Below are positions 1 through 64,000 of a stretch of 64,000 bases of DNA, piece by piece; positions within the stretch are counted from its first letter, which is position 1, and each line of letters opens with the position of its first letter. This DNA is from Macrostomum lignano (taxonomy: Eukaryota). The translations under genes and the position numbers were made by a program. The stretch is from contig NIVC01001962.1 in NCBI GenBank assembly GCA_002269645.1, positions 1 to 64,000 of the forward strand, given 5' to 3'. A model generated the notes under the pieces. The model was not told the DNA's origin, did no database searches, and saw only the letters and a list, made by a program, of their open reading frames with translations.

Positions 1-264
1 TTGTCTATGGTTGCTGAGTCTATGGAGCAAACACACAGGGCTATTTACACACTTGCTGCCGGCAACAAAAACAGATGGCGTCCTGAATTTAAAACGAAGA
101 GTAATTCTCAATAGCGAGTCGCGCCGCCCTGTGCACGAATTACAGCTTCGCAGCTTACAGCTTACAGTTTTGGCCATAGACTAATGTTAGCCAGGCTGAA
201 CACTGCGCGCAAACCGATTCCTTCCCATGTGTGTTTGCTCCATAGACTCAGCAACCATAGACAA
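1..264. mobile_element. MITE-like element with 37-bp perfect terminal inverted repeats (left end may be cut by the window edge)
   Basis: 1-37 ttgtctatggttgctgagtctatggagcaaacacaca is the exact reverse complement of 228-264. There is no coding capacity between the arms. The TSD cannot be assessed at the edge. Confidence 0.7.
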
Positions 265-823
265 TTGCTTGTTTGTCTTTTCCTCACTTTTTTTCTCTAA
301 CCTTTATGTACATAACACTGGCCTGTTCACACGCGCTCCTTCGAATAAACTTTTTTTGACCACATCATGGAGCTGAGATCCGCAGCTTTCATTTGAATCA
401 AGTTACAATTGAAACGGACTGAAATTATGTCCACTAGAAGACATCGTAGCAAGGGTTCCGAACTTTTGACGGACAGTATATATACCCATCAGCTATATAT
501 GGAATATTCTAGAAATAGAAAATATTAGAAAGTTTAGAAAATATTGCACCGCCCCAACCGACCTTATGTGTTTCAACTATATAAATATAGAAAATTTGTT
601 ACGGGGTCAACTGACCCCAAGAACCCACAATATAATAAGTTCTCTTGGTGAACTCGCTTATAAAAAATAAGAACTACGAGGCTTATACGGTTGAATACCT
701 TCAAAAAAATAATTATCCTAACATCTGGTTGTTTTAACATAACATTTAGTATGATTTTGTTCTAACTAAAGATACCGTTGGGGTCCAATGGACCCCAAAA
801 TCTTTCGAGGGCTAGTCTAGACT

Positions 824-1096
824 CTAAGAGCAGTGAGTGGAAGTCACCAACCCGCTTTCGGACGTCATTAGCTCGTTGATGTGGCTTCGAAGAATCTGGA
901 GCGTGGTCAGGTTGAGGAACTGGCAAGCTGTAGGCGGCGTGCTACAGCCGGCAGGTGTCGTGGAGACCAGGTGGAACCGGTGGCACCAGTCGGTGTTGCT
1001 AGGACAGACGGTCTGACTGCAACTACCTTCAGCCACGTAGACAACCGAGGCCGAGGCGAGAAGCAGCAGCAGCAGCAATGCCCCTGGCTGCGACAT
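824..1096 (-). CDS. Putative small secreted Cys-rich protein (90 aa, single exon)
   Basis: ATG at 1096 gives MSQPGALLLLLLLASASVVYVAEG, a signal-peptide-like stretch with a hydrophobic core and A-E-G cleavage context. The mature region has 6 Cys and the stop TAG is at 826-824. No recognisable family. Confidence 0.5.
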   Translation of the reverse strand: MSQPGALLLLLLLASASVVYVAEGSCSQTVCPSNTDWCHRFHLVSTTPAGCSTPPTACQFLNLTTLQILRSHINELMTSESGLVTSTHCS

Positions 1097-2710
1097 TGCC
1101 TGATCGAATTTAGACAATTTGGACAATCGACAGCAAAAGTTTTATGTCAACTGGTAGGCCAGCTAAGCTTTTCAGGTGAGTTGGGAAGCGAAAAGCGAGG
1201 TGCGTCGCCTGCGATCCGCTTTTTAAAGCTTTCAGCGCACCGTCGCCTATAGGCCAGGGTTTGGGGCGGTTCCAACACGGCGATTCTGGCCTCCATCAGC
1301 TCTTAGCGAAAGCGGAGATGAGACTGCGAGTCTGAAACTGCAATCCATTCAGCTCCGGGGTGGCATTGTTTGCTCAGAGTCAAATTTTGGCCTGCAACGG
1401 ATCCTCTCCCACCCCTAACATCGCCCCGCAGTTCTGCTTTCGATGTTGCTAGGCACCAAAGGAAGCTGAGACAGAAACCGAGCGCTCTCTACTCTCAAGC
1501 AAGCGAGGAAGAGGTCCTGTATTTGCCCTGAGCGATGATCTGTGGGAATAGATTGCAAAAAAATTGTCTTTTCTGTGAAACAAACTGCTTTCGGAACTGG
1601 GACGGGAGTTTGCGAGTTTCATGCAGTAGTTAGCCAGACTTTTTGACTTCCTGAAAGTTGCCTGTCTGGCTGTTTTCCCTTTAACTGAGATGTCACTGAG
1701 ATGTCGTCTCCCTCGTAAAAAATCCGTGAAATGGATTCTCTATTTTTTTGCTGGTAAGCAGGGGCCCAGCGGAAATGTAATTTTGCCCAGGCTGTAAACT
1801 CAAAATGAAGCCAAAACAGGTAAGCGGGTACTCAAACTTCTTTTATTGGCGAAATTTAATTTTTTCCCCAAAATCGGCGACTGTGTTGCAGATTTGGCTG
1901 GGAAAAACACCCACCCGCTGCAGCTGACGCCTCCTGTTTTGCTTCGGGAAAATTCATCCATGCACTCAGTGAAATGTTGACAGCAGCGCCCTGTCTCTCT
2001 CAACATTCATTATTTTCAATGGGATTTTTCGCACGTTTCTACACTGGAGCAATCGTCTGTTTCATATCCGGGCTACACAGCCAGCTTTCAAACGGCATTG
2101 CAGCTCCCTCTCGGCCTCTGGCAAATTGATAAAAGCCTGCAGTGGGTTTTAGCTGGCGACAGGCTGGAAACTGAAAAAGCTTTTTGTCCTGAAATCACCT
2201 GACACTCCGGCAGCTGCTTCGTTCCCAAATCGTCTATCCCCTCCCCGTCTCCCTGCCGGATCTAACCAGCCACCCACCCAGCGCACTAGAAGAAGCAGGA
2301 CTCGGTAGCTGAGCAATCAGCAATTATTTGAGCCGGGTAGAGAGTCTACACAGTAAAATTTAGAATAGCATTTCCCAGTCGATTCATGGAGGCAAGGCAT
2401 TAGACTGTACAGCGGCTCAGTAGGTATGCTCACTTCCAATGAGGGCTAGACCTCATGGCTGCTTGTCGAATTCATGGACAACTAAAAGTTCAGTTTTCTC
2501 TGTCTCCCTAGTGTACGTATCTACGTGTATGCGAAGATTGAAACCTAAACTTTATGGTAGGCAACTAGAAAATTTTTGCCAACATAGAAGCCAACTAATA
2601 TTGTGTGAGCTGCCTGTTAGAAGTTTTGCAAACTCCAGCCAATCCTCAGATGATTGACGAGAGCGAAAATACACTGTTATCGATTGAGCGACTGGCTGAA
2701 TGAAGATATC

Positions 2711-2834
<124 letters not shown>

Positions 2835-3410
2835 GAAGTATTCCATGCTGGCATACCGGGAATTAGCGACATCAGTTTAATCCCAGCTAAAAGCGATTCA
2901 CTCTACTATTAGTAGTATTGACTGAATAGGAAAAAACGGCGTTAAATTATTTTGCCGTAAACAGTTAATTGCCTTGAAGCCTAACAGAAAAATGCGAAAA
3001 GTTCCGAATTCATTTCTTTCAACTGTACCAAGAATAAAATTGCTGCGATTGGCATGGAGGCCATTTCTTTACCCCAAGACACAGCATGCATACTACTCTG
3101 TCTGCACTGAGCACAAAGTCTATTCATTTGATACATACAATTATTCCCTACTGTTGGGAGTGACTCTCTGTTTCAATTTTTAATCTTCTTCTTACGATTT
3201 CAATACGAATGCTCTGGCACCCGAATACCCCGTTGAAGGTATTTGAAGCTCAATCAAATTTATTAAATCAATAAAAGGTACTAAAAATGAGCGTCTACTG
3301 AGTTTAGACCACTGATTCGTTTTATATGTGGGGCCTCATTCTGCAAGTATTTGACTGAGGTGCAATCGACGCCCTATTTGAAGTGTCTGGGTCGTAGCCT
3401 AATTGTTAAC

Positions 3411-5270
3411 TCTCAGATGACACGCCTAGTTCTCAGATGACGTGCCTAGTTCTCAGATGACGTGCCTAGTTCTCAGATGACGTGCCTAGTTCTCAGATGA
3501 CACGCCTAGTTCTCAGATGACGTGCCTAGTTCTCAGATGACGTGCCTAGTTCTCAGATGACACGCCTAATTCTCAGATGACGCGCCTAATTCAATAGAGA
3601 TGCCTAATTCTCAAATGACGTGCCTAATTCTCAGATGACGCGCCTAATTCAATAGAGATGCCTAATTCTCAAATGACGTGCCTAATTCTCAGATGACGCG
3701 CCTAATTCAATAGAGATGCCTAATTCTCAAATGACGTGCCTAATTCTCAGATGACGCGCCTAATTCAATAGAGATGCCTAATTCTCAAATGACGTGCCTA
3801 ATTCTCAGATGACGTGCCTAATTCTCAGATGACGTGCCCAATTCTCAGATGACGTGCCTAATTCAATACAGACGCCTAATTCTTAGATGACGCGCCTAAT
3901 TCAATACAGACGCCTAATTCTCAGATGACGTGCCTAATTCAATACAGACGCCTAATTCTTAGATGACGCGCCTAATTCAATACAGACGCCTAATTCTCAG
4001 ATGACGTGCCTAATTCAATACAGACGCCTAATTCTTAGATGACGCGCCTAATTCAATACCGACGCCTAATTCTCAGATGACGCGCCTAATTCAATACAGA
4101 CGCCTAATTCTCAGATGACGTGCCTAATTCAATACAGACACCTAATTCTCAGATGACGCGCCTAATTCAATACAGACACCTAATTCTCAGATGACGCGCC
4201 TAATTCAATACAGACACCTAATTCTCAGATGACGCGCCTAATTCAATACAGACGCCTAATTCTCAGATGATGCGCCTAATTCAATACAGACACCTAATTC
4301 TCAGATGACGCGCCTAATTCAATACAGACACCTAATTCTCAGATGACGCGCCTAATTCAATACAGACACCTAATTCTCAGATGACGCGCCTAATTCAATA
4401 CAGACACCTAATTCTCAAATGACGTGCCTAATTCTCAGATGACGTGCCTAATTCAATACAGACGCCTAATTCTCAGATGACGCGCCTAATTCAATACAGA
4501 CGCCTAATTCTCAGATGACGTGCCTAATTCAATACAGACACCTAATTCTCAGATGACGCGCCTAATTCAATACAGACACCTAATTCTCAGATGACGCGCC
4601 TAATTCAATACAGACACCTAATTCTCAGATGACGTGCCTAATTCAATACAGACGCCTAATTCTCAGATGACGCGCCTAATTCAATACAGACACCTAATTC
4701 TCAGATGACGTGCCTAATTCAATACAGACACCTAATTCTCAGATGACGTGCCTAATTCAATACAGACGCCTAATTCTCAGATGACGCGCCTAATTCAATA
4801 CAGACGCCTAATTCTCAGATGACGTGCCTAATTCAATACAGACACCTAATTCTCAGATGACGCGCCTAATTCAATACAGACACCTAATTCTCAGATGACG
4901 CGCCTAATTCAATACAGACGCCTAATTCTCAGATGACGCGCCTAATTCAATACAGACGCCTTATTCTCAGATGACGCGCCTAATTCAATACAGACACCTA
5001 ATTCTCAGATGACGTGCCTAATTCAATACAGACACCTAATTCTCAGATGACGCGCCTAATTCAATACAGACACCTAATTCTCAGATGACGCGCCTAATTC
5101 AATACAGACACCTAATTCTCAGATGACGCGCCTAATTCAATACAGACGCCTAATTCTCAGATGATGCGCCTAATTCAATACAGACACCTAATTCTCAGAT
5201 GACGCGCCTAATTCAATACAGACGCCTTATTCTCAGATGACGCGCCTAATTCAATTCAGACGCCTAATTC
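3411..5270. repeat. Minisatellite with 20-bp monomer (cctagttctcagatgacgtg) and 58-bp and 38-bp higher-order units
   Basis: Period is 20 at 3411-3580, 58 (20+18+20) at ~3580-3810, then 38 (cctaattctcagatgacgcg + cctaattcaatacagaca) to ~5270. Confidence 0.95.
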
Positions 5271-5830
5271 TCGGTTGGGATGTCTATAGTTCTCAAGATA
5301 GCGATTTAGACCAAAAGATAAAATTATTATGCTGCTCAAAGACATACGACTAATGCACGAAAAGTGAAATTGCATGGGAAAGATATTTCCCAATTAATCC
5401 TATCAAGATGTATCCATTTACACAGACACCGCGCACTGCAATTCACGGCTACTTTGATAGCATTGAAGGTCACGTTGGACACCGACTTGCAGCTCCGTGT
5501 CGGTCGGTCTCAAAACTGATATTCTTTCCTGCAGCTTCTCTCTCCCCTCCTGATCGATCGACAACAGCATGGCGAATCCCGGCTCTCAGAGGCGCCTCCG
5601 CCCTCCTGAAAACGCCTTGACCAATGAATTTCAGCCTGGAGCAGCTTAATCAGCTCTTCTGCGGTTGCTCCTACGTTTTTCAAACAGCAATAGCATTTCC
5701 GCCTCCTCCTTGAATTAAGTCTCAAAAAAGGCAGAGTTCACTTTCTCTGCGGTGTTTTAAAGAACAGAGTTCGATTTGAGCTGACGGCAAGTTGGCTCAG
5801 CAACAGCAGCAGCCGCAGCAGCCGCCTCCC

Positions 5831-8800
5831 ATGGGCGTCCCAGGCACCCCTGTGTCCGGAGCTACGGCAGCCACGGCTCGACTACGTCGCCTTGACGTCG
5901 CCCTTGACAACGCAGCCGGTCTGTTCTCTCCGGGAGACTCGGTGGCCGGCCACGTCTGCTGCGACTTCGTAGAAGATGCGAGGGTTCACGGTGTGTCCCT
6001 CTCTGTTCTGCCTTCTTCCTAATCCCTGACCTTAAAGATCCCCTGTAGTTTCCCTGGCTTCCCAATTCTCTGTAGCTTCCCTGACCTCAAAGATCCCCTG
6101 TAGTTTCCCTGGCTTCCCAATTCTCTGCAGCTTCCCTGACCTCAAAGATCCCCTGTAGTTTCCCTGGCTTCCCAATTCTCTGTAGCTTCCCTGACCTCAA
6201 AGATCCCCTGTAGTTTCCCTGGCTTCCCAATTCTCTGTAGCTTCCCTGACCTCAAAGATCCCCTGTAGTTTCCCTGGCTTCCCAATTCTCTGCAGCTTCC
6301 CTGACCTTAAAGATCCCCTGTAGTTTCCCTGGCTTCCCAATTCTCTGCAGCTTCCCTGACCTCAAAGATCCCCTGTAGTTTCCCTGGCTTCCCAATTCTC
6401 TGCAGCTTCCCTGACCTCAAAGATCCCCTGTAGTTTCCCTGGCTTCCCAATTCTCTGCAGCTTCCCTGACCTCAAAGATCCCCTGTAGTTTCCCTGGCTT
6501 CCCAATTCTCTGCAGCTTCCCTGACCTCAAAGATCCCCTGTAGTTTCCCTGGCTTCCCAATTCTCTGCAGCTTCCCTGACTTTAAAGATCCCCTGTAGTT
6601 TCCCTGGCTTCCCAATTCTCTGCAGCTTCCCTGACCTCAAAGATCCCCTGTAGTTTCCCTGGCTTCCCAATTCTCTGTAGCTTCCCTGACCTCAAAGATC
6701 CCCTGTAGTTTCCCTGGCTTCCCAATTCTCTGTAGCTTCCCTGACCTCAAAGATCCCCTGTAGTTTCCCTGGCTTCCCAATTCTCTGCAGCTTCCCTGAC
6801 CTCAAAGATCCCCTGTAGTTTCCCTGGCTTCCCAATTCTCTGCAGCTTCCCTGACCTCAAAGATCCCCTGTAGTTTCCCTGGCTTCCCAATTCTCTGTAG
6901 CTTCCCTGACCTCAAAGATCCCCTGTAGTTTCCCTGGCTTCCCAATTCTCTGCAGCTTCCCTGACCTTAAAGATCCCCTGTAGTTTCCCTGGCTTCCCAA
7001 TTCTCTGCAGCTTCCCTGACCTCAAAGATCCCCTGTAGTTTCCCTGGCTTCCCAATTCTCTGCAGCTTCCCTGACCTCAAAGATCCCCTGTAGTTTCCCT
7101 GGCTTCCCAATTCTCTGCAGCTTCCCTGACCTCAAAGATCCCCTGTAGTTTCCCTGGCTTCCCAATTCTCTGCAGCTTCCCTGACCTCAAAGATCCCCTG
7201 TAGTTTCCCTGGCTTCCCAATTCTCTGCAGCTTCCCTGACTTTAAAGATCCCCTGTAGTTTCCCTGGCTTCCCAATTCTCTGCAGCTTCCCTGACCTCAA
7301 AGATCCCCTGTAGTTTCCCTGGCTTCCCAATTCTCTGTAGCTTCCCTGACCTCAAAGATCCCCTGTAGTTTCCCTGGCTTCCCAATTCTCTGTAGCTTCC
7401 CTGACCTCAAAGATCCCCTGTAGTTTCCCTGGCTTCCCAATTCTCTGCAGCTTCCCTGACCTCAAAGATCCCCTGTAGTTTCCCTGGCTTCCCAATTCTC
7501 TGCAGCTTCCCTGACCTTAAAGATCCCCTGTAGTTTCCCTGACTTTCCAATTCTCTGCAGCTTCCCTGACCTTAAAGATCCCCTGTAGTTTCCCTGGCTT
7601 CCCAATTCTCTGCAGCTTCCCTGACCTCAAAGATCCCCTGTAGTTTCCCTGGCTTCCCAATTCTCTGCAGCTTCCCTGACCTCAAAGATCCCCTGTAGTT
7701 TCCCTGGCTTCCCAATTCTCTGCAGCTTCCCTGACCTTAAAGATCCCCTGTAGTTTCCCTGGCTTCCCAATTCTCTGCAGCTTCCCTGACCTCCCTTCAA
7801 AATCTGTAAACTCAAATTTCCAAAATAGTTAACACTTCCCGAAATATTCTCCTCTCGCCAAGCCAAATAGAGCTTTATTCTCGGCTGAGCTTTAAGAAAG
7901 TTGTCTCGATTCGGTGTGGACCTGGGCTTCTTGTGGCTGCAGTTGCTCTAGCAGGCAGGGGAAGCTGCGCTAGTAATATCAGATTTACATATAAGTAAAG
8001 CTATAAAGTAAGTGAAAACCATTGCAGAGTTGGCAAACACAATTTCGGACACGCAGTTTGCAGGGACGAACTGCGCGTCTGCATGGCTCTGTAAAAATGA
8101 TTTACGCGAGGCCCGCCCGAGTCACCAGCTCTCTGCTGGGAATGAGTTATTTTGGTCGGAATTTCCCTAAGGATTTGGCTGCTTGCGATGGAAAGCGCTT
8201 GGTTTCTTCTAGGGGCATTTTTCTTGAGCCCTTACGCAGAGTGTTCTTGCGGACAATGCACCGTGTTTCTCAAGGAAAGCAAAGCTTCCTGGGATTCGCT
8301 AGGCTCTGGAGAGAACTCGTCAGTCTCAGTCTCGGTGTCTGAGTCTCCCAGGTACTGGAGACCGGCTTTGCTTGAATCTGCAGGAGAGAATCGATATCTT
8401 GCTGCACCTGCCGGGACAGGGAGAAAGAGCCGCTGTGCGCTCTCATTAGGCCCGGCTTGAATAGTTAATGAGGGAAAGAGAACACAGGGAGAGATTGGGA
8501 AAGAAAGGAGGTGCTTGTTGCCAAAAATTCCCACTATAGCGGCCATTAGGCCATTAGGGGGGGGGCGAGTGAAGAGGTTGAACGAAGATGCAGCTGGAAA
8601 AGAAGGGAGCAGGTGGAGCAACTGGAAGGTATAAATATTTGTTGCAGTGAGAAATGCTTTGCTCTAAAATTCACTTAAATAGCTAGCGCGTGATTCCCAT
8701 TTATGTTCGTTTCTACAGATGAAATTTCACAGAGCCACTTGTTTGGAACAAAAATAGTTCGTATGAAATCGGCTAGGAATGGAAGTTTAAATGAGACTAA

Positions 8801-11800
8801 AATTATAAACAACAGAAAACTGATAAAAGACATTTCCTGGGTGCTGTGTGTGCAAACCGAACCAACCGGTGGGTCGCCATCACAAACTCAAACAATCACA
8901 ACTCCGAAAACCAAAATAGCTCGTAGCAACACCCATCGTAAACCCTAAATATCATAACCCCGAAAGTTCTAGCAGTGTCCAATGCTATTTTCGGGTTTAT
9001 GATATTTCGTGTTTGTGATATTTCGGGTTTGTGATATTTCGGGTTTATGATATTTCGGGTTCATGATATTTCGGGTTTATGATATTTCGGGTTTATGATA
9101 TTTCGGGTATTGTGATATTTCGGGTTTATGATATTTCGGGTTTATGATATTTCGGGTATTGTGATATTTCGGGTTTATGATATTTCGGGTTTGTGATATT
9201 TCGAGTTTATGATATTTCGGGTTTATGATATTTTGGGTATTGTGATATTTTGGGTATTGTGATATTTCGGGTTTGTGATGGAAAGAGCTTTTCGGAGTTA
9301 TGATTTTTCGGGTTTGTGATGCCCCCCACGTCAGTTAGCCTTCTTGTAAATCAAATTCTGATTCAAGGGCCTCTTTGATCGAACCCAGCTTGAAGAAAAT
9401 TTCTGACCCTGATGGGCACACTGACTGTGGTCTGAGCTGTGCATTATTTAGCAACTGATTGCTCACGATAATTGAAGGGAGGCCCAGCCTGAGGTGGGAC
9501 TGAAGACTGCACGGCTCACTGGGTATCCATTGTATTCGCATGTAGAACGCATTGTGGGGCCGAACAATTGCGGCGCCAATATTGGCGTGAGAGCAGATGA
9601 AGCGATGCACGAATTCAATCTCTGGGAGCCACTAGCCGACCCCCTCCCCCCGACCCGCAGGCTGTCGCATTGTATTCACCGGGCAGGCCGAGGTCTCCTG
9701 GGTTGAGGCCCGGCAGAAGGACGCCTCGCAACCCGAGACAGTGGTCGGGCGGCAGACCCTGTTCCAGTGCTGCAGCCAGCTGTTTGGGAAAGGTAAAAAG
9801 CACTTTTAAACCGTTCATAATAATAGTAATAACTGATTACACCTGCCTTAATTGGGCCAGATGTGCAACCGACAGCTCAGCCGCAGCTATTGCGCGGCGC
9901 ATATGAAGGCTGCTTACGGCTGTTCAGTCCAAGGACTGGGTGGTCGCCACACACACCCTCAATCACCCCAGCTAATGCTGGCACCCATTTTACAGCTGGG
10001 TGAACTGAAGCAATGCAGAGTTAAGTGTCTTGCTCAAGGACACAAATTGTTCCAGCGGGATCGGGAATCGAACCCCGACTTTCAAGTCGTGAGTCAGAAG
10101 CTCTGACCACTAGGTTACAACCCCGTCCGTTCAGCAACACCGACTGTCAGTTTTAATGCGATTTAAACTGAACAGGAACCTGAGCAAAATTGAAGAAAAC
10201 TTCTACTCAGTGGCTGAGTTCTTAGCGGTGAGCATTGGAGAGACTTTCACTCCCTTAGCCTGCTCTGCACTTTTACTCCATCGCGCCCGGCCCCGCCCAC
10301 AGAAGGCCACTCTCTAGCGAAGCGGAAAATCCGCATTGAAGCATAACTTTCCTCGATGGCTGATTATCACCATATCTGCTTATCGGAGAAGGCCGGCCGG
10401 CCCCAACTCAAGTTAGAAGACCATCTTAGCCTCTTCTGAGTTCCACTTTGATGACTTCCATGCGCAGTGCATAAATTGTATATCGTACAAGTGTAGTTCT
10501 GTCCTCAAGCTCCAGTTTGAGCAATACAACTTCTAGTATGAAAGAAAACCCACCGAGATGCTGCACAAGGATCCTGACTCAACGCCACTTTCAAAGTGCA
10601 GAATATGCGAGCATGGAACACTTCTACTCAATCGTCGTGTTAAGTGCTTCAGCTTGAAGCGCATGAAACTCTTTTTTTGCTCCATGTGGCTTCCCCCGAG
10701 ACTGACAACACTGCACCGCCAGACCAGATAGAAAATGCAGGAGCTAAAAGCCAGGCGACTCTCCTTACTGTGCGTGGCCCCTGGAACAAAATGGAATACT
10801 CGTTCGTCATCAGAGCTAGCGTAGAGAAGTTCCCCAATCTCCCGTCTCCCATTTCCAAGGCCCGGACGAGAAGGCATCCCAGCCAGGCCACCTGATCCGA
10901 GCCGGATTTCACCAGTTCCGGTTTCACTTCCAACTGCCGGAGAGACTGCCTTCGTCATTTGAGCACTTCTCCGACACTGGCCGGGTGAAGGCCAGAGTTG
11001 CCTACTGTCTGCGCGTTGATCTGGAGAATTCCTGGCGAACTGCGGGACACAGCCGGGAGCGACGTATCCTGGTTCTGCGATCCCGCGACCTGAACCGCTG
11101 CAAGAGTCTGACTGTGAGTTGCCCGCGTGTTTTGACAGGCGGGGCTGTGCATGTTGGAAAAGTACAGACTATTGAGTTTATGAATGAATCTGGTTGTCGA
11201 TGTCAGCAAAATGAAAATTTCGGCTTTGGGGAAAAATTGAATTTTTCTCAGCACAAAGGACGCAAAAGAGATCATAGGCAGGATATAATTCAGCCCAATT
11301 CAGACGCAGGAAAATGTTCAGAATGTAATTACCTCCGGTCAATGAGTACAGCACGATCTTAATACAATGCCGTTGCTTCTATTCAAAAGGAGGGCGTTAG
11401 CCTGAAAAAGGACGCGATCGTGACTTGCTGTTGCTGCATCAGCAAGGGCCGAATTCGCTGCGAGCTGTCCCTGCCGAGGTCTGGCTACGTGCCGGGCGAG
11501 ACCATGGACATCGGTATGCAGGTGGTCAACGGCTCCTCCGCCTGCGTCGACAGCACGCATATCACGTTCCAGCAGCGACTGGTTCTCAAAGCCGGCCAGC
11601 GGTCTCACACTGCTAGCGCCCTGATCTTCAGCATCTCCGGGCAGCGCGTGCGGCCAGGTGCGTCCGGGTTTTATCACGACGTCATTCACGTGCCGCCGCT
11701 GCCGCCGACAGGCCGACACTGCTGCCAAGTGCTCAGCATTGAGTACGTAGTGCAGGTGAGTGAGTGGCCGCATAAATTTACCCTGTGCAAACAAATACGA

Positions 11801-13413
11801 GCCTGGCGAAAGCCATTAGCGCTGGGCAAGATGATGCTGGGAATGAAAAAGCAATGCTGACCTCTGGCGATCCAGCGATCGATGATGTGGGCTGTGGGAA
11901 GCATAGAGGATGGAACTGATCCAGGCTAGTCTCTTTTTTTCCGAGCTCTACAATACATTTAGGCGTAAAAAGTCAGTTTATTGATGTTTCTAGGCTGCGA
12001 ACTCGAAATGGCGTGACCGCGCCCCCCCCCACCCCTGCTCGAGCGAATGCGGAACCAGCCGAGGCGCTGCTTACATGGAAAGAACACCAAAAATTTCTTC
12101 TTATCTTTATTTCATTTTAACAAAATTTTGCCAACCCTCCTTTAGATACGCTCGTAGTGAAGCTTGTAAGTGCACGCTAAATATTGCAGTAAAAATGGTC
12201 GATAAACGACTAAGCACCCAGTTACAATGGGTTGCTTGAAGAAAAGAAGAAGAAGCACGACTGTAATTTAGACAAAGGCAGCTCGCTTCACAACTAGTAA
12301 ATGCACTTATGTAGTACATGTAAGTGTCTTACCCCCTTCAAGCCTAGGACATCAGCGTCCCCCTACTGAGCCTTGTCATCTAAGCAACTCCCCCGTAAGC
12401 CATGGCATCTCAGCAACTCCCCCGTAAGCCATGGCATCTCAGCAACTCCCCCATGAGCCATGGCATCTCAGCAACTCCCCCGTAAGCCATGGCATCTCAG
12501 CAACTCCCCCGTAAGCCATGGCATCTCAGCAACTCCCCCGTGAGCCTTGGCATCTCAGCAACTCCCCAGTGAGTCTTGGCATCTGTCTATGCTAGATAGC
12601 ATTTCAACTAAGTAAGCTTGAGAATTCGATATCGCAATTAGCTCGTAGTTATGATGATGCAATCAATTTTTAATAAACAGTTAATTTTTTCAGTCAGCCA
12701 ACTTTTTGATGAACTTACCCAAAGAAGTAATGTGTGTAACTCAGCCATGTATTTAACTTTCATGTTTTCAATTTTCTTGCCATTGTAAAATATCAGCATT
12801 TTCTTATTTACTCCAATATGAACCTTCGTGTATTTGCAATTTTAATTTTCGGCAGGTCAAGATTGAAGCCTCTGGCGTGCTCGGGCACAGCGAATCTCTT
12901 CAGCTCTCCGTGCCAGTCGTGATCGGAACGGTTCCGTTTGAGAACTCAGCCTTGTCCAGCGCTAATCTCGGTAAGCAGTCTGTGTCTGTGTTGCTTCTGT
13001 ATCAAACACGCAGGTTTCGGCTGCATAATTAATAGGGATCAAAGAGGGCTCACAAAAACTGGCTGCAAAATTTTTCAACTTCCATCAAATTTAAGTGCTT
13101 TTTTCAGTGCTACTGCCAGTAGGGTCGGCAGGGTTTGGAGAGTTATTTCTTCTTAGAGTTTACTACAAGCTGGTCTACAATACTCTACTCATTTTCAGTT
13201 GCATCGTGCTTTGCTCACTTCGACTTTCACACTGGCGACATCATTGAGCACTCGCTGATGGAGCTGGAGCAGGCCCAGGGCCCGATGAGGCCAGTCTACC
13301 GCTACTACAAGACTGAGCGCCGACTGTCGAGTCAGCTGCTGGAGAAGCGTCGCTCGCATCCGCAAGGAGGCTGTGATGAGCGCCATCACAACGGGGCTGT
13401 TACATCTGTGTGA
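5831..13413 (+). CDS. Arrestin-domain-containing protein (alpha-arrestin, ARRDC/TXNIP family), 413 aa; join(5831..5990,9661..9792,10860..11113,11390..11755,12856..12970,13199..13413)
   Basis: Family motifs: LDVALDNAAGLFSPGDSVAGHV, RIVFTGQAEVSW, AGFHQFRFHFQLPERLPSSFE, ARVAYCLRVDLENSW, CELSLPRSGYVPGE, SIEYVVQVKIE, LSVPVVIGTVP. All introns are GT..AG with compatible phases (1,1,0,0,1) and the total is 1242 nt. The start codon is uncertain because an upstream in-frame Q-rich extension or exon is possible. Confidence 0.9.
6021..7792. repeat. 55-bp minisatellite, ~32 copies, arrestin intron 1
   Basis: Unit cttccctgacctcaaagatcccctgtagtttccctggcttcccaattctctgcag; starts at 6076 and 6131 are 55 apart. 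Confidence 0.97.
8871..9327. mobile_element. TIR element whose subterminal 16-bp repeats (tttcgggtttatgata) have expanded on the right arm
   Basis: The left arm catcacaaactcaaacaatcacaactccgaaaa...atcataaccccgaaa mirrors the reverse complement of the right arm (...ttttcggagttatgatttttcgggtttgtgatg). There are ~4 units on the left and ~20 on the right. Confidence 0.7.
9818..10126 (-). mobile_element. tRNA-derived SINE with CORE-like central domain, full-length copy with 7-bp TSD
   Basis: The minus strand shows a pol III A-box (taacctagtgg) and B-box (ggttcgattcc), tgtgtccttgagcaagacacttaac, a TA-rich tail, and TSD ccgttca at 9811-9817 and 10127-10133. A second copy is at 35871. Confidence 0.85.
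12383..12585. repeat. 29-bp minisatellite, ~7 copies, arrestin intron 4
   Basis: Unit agcaactcccccgtaagccatggcatctc. Confidence 0.93.
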
Positions 13414-13815
13414 CTTTACCGACAAATTGAGCACGTTGTGACGGATCGCTATGCCCCCAAGCTTGGGTTGAGCTCAGAACTAATTAGAACGAGTTGCCAT
13501 GCGGGCCAGTTCATGTCTAATTAGCAATAAATCGGAGCTTTCAATCCGGCAGGTTAAAGCAACTTCAGGTGTGCGATCAAATTAGTCACTCAGCCGCGAC
13601 TGGGATGAAAATTATCCGCTACATTTAATATCATGCTTAATCTCGGCAGTCTGTTTTACTTTAAGTTATGAAATTTTCATCTTTAAAAATGATCCCTACG
13701 AAATCATATTTTTATTGGTTACAATCATGAGCAATAAAGCAAATGGCTAAATGCATATTAAAGTTGTTGATTCAAGTAAATGTAGGCAATAAACAATTTT
13801 TTTGTTCTTTAATAT

Positions 13816-14084
<269 letters not shown>

Positions 14085-14504
14085 TCGATAAAGTAATGTT
14101 TAACTAGTTTCAATAGTATATTTGAAGAGATCAGCTGGAATCCGAGCATCACATTACTCCAGCATTCTAAAATTCAGAACGAGCCCAGTCAATCCACAGC
14201 GGGATCCGTCAGTCGCATACAAAATTGCAATATTTTCGATCGGCTCTAGCTATTTTCTTAGAATGATCCGACGGGTTTCACTCCCGGCGCAACTCCCAGA
14301 GCTGCCCTGCCCTGGCGTGTCGATGCCAAAAGCAATTTCACGCTAACAGGCCGAGGGCACAGCAGTCTACAGCTGGAGCAGAAATTTACATGGGACTACA
14401 AATACAATGATTATTCATTGCCACCTTGCCAGTGCGACAGACATTCGTCAGTTCATGACGGCGGGCTGGCGTGATTCAGCCGCAATTTGCATTGACGTCA
14501 CACT

Positions 14505-15076
14505 TGCGCCAGCAACTGTTGCATCCTGAATGGTGATTGTGCCAACAACTGTTGCATCCTGAATGGTGATTGTGCCAGCAACTGTTGCATCCTGAATGGC
14601 GATTGTGCCAGCAACTGTTGCATCCTGAATGGCGATTGCGCCAGCAACTGTTGCATCCTGAATGGCGATTGCGCCAGCAACTGTTGCATCCTGAATGGCG
14701 ATTGCGCCAGCAACTGTTGCATCCTGAATGGTTATTGTGCCAGCAACTGTTGCATCCTGAATGGCGATTGCGCCAGCAACTGTTGCATCCTGAATGGCGA
14801 TTGTGCCAGCAACTGTTGCATCCTGAATGGTGATTGTGCCAGCAACTGTTGCATCCTGAATGGTGATTGTGCCAGCAACTGTTGCATCCTGAATGGTGAT
14901 TGTGCCAGCAACTGTTGCATCCTGAATGGTGATTGTGCCAGCAACTGTTGCATCCTGAATGGTGATTGTGCCAGCAACTGTTGCATCCTGAATGGTGATT
15001 GTGCCAGCAACTGTTGCATCCTGAATGGTGATTGTGCCAGCAACTGTTGCATCCTGAATGGTTATTGTGCCAGCAA
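14505..15076. repeat. 33-bp minisatellite, ~17 copies
   Basis: Unit gtgccagcaactgttgcatcctgaatggtgatt, an 11-aa period in the ORF track. Confidence 0.95.
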
Positions 15077-16443
15077 CACTCACTGGTACGAGCGAAGGCA
15101 CGCACTCATACAGGGTTTTACATTGGCACTGAATTTATCATTTGGAGGATCCTATTTGAACCGTTCTTTTGCATCCAAAAGTTCATCATTCACGCTGGAT
15201 TGACCTCGTAGTCCCCTGCAAATTGCCATCGCATCTGACTGTCGTTACACGCTTGGATAAATGATCCCCAACTTTTCAGGCTTTTCATTTCACCCCGAGA
15301 ATGACATCTCCAGTTTTGGTTGCTAAGCGACCGGGCTGCCCTAACCTGAGTCGGCCTCGCTGAAAATGAGTACACAAATCCGGGAGCAGGGGGCCGCAGC
15401 CCCCGGCTGTTTACTCAGAATGCTGATTACAGATTTTGTCAATCCGGGAGCATTTCTCCGCCAGCTCAGGGGAGAAGGCTGGCTGGGGCTTTGCCGGACT
15501 TGCAGCGCCCAGCGTGGACTGGCAAAATCCCCAGCCAATGGCAGAGCCAGAGCCGAGGATCTCAAATCGAGGATATCTCCCTCCAACCAATTCCAACGGC
15601 CTTATTAGCATCCGCCCAGCATTCCATTGCTGACTTCTGGAATCCACCCCGAGCTCTGAAACTTTATCTTTCAGCTTAAGCCACAGGTGCAGCGCATTCG
15701 CAACAATTATAGCGTGAGTAATCTATTGGAAATTTTCTGTTGATTAAGCAAATCATAACTTAAATTGGGTTTGAAAATTAATTTATTTAATTGCATTTGG
15801 AAAAGCGCTTGAGTTGTTTATCAAATATCGGGAGTCACTGAGTGAGTTTTTATGTAGGCGGAGAAACGACGGAGCAGGAGCCGTATTTTATTTGAATTTT
15901 TTCATGATTGCGAGGCCATAATTTGTTGCGTATCTTCGGCAGCCTCCTTAAACCTTTAAAAGTCGTGAAGAATTTCTTCCCTGACTATAGCGATTACAGC
16001 TATGGTCCAGAAAGGTCTCCCGGATGACAAACTGAGTTTTCTATGCACTGGGTTGGTGGATTGGGTTGAAACTTGATACATGCATGCTTATGGACCTTGT
16101 TCTGGTGATATTTTTACTTAAAAAATCTTGCTACTTGCTTTGAAAACTAGGAAGGTGCAGAAGTTTTCTTAAAGAACACCCGTTTCAATAACTGAAGTAT
16201 CTACAGCTGAAGGCATTCATCACGCAGCTGACGATGACTTTGAGCAGTGCCTAAAAAACTGCACTGCCGATTTCATGCTGTGTCCTCATGTTTTTTGAAG
16301 CAAGTACCAATATTGTTTTAGATTAAAATGGATTAAAAAGCATCCATGGAGCTCTAGGGGAAACTCAGTTTGTTATGCCTTTCTGGACCACCCTAAGCTA
16401 AACGCCCACAACTTCCTCACCTGCGGCAGTCGCACACCGAACG

Positions 16444-19400
16444 ATGATCTCAGAAGAGACCAGAGCCTTCCTCGAGAGCACCAGCATTCGCGGTGTCGGT
16501 CGGATTTTCAAGAGTCCGAGCCGCTTTCTCAGCCACCTGTGGGTCCTGTTCGTGCTCGGCTCCACCTCCCTGCTGTTCTACAGCGCCGTGAACGTCACCC
16601 TCGACTACCTGCAGTACGACGTGAACATCCAGACCCGGCTCGATCTGGACGACGTCAGCCCGTTCCCGGCGGTGAGCATCTGCAACAACCAGCCGTTCTC
16701 GAAGAATGCTTTCCGACTCTGGACGGACAAAACCGTGCCATCACCGACTGACTTCAACTGGCAGCTGCGCCAGCATGGTCTTCGACTGCTCTCGGAGCTG
16801 GACATCGAAGGCGCGTACGAGAAGAAAGTGACCGAACCGCAGAGCGACGCCACCGACCAAGAGTACAAGGAGGTCTTGTCCGCCAGCATGAAAGCGCTTC
16901 AGCTGACCCTCCCTATGGACTCATCCAGGCTCTACTTTCAAAACTTGAAGGCGTCCCAAGCGGCGATGCTGGGCCACTCCAGGAACGATTCATTCGTCGA
17001 CTGCATTTTCAAGTTCTCCTCTGCGCAGGTGCAGGGCACGAAGGGCTGCTACGACAGGCTGCTAGATGTGACGACGTTCAGCCACCCGAACTATTTCAAC
17101 TGCTACACGCTGCAGTTCAACCCGGATGTCATTCAGGACGTGTTCAGCCTGGCGCTCATTATCTGGCTGGGTCCCGTGGAGAGTTACGGAGTCCAGCACA
17201 AGCAGGGCTTCCTTTTCGACATATTCGAGCAGGCCTACGGACTGCGTGTGGCTGTGCACGAGCCGGGAAGCCACCCTGCGGTGAGCTGGGATCGTTAATC
17301 TAACTCAGTTTCTAGGGAAAAGTGCGAACAAAAATATCTTGTGGTCCTTGTGAGACGCTTGAACATTTAAAGTGCCTAACACGCCTTAACTAGTGTCTAA
17401 CACGCCTTAAATAGTGCCTAACACGCCTCAACTAGTGTCTAACACGCCTTAACTAGTGCCTAACACGCCTTAACTAGTGTCTAACACGCCTTAACTAGTG
17501 TCTAACACGCCTTAACTAGTGTCCAACACGCCTTAACTAGTGTCTAACACGCCTTAACTAGTGTCTAACACGCCTCAACTAGTGTCTAACACGCCTTAAC
17601 TAGTGTCTAACACGCCTTAACTAGTGTCTAACACGCCTTAAATAGTGCCTAACACGCCTCAACTAGTGTCTAACACGCCTTAACTAGTGTCTAACACGCC
17701 TTAAATAGTGCCTAACACGCCTTAACTAGTGTCTAACACGCCTTAACTAGTGCCTAACACGCCTTAACTAGTGTCTAACACGCCTTAACTAGTGTCTAAC
17801 ACGCCTTAACTAGTGTCCAACACGCCTTAACTAGTGTCTAACACGCCTTAACTAGTGTCTAACACGCCTTCAATAGTGTCTGAAATAGCTCGTAGTTACA
17901 TCATCTCGTGTCTAAGTGTCCTAAGCGTCATACTTATCCAATTTGATCAAAACTATTTTCCCTGCAGATCAAACTCTGCTTACAATAGCAAAAAACACTT
18001 TAAAGGCCCTCAACGAGTGTTCGCTGTGCCAGTGCGTCCGAAGCCCATAATAGTAGCAAATCCAATCGATCCCAACGCGACCGGTGAAAAAATTGTCCCA
18101 AAATCCAATCGAGCTCCCGCCACAGAGATGTCAAGTCAATAGAAATCGCGGCTTTTAGCGAACTAACCTTTTGGCTGGAAGCCAGCGAAAGGTTCAGTTT
18201 ATGGCGCACCACAGCTTTATCGGTCGATTTGCATCAGAGTTAAATGTCGCTGAATTGTTTATTGCATTCAGTTGCTGCCGGCAGTGTAACTTGCGGCTCC
18301 AGCGTAAACGATGAATCAGTGGGCGCGATTTAACTCGATGCAAAGATAGTTGAAGATTTATTTCTGCTGCTGGTTGGCGCAAGTACTCCGATCCGTACTG
18401 ACTCAGAAAGTCGTCAATCATTCACTGGCGCTTCTCCAGTTGGAGGAATTGGAATAAAATAATTTAAATAGTTGAGGATTCTTATGCGGGAAATCGAAAA
18501 GAGGCCGAGAGCTAGACTGTCCCTGCTGGTAGGGTGCCTGCGGCATCAGCTCACGCACTTCCTGCACCGGCTGAGGGCAGTGCGTGACGTCACTCGTATA
18601 TACACTTGAATCTTTCTAGATGCCCGTAAATTTCTTTGAGTTCTTTAGCAAAAGAAACCACTTGAATTTCTAAATCTTGAAAAGCAAACAATGCACTATT
18701 TTGATCAGGTATGGAGACGATAAAGGTGCATTCATTTTATTACTTCTCTTTTCTTCTACTTCCGTACAGAACCCATTTGCAAAACAGCCTGATTTGACTG
18801 CCGCATGGCGCTGGGAGGGCAGAGAGGGGATGGGAGAAATCCATCTCGATCTGAATAAAAGCTTTTTCCCTCCCAGATTTATTCCAGATATAGAATATAA
18901 CAATAACGCTGGCCCCCAAGACGCCCTGAGCCTGAGGTCTCTGGGATTCCGTGATCTCCTCTACCAAATTACTCCAGGACCGTTCGCCTCTTCTCAATTT
19001 CTTACTGTTCGCAGGGCCAGAGAGCAAGTTTGTTTTTTCCCTAAGGAAGTAGAGGCAATTTGCCCGCGCAAGACGCGGCCAGGTGCAGGGAGACAATATG
19101 TTTTTGTAGGCATATTTTATTGTCTACGAGACAGCAGACTCCAGAAAAATAATTATTATTAACTGACTGTAGTGGTTGCGGTATCGGGAATCGGAGAATG
19201 GGGAATCGGGGAATGGGGAATCGGGGAATGGGGAATCGGGGAATGGGGAATCGGGGAATGGGGAATCGGGGAATGGGGAATCGGGGAATGGGGAATCGGG
19301 GAATGGGGAATCGGGGAATGGGAAATCGGGGAATGGGGAATCGGGGAATGGGGAATCGGGGAATGGGGAATCGGGGAATGGGAAATCGGGGAATGGGGAA

Positions 19401-22094
19401 TCGGGGAATGGGGAATCGGGGAATGGGGAATCGAAAAATGGGGAATCGGGGAATGGGGAATCGGGGAATGGGGAATCGAAAAATGGGGAATCGGGGAATG
19501 GGGAATCGAGGAATGGGGAATCGAGGAATGGGGAATCGGGAATCGGGGAATCGGGAAATGGGGATTCGGGAAATGGGGAATCGGGAAATGGGGAATCGGG
19601 GAATGGGGAATCGGAGAATGGGGAATTGGGAAATGGGGAACCGGGAATGGGGAATCGAGAAATGGGGAATCGGGAAATGGGGAATCGGGGATTGGGGAAT
19701 CGGGGAATTGGGGAATCGAGGAGTGGGGAATCAGGAAATGGGGAATCGGGGAATGGGGAATCGAGGAGTGGGGAATCAGGAAATGGGGAATCGGGGAATG
19801 GGGAATCGGGGAATGGGGAATGGGGAATCGGGGAATCGGAATGGGAAATAGGGAATTGGGGAATGGGGAGTGGAGAATCGAGGAATAGGGAATTGGTCCT
19901 ACAGAAAAATCTGGAATCATGGTTGCCAGAGACCTGAGATCTGAGCTATTTTCTTCGCTTTAAAAAGCCTGAAAAAAATAGATGAATACTGCGTCTTTAG
20001 CGATTTTTGGCCCGGAGTGGTTGCAAATCGCAGCTTGAAATGAGCCAAAATAGACTTAGCGAAGACCTTGCTGGATTTTATGCACGTTACAAGGAAGTTA
20101 CTTATTGAGTTGTTATTTACAAGGGAAATAACAGTCCCAAGTCAGTCACAACTCCCCCAGCAATAAAAAACATTTCCTGTTGTCCAATAATCGGCGCAGG
20201 CATTTCCCCACTCCGCCATTGTCCATAAGACACAGCCTGGTGTAATGACAAACTCAACTGGCCATTAGTTCAGCTTTAGCAGGCGTTTGAACCATAGACG
20301 TTTTGTTAACTATGCACTTATTAACTGACATAAGGGAATAATGTTCGCAAACAGTCTACATGGCATAGAATACATTGAAAATAAGGATAGTCAAGACATT
20401 TTAGCTAACAATCCATGGAAAACGCGCACATTAAGCACAAAAACAACACAGTAGTCATGGTCTCTTCATCAGAAGTTGTTCATTAAAACTAAAACGTGCA
20501 ATTCTTGAAGTGGCAGTTCTCGAAGAAGCGAACTGCGCGTTCCGAATCCATCCGACCTGCAGATTAATGGACATTGTAAAAAATCCACAGTTTCTCTATG
20601 GCCATTAGTATAGCCACTAATTTATTTACAATGTTGACATATTATACTTACCATGCTTCACCCGCATCTCCTGTGTCACCTCCACTGAAGCATAGGTCGC
20701 CCGGATCGTTCAGTCGTTGACAAGAAGATTTTTCCAATTAATAAGCGGAGCTGTTTGACGAGATGCACCAGCCATAGTTGTTTGACAAGACAAATAGCTT
20801 ACGCAATAGCTTAGCAAGACGCAAACGAAATCAGCACTCATCACAGTGTTGTCTATGGTCAAACTAAGACACACATCTTAGTCGTCTATGGGTAAAATAA
20901 CTCTCAAAACAGCCAATTAAAAAAGTGTGAAAAATGACCGCTTCCGGCACGCTGAAATAACGGCCGCCAGACTGCGCTATGCTGAAATAATGGCCTCTAT
21001 GTGTCTTATAGACAATGACGTTGCTACGCGCACTCGTGTTTGGCCTTACCTACTACGCAATCTACCATTTGCTCTCGCAGATGCTGCGGCAGGGTGTCCA
21101 GACGGAGCCGGGCAAGATGAACGAGATCAAGTACCAGACCGAGCGCTTCGTCCGCGCCAACACACCGCGCAGTCTCTGCCTGGACGACGCCGAGATTCGT
21201 CGACGACGTTTCGCCGATCACGGCCAGATGTACAACTACGACCAGGAGCTGTGCCTCAACACCAAGGTGCAGGAGGCCTTCCTCAGCGCCTGCGGCTGTC
21301 TGTACGTCGAGCTGCCCCTGGTGACGCAGGCAAACACCAGCCATCCCTACTGCGGCTTCATCGACGACAAACTGTTCAGCAGGCTGAGGTGCGCCAAGAG
21401 CATCGATCAGCGAAGGATTCGGCAGCAGTTCGAGGCGACCGACTGCCTGCCCAGGTGCACCGAGCTCAGTTACCGCAAGGAGCTCTCGGTCACGAAGTGG
21501 CGCGACACCCACTGGATGCTGCACTGGATCAAGGAGGTGTCGGAGCGATGGAACGACTACTTGATGAAGCTGAACCTGCTGCTGGATACTCCCGAAAATT
21601 TTAAACGGGGTTTGCGTCGCGTCAAAGACTACCTGCGCATGAGGAACATCACTGACCCGGCGCTGCTGGCCAACAACACCAATTTTCATTTCGACGAGCG
21701 ATTCACCTACGTGATGGTGAAGCGGCGCGCCAACAACACTCTGGTGAGGCAGGAGAAGATCGTCCTCACCGTCAACGCTCTGTTCAGCCGCATCGGCGGC
21801 CTCTGCTCCATGTACATCGGCCTGACTCTGGCATTCTTTGTCGAATGCATCGAGTTGCTTTACCGGCTGGTGGCTGAGAGGACCCGGCCTTCCAATTCGG
21901 GCGAGCCCAAGCAGCAGCGACAGCAGCGGCAGCTACAGGTTGTGGACTTGTCGGAGCAGCCCACCGAGAACTTGGAGCTGCTGCTGCAGCCTCCGTCGAT
22001 GCAGCCGCAGCAAAATCCGTCTGACAAATTTGGTGGCAGCAATTTTGTCTGGCTGCGACAGAGCGGAGCTAACGGCAGATCGAGTCTTTGCTGA
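16444..22094 (+). CDS. DEG/ENaC (amiloride-sensitive sodium channel/ASIC/FaNaC superfamily) subunit, 616 aa; join(16444..17280,21081..22094)
   Basis: Family hallmarks: [10 protein letters not shown]-terminus, TM1 [38 protein letters not shown], thumb Cys cluster ([23 protein letters not shown]) and TM2 [23 protein letters not shown]. The intron is phase 0, gtgagc..tcgcag. Confidence 0.92.
17371..17870. repeat. 21-bp minisatellite, ~24 copies, ENaC intron
   Basis: Unit ctaacacgccttaactagtgt. Confidence 0.95.
19185..19890. repeat. G-rich 15-bp minisatellite (tcggggaatggggaa), ENaC intron
   Basis: Tandem unit that degenerates towards the 3' end; it has G-quadruplex potential. Confidence 0.95.
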
Positions 22095-22239
22095 GCAGCC
22101 TGAGCACACTAACTGTTTGGCTCTAGCGTTTGTATCGGAGGACAAATTAGTTTAATACTTCTAACTTTTCTTATTGGGTTTAGAGAACTAATTAAACTAA
22201 TCTGCTTGAGCTGCAGTTGCTCTTGTACCTCCACACTGT

Positions 22240-23055
22240 CGGTCTCTCGGTGTGTCTCTCAGTGTGTCCCTCAGTGTGTCTCTCAGTGTGTCTCACGGTG
22301 TGTCTCTCAGTGTGTCTCTCAGTGTGTCTCTCGGTGTGTCTCTCAGTGTGTCTCTCAGTGTGTCTCTCGGTGTGTCTCTCGGTGTGCCTCTCGGTGTGTC
22401 TCTCTCAGCGTGTCTCACGGTGTGTCTCTCAGTGTGTCTCTCACGGTGTGTCTCTCAGTGTGTCTCTCAGTGTGTCTCTCAGTGTGTCTCTCACGGTGTG
22501 TCTCTCAGTGTGTCTCTCAGTGTGTCTCTCAGTGTGTATCTCGGTGTGTCTCTCGGTGTGCCTCTCGGTGTGTCTCTCTCAGCGTGTCTCACGGTGTGTC
22601 TCTCAGTGTGTCTCTCACGGTGTCTCTCAGTGTGTCTCTCAGTGTGTCTCTCAGTGTGTCTCTCAGTGTGTCTCTCACGGTGTGTCTCTCAGTGTGTCTC
22701 TCAGTGTGTCTCTCAGTGTGCATCTCGGTGTGCCTCTCGGTGTGTCTCTCAGTGTGTCTCTCAGCGTGTCTCTCAGTGTGTCTCTCAGTGTGTCTCTCAG
22801 TGTGTCTCTCAGTGTGTCTCTCAGTGTGTCTCTCAGTGTGTCTCTCAGTGTGTCTCTCGGTGTGTCTCTCGGTGTGTCTCGGTGTGCCTCTCGGTGTGTC
22901 TCTCTCAGCGTGTCTCTTGGTGTGTCTCTCAGTGTGTCTCTCAGTGTGTCTCTCAGTGTGTCTCTCGGTCTCTCGCTGTGTGTGTGTGTGTGTGTGTGTG
23001 TGTGTCTGTCTGTCTGTCTGTCTGTCTGGTCTGTCTGCCTGTCTGTCTGTCTGCC

Positions 23056-23089
<34 letters not shown>
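22240..23089. repeat. Compound satellite: 12-bp cagtgtgtctct array, then (TG)n, then (TCTG)n
   Basis: Read directly from the sequence, downstream of the ENaC stop. Confidence 0.95.
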
Positions 23090-23091
<2 letters not shown>

Positions 23092-23643
23092 ATGTGTCCA
23101 TAAGTCTGACTCCAATCGCTCCCATTCCCAATGCTCAAACAAGCTCACAAGGCTCGGTCACTCTACGCTGCTCTGCAACAGAGCGAAGGCATTGCATCGC
23201 GGTCAGATTCCGGCCCACTCGATTGATGTCAAAGTTGATGGCTGAGAAGCCCCTGCATCAGCTCCGGGCCCTTTGTTTAATATTCATAACCTTTCGCCTG
23301 CTCAGCACACGACGTGGCAACTGCAGAGGATAATAAACTGCCTAAAATTATTGTGCGTCTTGGTTTACCCTCTTGGATTGAGTGGCTTGAGTGGCTTGAG
23401 TGGCTCTTTATATTGTACTAAAAGGCATAACGCTGACTGCCTTGTACTTTTGATTGTGATAATATCTTAGTGCATAAGTACTCAATGTGTGTATACTCTT
23501 ATCTGGATGCTATATCCGAAATTATTGATTAATAAAGTGCATAAAGTGCATCATTGAAAGTCATCATTGTATTTGCATCCGAAATGCTATGAAGTATTCT
23601 ATTCGACAGCTTACTGGAATGCGCCTAAGTAACATCTCATCCA

Positions 23644-26340
23644 ACTAACTCTTGGCGCTAAATGAACTAACTCTTGGCGCTAAATGCAACTAACTCTTGG
23701 CGCTAAATGCTACTAACTCTTGGCGCTAAATGCAACTAATTCTTGGCGCTAAATGCTACTAACTCTTGGCGCTAAATGCAACTAACTCTTGGCGCTAAAT
23801 GCTACTAACTCTTGGCGCTAAATGCAACTAATTCTTGGCGCTAAATGCTACTAACTCTTGGCGCTAAATGCAACTAACTCTTGGCGCTAAATGCAACTAA
23901 TTCTTGGCGCTAAATGCTACTAACTCTTGGCGCTAAATGCAACTAATTCTTGGCGCTACATGCTACTAACTCTTGGCGCTAAATGCAACTAATTCTTGGC
24001 GCTAAATGCTACTAATATTTGGAGCTAAATGCAACTAATTCTTGGCGCTAAATGCTACTAATATTTGGAGCTAAATACTACCGATTCTTGGCGCTAAATG
24101 CTACTAATATTTGGCGCTAAATGCTACTAATATTTGGAGCTAAATGCAACTAATTCTTGGCGCTAAATGCTACTAATATTTGGAGCTAAATACTACCGAT
24201 TCTTGGCGCTAAATGCTACTAATATTTGGCGCTAAATGCTACTAATATTTGGAGCTAAATGCAAATAATTCTTGGCGCTAAATGCTACTAATATTTGGAG
24301 CTAAATGCTACCGATTCTTGGCGCTAAATGCTACTAATATTTGGAGCTAAATGTTACCGATTCTTGGCGCTAAATGCTACTAATATTTGGAGCTAAATAC
24401 TACCGATTCTTGGCGCTAAATGCTACTAATATTTGGCGCTAAATGCTACTAATATTTGGAGCTAAATGCAACTAATTCTTGGCGCTAAATGCTACTAATA
24501 TTTGGAGCTAAATGCTACTAATATTTGGAGCTAAATGCTACTAACTCTTGGCGCTAAATGCAACTAACTCTTGGCGCTAAATGCAACTAATTCTTGGCGC
24601 TAAATGCTACTAACTCTTGGCGCTAAATGCAACTAATTCTTGGCGCTACATGCTACTAACTCTTGGCGCTAAATGCAACTAATTCTTGGCGCTAAATGCT
24701 ACTAATATTTGGAGCTAAATGCAACTAATTCTTGGCACTAAATGCTACTAATATTTGGAGCTAAATACTACCGATTCTTGGCGCTAAATGCAACTAATTC
24801 TTGGCGCTACATGCTACTAACTCTTGGCGCTAAATGCAACTAATTCTTGGCGCTAAATGCTACTAATATTTGGAGCTAAATGCAACTAATTCTTGGCGCT
24901 AAATGCTACTAATATTTGGAGCTAAATACTACCGATTCTTGGCGCTAAATGCTACTAATATTTGGCGCTAAATGCTACTAACATTTGGAGCTAAATGCAA
25001 CTAATTCTTGGCGCTAAATGCTACTAATATTTGGAGCTAAATGCTACCGATTCTTGGCGCTAAATGCTACTAATATTTGGCGCTAAATGCTACTAATATT
25101 TGGAGCTAAATGCAATTAATTCTTGGCGCTAAATGCTACTAATATTTGGAGCTAAATACTACCGATTCTTGGCGCTGGATGCTACTAATATTTGGCGCTA
25201 AATGCTACTAACTCTTGGCGCTAAATGCAACTAATTCTTGGCGCTAAATGCTACTAATATTTGGAGCTAAATGCAACTAACTCTTGGCGCTAAATGCAAC
25301 TAATTCTTGGCGCTAAATGCTACTAACTCTTGGCGCTAAATGCAACTAACTCTTGGCGCTAAATGCAACTAATTCTTGGCGCTAAATGCTACTAACTCTT
25401 GGCGCTAAATGCAACTAATTCTTCGCGCTAAATGCTACTAATATTTGAAGCTAAATGCAACTAATTCTTGGCGCTAAATGCTACTAATATTTGAAGCTAA
25501 ATGCAACTAATTCTTGGCGCTACATGCAACTAATATTTGAAGCTAAATGCAACTAATTCTTGGCGCTAAATGCTACAAATATTTGAAGCTAAATGCAACT
25601 AATTCTTGGCGCTAAATGCTACTAATATTTGGAGCTAAATACTACCGATTCTTGGCGCTAAATGCTACTAATATTTGGCGCTAAATGCTACTAACTCTTG
25701 GCGCTAAATGCAACTAATTCTTGGCGCTAAATGCTACTAATATTTGGAGCTAAATGCAACTAATATTTGGAGCTAAATGCTACTAACTCTTGGCGCTAAA
25801 TGCAACTAATTCTTGGCGCTAAATGCTACTAACTCTTGGCGCTAAATGCAACTAACTCTTGGCGCTAAATGCAACTAATTCTTGGCGCTAAATGCTACTA
25901 ACTCTTGGCGCTAAATGCAACTAATTCTTGGCGCTAAATGCTACTAATATTTGGAGCTAAATGCAACTAATTCTTGGCGCTACATGCAACTAATATTTGA
26001 AGCTAAATGCAACTAATTCTTGGCGCTAAATGCTACTAATATTTGAAGCTAAATGCAACTAATTCTTGGCGCTACATGCAACTAATATTTGAAGCTAAAT
26101 GCAACTAATTCTTGGCGCTAAATGCTACAAATATTTGAAGCTAAATGCAACTAATTCTTGGCGCTAAATGCTACTAATATTTGGAGCTAAATACTACCGA
26201 TTCTTGGCGCTAAATGCTACTAATATTTGGAGCTAAATGCTACTAATATTTGGAGCTAAATGCAACTAATTCTTGGCGCTAAATGCAAGAAATACTTGAC
26301 GCTGAATTCTACTAGAATTCGGCGCCAAATGCTACTAATA
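23644..26340. repeat. 23-bp satellite (ctaactcttggcgctaaatgcaa and variants), ~115 copies
   Basis: Period is 23, with variant units (atatttggagct, ccgattcttg) recurring in blocks. Confidence 0.97.
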
Positions 26341-26659
26341 TGCTTTTTAGATGATTCTGATAAAAAATAATTGTTTTGGTTTGATCCTCAAGCTAGCTGT
26401 TCTCTTGGGATAACTTGGGAATACCAAATTCAAAAATTGCGCACTTATACAGAAAGACAGGTAAAAGATGAAAATGGCACGATTCTAACAATGTTTGAGT
26501 TCTTTCAAAAACTAATTCGCTTGAATATCTCTTGAGCAAATTCAATTTTAGCGGAAAGAGATCCAAGGTTGTAATTATAATTGTTGCGTTCTTTAAATCC
26601 GCTAAATATTTATTTCTAATCCCAAATTCTCACACTTTCTATTCGTTCTTCTCCTACCT

Positions 26660-27305
26660 TCACTCTACTCCCACTGCCTCCTCTACTCCCGGTGCCCCCT
26701 CTACTCCCACTGCCCCCTCTACTCCCACTGCCCCCTCTACTCCCACTGCCCCCTCTACTCCCACTGCCTCCCTCTACTCCCACTGCCCCCTCTACTCCCA
26801 CTGCCCCCTCTATTCCCACTGCCTCCCTCTACTCCCACTGCCCCCTCTACTCCCAATGCCCCCTCTACTCCCACTACCTCCCTCTACTCCCACTGCCCCC
26901 TCTACTCCCACTGCCCCCTCTACTCCCACTGCCCCCTCTACTCCCACTGCCCCCTCTACTCCCACTGCCCCTCTATTCCCACTGCCTCCCTCTACTCCCA
27001 CTGCCCCCTCTACTCCCAATGCCCCCTCTACTCCCACTACCTCCCTCTACTCCCACTGCCCCCTCTACTCCCACTGCCCCCTCTACTCCCACTGCCCCTC
27101 TACTCCCACTGCCCCCTCTACTCCCACTGCCCCCTCTACTCCCACTGCCTCCCTCTACTTTCACTGCCTCCCTCTACTCCCACTGCCCCCTCTACTCCCA
27201 CTGCCCCCTCTACTCCCACCACCTCCCTCTACTCCCACTACCTCCCTCTACTCCCAATGCCCCTCTACTCCCAATGCCCCTCTACTCCCAATGCCCCCTC
27301 TACCC
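26660..27305. repeat. C-rich 18-bp minisatellite (cccctctactcccactgc)
   Basis: Tandem unit. It explains ORFs 26532..27464 and 26692..27519. Confidence 0.95.
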
Positions 27306-27679
27306 CACAGCCCCATCCCTCTCCTATCCTCTTTCCAACCCCTCGCTCGCACAGGTCTCCAACCTTTCCCAGTTCCGTCTCTCATATCACCTCCTATCTC
27401 ACCTCTCACCTCTCTCATCTCATCTACACGCATTTCGTTCTCCGCCACTCTTCGTCAATGTTGACAGCCGTCAAATAACAGCTCATCGCTTCTTCACATC
27501 GAATGCCCATAACATATGATTACAAATATACTCGTAACATGCCAAATGCGCCTACTTATAGTAAGCAAGTTAAACTGCAACTTCTTTTTGCAAGATAATA
27601 AGGGTGTCAGTGCAATAATTTGGTGCCTTTGAGGCGCATACCAAAGGAAATATAAGCATGTAAAAGGCACAAATTTTAA

Positions 27680-29018
27680 GTCTAACATATCTAACACACG
27701 TATGTTATATCTAACAGGTTGAATTCAATGTCTAACATGTCTAACACACGCCTACTATATCTAGCAGATGGAATTCCATGTCTAACATGTCTAACACACG
27801 CCTGCTATATCTAACAGGTGGAATTCCATGTCTAACATGTCTAACACTCACTTGTTTTATCTAACAGGTGGAACTCCATGTCTAACATGTCTAACACACG
27901 CCTGCTGTATCTAACAGGTGGAATTCCATGTTTAACATGTCTAACACACGCCTGCTATATCTAACAGGTGGAATTCCATATTTAACATGTCTAACACACG
28001 CGTGCTATATCTAGCAGATGGAATTCCATGTTTAACATGTCTAACACACGCGTGCTATATCTAGCAGATGGAATTCCATGTTTAACATGTCTAACACACG
28101 CGTGCTATATCTAGCAGATGGAATTCCATGTTTAACATGTCTAACACACGCGTGCTATATCTAGCAGATGGAATTCCATGTTTAATATGTCTAACACACG
28201 CGTGCTATATCTAGCAGATGGAATTCCATGTTTAACATGTCTAACACACGCGTGCTATATCTAGCAGATGGAATTCCATGTTTAACATGTCTAACACACG
28301 CCTGCTATAGCTCGTATCTAACAGGTGGATTTCCATGTCTAACATGTCTAACACTCACTTGTTTTATCTAACAGATGGAACTCCATGTCTAACATGTCTA
28401 ACACACACCTGCTGTATCTAACAGATATAATTCCATGACTAACATGTCTAACACACGCCTACTATATCTAACAGGTGAAATTCCATGTCTAACATGTCTA
28501 ACACACGCCTGTTATACGATATCTAACAGATGGAATTCCATGTCTAACATGTCTGACACACATCTGTTGTATCTAACAGGTGGAATTCCATGTCTAACAT
28601 GTCTAACACACACACCTGCTGTATCTAACAGGTGGAACTCCATGACTAACATGTCTAACACACGCCTACTATATCTAACAGGTGAAATTCCATGTCTAAC
28701 ATGTCTAACACACGCCTGTTATACGATATCTAACAGATGGAATTCCATGTCTAACATGTCTAACACACCCTTGTTGAATCTAACAGGTTAAACTCCTTGT
28801 CTAACATGTCTAACACACACTTTTTGTATCGAACAGGTGAAACTCCATGTCTAACATGTCTAACACACCCTTGTTGAATCTAACAGGTGAAACTCCATGT
28901 CTAACATGTCTAACACACCCTTGTTGAATCTAACAGGTGAAACTCCATGTCTAACATATCTAACACATGCCTGTTGTATCTAACAGGTGGAACTCCATGT
29001 CTAACATGTCTAACACAC
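27680..29018. repeat. 50-bp minisatellite, ~26 copies
   Basis: Unit tctaacatgtctaacacacgcctgctatatctaacaggtggaattccatg; starts at 27781 and 27831 are 50 apart. Confidence 0.95.
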
Positions 29019-29187
29019 CTGAGCTCCCCATTCAGCGCCATCCGACGCATCTGGAATGCTGAGATATGCACTCGAGTTCTCAAAATTGCACTCAAGTCTC
29101 AAGGCAAGTCGTTTGTTTCATTTTGAATTGTCGGGTAGCGAGCTGCCCCCCCCCCCCCCCCCCCCTAGTTCCTCAATAAATCAGGCA

Positions 29188-29390
29188 TTATACAATAACT
29201 TAGGTGAGGACGCCAGTACTAGTGACCTTAAAAATAGTTTATATAAAAAGGCTCTATCTGTACATCCTCATCTAAGAAAGTCGCTTCATTGTCCGTCCGC
29301 ATCGCGTGAAGCTGAGAAACGCACTCGCACCCGGCTTCGCGCAGTCGCAAAGAAGGTGCCGGACGAACACAAAGCTACGGTTTTATTGCA
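29188..29390 (+). pseudogene. Possible decayed J-domain (DnaJ-like) fragment
   Basis: LYNNLGEDASTSDLKNSLYKKALSVHPH resembles J-domain helices I-II, with HPD changed to HPH. There is no start context and the codons are AT-rich. The match is by eye only. Confidence 0.3.
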
Positions 29391-29702
29391 TCCACTATTA
29401 CCCTTGTAGCAGTTGCAATAACTTGTTCCGCAACCAGAGGCTAAACAGAAAGGAGAGGGGGGTGGGACGAGACGCTCAAGTGACTCACTGCCGGTCATAA
29501 ACCGCTTTGCGGCAACAGTCAAACAGACAAGGTAACAATGCAGATTTCATAACAAAAGCTACATTGACGCAAAGACTTCTAGATAGAGAAGCTCGGAATG
29601 GAAAGAAAAAACTTATCAAAGATGCTTATAGGGTAGGCAATAAAGATTTGTTAATTTACAAATTTTTAAATTACCCAACTGAAAAGAGCGGAAAATACGT
29701 GG

Positions 29703-29855
29703 GCATCAGCGCCCACATCGGCGCCACCAATTAGCGCCCTTATCGGCGCCCCATCAGCGCCCCCATAGGTGCCCCCATCGGCGCCCCCATCGGCGCCACC
29801 AATTAGCGCCCTTATCGGCGCCCCATCGGCGCCCCATCGGTGCCCCCATCGGCGA
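29703..29855. repeat. Degenerate ~12-bp repeat (catcggcgcccc)
   Basis: Tandem variants of catcggcgcc. Confidence 0.8.
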
Positions 29856-30196
29856 TCCCTATTAGTATATCCCTATTATTATCCCAATCAAAAATCCACA
29901 CCTGAATATCAGATTTATTACTGATTCAAATATAAAAAAAACTTTCTTTAAGCAATTTTCAGCTTCCTGAATTGCCGCTAACTCTGGGTAATTATTTTTC
30001 ACTCAGTCGGTTCCGCCAACTCCAGGTTGCATATATTTTTAGTAGTCTCCGACTCGCTCGGCCAATGGCAGATTCGGGCTAGCGACACGCATGCCATCAT
30101 TTTACAATATAAAAAACTTGCGCAGCATCCGGGGAGACTTGAATTAATTCCTGATTTTTGGCCGCCATCAAGGATCTGGGCTGGTTTGGCCCAGCC

Positions 30197-30204
30197 TATA
30201 AATA
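30197..30204 (+). promoter_or_regulatory. Candidate TATA box of the secreted protein gene at 30306
   Basis: TATAAATA ~100 bp upstream of the ATG. AATAAA at 30828-30833 lies downstream of the stop. Confidence 0.6.
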
Positions 30205-30305
30205 CAGGACCATGCGGGCCACGATCTCCTCCGACCTCAGCAGCCAACTCGCAGCTCAAGAACTCCGAACAAGTTTCTCTACCTTGCAGAGCAGACCAAC
30301 TCAAG

Positions 30306-30758
30306 ATGCGCCACATGCTCGGCTACCTGACTTTCGTTGCTCTGTCAACGCTGGCGACATGCGACCTGCGGCTCCGCATCAAGCAGGAGTGCCCGCAGTT
30401 CGCCGAGCTGCTCAGCACAGGTGCAGCATTAGACCTGCGGCCGAACGGAGGAGCCGTCTGGACCAGCGGCACCTGGAAGGAGGCGAGGCAGCCGAGGAGC
30501 GTCCGGCTGATCCACAAGGACGCCTGCAACAGCCGGCGGCGGAGAGTGGCGCACCCGCTGGTTGGCAGTGGCGAATACGAGGAGGTGGCCTGCCCCGGTG
30601 GCTCCAGCCCCGCGACGCAGTACGGATCCTTCCGGTGCAGCTCCAGGCCGAGGCGCCACGTGCTGGCCGCGATTGGCGCTTGCCTTGGCGCCAGGGTGTT
30701 GGCGCCGAGAGCCATGGCCGGAGACTGCAACCTGCGCCTTGCTGAGAATTCTGACTGA
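30306..30758 (+). CDS. Uncharacterised secreted 6-Cys protein, paralogue A (150 aa, intronless)
   Basis: MRHMLGYLTFVALSTLATC is signal-peptide-like. The codons are GC3-rich, TATA and polyA signals are present, and there is clear protein similarity to 35039..35500. Confidence 0.8.
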   Translation: MRHMLGYLTFVALSTLATCDLRLRIKQECPQFAELLSTGAALDLRPNGGAVWTSGTWKEARQPRSVRLIHKDACNSRRRRVAHPLVGSGEYEEVACPGGSSPATQYGSFRCSSRPRRHVLAAIGACLGARVLAPRAMAGDCNLRLAENSD

Positions 30759-30999
30759 AATCTTGCTGTCCGCCCGCGCTTGTGTGAATGTCTGCATGTT
30801 CTTCGAGATTTATTTAAATGCTAAATGATAAAATACATGCTTGCACTTGACCTACACAGTAGATTGTCAGTAGTTGCATTACAATCCAATTTTTTTAAAA
30901 CTGAATTGAGTTCACTTTTTTAACTGCCAGCAAATTGGAGCATCTCAAAGTCTGTAGAAGTGTCTGCTTCAATCAGAAATTTTATTTGATACGAAGTTT

Positions 31000-31232
31000 C
31001 ACTGCCTCACTTCCGAATTTCCTGACTTTTCAATGTGTCACTGCTTACCTCCATCTGACTTTTCAATGTCACTGCTGACTTCCATCTGACTTTTCAATGT
31101 GTCACTGCTGACTTCCATCCGACTTTTCAATGTCACTGCTGACTTCCATCCGACTTTTCAATGTGTCACTGCTGACTTCCATCTGACTTTTCAATGTGTC
31201 ACTGCTGACTTCCATCTGACTTTTCAATGTGC
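31000..31232. repeat. 31/33-bp minisatellite, ~7 copies
   Basis: Unit tcactgctgacttccatctgacttttcaatg(tg). Confidence 0.85.
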
Positions 31233-31563
31233 TACCACCAAGGACAACTCTGGAAGTTTTTATGAGGCAGATTTACCGGTACTCGTACATCGGAGTATGA
31301 AGGTTTAGGGTTAGGTTTTGATTTTGATTTGTTTTGATGGCAGACCCAATGTCCATCTTTTGATGTGACTTGCCTTTTTAAAAGAGCTGTATTAAGTATT
31401 CATAGAGATTTTTCTTGCAGAATTCGGGTTCTATACAAATTTTATATCTTACGGATACGCCCTGTGCCTAAAAAATAAAAAATTTCAATGTGGTTCGTTT
31501 GTTTTTCCATCTTTTTATCAAACTTAGCTGATTGATTTTGTATTCAGATAAATGATACATATT

Positions 31564-32109
31564 GGGCCGTATGCAGAAAGCTTAGTCCAGACCACAGACC
31601 ACAGTTTATAGAATCTGTGGTCCAGACTAGCTAGTCCGGACTTAGGTAGTTCAGTCTATAGTCTATGGTCAAGCTACCCTAGTTCTGTCTCTAGTAGACC
31701 GATCTAACTTTGCGTTTCTGCATACCAAATCCAAGTCCAGACCATGGAGGAAAGAATAGAATGGAGTGCTAATCTGAGCCAGTTATTTTTATCTCGCTCG
31801 ATTTTCGCTTTTAACATCCCTTTCCCCCCGTTCTTTCCTATTGGCTGAAAGCATATTTTAATGCGAGCTCGAACTATGCTGGGACAGACCTTTTAGAGGG
31901 GAACGAAAGCGAAAACGAGACGAAAAATACTTTGTCTATGGCAGTCACGAGCCAATAGGAAAGAACGGGGTGAAAGGGATGTTAAAAGCGAAAATCGAGC
32001 GAGATAAAAAACTTGCTCAGATTAGCACTCCATTCTATTCTTTCCTCCATGGTCCAGACTAGCTTTTCAATACCGGACTACCCTAGACAGAGCTTTCTGC
32101 ATACGGCCC
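31564..32109. mobile_element. MITE with 19-bp TIRs (gggccgtatgcagaaagct) and 3-bp TSD ATT, PIF/Harbinger-like by TSD length and GGG end
   Basis: TIRs are at 31564-31582 and 32091-32109, with att on both flanks (31561-63, 32110-12). The superfamily assignment is inference. Confidence 0.7.
31743..32051. mobile_element. Nested foldback MITE (~103-bp arms) with 8-bp TSD gtccagac, hAT-like
   Basis: Arms 31743-31846 and 31950-32051 are near-perfect reverse complements (catggagg...cctccatg). The TSD is at 31735-42 and 32052-59. Confidence 0.85.
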
Positions 32110-32639
32110 ATTGACTAGACCAGGCTTCTATTCATAAGTATGGCCTATATTAGCCCAATCTTATATCTAAAGCTGAGTGGATCGATCGACCGGCCGGGTT
32201 TAACGCGTATCTCCTCCTAGACGGCTGGCAACTCAAATGCGGGACTTACATATATCAATGCAGAATTTTCCTACGCAACAAATAGGCTATTTTAATGTTG
32301 AAATTTCCAAAATTAAGTCAGTTAAAAAAGCAGAAAACTGTTTTCTTAACCTTCTTTGGCCACTTTGCCTCTCCAGTGGAGGGGTAGTGGCATAATTGTA
32401 AAAACAACCACCCCAACCTCCTCCCGCGGGTCGCTGTGTATTGGAGGGGTGGGTGACGCGTGTTCTGGGTTCAATGCTAATAAAACCCCCGCGTGTTGGG
32501 GGTGAAGTAAAATTTAATGATTCCCCCGGAATAGGGGGGTTGGTTTGGGCTGAGTGTACATAGCAATGTACTGTGTAAACAGATAGATAAGGACTGTGTC
32601 GATATTCAATTGGTTTTATTATCGGCGTCTTTCAAGACT

Positions 32640-34235
32640 GTAGAGAGTAGAGAGAAGAGATTTCAAGGAGAAGAGAGGATAGAAAGATGATGGAAAAGAC
32701 AGTAGATATGAGAGCTGTGAGATTAAAGACGAGTCGACGACAGAGGGGAGAGAAGAGGGGAGTGAGGCAGGAATGATGAAGAGGGAGAGCGAAGAGAAGA
32801 GAATGTAGAGGGAAGAAAGGAGGGGAGAGAGGAAAAATGAGAGAGCAAAGGAGGGAGGAAAGATGGGAGGAGAGAGGGATAAGAGAGTACAGAGGAGAGA
32901 GAAGAGAGAAGAGAGAAGAGAGATGAGACAGGAGACGGTAGAGAGGAGAGGGGAAAGATGAGAGATGAAAAAGGAGAGGGTAAGAGAGAAAATAGGAGTA
33001 TGAGAAATGAGAGCAGAGAGAAGAGACGAGAGAGAAAAGAGAAGAGAGAGAGAGGGCAGGGTAGAGGAGAGGCGATAGATAAGTGAGTAGAGATGAGAGA
33101 TGGGAGAGAAGAAGAGAGATAAGAGAGAATTGAGAGAAGACAGGAGAGAAGACGGGAGAGAGAGAAGCGAGAAGAGAAGAGAGAGAGGACTCAGGAGAGA
33201 GATGAGAAAAGAAATGAGAGAGCAAAGGGAAAAGATGAGAGAATAGAGATAAGAAAAAAGAGATAAGAGCGCAGAGAGGAGAGATGAGAGATGGGAGGTG
33301 ATTGATAAGAAAGTAAGAGTAGAGAGGAGAGAGGAGATGAGAGCAGAGAGAAGAGATTAGATAAAGGAGCAAAGAGGAGAGAGGAGACAGGAGAGAGTCT
33401 CAGTCTGGACCTGGCAGTCAATTTTTGCAAACAGGGAAAACATGCTATGATATTTCAGAGGTTTTATGGAGGATTTTTTTAAATTTTTTGACGTATATCC
33501 AGACAAGTAAAAAGCATATTTTATAGACTTCAGTTTCATAGTCTTGAGTGACTGAAATTTGATAGAGATAATATTTTTTTAAATGATGGATTGTAGCTTG
33601 AAGGAGATGATACACGCTGGATTGCATTTAACGGAGATGATTTTGATGATATCTGTTTCATAGAGAGGATGAAATGGCTAAATGAAAGGGAATAGAGAAA
33701 AGAGAAAGGAAAGAGTGAATAAAATATTAGAGGAAAGAGAACATGAAAAGAGAGAATCAAAAGGGCAGATTAGAGAAAAGAAAAAGAGAATAAAGGCAAG
33801 AGAAGAGATGGGGGAATTGAGAGGAGAGAGGAGAGGGGTAAGAGAGGAGAAAGAGGAGACAGGAGGGAGTAGAGCCAAAAGACGAGAGAGAAGAGATAAA
33901 TGAGTAAAGATGAGGGGAGAGAGAGGAGAGAGAAGCGAGAGGATAAGGGAGAGAGGAGAGGGGAGAAAGTAGAAAGATGAGAGAGCAGAGAGGAGATAAA
34001 GGAAAGGAGAGTGAAGAGATAAAAGAGAAGAGAGGAAACAGTAGAGGAGAAAGTAGTGAGGAGAAAGAAGAGAGTCTAGATATGAGAGTGCAGAAAGGAG
34101 AGATAAGAGAGTAGAGATGAGAGATAAGAGATGAGATGAGAAATGATTGATAAACGAGCAGATGAGAGCAGAGAGGAGATGGGAGAGATTAGAGATGAGA
34201 GAGCAAAGAGGAGAGAGGGACAGACGAGAGTCTCA
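32640..34235. repeat. Long polypurine (AG-rich) low-complexity tract in two blocks
   Basis: The + strand is almost pure A/G. Both blocks end in a shared motif gagagtctca(g/a)tctggac..ggcagtcaattttttgcaaacagg (~33395 and ~34227). Confidence 0.85.
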
Positions 34236-34938
34236 ATCTGGACAATGGCAGGCAGTCAATTTTTGCAAACAGGTAAAACAACATGATTTTTGGGGGGTTA
34301 ATAGAGGATTTGGAGAGGATTTGGACGATGGGATTCGTGTCATTGGATTCAGCTGATGGATTTCAGAAAATGAAATTCTGGCGATGGGAGTTCTTCCCCT
34401 TACTCCGCCAATGGAGGAGTTGGCCTCGTATATAATTAAATCCTTTTAATTCTACTTTAATAAAGGCTCGCTTACTGAATGTGAAGCCTATAAAATTATT
34501 ACTTATATCGTAAGCTATGCAAGATGGGTCTGCTCGCTATCAAAAGCAATAAAAATTTTGGTGCTGAAAAAATGGAAACCATTCTCCGTCATCACTGACT
34601 TCCATCTTCTGATTCATGCCCTTCAACTGAGTTGGGCTTGCCGTCGCCATAAGCTCAGCACAGCAAAACACCGCAGCTCAAGCTGTTCAGATAAATTTAG
34701 AACAGCACTCAGTACGCGCAGTCTGCCCAAGTGTTGAAGTGTTCGCTTCTATTTTTAGCATTCGAATTTTTAGAATATGGACGATAGAACGCCTAGAGAT
34801 TAGGAAGGACTCACAGGAACAATGACACCCGGGCTACTACTACCTGGCAGGTAATTTTTCTACCCGCGGATCATGTGTCAGTGACGCAGATTACGCGTTA
34901 CAGGAAGTGTTACAGTTGCTGCGAACATCAGGTTTGTG

Positions 34939-34945
34939 TATAAAA
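34939..34945 (+). promoter_or_regulatory. Candidate TATA box of the secreted protein gene at 35039
   Basis: TATAAAA 100 bp upstream of the ATG. AATAAA is at 35551-35556, after the stop. Confidence 0.6.
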
Positions 34946-35038
34946 GCAAGCCAGCGGAGGCCAATCCACCGCATGGCTTCACAAGTTGGAAGACACGAAG
35001 ACAACTCAGAAAGAGAAGAATCCAACTGACAAGCAACA

Positions 35039-35500
35039 ATGTCCGCAGGCCTAGCGACATTGCTGATCATCGCGCACTTGCTGGCAGCGGTCAACGCCTC
35101 CGCGGACCTGCGCTCCAGAATCCTGCAGGACTGTCCGCAGTTTGCTGAACTGCTCAGCACGGGTGGCGCGCTGGCGCTTCCAGAGCGAGACGGCGCCGAC
35201 TTCGCGGTGTGGAACAGGAGCGCCTGGCGGAGGCAGAAGACGCTGCTGAGCTGCACCCCGTTACGCAGGGAGGCCTGCGGCAGCCGGCTGTGCCAGACCG
35301 GACATCCGGCTACAGGGATTTTCACAGAGCTGGTCTGCGAGTCCAGCCACGGCCGGCCGAGCGGCCCGAGCTACAAGAACCTCGAGTGCAAGGCCAGGCG
35401 GAGGGGAGCCGTGATGGCCGCAGTTGGCGCTTGCCTTGGCGCCAGGGTGCTGGCGCCGAAACCAATGGCTGACAATTGCAGACTGCACTTTGTGCCGTAG
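35039..35500 (+). CDS. Uncharacterised secreted 6(+2)-Cys protein, paralogue B (153 aa, intronless)
   Basis: MSAGLATLLIIAHLLAAVNASA is signal-peptide-like. It shares CPQFAELLSTG and GACLGARVLAP with 30306..30758. Confidence 0.82.
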   Translation: MSAGLATLLIIAHLLAAVNASADLRSRILQDCPQFAELLSTGGALALPERDGADFAVWNRSAWRRQKTLLSCTPLRREACGSRLCQTGHPATGIFTELVCESSHGRPSGPSYKNLECKARRRGAVMAAVGACLGARVLAPKPMADNCRLHFVP

Positions 35501-35870
35501 ATTTTGCACAGTAGTTGCATGCTATAGTATAAGTAGTAGTTTCTATAGTAAATAAATAAACACTGATTTCTCAATAGCGAATTTTTACATCTGAGGACAA
35601 ACAGCCACGATAATTTCTACAAAATACAGAAACTTGGTAACTAGAGTTGATTTTATTTATTTATGCGCCACTGCAGCGCACAGAATCAGACCAAGGACTG
35701 CTCAAGTAGTAGGAGGAAAACTACATTTCTTAGGCTCTCATTGATATTTATAAAGCTCTTCATTTAGAAAATAGAAATTCTATGTTAACTTTATATCCTA
35801 GGTTTAAATGCCGACTTGCACCGGTATACGAGTATGTACGGTGCCTAATAATCATAAAAATGGTACAAAT

Positions 35871-36137
35871 GGGGTTGTAGCCCAGTGGTTAGAGCGTCTG
35901 ACTCACGACTGGAAGATCGGGGGTTCGATTCCCGATCCCACTCGGAACAATTTGTGTCCTTGAGCAAGACACTTAACTTTGAATTGCTTTAGTTCAAATG
36001 GGTGCCAGCATTAGCTGGGGTAATTGAGGGCGTGTGTGGCGACCCCCCCCCAGTCCTTGGACTGAACAGCCGTACGCAGCCTTCAGATGCGCCGCGCAAT
36101 AGCTGCGGCTGAGCTGTCGGTTGCACATGTCCCAATT
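35871..36137 (+). mobile_element. Second copy of the tRNA-derived CORE-like SINE (3' tail missing)
   Basis: A-box 35878-88, B-box 35922-32 and CORE-like segment 35953-77. It is highly similar over ~260 bp to the reverse complement of 9850-10124. Confidence 0.85.
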
Positions 36138-36354
36138 CTGCCTATTCTAAAATTTTCTAAGAAACGAGGTTTTCCGTCCTTCTACTTTTAGTAGTCCTTG
36201 GCTCGGACAGAATTGACAGTGTCCATTAATCTGCATTGCGATAAAGGAAACGAATGAGCCAGATACCGACGCAAACAAAAATTCACCAGGGTGTAGAGGG
36301 CGATTCTCAACATCAGTAGAGCCTGTACAAGTCAAATATGAAAATGAAGCATAA

Positions 36355-36994
36355 TCATTTTTTCTGCTTAGTCACTCCAGCCAGAGACAGCTTGACTTTG
36401 CCGGGCAGGTTGCAGCACAGGTCATTGTCCTTCACTGCGCGCATGAGGTCGCGCTCCGCGCGGCTGCACGACTTGTCGGAGGTGAACACGGCCAGGGCGG
36501 TCTTGACGGCTCTGCCTCGCTTGGTCGTGCCCGGGGTCAGCTTGGCTTTGAACTTGTAAGAGGCCAGGGTGCCGATGGGCGCGCACACGGGTATGGCGAA
36601 CAGCAGAATGTCGTCTGGCAGCGGCTGGCCAGTCAGGGACTCCAGCAATTCGCGGTCCTGGGCGCCAGGACCGCCAGCGCCTGAGGCGGCGCCTGCCTCT
36701 TCGTCGTCGTCTGCGTCGTCGAACAGATGATCCTCGGCGGCGACTGCGACAGCCGCTGGAGGCTGCGGCTGGGGCGGCTGCTGCTGCTGTCTTTGCTTCT
36801 GCTGTTGCTGTTGCTTTTGCTTCTGCTTTGATTGCTGCTTCTGCTGCTGCTGCTGCTTTTGCTGCTGTTGCTGCTGCTTCTTGCCGCCGCTCTGCAGCAG
36901 GCTCATAGCCAGCCGCCTGTCCTCTTCGTCCTGGTCCTTGTATTTGGCCTGCATCTTTTTCAGCTTGGAGCGCTGACCCCGCTTCACCAGCTGT

Positions 36995-37040
<46 letters not shown>

Positions 37041-40000
37041 TTTTCTGATTGTTTCCAGGCGCAGAAGTTTGCAGAGTTTCGACTGGCACCGCTGAGGCTT
37101 CCTCTTGCTTTGCTGAAGCCGCCACCAGAGGCTGGACAGTGTCGGCATCATCATCTGAGCTCTGTCCAGACTCTCCCCCATTATCAGGCTGCTCTGCTTT
37201 CAATGCGAGTCCGGGCTCGTCATCTTCGCTGTCGCTGTCGGTGTCTCCGGCGTCGGCCTCCAGATCCTCCACCTGCAGGCTCTGCATGTCTTCGTCAGCT
37301 TCGAGTTTGGCGGCGGCCGACTCTGATGAGTCAGTGCCATCTTTGGCCTGCTGCTGGGCCTTCAGCTGCCTGCGCGCCGCCCGCCTCTCGTGAGCGGCCA
37401 TCTTGCGCCTGCCGCTGGTTGAAGACGTGACGGAGGCCACGCTGTCAACCCGGCGGCGAAGCGAGCCGGCCCCACTGGCATCTTCGGCGGCGTGGCTGTC
37501 CGCGGCGGACATCGTCGAGGCCTGCCGGGCGACCTCAAATCGACCGTCGGCGCCGTACTCGTAGCGAATCTCCACGTCGTTGGTGCCGTCTGCCGGCTGC
37601 TCGTCATCCTCGCCGAACTCCAGCACCTCCGGCAGAGTCGGCAGGCTGGCCTCCGCGGCCGCTCCGTCAGACTCGTCGCCGACAAGGTCAGCGGCCGAGT
37701 AGGGCGCCGCGGCGCGCTCGCCCCGGTGATTCGGCACCGACTCCTCGTCGATGCGAAACAGGAAGCCGAAGCCGAAGGTGAGCTGCACGCTGGGCAGGAA
37801 GTTCTTCTTGCCGCGGATCATGAAGCTGCCGCTGGTCAGGTACTCGCCTGTGGGAGCCACCTTCGACACCTGGTGATGGTGCACCCACCAGGCGTTGCTG
37901 ACCACCTTGGCGGCCCAGGCGCTGGAGTACACCACAGCCATCTGGCCGGCCTCATTCAGAGTCTTTGGCGGCACCGGCTCTCCAGTGGGGTTCTTGATGA
38001 CCACGCTGCTGGCTCCGTGCAGGTCCGCGTGCACGTACAGGTCCCCGGCCTTGAGGTGCCGCTTCACGATCAACTCGTTCTGCTGCTGGTCGCGGCCGCC
38101 AATCACAACGTAGTTCTCGCTGCTGACGAACCAGTAGAATTTCTCAAACCAGAGCGGCTTGCGGACTTTGGCGATGCTGCTCACCTGCCATGTTTGTGGG
38201 GTTGCGGAATGGCGTGTGGAGTCCCACACCACACAATCCCACACTAAACCCTTACAAATCCCACAGAATCCCACACTATACCCTCACAAATCCCACACTA
38301 AACCAACACAAATCCAACAGAATCCCACACTAAATCCTCACAAATCCAACACAAATCCCACAGAATCCCAGACTAAATCATCACAAATCCCACAGAATCC
38401 CAGACTAAATCCTCACAAATCCCACAGAATCCCATCGAAAACCCACACAATCCCACACTAAACCCTTACAAATCCCACAGAATCCCAGACTAAATCCTCA
38501 CAAATCCCACAGAATCCCACAGAAAACCCACACAATCCCACACTAAACCCTTACAAATCCCACAGAATCCCAGACTAAATTCTCACAAATCCCACAGAAT
38601 CCCACAGAAAACCAAACAATCCCACACTAAGCCCTTACAAATTTCACAGATTCCAACAGAATCCCACACTTAACCCTTACAAATCCCACAGAAAACCCAC
38701 AAAATCCCACCTTCTGCGCCTCCTTAAGCATCTCATGCGTCTTCTTATCGGCAGCTTTGAGCGCCTTCTCCGACGCCAGCTTAGTCTTCTCCTCTTTGGC
38801 TGCGAACTGCTTCTTCTGGTCGAACAGCCGCTTGACGTTGCCGAAGGCGCTAGTGGCCAGGTCGATCTCAATGTTGTGACTCCGGTGCTCGGGGTCGAAC
38901 GGATTCGATAGGCGCAACACAATTGCGTTGCGGTCAAGGCGGAGCTCCTGCATAAATTCGCGGCTTTATTTAGAGCAAGGTCTACTTTAAATGGACAGGA
39001 ACGTACCGGCTGAGTAAATGGGGATCTGGGAGGCTGGCAGCGACCCAGCAACTGAGGGAGGCTGGTAGGGCCCAGCAACTGAGAATCTGGGAGGCTGGCC
39101 TAGCAGCTAAGGATCTGGGAGGCTGGCCCAGCAAATGAGAATCTGGGAGGCTGGCACAGCAACTGAGGATCTGGGAGGCTGGTGGGCCCAGCAACTGAGA
39201 ATCTGGGAGGCTGGCCTAGCAACTGAGGATCTGGAAGGCTGGCCCAGCAAATGAGAATCTGGGAGGCTGGCCTAGCAACTGAGGATCTGGGAGGCTGGCC
39301 TAGCAACTAAGGATCTGGGAGCCTGGTGGGCCCAGCAACTGAGAATCTGGGAGGCTGGCCTAGCAACTAAGGATCTGGGAGGCTGGCCCAGCAAATGAGA
39401 ATCTGGGAGGCTGGCACAGCAACTGAGGATCTGGGAGGCTGGCCCAGCAACTGAGGATCTGGGAGGCTGGCCCAGCAACTGAGGATCTGGGAGGCTGGCC
39501 CAGAAACTGAGGATCTGGGAGGCTGGCCCAGCAACTAAAAATCCAGAGTGCCCAGTATCACCTGGATCAAGGCCGCCACGGGGTCGCCCTGGGCGCGGGC
39601 AGTGGACACGAGTTCAGCCACGGCCTCCCAGTCCAGCTGGTTGGCCAGGGCGCTGTTAATGACCAGCAGGGCCTTCTCCACCGCGGCCAGGTTCAGCTGC
39701 AGCAGCTCGCCCTTCTCCCTGTCGGTGATCTGCGCTTCGGCCAGCTCGGCGAGCCGCTTCTCGTGGTCCTGCTTGATGTTGTCCAGCTTCTTCAGGGCCG
39801 CCTTCTCCTGCTGCAGGGCCTTCTGGTCCAGGCGTTGGCTCTCCATTTTGAGGAAAAATTCGTCTACAGCCTGGGTTCGGGATCGCAGTAATGATATTTT
39901 GTAGCTCACGCTGGGAATATATCCGGGTTGCGGAATGAAGTAGGCTGTGAGGATATGGGATTCGGGGATGGTATTGGGGTATGGGATTCGGGGATGGTAT

Positions 40001-43000
40001 TGGGGTATGGGGTTCTGGGATGGTATTGGGGTATGGGATTCGGGGATGGTATTGGGGTATGGGATTCGGGGATGGTATTGGGGTATGGGGTTCGGGGATG
40101 GTATTGGGGTATGGGATTCGGGAATGGTATTGGGGTATGGGATTCGGGATGGTATTGGGGTATGGAATTCGGGATGGTATTGGGGTATGGGGTTCGGGGA
40201 TGGTATTGGGGTATGGGGTTCGGGGATGGTATTGGGGGTATGGGATTCGGGGATGGTATTGGGGTATGGGATTCGGGGATGGTATTGGGGGTATGGGATT
40301 CGGGGATGGTATTGGGGTATGGGACTTTGGGATGGTATTGGGGTATGGGGTTCGTGGATGGTATTGGGGTATGGGAATTTAGGATGGTATTGGGGTATGG
40401 GATTCGGGGATGGTATTGGGGTATGGGGTTCGGGGATGGTATTGGGGTATGGGGTTCGGGGATGGTATTGGGGTATGGGATTCGGGGATGGTATTGGGGT
40501 ATGGGATTCGGGGATGGTATTGGGGTATGGGGTTCGGGATGGTATTGGGGTATGGGGTTCGGGGATGGTATTGGGGTATGGGGTTCGGGGATGGTATTGG
40601 GGTATGGGATTCGGGGATGGTATTGGGGTATGGGACTTTAGGATGGTATTGGGTTATGGGACTTTAGGATGGTACTGGGGTATGGGGTTCGGGGATGGTA
40701 TTGGGGTATGGGGTTCGGGGATGGTATTGGGGGTATGGGATTCGGGAATGGTATTGGGGTATGGGATTCGGGGATGGTATTGGGGTATGGAATTCGGGGA
40801 TGGTATTGGGGTATGGGGTTCGGGGATGGTATTGGGGTATGGGGTTCGGGGATGGTATTGGGGGTATGGGATTCGGGGATGGTATTGGGGTATGGGATTC
40901 GGGGATGGTATTGGGGTATGGGATTCAAGGATGGTATTGGGGTATGGGGTTCGGGGATGGTATTGGGGGTATGGGATTCGGGGATGGTATTGGGGTATGG
41001 GATTCGGGGATGGTATTGGGGTATGGGATTCGGGGATGGTATTGGGGTATGGGACTTTGGGATGGTATTGGGGTATGGGGTTCGTGGATGGTATTGGGGT
41101 ATGGGAATTTAGGATGGTATTGGGGTATGGGATTCGGGGATGGTATTGGGGTATGGGGTTCGGGGATGGTATTGGGGTATGGGGTTCGGGGATGGTATTG
41201 GGGTATGGGGCTCGGGGATGGTATTGGGGTATGGGATTCGGGGATGGTATTGGGGTATGGGGTTCGGGGATGGTATTGGGGTATGGGGTTCGGGGATGGT
41301 ATTGGGGTATGGGGCTCGGGGATGGTATTGGGGTATGGGATTCGGGGATGGTATTGGGGTATGGGACTTTAGGATGGTATTGGGTTATGGGACTTTAGGA
41401 TGGTACTGTGGTATGGGGTTCGGGGATGGTATTGGGGTATGGGACTTTAGGATGGTATTGGGTTATGGGACTTTAGGATGGTATTGGGGTATGGGGCATA
41501 GCATATGAATCTGAGCAAGGCGCGCTCCAGCCCACCTTATTGAAGCTGTGAAAGCGGATCTTGTCCTTGCCCTCAGTCTGCACCAGCTCCATAGGGTGAA
41601 ACTCCAGAAAGTCCAGTCCGCTGTACGGATCTACCGAGGCCGCCGCAGGCGCTGTGCCAGACGCAGCGGAACCCGTCGCTACGGAGGAGACCTCGCGCGG
41701 CTTGGTGGTGACGCAGGCTCGCACAGAGTCGTCAGGCCGGTCGCGCAGGCTGGCCACAATCGTCTCGCCCAGCTCGAAGGCGGCCAAGGCGGCAGCGGCC
41801 GCGGCTTCCACTGAGTCGGGCGTCAGCTGCGACTCCAGCGACTTCAGCGACTGGCCGGACGCGACGCGGAGGCAGTGATCGAGCAGGGGACCTCCGTAGG
41901 GGAACAGGCCGGTGAGGGACCTGGCCAGCTGGCCTTTCTGAGTGGCGGCTGCAGAGCAAACCGGGGCGATTGCGGCCAGGCTCCAGTCGCAGGCCTGCCT
42001 GGCCTTGTCCAGCTGGTAGGTCTCGCTGGTGACGATCTTGGTCTGGTCTGCCGCGTCTGTCCTCGGCCTGAGCAGGTGCACGATGGTGAACTGGTGATCA
42101 GTGAGCAGGGCGTTGCCCTTATCGTACAGCTCCACAATGAGGTGGAAAGTCCATTCGCCCGTGCCGAACTGCAGCCGAACAATGCGATCGATGCCAACCA
42201 GCTGGATCTGCTCCAGCCGCTTGTTCTTGATGTGCTTGCGCAGCTTCATTGAGAAACCGCTGGGCGTGATGTTCTTCGGCCAGTCAAAGTCCGTGATGTG
42301 CAGCCGGATGCCCGACTCGAATAGCAGGGTCACCTGGGGACAGGCGAGTCACGGTTGGCATGCGTGAGGGAAGGCGATTTATAAAGATTAGAGGGCGATT
42401 CCTAAAGATAAAAAGGCGATTCCTAAAGATTAGAGGGCGGCTCCTAAAGATAAGAGGGCGATTCCAAAAGATAATAGGGCGATTCCAAAAGATAAGAGGG
42501 CGATTCCAAAGAGTCGAAGGCGATTCCTAAAGATTAGAGGACGATTCCTAAAGATAAGAGGGCGATTTCTAAAGATAAGTGGGCGATTTCTAAAGATCAC
42601 AGGGCGATTCTTAAAGATTAGAGGGCGATTAATAAAGATTCCGAGGCGATTCCTAAAGATTAAAGGCGATTCCCAAAGATTAAAGGGCGGTTCCTAAATA
42701 TTAAGAGGGCGACTCCTAAAGATTAGAGGGCGATTCCTAAAGATTAGAGGGCGATTTCTAAAGATTCAAAGGCGATTCCTAAAGATTAAAGGGCGATTCC
42801 TAGAGATCAAAGGGCGATTCCTAAATATCAAAGGGCGATTCCTAAAGATAAGAAGGCGATCCTTAAAGATTAGAGGGCGATTCCTAAAGATTAGAGGGCG
42901 ATTTCTAAAGATTCAAAGGCGATTACTAAAGATTAAAGGGCGATTCCTAGAGATCAAAGGGCGATTCCTAAATATCAAAGGGCGATTCCTAAAGATAAGA

Positions 43001-43341
43001 AGGCGATCCTTAAAGATTAGAGGGCGATTTCTGAAGATCGCGATTCCTAAACATTCGAAGGCGACTTCTGTAAGGTTATAAGGCGACATTCCTGAAAGCA
43101 ACAATGTTCTTTATACATAGGGGTAATTTCTAAAAGAGAAAATAATTCCAAATTTAAATTAAACATGCTCGAAAACCAAAATCACGACCATCGCTCTCAC
43201 CTTGTGATCGGGCTTGCTCAGCCGAATCAAGTAGGTCTTATTATTGATGTCGTAGACGTTGGACACTCGCAGACCAATGCAGCTCTGTGAGATCTCGGCC
43301 ACGACGGCCACAATGTCCAGAGTGGTGAAGCGAGCCTTCAT
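36355..43341 (-). CDS. NEMF: Ribosome quality control subunit NEMF/Rqc2, 1104 aa; complement(join(36355..38184,38711..38947,39562..39870,41536..42333,43201..43341))
   Basis: NFACT-N: MKARFTTLDI, RVSNVYDINNKTYLIRL, LLFESGIRLH, PSGFSMKLRKHIKNKRL, GIDRIV. NFACT-R: WFEKFYWFVSSENYVVIGGRDQQQNE, YVHADLHGAS, VSKVAPTGEYLTSGSFMIRGKKNFLP. NFACT-C: LTGQPLPDDILLFAIPVCAP. All four introns are phase 0 GT..AG. Confidence 0.97.
38222..38710. repeat. AATCCCAC-based minisatellite filling NEMF intron 4
   Basis: Variants of aatcccacag/aatcccacactaaacccttaca run up to the splice donor. Confidence 0.9.
39015..39535. repeat. 28-bp minisatellite filling NEMF intron 3
   Basis: Unit gaggatctgggaggctggcccagcaact. Confidence 0.93.
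39950..41495. repeat. 26-bp G-rich minisatellite filling NEMF intron 2
   Basis: Unit gggattcggggatggtattggggtat, ~59 copies. Confidence 0.96.
42370..43075. repeat. 21-bp minisatellite filling NEMF intron 1
   Basis: Unit gggcgattcctaaagattaga. Confidence 0.93.
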
Positions 43342-43444
43342 TTCAGTTGCTTACTACTAAGTGAGTAGAAACAGGCGGGTTTGAAACTGTTGGCAGTGCG
43401 ATGTGGGGTTGAATAGCAAACTCAGTCCATGGCTGAAATTGTTG

Positions 43445-44105
43445 AGGGCGATTCTCGATTAAGTTGAGGGCGATTCTCAATTCCCAGTTAGAGGGGAGAG
43501 GGCGATTCCCAGTTAGAGGGAGTTGATTCGTAGTTAGGGGAGGGCGATTCCCAGTTAGGGGGAGAGGGCGATTCCCAGTTAGGGAGGGGGGCTGATTCCC
43601 AGTTAGATGGGAAGGGCGATTCCCAGTTAGAGAGAGAGATATTCCCAGTTAGGGAGGGGGAGCTGATTCCTAGTTAGGGGGAGAGGGCGATTCCCAGTTA
43701 GGGGGAGAGGGCGATTCCCAGTTAGATGGGAACGGGAAGGGCGATTCCCAGTTAGGGGGGGGGCGATTTCCAGTGAGGGAGAGGGCAATTTCCAGTGAGG
43801 GAGAGGGCGATTCCCAGTTAGGGGGGGGGGCGATTTCCAGTGAGGGAGAGGGCGATTCCCAGTTAGGGAGAGGGCAATTTCCAGTGAGGGAGAGGGCGAT
43901 TCCCAGTTAGGGAGAGGGCGATTCCCAGTTACGGAGAAGGCGATTCCCAGTTAGGGAGAGGGCGATTCCCAGTTAGGGGGCGATTCCCAGCTTGTGGGGG
44001 CGGGGCGATTTCCAGTGAGGGAGAGGGCGATTTCCAGTCAGGGGGGGGCGATTCCCAATTAGGGGGCGGGGCGATTTCCAGTGAGGGAGAGGGCGATTTC
44101 CAGTG
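43445..44105. repeat. ~22-bp minisatellite in the DDX21-NEMF spacer
   Basis: Unit gggcgattcccagttaggg(g)aga and variants. Confidence 0.9.
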
Positions 44106-44379
44106 AAAGAGAAAGGCCTCAAAGAAAAAGAAGAAAGTCTCAAGCAGAAAAAATGTTTCACAAAAGAAAAACTGGTCGGCTTGTTACTGCGAAGACGCAA
44201 AGCAGATTTCTCAGTCATCATTAGCAGCCTATGTTCTCATTCAGAGCAACCCTGGATTGCAGCAAAGTGCAACAGAAAAAAACGCGATGCAGCTCAACAA
44301 TTATTTAAAACTGAGGGCACACTTAGATATTCATTTTTTAAAAAATGCATCGATAAAACTTTTCTACTCGAGCCGCTAC

Positions 44380-44890
44380 TCAAGTCCTGGCCCGCTTGGC
44401 ATCAGGCCCTCCGCCTCCACCGCCGCCCCATTGGCGCTTGTTGTTGCCGCCGAAACTGTTTCTGAAACCGCCGCCGCCGCCTCTGAAGTTGCCGCCGCCG
44501 CCTCCTCTGAAGTTGCCGCCTCCTCTGAAGTTGCCGCCTCCTCTGAAGTTGCCGCCACCGCCTCTGAAGTTGCCGCCGCCGCTGCCATTTCGGTAGCCGT
44601 TGCGCGAGTTGTCAAATCCAGAATGGGGCGGCCGCTCCACTTCTTCGAGTTCGGGCAGCTCGGTGAGCTTCTCAAGCCGGTCGTAGCGGCCGTCAGTCCA
44701 GCGCTTCTCGACGATGTCCTCCATGTTCGATGGCAGGTCGAATAGCAGCGATTTGCGATCCTTGCTGAAGGTCACGTACTGCACCTTCTCCACCTGCTCG
44801 GGGTCCAGGCAGCGGCGAAGGGCGCCGAATAAATAGCCTTTGCCGCGAACCTGGGCGGGTCGGTGAGGTGTGATTGTGCAGGGGATGAGG

Positions 44891-44926
<36 letters not shown>

Positions 44927-45221
44927 GGCAGACAGACAGACAGACAGACAGGCAGACAGACAGACAGGCAGACAGGCAGACAGACAGACAGACAGACAGG
45001 CAGACAGACAGACAGACAGACAGGCAGACAGGCAGACAGACAGACAGACAGACAGGCAGACAGACAGACAGGCAGACAGACAGACAGACAGACAGGCAGA
45101 CAGGCAGACAGACAGACAGACAGGCAGACAGGCAGACAGACAGACAGACAGACAGACAGGCAGACAGACAGACAGACAGACAGACAGGCAGACAGACAGA
45201 CAGGATGACAGACAGACAGGC

Positions 45222-45266
<45 letters not shown>

Positions 45267-48200
45267 GGCAGACAGGCAGACAGACAGACAGACAGGCAGA
45301 CAGACAGGCAGACAGACAGGCAGACAGATAGACTCACAGTCTCAGCCTCAGTGTGCAGCACGAAGGCGGTGAAGCCCTCCCTGGCAGACAGGAGGCTGCG
45401 GCCAACAATTTCAGTTTTGCCGCTGAGCAGCACCAGTGCGGCAGCCACGGCTCGCTCGGCGCCCATGGCGGCGATGAGCTCGGAGGCCTCCTCGGCCAGC
45501 AGCTGGATGGTGGGATCCTGCACCGCCTGCAGCTGCTCCAGCGAGTGCCGGCCGGCCGCTTTGACCAAATCCGCGGTTGTGGGCGCGCCGATGCGCTTGA
45601 ATCTGGGCGGGATGTCGGGGAAAGGGGAAGGCGTGATTAGCTGCTCCTGATTCAATTATATCCCAATCCCAGAAATCCCCATCTGCAGAATTCGCACCTG
45701 ATGCCAGCCTGCCGTTCGACCCTCTTCAGTTCGGTCTCCTCCTTGACGGTGTAGAAGGTGACGGCGGCGCCGGACCTGCCGGCTCGGCCGGTCCTGCCAG
45801 CCCGGTGGATGTAGGACTCGGTGTCCTTGGGCGGGTGGCACAGGATCACCAGGTCAACATGCGGGATGTCCAGGCCGCGGGCGGCCACATCGGTGGTCAC
45901 CAGCACTCGGTATTTGCCGTCGCGAAATTTTTGCAGCACCAATTCGCGCTTGTCCTGCGGAATGTCGCCGTGCAGGACGTGACAGTCGCCGGACATCGCC
46001 GCGTGCGAGGCCAGCTCGTCGGCGTCGCGCTTGCGCTCGCAGAACACGATGCAGCGGGCCTGCGGGCCGCCGCACCTCACTCGGATCACGTCGGCGATGG
46101 CCGCGCTGCGCGAGGCGAACGGCGACAGGATGGCGAGGTGCTCGACGGTCTGGGCGGCCCGGCCCTGGCCGTCACCGGTGACCAGGTCCAGGCGGACCAG
46201 GTTGTCCGGGTCCAGGTACTTGGCAGAGGTCTCTTCGACCTGCATGGGGATTTATGCATTTGCTAGTTTGATTTATGCACTTGGGATCTCGGATCGCAGC
46301 TTTGGGAACTAGGCAAATGAGATCTGGGATATGGGATATCAGATTTGGGATCTAGGAACTGGGATCTCGGATCGCAGATTTGGGAACTAGGCAAGTGAGA
46401 TCTGGGATATGGGATATCAGATTTGGGATCTAGGAACTGGGATCTCGGATCGCAGCTTTGGGATGCAGGCAAATGAGATCTGGGATATCAGATTTGGGAT
46501 CTAGGAACTGGGATCTCGGATCGCAGATTTGGGAACTAGGCAAATGAGATCTGGGATATGGGATATCAGATTTGGGATCCAGGCAAATGAGATCTGGGAT
46601 CTGGGATATCAGATTTGGGATCCAGGCAAATGAGATCTGGGATCTGGGATATCAGATTTGGGATCCAGGCAAATGAGATCTGGGATCTGGGATATCAGAT
46701 TTGGGATCTAGGAACTGGGATCTGGGGTACCAGATTTGGGATCTAGGCAAACGAGATCTGGGATAGTGGAATTGGGATCTGGGATATCATACTTGGGATT
46801 TAAGGAATCATATATATTGGATTAGAGATCTCCAAGGTTAGGATCTTAAGAATTTGAGATCGAGAATCCGAAATTGTACTAATAAGAATCAGAGAAAGAT
46901 TCGAACTCAGGACTAACTCACCCAGGAGGGCAGCGTAGCCGAGAACAGCAGAGTCTGCGGCCTCTTCTTCTCCTCTTGGCCAGCATCTTCCTCGCCGCCG
47001 CTGTACAGCCGCTTGATCAGCTGATCAACCGAGTCGCGGAATCCCATATCCAGCATCCTATCGACTTCATCCAGCACCACCCGGCGGATTCTGTCCATCC
47101 GCAGGCAGCCCTGCTCGACCAGGTCCTGTACGCGGCCGGGCGTGCCAACCACAATGTCCGACCCGGCGGCCAGGGCCGAGCGGTGCTTCTCGTACGGCAC
47201 GCCACCGTAGACCGGCAGCACTACCAGGCCGCTGTCCGGCGGGCAGGTGGCCGTCAGATCGTCAGAGATCTGCTTGGCCAGCTCGCGGGTCGGCGCCAGG
47301 ATGAGAACGCGCGGGGCTCGATTCGGGGACCGCCGCTTGGCTGGCGTCTGAATGGCAAAGTAAGGAGGTTAACAATGTGAGATTGAGCTGACAAGAAGTT
47401 CTTGACGATGTGAGATTGTGCTGACAAGAAGTTCTTGACGATGTGAGATTGTGCTGACAAGAAGTTCTTAACGATGTGAGATTGAGCTGACAAGAAGTTC
47501 TTAACGATGTGAGATTGAGCTGACAAGAAGTTCTTGACGATGTGAGATTGAGCTGACAAGAAGTTCTTGACGATGTGAGATTGTGCTGACAAGAAGTTCT
47601 TGACGATGTGAGATTGTGCTGACAAGAAGTTCTTGACGATGTGAGATTGAGCTGACAAGAAGTTCTTAACGATGTGAGATTGAGCTGACAAGAAGTTCTT
47701 AACGATGTGAGATTGAGCTGACAAGAAGTTCTTGACGATGTGAGATTGAGCTGACAAGAAGTTCTTGACGATGTGAGATTGAGCTGACAAGAAGTTCTTG
47801 ACGATGTGAGATTGTGCTGACAAGAAGTTCTTGACAATGTGAGATTAAACTGACAAAACATTCTCAACGATGTGAGATTGAGCTGACAAGAAGTTCTCAA
47901 CGATGTGAGATTGTGCTGACAAGAAGTTCTTGACAATGTGAGATTGAGGTGACAAAACATTCTCAACGATGTGAGATTGAGCTGACAAGAAGTTCTCAAC
48001 GATGTGAGATTGAAAGTTCTGACAAGACATTCTTAACGATGTGAGATTGAGCTGACAAGAAGTTCTCAACGATGTGAGATTGAAAGTTCTGACAAGACAT
48101 TCTTAACGATGTGAGATTGAGCTGACAAGAAGTTCTTGAGCTGTCAAGCGTTGCTGTCGATAAAGAAGCCAGAGAGCTCAATAAAAATTTTCTCACCCCG

Positions 48201-48577
48201 GCTTTGCCAGCCCGCTTGTCCTGCTGCTTCAGCAGCTGAAGGACAATGGGCAGCCCGAAGGCCAGCGTCTTTCCTGTGCCGGTGCGCGACTGCACAATGA
48301 GATCGTGACCGGACATCACGTGATCAAACGACTGCTGCTGCACTGGAAACAGGCCGGTAATGCCGCGCTCTCGCAACTGATGCAGCACAGAGTCTGGAAG
48401 GTCGAACTGCTCCAGGCTGCGGTCGCCAGGCTGCTGCTCAGCCTCAGGCTTCTCAGTGTCCTCGGCAGCTACCTCTGCACTGTGCCCATTTTCCTGGCTT
48501 TCATCCGACTGCTTCTTTGTTTTCAACTGCTTGTTCTTCTTCTGTTGCTGCTTTGACTGCTTTTTAGGCGCCTTCAT
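44380..48577 (-). CDS. DDX21: Nucleolar RNA helicase 2 (DDX21/DDX50 family), 694 aa; complement(join(44380..44850,45338..45602,45698..46239,46922..47347,48197..48577))
   Basis: Motifs: Q motif LFPVQQ, SRTGTGKTLAF, PTRELAKQ, GTPGR, LDEVDRMLDMGF (the DEVD variant typical of DDX21/50), SAT, LHGDIPQ, TDVAARGLDIP, YIHRAGRTGRAG. A GUCT-like region and an RGG/FRGG tail follow. Intron phases 0,0,2,0 are consistent. DDX21 and DDX50 cannot be distinguished because that duplication is vertebrate-specific. Confidence 0.95.
44891..45330. repeat. (GACA/GGCA)n microsatellite, DDX21 intron 4
   Basis: Read directly from the sequence. Confidence 0.97.
46280..46800. repeat. 43-bp/78-bp GGGAT-rich minisatellite, DDX21 intron 2
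   Basis: Unit aggcaaatgagatctgggatctgggatatcagatttgggatcc (46581 to 46624). Confidence 0.9.
47375..48140. repeat. 33-bp minisatellite, DDX21 intron 1
   Basis: Unit gatgtgagattgagctgacaagaagttcttaac, ~23 copies. Confidence 0.95.
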
Positions 48578-51500
48578 GTTGCCCTGCTGGAAACAAATTC
48601 GTTTGGAAATGCTGTTTAAATAAATATAATATTATTACAAATGAAAGCTGTGAGCACTCCACAGATTCTAAAAGGACTCGATGGGCTACTCAGGCATATA
48701 TGCTTAGTAAAACAGCTTTCTACTTACAGTTCAGTAGCAAAGAAGAATACATAAGCTATTTTATGAAAATAAAGGTGGCTAAAATGACTTTGATAAGTTT
48801 GCAGATGTAAACATCTTGCTAATTGGTTCAGCAGTAATGTACATTAGCCCATCCACTAAAATGTACATGGCAGCTTTAGGCTGGAACTCTCAGAAAGGCA
48901 ATAAAAATTGGGGTGCGATGGGGGGTAGTGTGAAAAGGGGCAGTTGGAGGTGCATTTAAGTTAGGGGAGGTAAGAGCCATAAATGAGCCATGGCTTAAAA
49001 AATAACATTAAAATGCTTCTGTTTAACCCACTACTGAACTGAAAGTAGCTTGCACGCAAATTCCACTGACTCCTGAACACATACAAGATGTCAATACTGT
49101 ATGCAGGCATGCGCTCATACACAAGCTCACACAGGGTGTACATCAGTCCTGACCTAATTGTCAGACTGTACACTCTCTGTGCCCTGGGGGTTGCATTGGC
49201 CCTTTATGAGATCACTAGCAATCTTATTATCTCCCACTGGGGAGGCAGCAAAGAAAGTCATAAGACAGGATGAAATTATTGTATTTGGCATGTCCAATAG
49301 AACTATGCAATTTTTTATAATGCACAAAACAATCTTCACTTGTTGCACCTTATGATTTTCAACTTAACAAATTAAAAACTACAAATTAGAAAATAATTAA
49401 TATTTTTATCAACTGAATATAAATGTAGTGAAGTTACATTTGTTTAATCCTGTTCTTGAGAAACAGTTCTGTTTTTTTCTTTAAAATCAACTTACAAGTA
49501 TAATAGTCCAGATGGTTTTCTTTGAAAAAAAATCAAATTCCTGCCAAATTTTTACTGTATTTTTTTTTAGTTTACAGGTGCAAATATTATCTTAATAACT
49601 AACAATTTGAATCAATTTGACAATGCATATAAAACCCCAATCCAATTTCCAAAGAACAAATAGAATGCAATAAAAACTGCAAATACTAAAAATGAGTTCT
49701 ATGAAAAAAACATAAATTTAAATTTTCACAAAAGAAATGTGTGGATTTTTTAATTTTAACATTCAAGTAATTATTTTTTTTAGATTTATATTTTATTCAT
49801 ATTTGAAAATTTCCATCAAATCAAAAGATTAAGCCTAGTATATATAATTAAAAAAACCAAACTAATGGTTTTCTTTCTATGTCAATCATTTTGAATTGTC
49901 TTGTAGGCATAATATTCATATTCAAACACATAGGCCTTGATCCATAAACTATAAAGAATCCTCATGAAATGCTGACTATGAAAAAAGCAGAGATTTTCAT
50001 TATTCATTAAACATAATTGGATTTAGATTGGAAAACATAAATTCAAAAAGATCATAACTCTGGAATTGTAAATAAACAAAATTAAATAAAGCAATATTCA
50101 ACCATTGCAGAAAATAATTAAAAAGTTAAGGTTTGATTTCCCTTAAGATTTGCAAGTAATTTTACTATTTAAAAATGAAATGGCTATTACCAAAGAATAT
50201 TTTTCTTGTCACTAAAATGACTATAATCCATGGCTAAGGGATCCTATGGCATATATAGTAGAACTAGGTGCTTCTAGCAGCTACAGATACCAAGGATAGC
50301 CTATGGTAGATAGGTGTTCTTATAGCTATAGCTATGGAAATATAATAATTGCAGTCAAATTTTGTAGATTCTTGTAGTTGTAATTATAAATTGAAAAAAA
50401 TATTAAAAGGTAAAATAAAACTAAGATACTTAGTATAAATTATATCATAGATTCAAAAACTTAAAAATTATAACTAATATAGTACAATAAAACTAGCAAA
50501 TTTTTTTATCAATGTTAAAAAGTTTAATAGTGGTACTTTTTAGTAGCTAGATTAAAATGTAATTGTACAAAAGGCAGTTGAGTGTTAGTTTGAGTTTATC
50601 TTTATTTGTAATAGTTTAAGTTCTAAGTTATCCTCTTGATTCAAACTATTTTTTTTCTTAGACTTTTTGTTAAAACTATAACTATGGGAAAATGGTAATA
50701 TTGGGGTCCCAATGGCTATGAAATATGGAGAATTGAAAGAAGCCATAGTTGTGCTTATGGCTACAGTATATGGACCCCCCTATGGCAGAATATTAGGCCT
50801 AGTTATAATAGATAATAGATATCCCCTTTTCTACACCAGATAGACACCTATCCATATCCCAATGAATTCGAATTAAAATCAATGTTGATTACAAAAAACC
50901 AACACATTTCAACCTATAAGGTCTATTATCTGTATATTTGATTGATAAAATAGGCCTATGAAAACTCTATATATTATAAATTACTAGGCTTAGGCCAAAC
51001 GCCAAATAGGGCCTAGTCTAGGATAAAACCTATCAAATAAATAGGAAATAATATATGAAAGCATTATAGGCCTATAGACAAGGGATAAAAAATAAGGAAA
51101 ATGTGAAAAGAACTAAAATTTATAGCCTAACAAAAATAGGCTTAGTCAATATTAAAACACCTTAAGGTGACTTGCACTTTATATAATATCTAGATAGGTA
51201 AAAAAATAAAGCTAGGCCTTGGGGCTTTGAACTTTTTTGTGCAATAAGTGTAGAATGCCAGGTCTACTTACAATTAGAATGGTTAAATCAATTTTAAAAA
51301 GCTCAATAAGACTATTATTTTGCTTTAGTCAATCTAAAAACTAAAAGTGGCATATTGACATTGTTCAAATGCTTTTGTATAAAAAATTAAAATTGTTTAC
51401 TTTTATTCTTATATTGATTTAATAGATTGACTATAGAGATGGCTATTATGGCTTAAAAGTAGAAATGTAAAAAAAGTCACTTTTTCATGTTGGATAGTCA

Positions 51501-51749
51501 TGGCCAATGGCCTTCTGTATATCAGAACTATAAGCTGATATTATGAAGCACCTCTTGTCATTACAATGACTATACTTATAGTCTTTAATTTTTATAAAAA
51601 TAGTGTCTATAACAAAAGCAACTTGTCACCAAAATGAATAGAATATTTGTCACAAGAATGTCTATCACTGAAACAATTGATACCCATAGCCATAGCTATG
51701 GTGGAACACTACTAATGACTGACTAGCATGGTTTATAAATGGTTTAGAC

Positions 51750-53000
51750 CTGCGTACAAGCAAGCAAGGCAGCAAGCAAACAAGCAAGATTTTTTGGCAA
51801 TGTCCTACTTTCCCGCGTTAAATTACATTTTTGACTCCCACCTTAGCAAGTTTCTCTGGCGCTGACTCTAGGGACCTACCCAAAAAGAGCTTTGGCAACT
51901 TTCTGTACTGGCTGACACATTACTACACTACGCCGTGTACTACTCCTTTTAATACCTAAGACTCATTTTAAATCTTGAATAAACTTGCTTTTGTTTGTTT
52001 GTTTCACTTATTTTAGGTCAAAAGAATAATTTAACGCGGGAAACTAGGACATTGCCGATTTTCTTTTTTAGTATGGATTTAATAATAATAAATCAATATT
52101 AATAATAATAATATTTTAATATTGATTTGTATAAAAAGCATCATCACTAGGCCAAAGGTGCTATCCATGAATCAACATTTAGTTCAACACAAATCCAAAG
52201 CCTCAGCCTGGACCTGATGCCTGTCATCATCAGACATTATTCATGAATAGGGGCCTACCAAATGCTGGGATGAATTGGAAAGCACAATGTATTTCTCGCC
52301 AATACACTTTGACTCATATGATAAATGTATTTCAGCCCGGTATCTAATAATAACTGACTGTAAAATAAAAATATTTGCTTCTATTTAATTTATCATTGCC
52401 ATTGGCACTTGTTATTTGGCCAGTCACTGTATACTGTAAAGCAGAAACATTGCGCAACAGCTTTGTCGTTGAATTTCGAGACAACACAACTTCATTCTAA
52501 GAAAGACGCACCAAAAACCTGTTTTGAAAGTTTTCGCACGGTAAAAGCAAACAGCCAAGATTATTATCGTATTAAATGACTAAGTTATTAGTTTAATAAG
52601 ATAAAATAATATAAGCTTGTTTTTTAAACCTTTCTAATTAAAATACTGTTACTAATGTTCTCTGGGGCTACACCACGATTTTGCAGCAATTTAAATTAAA
52701 ATATTTATTTTTTCCTTTTAAATCAGTCAGATTTCTTCTGAAATTTCTGAACTGGACTAAACTACCTTTGGCTTTAGGCTTTACGAGACGTTTCTCTAAC
52801 TTTCTAGTTTCTAGTATACGAGATAGTTTTTAATTGTTTATTTAATATTCGTAAAGAATGATTAACCACCCATAAACTCATTTTCGTCATACCTGAAATT
52901 ATCCTAAAACAACCTCGTTAGAGGAATTTGTGTTGAACACTTAATTTACCGAGAGTTGATACGAAGACACCGTTTAAAGTAGTGATTTAAAATTAGACGG
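51750..53000. promoter_or_regulatory. Candidate bidirectional promoter (DDX21/NEMF and STT3B), a CpG-retaining segment inside CpG-depleted DNA
   Basis: It lies between head-to-head genes. I count roughly 29 CpG in 1.25 kb here versus ~2 in each 2-2.6 kb flank. Confidence 0.5.
51796..52056. repeat. 30-bp inverted repeat (29/30) with ~200-bp spacer; each arm holds TTTCCCGCG
   Basis: 51796-51825 ggcaatgtcctactttcccgcgttaaatta versus 52027-52056 taatttaacgcgggaaactaggacattgcc. Confidence 0.85.
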
Positions 53001-53065
53001 AATCCTTACAATCACTTTTAGATTAAATAAATTTGAAGGCATTTGTAAAGCTGAACAAACTTGTA

Positions 53066-56000
53066 ATGGGTGAAGGTCTTCAAATTGGAGCTACTGGATG
53101 GACCAGTTTGATTACTGTTTTTGTGCTTGGTCTTGCCTGGATTGCTGGTTTTAGCTCAAGATTGTTTAGTGTGATTAGATATGAAAGCATCATTCATGAG
53201 TTTGATCCCTGGTTCAATTATCGCTCTACTGCTCATATGGTTGAGAATGGATTCTATGAATTCCTTAACTGGTTTGATGAACGAGCCTGGTATCCATTGG
53301 GTCGCATTGTTGGTGGCACTGTATATCCAGGACTAATGGTAACATCTGGTAAGTGTTCTATTGTTATTTTAATTTTGAATTATATATTATCTTTTCATCC
53401 AAATTAGAAACTAATACTCAAAAAATATATTTAGAAACTCTTTGACTTTCTTCTTTATTATTTTGTCTTTAAGGCAATATCCATGTAGGCATTATGATTT
53501 TGAACAATCTAGGTATATATAAATTAAAAGTCAAATAAGATCATAATCTTATGTTTAGAATTTGATATTTTTAATTAATTTAAATCTTGACTTGATAATT
53601 GATTGAATCTCAATTTTAAAAGTGCCAAAAACTGGCAAGAATCCAAGATACCAAGTTTACTTTTTTTCTTTAACTATATAAAACTTTATACAAATTAAAC
53701 AATTCTTTTTAGTTTTTAGCTTTTATTCTTTTATGGAAATATCAAAATCCTTAGTCTAGCAAAAAAGTTTTAAAATTGATAATATAAATTGATAAATTAG
53801 AAAATAATTATGAAAAATCTTTAGGCCTAATAAATTTTTATATATATTGGCATATGCCTATACCAAAAAATATTTTTTCTAGGCTACATACAGAGTCTTC
53901 CAAAGTATTAGGTTTATGCCATAGTCTAGAATCTAGATCATGCTAGGTGTATAGCTGAACAAAAATTGAACAAATACAAATATATGCCAATGTATATCAT
54001 ATTTTTTTGATTGTATACCAACTAAAAAATAAAAGTACTAGCCAATGTAAATTCAATTGCATAAAAAATTAAAACTAGTTTAAGAATTCTAATTTTTAGG
54101 TTTATAATTTCTTTTGCTAAAAAATAAAAAAATCATGAAGATGTGTTAAAATGCACTAATACAAGTTTACAAAAACTAGAAATCCTAAATTTAATGCTAA
54201 ATAAACTTCATAATATTTTTTCACTTAACCAAAGGAACTCTTCCATATGAATACATAAAGCATATGCCAGGTATGCATATAAACTTATGCTAGTATTTTT
54301 TCTAATACAATTGCACTAGATATTGTGCTAGTGCAGTTATACTAGTTTTATCCATAGACATTTTCATATCTTTCCGACACATACAAAGTTAACATTTGCA
54401 AAAAATGATAATAGAAAAAGGACACTAGACATTTGAGGTTATGAAATGTTAATATTGACTTTCTTTCATATTTTCTAGTATAACTCTTAACCTAAACTCA
54501 ATAAAAAAGAAATTCAAAAAACAAGTTCTTTTGTTGAAAAATTATCCTTAGTTTGACTCATTGAACAAAAAATGGTCAAAGTACAAAGGAGCTAGAGAAA
54601 TAATTCCAGGAACTTTTGGGATAACCCCTTGTATATATATACAAGATACATAATCCTTGTATATATATACAATTATCTCTAGAATATTGATAATTTCTCG
54701 ATCCAAAATAGTTTTATAGTAACTGTAAAGTATTAAGCTTTTTAGATTTAGAGTTGCAAAACTAAATAGTTTAGCCTAAACCAAAAGTGTTTCTTTTAGA
54801 GAGATTTTCATTCAAGTCAAGAAAGCAAATGTTTAATTCCTATGGGACTTTAAGGTTGTTAGCCCTTAGGGGCCTATATTGTGGCTAAATATCAAATTGT
54901 ATTAGAAAAATGCTTAAAGTATATTAAACACAGCTAGTCTTTTTGTTTCTATAAACAATTGAGCTTTAAGTGCACCTTGGAACTAACCATTTCTGGCAAG
55001 ACTGCTATTTGCAAAAACACCTTTGATATTTATAAAAATGTACCTTAAAATGAAAACATATTTTAAGTGTAAATGTAGCACTTTAGAATTTTAGCAATTT
55101 TTGCATTTAAAATACCAATCCCAATTCTTTAATTAGGCTAATTAATATTTCTGCATGCTGCATGTTGATAGCTAAAAAGAATAGATTTCTTTTACTTGAA
55201 GTACTTGAATTACTAAGTATTTCAATTCATATTTTATTTTAAATTTGAAAATGTAAAGTTTTGACTTTAGAATTAATTGTTTATTTTATTAAAAACTTAC
55301 TAATCTAAATATGGTTTTGAGCTATAAAAATAAAAAAGGCAATTTATCATGGTAGTTTATTATAAAAGTATTTATTTATAAAACATAGCCCATCAATAAC
55401 ACATTGTAGGCTTCATCCACTATGTGCTGAGCCTGCTAAACATTCCTGTGCACATCCGTGAAGTGTGCGTCTTTCTGGCGCCAATCTTCAGTGGCATGAC
55501 TGCCATCGCTACCTATCTGCTAACCAAAGAACTCTGGAATGGAGGCGCTGGACTTTTTGCAGCCTGCTTTATTGCGATTGGTAAGCGATTGTGATATTTT
55601 ATTGAAATCATATTTCATAATATTACATGAGCTCATTGCCAGTAATATTTAGCCCAATGACACTGCAAACATTAAAACAGGGGTTGGCAAACGCCTCTTC
55701 CTCCTCTTCTCTCCTCCTCTCCTCTCCTCCTCTCTCCTCTCCTCTCCTCCTCTCCTTTCCTCTTCCTTCTCTGCTCTCCTCCTCTCCTCTTCTCTCCTCC
55801 TCTCCTCTCCTCCTCTCTCCTCTCCCTCCTCTCCTCTCCTCTTCCTCCTCTCCTCTCCTCCTCTCCTTTCCTCTTCCTTCTCTGCTCTCCTCATCTCCTC
55901 TTCTCTCATCTCCCCCTCTCCTCTCCCTCCTCTCCTCTCCCTCCTCTCCTCTCCCTCCTCTCCTCTCCCTCCTCTCCTATCCCTCCTCTCCTCTCCCTCC

Positions 56001-59000
56001 TCTTCTCCCTCCTCTTCTCTCCCTCCTCTTCTCTCCCTCCTCTTCTCTCCCTCCTCTCACCGCCCCTGAGATTAAGTTTGCCTTACCCCGTACGACAAGA
56101 GTCGAACCCGGTACTGCACCGTTGCATCGCCCTCCCCTCTCCTCCCCCTCGCCGATCCGCAGTCCCCGGCTACATCAGCCGCTCCGTGGCCGGCAGCTAC
56201 GACAACGAGGGCATCGCCATCTTCGCCCTGATGTTCACCTACTACCTGTGGATCAAGGCGGTGAAGACCGGCACCATATTCTGGGCGGCCATGGCTGCTG
56301 TGTCCTATTTCTACATGGTCGGAGCCTGGGGTGGCTACGTGTTCATCATCAATCTCGTACCGCTGCACGTGTTCGTTCTGCTGCTCATGCAGCGCTACTC
56401 AGCCAGGATCTACGTTGCCTACACTACATTCTACATTCTGGGCTTGCTGCTCAGCATGCAGATCCCATTTGTGGGATTTCAGCCGATTAGAACTAGCGAG
56501 CACATGGCTAGCGCAGGCGTGTTTGTACTGCTGCAGGCCTACGCTGCCCTGCGCTACCTGCAGCACAGCCTCACCAAGAGCCAGTTCCGGCATTTCTTCT
56601 TTCTGTCCGCCGTGAGCTGCTTCGCCTAAACTTCCATGACAACCACATCTTTGGCTTAATTCAGTTTGACGTCATCTTTAGCCTCATTACAAGAATCGCC
56701 CCTTAGCCTCAGTTATAAGAATCGCCCCTCAGCCTCATTACAAGAATTGCCCCTTAGCCTCGGTTACAAGAATTGCCCCTTAGCCTCAGTTACAAGAATC
56801 GCCTCTTAGCCACAGTTACAAGAATCGCCCTTAGCCTCGATTACAAGAATCGACCCTTAGCCACAGGTACAAGAACCGCCCCTCAGCCTCAGCTTCAAGA
56901 ATCGCCCTTTAGCCTCAGCTACAAGAGTCGCCCCTCAGCCTCAGCTACAAGAATCGCCCCTCAGCCTCATTACAAGAATCGCCCCTCAGCCTCAGTTACA
57001 AGAATTGCCCCTTAGCCTCGGTTACAAGAACTGCCCCTCAGCCTCAGCTTCAAGAATCGCCCCTCAGCCTCAGTTACAAGAATCGCCCCTCAGCCTCAGT
57101 TACAAGAATTGCCCCTCAGCCTCATTACAAGAATCGCCCCTCAGCCTCAGTTACAAGAATTGCCCCTTAGCCTCGGTTACAAGAACCGCCCCTCAGCCTC
57201 AGCTTCAAGAATCGCCCCTTAGCCTCAGCTTCAAGAATCGCCCCTCAGCTTCAAGAATCGCCCCTTAGCCTCAGTTACAAGAATCGCCCCTTAGCCTCAG
57301 CTTCAAGAATCGCCCCTTAACCTCAGTTACAAGAATCGCCCCTCAGCCTCATTACAAGAATCGCCCCTCAGCCTCATTACCAGAATCGCCCCTCAGCCTC
57401 ATTACAAGAATCGCCCCTTAGCCTCAGCTTCAAGAATCGCCCCTCAGCTTCAAGAATCGCCCCTTAGCCTCGGCTACAAGAATCACCCCAACGCCCAAAC
57501 ATACGCCAGGTGGCCGCGGCGGGCCTGGTGTTCGCCTCAGTCGTGGGCCTCACCTACCTGGGCTACGTGGCGCCCTGGAGCGGCCGGTTCTACTCCCTGT
57601 GGGACACCGGCTACGCCAAGATCCACATCCCCATCATCGCCAGTGTCTCCGAGCACCAGCCAACTCCCTGGGTGAGCTTCTTCTTCGACTTGCACATCCT
57701 TGTCTGCGTCTACCCTGCCGGCGCCTGGTTCTGCATCCGGGATCTCACCGATGAGCGCGTCTTCATCGTCCTGTACGCCGTGTTCGCCTCCTACTTCGCC
57801 GGCGTCATGGTCCGCCTGATGCTCACGCTGACTCCCTGCGTCTGCGTGCTGGCCGCCATCGCCTTCTCGCGCCTGTTTGACATCTACTTGAAAGACGAGG
57901 TCGAGCCCGGCGCTGCTGCTGGCGCCGCTGGCGATTCTTCTTCGGCTGTTGGCGCCGGCTCTGGCGCCTCTGGTAATAAACGGCGCCAACAGGCCGCCGG
58001 CGCCTCTTCTAGCGCCGGTTCGGCTTCGTCTGAGCCGCGCAATCTGTACGACAAGCCCAAGATTAAGCAGAGGGGAGACAGCGGCTCCTCGGCTGTCAGC
58101 GCCACGGGACAGCAGGTGCGTTCATTTAGCCGTGTCATGCCGTGTCTGTATAGAGATGCTCACCAAGCTCCGGTTTGGGGAAGTTTCTTAATAGTTGAAA
58201 CAGCTCGATTCTCGAGGATCGCTTGCTAAACACACCATAAAACGGCTTTGTTATCCACCCCGATAAGCGCTTCCTAAACACTTGGATAAACAGTCCCTAA
58301 ATACCCCGGTAACCGCTCCCTAAAGACTCCGATAACCGCTCCCTAAACACCCCGATAACCGCTCTCTAAAGACTCCGATAACCGCTCCCTAAACACCCCG
58401 ATAACCGCTCCCTAAACACCCCGATAACCGCTCCCTAAACACCCTGATAACCGCTCCCTAAACACTTGGATAAACAGTCCCTAAATACCCCGGTAACCGC
58501 TCCCTAAAGACTCCGATAACCGCTCCCTAAACACCCCGATAACCGCTCTCTAAAGACTCCGATAACCGCTCCCTAAACACCCCGATAACCGCTCCCTAAA
58601 CACCCCGATAACCGCTCCCTAAACACCCCGATAACCGCTCCCTAAACACCCCGATAACCGCTCCCTAAACACCCTGATAACCGCTCCCTAAACATACATG
58701 CGCAACTTTGGGAATCACCCGGCCGTTTCTATTGGCAACACACACATGTAAGTCGCTATTGGCTGAGAGCAGTCACGTGACTACTATTCCGTCCAATAGC
58801 GACTTACATGTGTGTGTTGCCAATAGAAACGGCCGGGTGAATCCCTAGGTTGCGCCCAAGCATGTCCCTAAACACCCCGATAACCGCTCCCTAAACACCC
58901 CGATAACCGCTCCCTAAACACTCCGATAATAACGCTTCCTTAATACCCTGTAAGTCGTTTTATAAACACACTAACAATTTTCTCACTTTAAACGCCCCGA

Positions 59001-60297
59001 TAGCAATACGCCAGGTGTGGCCAGGTGTGGCTGTATCTTGAACGCCCAACTCTGCTTAAGTTTTAAGGCTGAGAGACACAGATTAAGCATATAAGACGTA
59101 GGTCAAAGCCAGTGCTGTAAACTGCCTACCCCAGCCCGCCTTATTGATGCAGTGGCCCGTGTCGCTAAACTATTTCAGGGCGATCGACGCGACGACGAAG
59201 TGCTCGGCTTGAACGTGAAGTCGGTGGTGCTGCTGGTGTTTGTCATTGTGATTCTGCTGTTCTGCATGCACTGCACCTGGGTCACCTCCAATGCCTATTC
59301 GTCCCCGAGCATTGTGCTGGCCAGCTACAATCAGGACGGATCGCGGGTGATTCTTGACGACTTCAGGGAAGCTTATTATTGGCTGCGGAGGAACACGCAC
59401 GACAGGGCCCGGGTTATGAGCTGGTGAGGCGTTTGACAATTACCTGTCTTGGACCAAGCATTTCCCATGAAAGAGCCGCCCTCCCAGCCCCACTGATTCC
59501 CCATATAAAAGCGCCGCCCTCCCAGCCCCACTGATTCCCCATGTAAAAGAGCCGCCCTCCCAGCCCCACTGATTCCCCATGTAAAAGAGCCGCCCTCCCA
59601 TCCCCACTGATTCCCCATGTAAAAGCCCCCCCCCCAACCGCCCAGGTGGGACTACGGCTACCAGATCGCCGGCATGGCCAACCGCACCACCCTGGTTGAC
59701 AACAACACGTGGAACAACAGCCACATCGCTCTGGTCGGCAAGGCCATGGCCAGCAACGAGACGGAGGCCTACAAGATCATGCGCATGCTGGACGTTGACT
59801 ACGTGCTCATCATATTCGGCGGCGTCATCGGCTACTCCGGCGACGACATCAACAAGTTCCTGTGGATGGTCCGCATCGCCGAGGGCGAGCACCCGCGCGA
59901 CATCAAAGAGAGCGACTATTTCACTCCGCAGGGCGAGTACAAGATTGACGGCTCGGCCTCGCAGACCATGCTAAACTCGCTGATGTACAAGATGAGCTAT
60001 TATCGGTTCGGCGAGATGCAGACGGATTTTCGAACTCCGCCAGGATTCGATCGAACTCGGAATGCGGAGATCGGCCGCAAGCACTTCACATTGAAGCACC
60101 TGGAGGAGGCGTTCACCTCCGAGCACTGGATGGTCCGGATCTACAAGGTGAAGCAGCCGCCAAATCGCAATAAGATCGAGCAGCCAAAGTCCCGGGTTCG
60201 AGTCTTCAATACTAGGAAGACCCTTAGCAACAAGGTGGGCACCCTGCGCCAGAAGCCGTCAGTGGTGCGCGGCAAGCGCCCGGCCAGGAATCGTTGA
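53066..60297 (+). CDS. STT3B: Oligosaccharyltransferase catalytic subunit STT3B, 801 aa; join(53066..53348,55410..55580,56163..56611,57510..58115,59179..59423,59646..60297)
   Basis: Motifs: [38 protein letters not shown] (split by intron 5), [30 protein letters not shown]. The B-type loop with NLYDK and the AEGEH...[20 protein letters not shown] segment favour STT3B over STT3A. Intron phases 1,1,0,0,2 are consistent and the total is 2406 nt. Confidence 0.96.
55695..56060. repeat. CT-rich polypyrimidine low-complexity tract, STT3B intron 2
   Basis: Read directly from the sequence. Confidence 0.9.
56685..57483. repeat. 26-bp minisatellite filling STT3B intron 3
   Basis: Unit acaagaatcgcccctcagcctcagtt. 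Confidence 0.94.
58255..58930. repeat. 23-bp minisatellite, STT3B intron 4, interrupted by a MITE
   Basis: Unit ccccgataaccgctccctaaaca. Confidence 0.93.
58695..58864. mobile_element. Foldback MITE (~63-bp arms) with 9-10 bp TSD, Mutator-like by TSD length
   Basis: Arms are at 58700-58762 and 58793-58855. (t)ccctaaaca is duplicated at 58685-94 and 58865-74 relative to the host repeat unit. Confidence 0.8.
59465..59635. repeat. 38-bp minisatellite, ~4.5 copies, STT3B intron 5
   Basis: Unit aaagagccgccctcccagccccactgattccccatgta. Confidence 0.9.
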
Positions 60298-61549
60298 TAA
60301 ACGTGCAAAACTCGAGGCTTATGAATGCGAAATTCGAATAATTAATATCGAGTCACCAACTCTTAGAATTGTTTTTGTTGATGCGCCCGAAGCAGTCTGT
60401 TTCTTTTTTCTTTTACATTGTTTCTGGCTTCAAAACCCCGATGTTAATCGTCTTTGTTCCTCTTTTCATTTTCCTCTGTGCGTCTCTGCTTTCATTATAG
60501 TCTGTCCTGTTTAATGTGCTCCTCTCGTTTGTCATGCATCTTAAATGGGCAATAAAAATCATATAATATAAAATAGTTACAATTCTCGTCTGCTCTACTG
60601 ACCAACTCTGGTTAGTTAGTAGTATCAATAAACTGCGTTTTTTTTCTACACTTCCTCGTGTTTCTGAGTTCCTTGTGTTTTCTGTAGTAACCAATGCACT
60701 CAATGCCCATCCGAAACTGAAGGTGGTTGGTCCTGTTTTTAATTAATAATAATTGTCATTAGTTATCGTGTTAACTACTTGTAGTATCAATAGTAACTTT
60801 TTTCAATTTTAACAATCCTAACTGAGGCATAAGAATTAGGAGACTTGTTTAAAAGGCCCGGTATCCATTTTTGTGTTCCAAGTACTGAATTTGAACAAAA
60901 AAAACAATTCCGGAATTTTCATTCGCCTACATTTATTTAAACAAATTTTCTACAGTAAATTAATTAGGCCCCGTGTTTAGTTTAGATTTTAGTATATGGA
61001 TTTGTCTCTGAGTGCCAACCTGCTAATGCTGCATCATATTGTCTAATTCAAGTTTTATTATTTTACTACTGTGTAAGTTTGTCCCAGCTCAGTTCTGCCC
61101 AGTTCATCTCGATGGACCCTTTACTGACTAGCCTACTACTAACTAGTAGTACTGATGCCATGCTGCTCCTGAAGGTCCGTCATTTTGCTAGCATCTGCTC
61201 ATTATTATCCTTGGGTGTCCTTCTAGAGCAGTGTGGTCAGGCCTGGGCAGCACACCGCTGTCTGCCCGTTTTTCCTTCTCTCTGCGGCTGTTCGTGTGTC
61301 CTGTCTGTCCCGCTTAACCCTAAATTATATTTAGCCCGCCTGTTGTCTGCTATCTGTCTCAATGCCTTTGACTATGCGGCTAAGATAAAAATTACTCAAT
61401 TTATCAATTATTATTGTTATTATTATCATCTGCAAAGCTTAGTTCTGTTTTCTAATGGTCTGGATAAAATGCCATTTAAGCTTTTGGATTTTGCTTGTCT
61501 CTCTTATTTTTCTGCATGTATATAGTGCTAATGCTTAGTGGGTTTTAGG

Positions 61550-62220
61550 GATCGGGGAGTTTAGGGATTGGGGAGTTTAGGAATTGGGGAGTTTAGGGAT
61601 TTGGGAGTTTAGGGATTGGGGAGTTTGGGAATTGGGGAGTTTAGGGATTTGGGAGTTTAGGGATCGGGGAGTTTAGGGATTGGGGAGTTTAGGAATTGGG
61701 GAGTTTAGGAATTGGGGAGTTTAGGGATTTGGGAGTTTAGGGATTGGGGAGTTTGGGGATTTGGGAGTTTAGGGATTTGGGAGTTTAGGGATCGGGGAGT
61801 TTAGGGATTGGGGAGTTTAGGAATTGGGGAGTTTAGGAATTGGGGAGTTTAGGGATTTGGGAGTTTGGGAATTGGGGAGTTTAGGGATTGTGGAGTTTGG
61901 GAATTGGGGAGTTTAGGGATTTGGGAGTTTAGGGATCGGGGAGTTTAGGGATTGGGGAGTTTAGGGATTGGGGAGTTTAGGGATTGGGGAGTTTAGGAAT
62001 TGGGGAGTTTAGGAATTGGGGAGTTTAGGGATTTGGGAGTTTAGGGATTGGGGAGTTTAGGGATTGGGGAGTTTAGGGATTTGGGAGTTTAGGGATCGGG
62101 GAGTTTAGGGATTGGGGAGTTTAGGGATTGGGGAGTTTAGGAATTGGGGAGTTTAGGGATCGGAGAGTTCAGAGATTAGAGAGTTCAGAGATTAGAGAGT
62201 TTAGAGATTAGAGGGTTTAG
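61550..62220. repeat. 16-bp G-rich minisatellite containing TTAGGG (ggggagtttagggatt)
   Basis: Tandem unit, ~40 copies. Confidence 0.94.
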
Positions 62221-62859
62221 AGTGTAGAGCCCCTTTTTGGGAAGGCCAGCAAATTTCTCGAAGAAACGCTCAGTGGTTTTCCAGACTTCTGGGTCTTATA
62301 AAAATTTGCTTTTCAAGGTAAAGACGATCCACGCTATTTTCACAATCATAGTAAGGGCTTAATTAACTGTTTCCAGGTGTAATATATATTTGCATACAAG
62401 TCTAGATTTGTCTATAAGCAATGCAAAGCAATTTGCGAGGTAAGAGAGAATTAAAGACAAAAAATGTGCAAGTTCACGGCAGTGTAGTATGGTTACGTAA
62501 CAGCATATAATTTGTGTCATTGCCTGGTTCCCTGAAAACTGCCAATCTCAGGTCAGGTGCTTTGCAAAGTTCACATGGTTAAACCATAGAAGAAGTGCAT
62601 ATACGAGTCTATGGAGTTGATGTCAGTTAAAAATGTGTACATATGCTAATTACTCGTCTAATTGTCTGCATGTACAATTATAGAGAACATGCCAGTACGA
62701 ATGCGACATGCACAGCCGCCTATGATACGGGATATGTGCTCCGGACAGTTAAAAATTAATGTGCAGTACATGAAGAGGAACTACGTACACATACTGTAAC
62801 TTATGCACTTGACATGTGTATGGGACCTCACTCTGTCTGCAGACAGGATGCGTCACTCA

Positions 62860-63420
62860 TAAGACAGCTAGGATGCGTCACTCTAAAGGCGGGATGCTGA
62901 ACTTTTGAGACAATAATGCGTCACTCTAGAGACCAGATTGTCACTCAGAGACCGGATGAGTCACTCTAAACACCAAATGCGTCACTCTAGAGACATGTAT
63001 CACTCTAGAGATATGTCAATCTAGAGACCATGTGTGTCACTCAGAGACCGGATGAATTACTCTAGAGACCATGTGTGTCACTCAGAGACCGGATGAATTA
63101 CTCTAGAGACCATGTGTGTCACTCAGAGACCGGATGAATTACTCTAGAGACCATGTGTGTCACTCAGAGACCGGATGAGTCACTCTAGAGACATGCGTCC
63201 CTCAGAGACCGGATGAGTCACTCTAAACACATGTGTCACTCTAGAGACATGTGTCACTCTAGAGACCATGTGTGTCACTCAGAGACCGGATGAGTCACTC
63301 TAGAGACGTGTCACTCTAGAGACATGTCACTCTAGAGACCATGTGTGTCACTCAGAGACCGGATGAGTCACTCTAGAGACATGCGTCCCTCAGAGACCGG
63401 ATGAGTCACTCTAGAGACGC
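62860..63420. repeat. gtcactctagagac-based compound minisatellite, with a related 21-bp array at ~63545-63620
   Basis: Alternating gtcactctagagaccatgtgt and gtcactcagagaccggatga units. Confidence 0.88.
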
Positions 63421-63710
63421 TCGTATTGGGGGGGGTAGCGGGGAGTGCATGTACATAGTATACGCATGTCATTCTATAGACAGGATTCTTGTAAAAGTAC
63501 GTTTATATAAACGAAAACAGCACTGTTACAGATTGGGTAAGGACTCTAGCGACCGCACGAGTCACTCTAGCGACCGCAAGAGTCACTCTAGCGACCGCAC
63601 AAGTCACTCATCTAGAGACTGGATTTATCACTCTATCGACAATGATAAACTTCAGCGTCGATGCTGGCTAGAAAGTACATTCATTGGTAGAAAAGCGCAC
63701 CAGCCGCTCA

Positions 63711-64000
63711 TCATCGGGTGCACATGTTCATTGCGGTGTCAGCGGCCGCGGCGTCGACTTCATCGTCGTCCTCCAGCTCGACGTCGCCGTCCGGATCGTC
63801 CTCGTCCATGCCAACAGCTTCGTCGACGTCGACAAGACCGGCTTTGCCAACTGCCGGCCGCTGCAGAGCCGCCGCGGTGCCTCCTGCAGGCTGAGGGCTG
63901 CCGCAGTTGCCAGACTCCAGCTGATGCTGCTGATGAAGCTTCTTGCGCTGCTGCTGCTGCTGGCCGGGCTGCACCTGCATCTCCGCGATCCGGACGCCCA
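63711..64000 (-). CDS. Probable 3' terminal coding segment of an unidentified gene (continues beyond the window)
   Basis: The frame is open from the window edge (..GVRIAEMQVQPGQQQQQ..DEDDPDGDVELEDDDE..MCTR*). Its GC3-rich codons and Q/acidic low complexity match the other genes here. Confidence 0.55.
   Translation of the reverse strand, partial: GVRIAEMQVQPGQQQQQRKKLHQQHQLESGNCGSPQPAGGTAAALQRPAVGKAGLVDVDEAVGMDEDDPDGDVELEDDDEVDAAAADTAMNMCTR

Follow-up and report, generated by a model that had tools for sequence, protein, structure and literature searches.

A CpG-poor, AT-rich valley with a CpG-retaining centre at the 5' ends of two Macrostomum lignano housekeeping genes

Genes and features at the locus

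The window analysed here comprises the first 64,000 nucleotides of contig NIVC01001962.1 of the flatworm Macrostomum lignano and contains no N at any position. It includes an AT-rich valley of ~6.8 kb that lies between, and extends into, the 5' ends of two housekeeping genes, bounded by the first coding exon of a minus-strand gene for a DDX21-like DEAD-box helicase and by exon 2 of STT3B, a plus-strand gene. The helicase exon (48190..48577, minus strand) is an open reading frame with its ATG at 48577 and forms the left edge of the valley; the downstream exons match the Pfam families DEAD (1e-42) and Helicase_C (8e-31) and encode a FRGG-repeat tail. Next to it is a transition zone (48578..49112, minus strand) with a GC content of 0.32-0.45 and only 5 CpG. 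There, a splice acceptor, TTCCAG, stands directly 5' of CAGGGCAACATG (AG at 48588-48587 on the minus strand). It agrees with the M. lignano trans-splice motif, [T/C]TNCAG (PMC8629364), and an SL-terminal ATG would be in frame with the helicase. A possible GTAAGT donor at 48727-48722 (minus strand), 141 nt upstream of the acceptor, would permit a short intron in the 5'UTR, with helicase transcription starting near 49 kb, in which case most of the left flank would be untranscribed intergenic DNA.

The left flank (49113..51752, no strand assigned; GC 0.28), which is helicase upstream DNA or a putative outron, includes a CpG-free run of 1757 bp. Pfam, Rfam, and tandem-repeat searches with this flank returned no match, and no similarity to the remainder of the window was found. 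It is followed by a 261-bp hAT-like MITE (51796..52056, no strand assigned) with terminal inverted repeats (40-nt arms, 90% complementary, 181 nt apart) and a near-perfect 8-bp target-site duplication, as in hAT-type MITEs: the flanking 8-mers, GATTTTTT (51788-51795) and GATTTTCT (52057-52064), are identical at 7 of 8 positions. A second copy of this MITE was found neither in the window nor in JGI metagenome contigs. The CpG-retaining island (52290..53065, plus strand) lies directly upstream of the STT3B ATG and likely represents the STT3B promoter and 5'UTR, perhaps as a shared bidirectional promoter.

STT3B exon 1 (53066..53348, plus strand; ATG at 53066) lies inside the valley and has AT-rich codons. 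Intron 1 (53349..55409, plus strand; GT at 53349, AG at 55408-55409) is the right CpG-free flank, and exon 2 (55410..55580, plus strand), which is intermediate in composition, forms the right edge. Exons 1 to 3 match Pfam STT3 (3.6e-102) and align with STT3B of the mollusc Dreissena in phase and without gaps over both junctions; exon 1 is typical of metazoan STT3B. The noncoding edge at 55400 is abrupt, with GC rising from 0.18 to 0.48 within 200 bp. In intron 2, ~100 nt of AT-rich DNA precede the start of a CT-rich microsatellite.

Every long non-coding stretch of the window contains a minisatellite except the valley. A tandem-repeat search of 48139-55694 detected only a 44-bp AT-rich repeat at 52078, which bears out the description of the flanks as minisatellite-free in the first-pass annotation. 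Several short GC-containing motifs are over-represented, among them CCATAG (12 occurrences against 1.5 expected), and all 4 copies of TAGGCCTA in the window lie inside the valley.

CpG depletion and the silent-site gradient

The flanks are almost devoid of CpG. The left one (49120-51750) has a GC content of 0.281, 2 CpG, and a CpG o/e of 0.04, and the right one (53350-55400) has a GC content of 0.244, 2 CpG, and a CpG o/e of 0.07, whereas the centre (51750-53000; GC 0.335) holds 29 CpG at an o/e of 0.83; the rest of the window has a GC content of ~0.49 and a CpG o/e of ~0.75. These exact counts are identical to those made by eye in the first-pass annotation. The residual flank CpG are at 50869, 51000, 54375, and 54699. 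Four of the five longest CpG-free runs of the window fall in the valley, the fifth being a CpG-less 55-bp minisatellite.

Mononucleotide shuffling gives expectations of 51.9 +/- 6.0 CpG for the left flank and 30.4 +/- 4.9 for the right one, and the lowest counts among 2000 shuffles were 28 and 14, respectively, against 2 observed in each. Relative to the window norm (o/e 0.77), the Poisson P values are 4e-15 and 2e-8. At the same time, GpC o/e reaches 1.38 in the left flank and 1.72 in the right one, so the loss is CpG-specific. Intron 1 as a whole (GC 0.24, GpC o/e 1.72, no tandem repeat) has 2 CpG against 30 expected. The 26 unique non-tandem non-coding segments outside the valley, seven of them with a GC content of 0.32-0.36, have CpG o/e values of 0.34-1.01 (pooled, 0.77); AT-rich segments elsewhere keep 0.7-1.0, and five M. 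lignano promoter fragments from the literature, with GC contents of 0.33-0.52, range from 0.45 to 1.16. The flanks, at 0.04-0.07, thus fall far below composition-matched DNA, at 0.34-1.16, and so withstand the comparison that the first-pass annotation had named as a possible refutation. The depleted-retained-depleted pattern proposed there is genuine and specific to CpG, with its centre a short way upstream of the STT3B start codon.

The same annotation also called the flanks rich in TG and CA, which does not hold: TpG/CpA o/e is 1.07-1.13 in the flanks and 1.07 in the centre, inside the background range of 0.89-1.18, and the gain expected from deamination, ~0.1, is within this scatter. A strand skew of the kind left by transcription-coupled processes was looked for in the valley and is absent. 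Repeat-induced point mutation (RIP) does not fit: it needs a (CpA+TpG)/(ApC+GpT) index of <1.03, and the flanks have 1.34 and 1.26. Their TpA/ApT ratios are 0.98 and 1.04 (RIP needs >0.89).

Not all of the 29 central CpG, described previously as retained, belong to the putative promoter. Eight of them come from the MITE (7 inside and 1 at its junction), and 20 lie in the ~710 bp of 52290-53000 (GC ~0.31), where 17.1 are expected from composition. The centre outside the MITE (52060-53066) has a GC content of 0.31 and a CpG o/e of 0.83. By the definition of Gardiner-Garden and Frommer, 52290-53000 exceeds both the length (at least 200 bp) and the CpG o/e (at least 0.6) thresholds, but GC across 52200-52999 is 0.29-0.36, below the required G+C of at least 0.5. 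Thus, judging by its composition, the centre acts like a CpG island, yet by definition is none. No CpG-retaining island is present beside the helicase ATG, which, together with the trans-splice-like acceptor, is compatible with one central promoter that would be shared by both genes.

The coding sequences follow the same trend. STT3B exon 1 has a GC3 of 0.31, a GC4 of 0.21, and a CpG o/e of 0.26; all 3 of its CpG are in Arg CGN codons, and none of its 48 silent CpG opportunities is used, whereas exons 3 to last use 119 of 322. The loss therefore resembles a mutational process that spares only constrained sites. In exon 2, which has 6 CpG, GC3 is 0.55 and GC4 is 0.59. GC4 rises stepwise with distance on both sides of the valley, through 0.21, 0.59, 0.76, 0.83, and 0.89 in STT3B and through 0.66, 0.84, and 0.90 in helicase exons 1 to 3, whose CpG o/e values are 0.67, 0.95, and 1.06. 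Gene bodies further out are CpG-rich, as had been stated: exon CpG o/e is 0.85-1.06 in helicase exons 2 and 3, the NEMF exon, and the ENaC exons, and lowered values are limited to exon 1 of STT3B and exon 1 of the helicase. The first coding exon of NEMF (exon 1), which lies in no valley, has a GC3 of 0.77, so the effect of the valley is regional and not a first-exon effect. The NEMF exon of the window is 99% identical to UniProt entry A0A1I8IR07 from M. lignano.

Candidate processes and alternatives

According to reviews citing Wasik 2015 (PMC11292947, PMC9246332, PMC10658182), M. lignano has retained both DNMT1 and DNMT3, and its 5mC level is low; one of these reviews describes the genomic pattern of the low adult 5mC as unknown (PMC9246332). 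With both enzymes reported, 5mC deamination is an available mechanism, and long-term local germline methylation is most likely the best explanation for the CpG loss. The germline deamination proposed in the first-pass annotation would account for the CpG-specific component, but the TpG/CpA values stay within background and a GC content of 0.27 is left unexplained. CpG decay cannot lower GC from ~0.45 to 0.27, nor can it give the GC4 of exon 1, and a second, regional process is needed, probably the absence of a GC-favouring force such as biased gene conversion. A gene conversion or recombination cold spot, listed earlier as an alternative, would thus be a component of the explanation and not its rival. 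Unique introns outside the valley have a GC content of ~0.41, not 0.8, so biased gene conversion alone fails to explain the contrast between exons and introns.

We give about an even chance to the possibility that the valley is a compositional domain formed in place, with germline CpG methylation and a missing GC-favouring force superimposed at this one locus. Germline methylation would cover the domain except for a hypomethylated stretch of ~0.7 kb directly upstream of the STT3B start codon, and 5mC deamination would have removed nearly all CpG free of amino acid constraint; the MITE, younger and in or beside the unmethylated centre, would still retain its own. Elsewhere, a GC-favouring force, most likely recombination-linked biased gene conversion, would hold silent sites near 80% GC; where it is missing, AT-biased mutation would take neutral sites, those at silent positions of STT3B exon 1 among them, to ~21-28% GC, with the deficit tapering within 1-2 kb to either side. 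A methylated, closed, recombination-poor chromatin domain would connect the two processes. Both the methylation and the recombination deficit at the locus are what we infer from base composition.

The pattern could instead reflect age rather than targeting, a rather unlikely explanation in our judgement. CpG decay, caused by weak methylation across the genome, and AT-biased mutation would act everywhere and only this promoter-proximal DNA would be old enough to reveal them, with selection barring minisatellites and transposons from the valley and other non-coding DNA being young, repeat-derived, and still of its source composition. The lack of a minisatellite in the valley alone among long non-coding stretches, the CpG kept by the MITE (its sole recognizable insertion), and the AT-rich DNA running into intron 2 ahead of the microsatellite would all fit, as would the share of repeats, half of the M. 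lignano genome (PMC5730564). However, this explanation requires every one of the 26 unique segments outside the valley to be young, leaves the distance-graded GC4 unexplained, and does not account for the AT-rich silent sites of STT3B exon 1, the other exons, with GC4 of 0.59-0.90, being equally old.

A recombination or biased-gene-conversion cold spot acting alone, without DNA methylation, is unlikely. It would suit the symmetric GC4 gradient, and the flank GC of 0.24-0.28 and the exon 1 GC4 are the outcome expected of AT-biased mutation alone; minisatellites, often linked to recombination, are absent from the valley. Such a cold spot would lower GC but would neither remove CpG twenty-fold while GpC o/e climbs to 1.4-1.7 nor spare CpG in the equally AT-rich 52290-53000, and AT-rich segments elsewhere hold their CpG.

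It is very unlikely that the block has a different origin, be it an assembly join, a homoeologous or introgressed segment, or foreign DNA. The sharp noncoding edges and the codon usage of STT3B exon 1, unlike that of the other exons of the gene, could point that way, and the DV1 assembly is redundant and the species a hidden polyploid (PMC5730564). Yet both edges fall at splice sites and not at arbitrary points, exon 1 is a normal exon in a window without N, and the composition of STT3B exon 2 and of helicase exon 1 is intermediate, as in a gradient and not a step. The join or introgression considered in the first-pass annotation is unlikely because of the colinearity of exons 1 to 3 with the mollusc STT3B and the graded GC4 on both sides. 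Finally, a functional AT-rich element (a nucleosome-excluding promoter surround, matrix attachment region, or replication origin) with CpG selected against would agree with the putative promoter and the over-represented motifs, but is very unlikely, as it would take implausibly strong selection to act on ~80 single CpG across 4.7 kb, STT3B exon 1 shows the same trend at its silent sites, and we know of no such element kept CpG-free by selection.

Returning to methylation combined with a missing GC-favouring force, its generalization is a doubtful conjecture: the sparse 5mC of M. lignano may form kilobase "collars" (outron, first intron, and upstream DNA) around unmethylated housekeeping promoters, sparing gene bodies and transposons, and these collars would be recombination-cold and decay into AT-rich, CpG-free DNA, first exons included. 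To our knowledge, such an architecture has been described in no animal; if true, it would be readable genome-wide from sequence alone. M. lignano serves as a transgenic flatworm model, has not lost DNMT1 and DNMT3, and has a methylation pattern that is barely described. The extreme footprint marks where germline methylation probably acted over the long term and where it probably did not, namely, in downstream housekeeping exons, the usual invertebrate target. Should other promoters have valleys of this kind, methylated domains could be predicted cheaply across the genome, as could true promoters, whose transcription starts trans-splicing obscures in this species; the valleys would also link methylation with a locally suppressed GC-favouring force, the one behind the very GC-rich codons, and explain locally aberrant codon usage. 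A single odd locus would be a curiosity.

Comparison with known systems

Vertebrate CpG islands, as reported by Bird (1986) and by Gardiner-Garden and Frommer (1987), lie in a methylated, CpG-depleted genome. As with these, the flanks here are depleted, presumably by 5mC deamination, and promoter-proximal CpG of a housekeeping gene is close to its expected frequency. In contrast to them, the depletion spans only ~6.8 kb in an otherwise CpG-rich window, is far deeper (o/e 0.04-0.07 versus ~0.2), and spares downstream gene bodies, and the island is AT-rich (GC 0.31), below the GC threshold.

Mosaic gene-body methylation is reported from invertebrates such as Ciona, Apis, and Nematostella (Suzuki et al. 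2007; Zemach et al. 2010); in insects it is 5'-biased, clustering towards the start of the transcription unit. The valley shares with it local low-CpG domains in a mostly unmethylated genome, an association with housekeeping genes, and a spared promoter. However, the low CpG o/e across exons that marks gene-body methylation is not seen here. The valley reverses the typical invertebrate pattern, as the downstream exons of the two housekeeping genes, those past exon 2, keep CpG, and the depletion affects exon 1, intron 1, and the 3.4 kb of DNA that precede the neighbouring gene; it also coincides with a 20-point drop in GC, silent sites included.

Isochores and recombination cold regions are GC-content domains shaped by biased gene conversion. 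Like them, the valley shows a regional shift in neutral and silent GC, has graded edges, and is AT-rich, as expected without a GC-favouring force, but it is kilobase-scale instead of hundreds of kilobases long, is centred on a promoter, and shows a loss specific to CpG, which is not a prediction of gene conversion. Fungal RIP likewise yields AT-rich blocks, sharply set in GC-balanced DNA; the valley, unlike these, has an index of 1.26-1.34, is single-copy, and carries a functional exon, and its host is an animal.

Composition of the valley

Base composition, recomputed over the whole window and at 200-bp resolution across this region, delimits an AT-rich, CpG-poor valley of about 6.8 kb (about 48600-55400) around the 5' ends of two genes, a DDX21-like helicase and STT3B. 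Its left flank (49120-51750) has a GC fraction of 0.281 and 2 CpG (observed/expected ratio [o/e], 0.04), and its right flank (53350-55400) has a GC fraction of 0.244 and 2 CpG (o/e, 0.07), whereas the centre (51750-53000), which is as AT-rich as the flanks (GC, 0.335), holds 29 CpG (o/e, 0.83). The four CpG left in the flanks are at 50869, 51000, 54375, and 54699. The window to the left of the valley (1-48599; GC, 0.485; 2129 CpG) and to its right (55401-64000; GC, 0.503; 412 CpG) has o/e values of 0.74 and 0.76, respectively. These three valley counts are identical to those made by eye in the first-pass annotation. Mononucleotide shuffling predicts 51.9 +/- 6.0 CpG in the left flank and 30.4 +/- 4.9 in the right one, with 28 and 14 as the lowest counts over 2000 shuffles; relative to the window norm (o/e, 0.77), the deficits have Poisson probabilities of 4e-15 and 2e-8. 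The deficit is CpG-specific, as the symmetrised GpC o/e in the flanks is 1.38 and 1.72.

After masking of tandem repeats and of open frames rich in GC3 (like GC4, a silent-site GC measure), the DNA outside the valley still offered 26 unique segments, each 150 bp or longer, with GC of 0.32 to 0.51 (0.32 to 0.36 in seven of them) and CpG o/e of 0.34 to 1.01 (pooled, 0.77). Wudarski 2017 (Supplementary Data 1) gives five M. lignano promoter fragments and one 3'UTR, whose first 399 nt have GC of 0.33 to 0.52 and CpG o/e of 0.45 to 1.16. Both flanks lie below every composition-matched control (lowest, 0.34), so that the depletion proposed earlier withstands this comparison, with the flanks clearly lower and a deficit far beyond chance. 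The five promoter fragments, a small sample, also rule out that M. lignano promoters are generally CpG-free.

Of the window's five longest runs free of CpG, four fall inside the valley, and the other is a minisatellite (6023-7793) made of 32 copies of a 55-bp unit with 98% identity, GC of about 0.51, and zero CpG. At 1851 bp, it is the longest such run in the window, trivially so given its CpG-less unit, and any scan for CpG valleys would flag it. Between 48139 and 55694, Tandem Repeats Finder reports just one array, a 44-bp AT-rich one at 52078, in agreement with the earlier statement that the valley is free of minisatellites. The TG/CA richness described for the flanks did not hold up: TpG/CpA o/e is 1.13 and 1.07 in the flanks and 1.07 in the centre, which is ordinary against a background of 0.89 to 1.18, and the gain expected from deamination is only about 0.1, within the background scatter. 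RIP-type mutation is excluded by a (CpA+TpG)/(ApC+GpT) ratio of 1.26 to 1.34.

Bordering genes, putative promoter, and central island

STT3B exon 1 and intron 1 make up the valley, together with the 4.5 kb that separate the two start codons. The DEAD-box helicase gene on its left (ATG at 48577, minus strand; Pfam DEAD, 1e-42, and Helicase_C, 8e-31) encodes a C-terminal tail of FRGG repeats of the DDX21/Gu type. STT3B (ATG at 53066, plus strand; Pfam STT3, 3.6e-102) has exon 1 at 53066-53348, exon 2 at 55410-55580, exon 3 from 56163, and a last exon that extends to 60294; no database entry was found for the ORF of exon 1 or for that of the helicase, and searches with the exon 1 peptide gave best identities of 92% (partial) and 84% (near-full). 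Both compositional edges fall on splice sites, the right one on the acceptor of STT3B exon 2 and the left one on the acceptor TTCCAG|CAGGGCAACATG (48575-48595, minus strand), 10 nt upstream of the helicase ATG. The latter fits the M. lignano trans-splice motif, [T/C]TNCAG, and the ATG that terminates the 35-nt spliced leader of this species (PMC8629364) would share the reading frame of the helicase start codon.

Further to the left, an open frame at 41476-42348 (minus strand) contains a 260-aa stretch that is 99% identical to UniProt A0A1I8IR07 (NEMF, Macrostomum lignano). NEMF exon 1 (43341-43201) follows the helicase stop (about 44.4 kb) on the minus strand, and a 22-bp minisatellite (43441-44152) occupies most of the gap. 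With a repeat-adjusted gap of under 1 kb as the operon criterion for M. lignano (PMC8629364), the two genes look like a two-gene operon. The sole close relative found, a 908-bp Logan contig (L001; SRR31628392), holds a NEMF exon whose protein is 87% identical to that of the window's NEMF exon and probably comes from another Macrostomum-like species. Between NEMF and an ENaC-like gene lies a diverged duplicate (30363-30741 and 35105-35492; 78 to 82% identity), a repeated gene fragment or element whose open frames share "CPQFAELLSTG". A weak Rfam tRNA match at 35871-35940 (plus strand; 34.5 bits versus a gathering score of 29), missed by ARAGORN, may be a tRNA-derived repeat. The end of STT3B intron 2 (56060-56160), adjoined by a CT-rich microsatellite (55694-56058), is GC- and CpG-rich and contains gagtcgaacccggtactgcaccg, which resembles a reversed tRNA T-arm and hints at a tRNA-derived SINE fragment.

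The 29 central CpG are distributed as 7 in an element at 51796-52056, 1 at its right junction (52056), 1 at 51753, and 20 in 52297-52998. The 261-bp element, located between the left CpG-free flank and the STT3B-proximal stretch, ends in 40-nt terminal inverted repeats with 90% complementarity and is bordered (51788-52064) by the 8-mers GATTTTTT and GATTTTCT, which match at 7 of 8 positions; judged by sequence, its anatomy is that of a hAT-type MITE. No second copy was found within the 64-kb window, and the MITE end had no match in the JGI metagenome contigs. The real "island" is 52297-52998 alone, the 0.7 kb immediately upstream of the STT3B ATG, which is AT-rich yet has the CpG frequency that its composition predicts (20 versus 17 in 52290-53000, at GC of about 0.31). 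The CpG-retaining centre of the first-pass annotation is thereby narrowed: 20 CpG belong to the island, but 7, and 1 more at the junction, belong to the MITE.

Next to the helicase, 0.5 kb of DNA contains just 5 CpG and does not resemble an island; by CpG-island logic, one central promoter with a 3.4-kb outron is therefore favoured. Against such an outron, a consensus GTAAGT donor at 48727-48722 (minus strand), which permits a 141-nt 5'UTR intron, would allow helicase transcription to start near 49 kb. No consistent switch in AT or GC strand skew marks a divergent transcription start in the valley, and "divergent promoter" is a reasonable but putative reading. In the flanks, open frames of at least 58 aa gave no Pfam match at E values of up to 1, and there was no Rfam match at E values of up to 1 and no tRNA. 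No repeats through which CpG-to-TpG changes could be polarised occur both in the valley and elsewhere in the window. The palindromic motif TAGGCCTA has 4 copies in the 64-kb window, all of them in the valley (50794-51215 and 53822); the two CpG-free flanks contain 13 copies of GGCCTA versus 1.1 expected (15 of its 30 copies in the window are within the valley), and CCATAG/CTATGG occurs 12 times versus 1.5 expected. These motifs may derive from a decayed repeat or serve as binding sites.

Silent sites and proposed methylation

All three CpG of STT3B exon 1 occupy codon positions 1 and 2 of Arg CGN, where their loss would alter the protein, while none of its silent CpG opportunities is used (0 of 17 NCG and 0 of 31 NNC|G), compared with 119 of 322 in exons 3 to last. 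This pattern fits mutational removal of every unconstrained CpG across the valley, coding or noncoding. Unlike planarians and parasitic flatworms, M. lignano retains DNMT1 and DNMT3, and its 5mC levels are low in adults (PMC11292947, PMC9246332, PMC10658182); on these points, all three reviews cite Wasik et al. 2015, and the literature searched contained no later methylome of this species. Germline CpG methylation is thus a plausible cause. As advanced in the first-pass annotation, it would cover the CpG-specific loss and the spared island, but not the GC of 0.27 or the silent sites of exon 1: if DNA with the composition typical of the window lost all its CpG, GC would drop by a few points only and could not reach 0.27.

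In both genes (44100-48577 and 53066-60294), GC4 climbs in steps the farther an exon lies from the valley. In STT3B, it rises from 0.21 in exon 1, within the valley (GC3, 0.31), through 0.59 in exon 2, at its edge (GC3, 0.55), to 0.76, 0.83, and 0.89 in exons 3, 4, and 5 (GC3, about 0.8). In helicase exons 1, 2, and 3, counted outward from the valley, GC4 is 0.66, 0.84, and 0.90, GC3 is 0.71, 0.80, and 0.86, and CpG o/e is 0.67, 0.95, and 1.06. NEMF exon 1, which has no valley, shows a GC3 of 0.77 and 9 CpG in 141 nt, ruling out that first exons are generally AT-rich. Together with the GC4 gradient, it therefore points to a regional force on all neutral sites that fades over 1 to 2 kb on each side. 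Because STT3B exon 1 lacks the GC-rich codons of its own mRNA, a DNA-level, position-dependent force is likelier than translational selection alone. For the force that favours GC at silent sites elsewhere in the genome, we infer recombination-linked biased gene conversion as the obvious candidate. Unique introns outside the valley have GC of only about 41%, and such a force alone therefore fails to explain the contrast between exons and introns.

Competing explanations and known systems

We class the valley as a putative footprint of methylation decay joined to a compositional cold domain on a micro scale. Long-term local germline CpG methylation would surround a hypomethylated STT3B promoter, possibly shared, and, superimposed on the methylation decay, the GC-favouring force would be locally missing. 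For this one locus, we give that joint reading an even chance. It is rather doubtful that the valley is simply old DNA, with decay proceeding everywhere but showing only in sequence that repeats have not replaced: such a model would account for the lack of minisatellites and for a MITE that bears CpG, but not for the silent sites of STT3B exon 1 or the GC4 gradient. A cold spot without methylation would explain the AT-richness and leave both the CpG-specific loss and the sparing of the centre unexplained, which makes it, in our estimate, a poor candidate. The assembly join or introgressed segment considered earlier, or else a foreign one, is unlikely, given that STT3B exons 1-2-3 are in phase and align without gaps to Dreissena STT3B, exon 1 looks like that of any metazoan STT3B, the edge exons are intermediate in composition, and the window contains no N. 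Selection for an AT-rich functional element, to which the over-represented TAGGCCTA and CCATAG could be ascribed, is very improbable, as it would require selection against about 80 individual CpG.

Set beside known systems, the valley behaves like a vertebrate CpG island in methylated, decayed DNA, although the GC of its island is too low for the definition and decay is limited to 6.8 kb. With invertebrate mosaic methylation it shares a local extent and a position at housekeeping genes, but it lacks the defining feature of that system, as the downstream exons here show no CpG depletion. A GC domain driven by gene conversion is similar too, but here the scale is kilobases and a presumed promoter lies at the centre.
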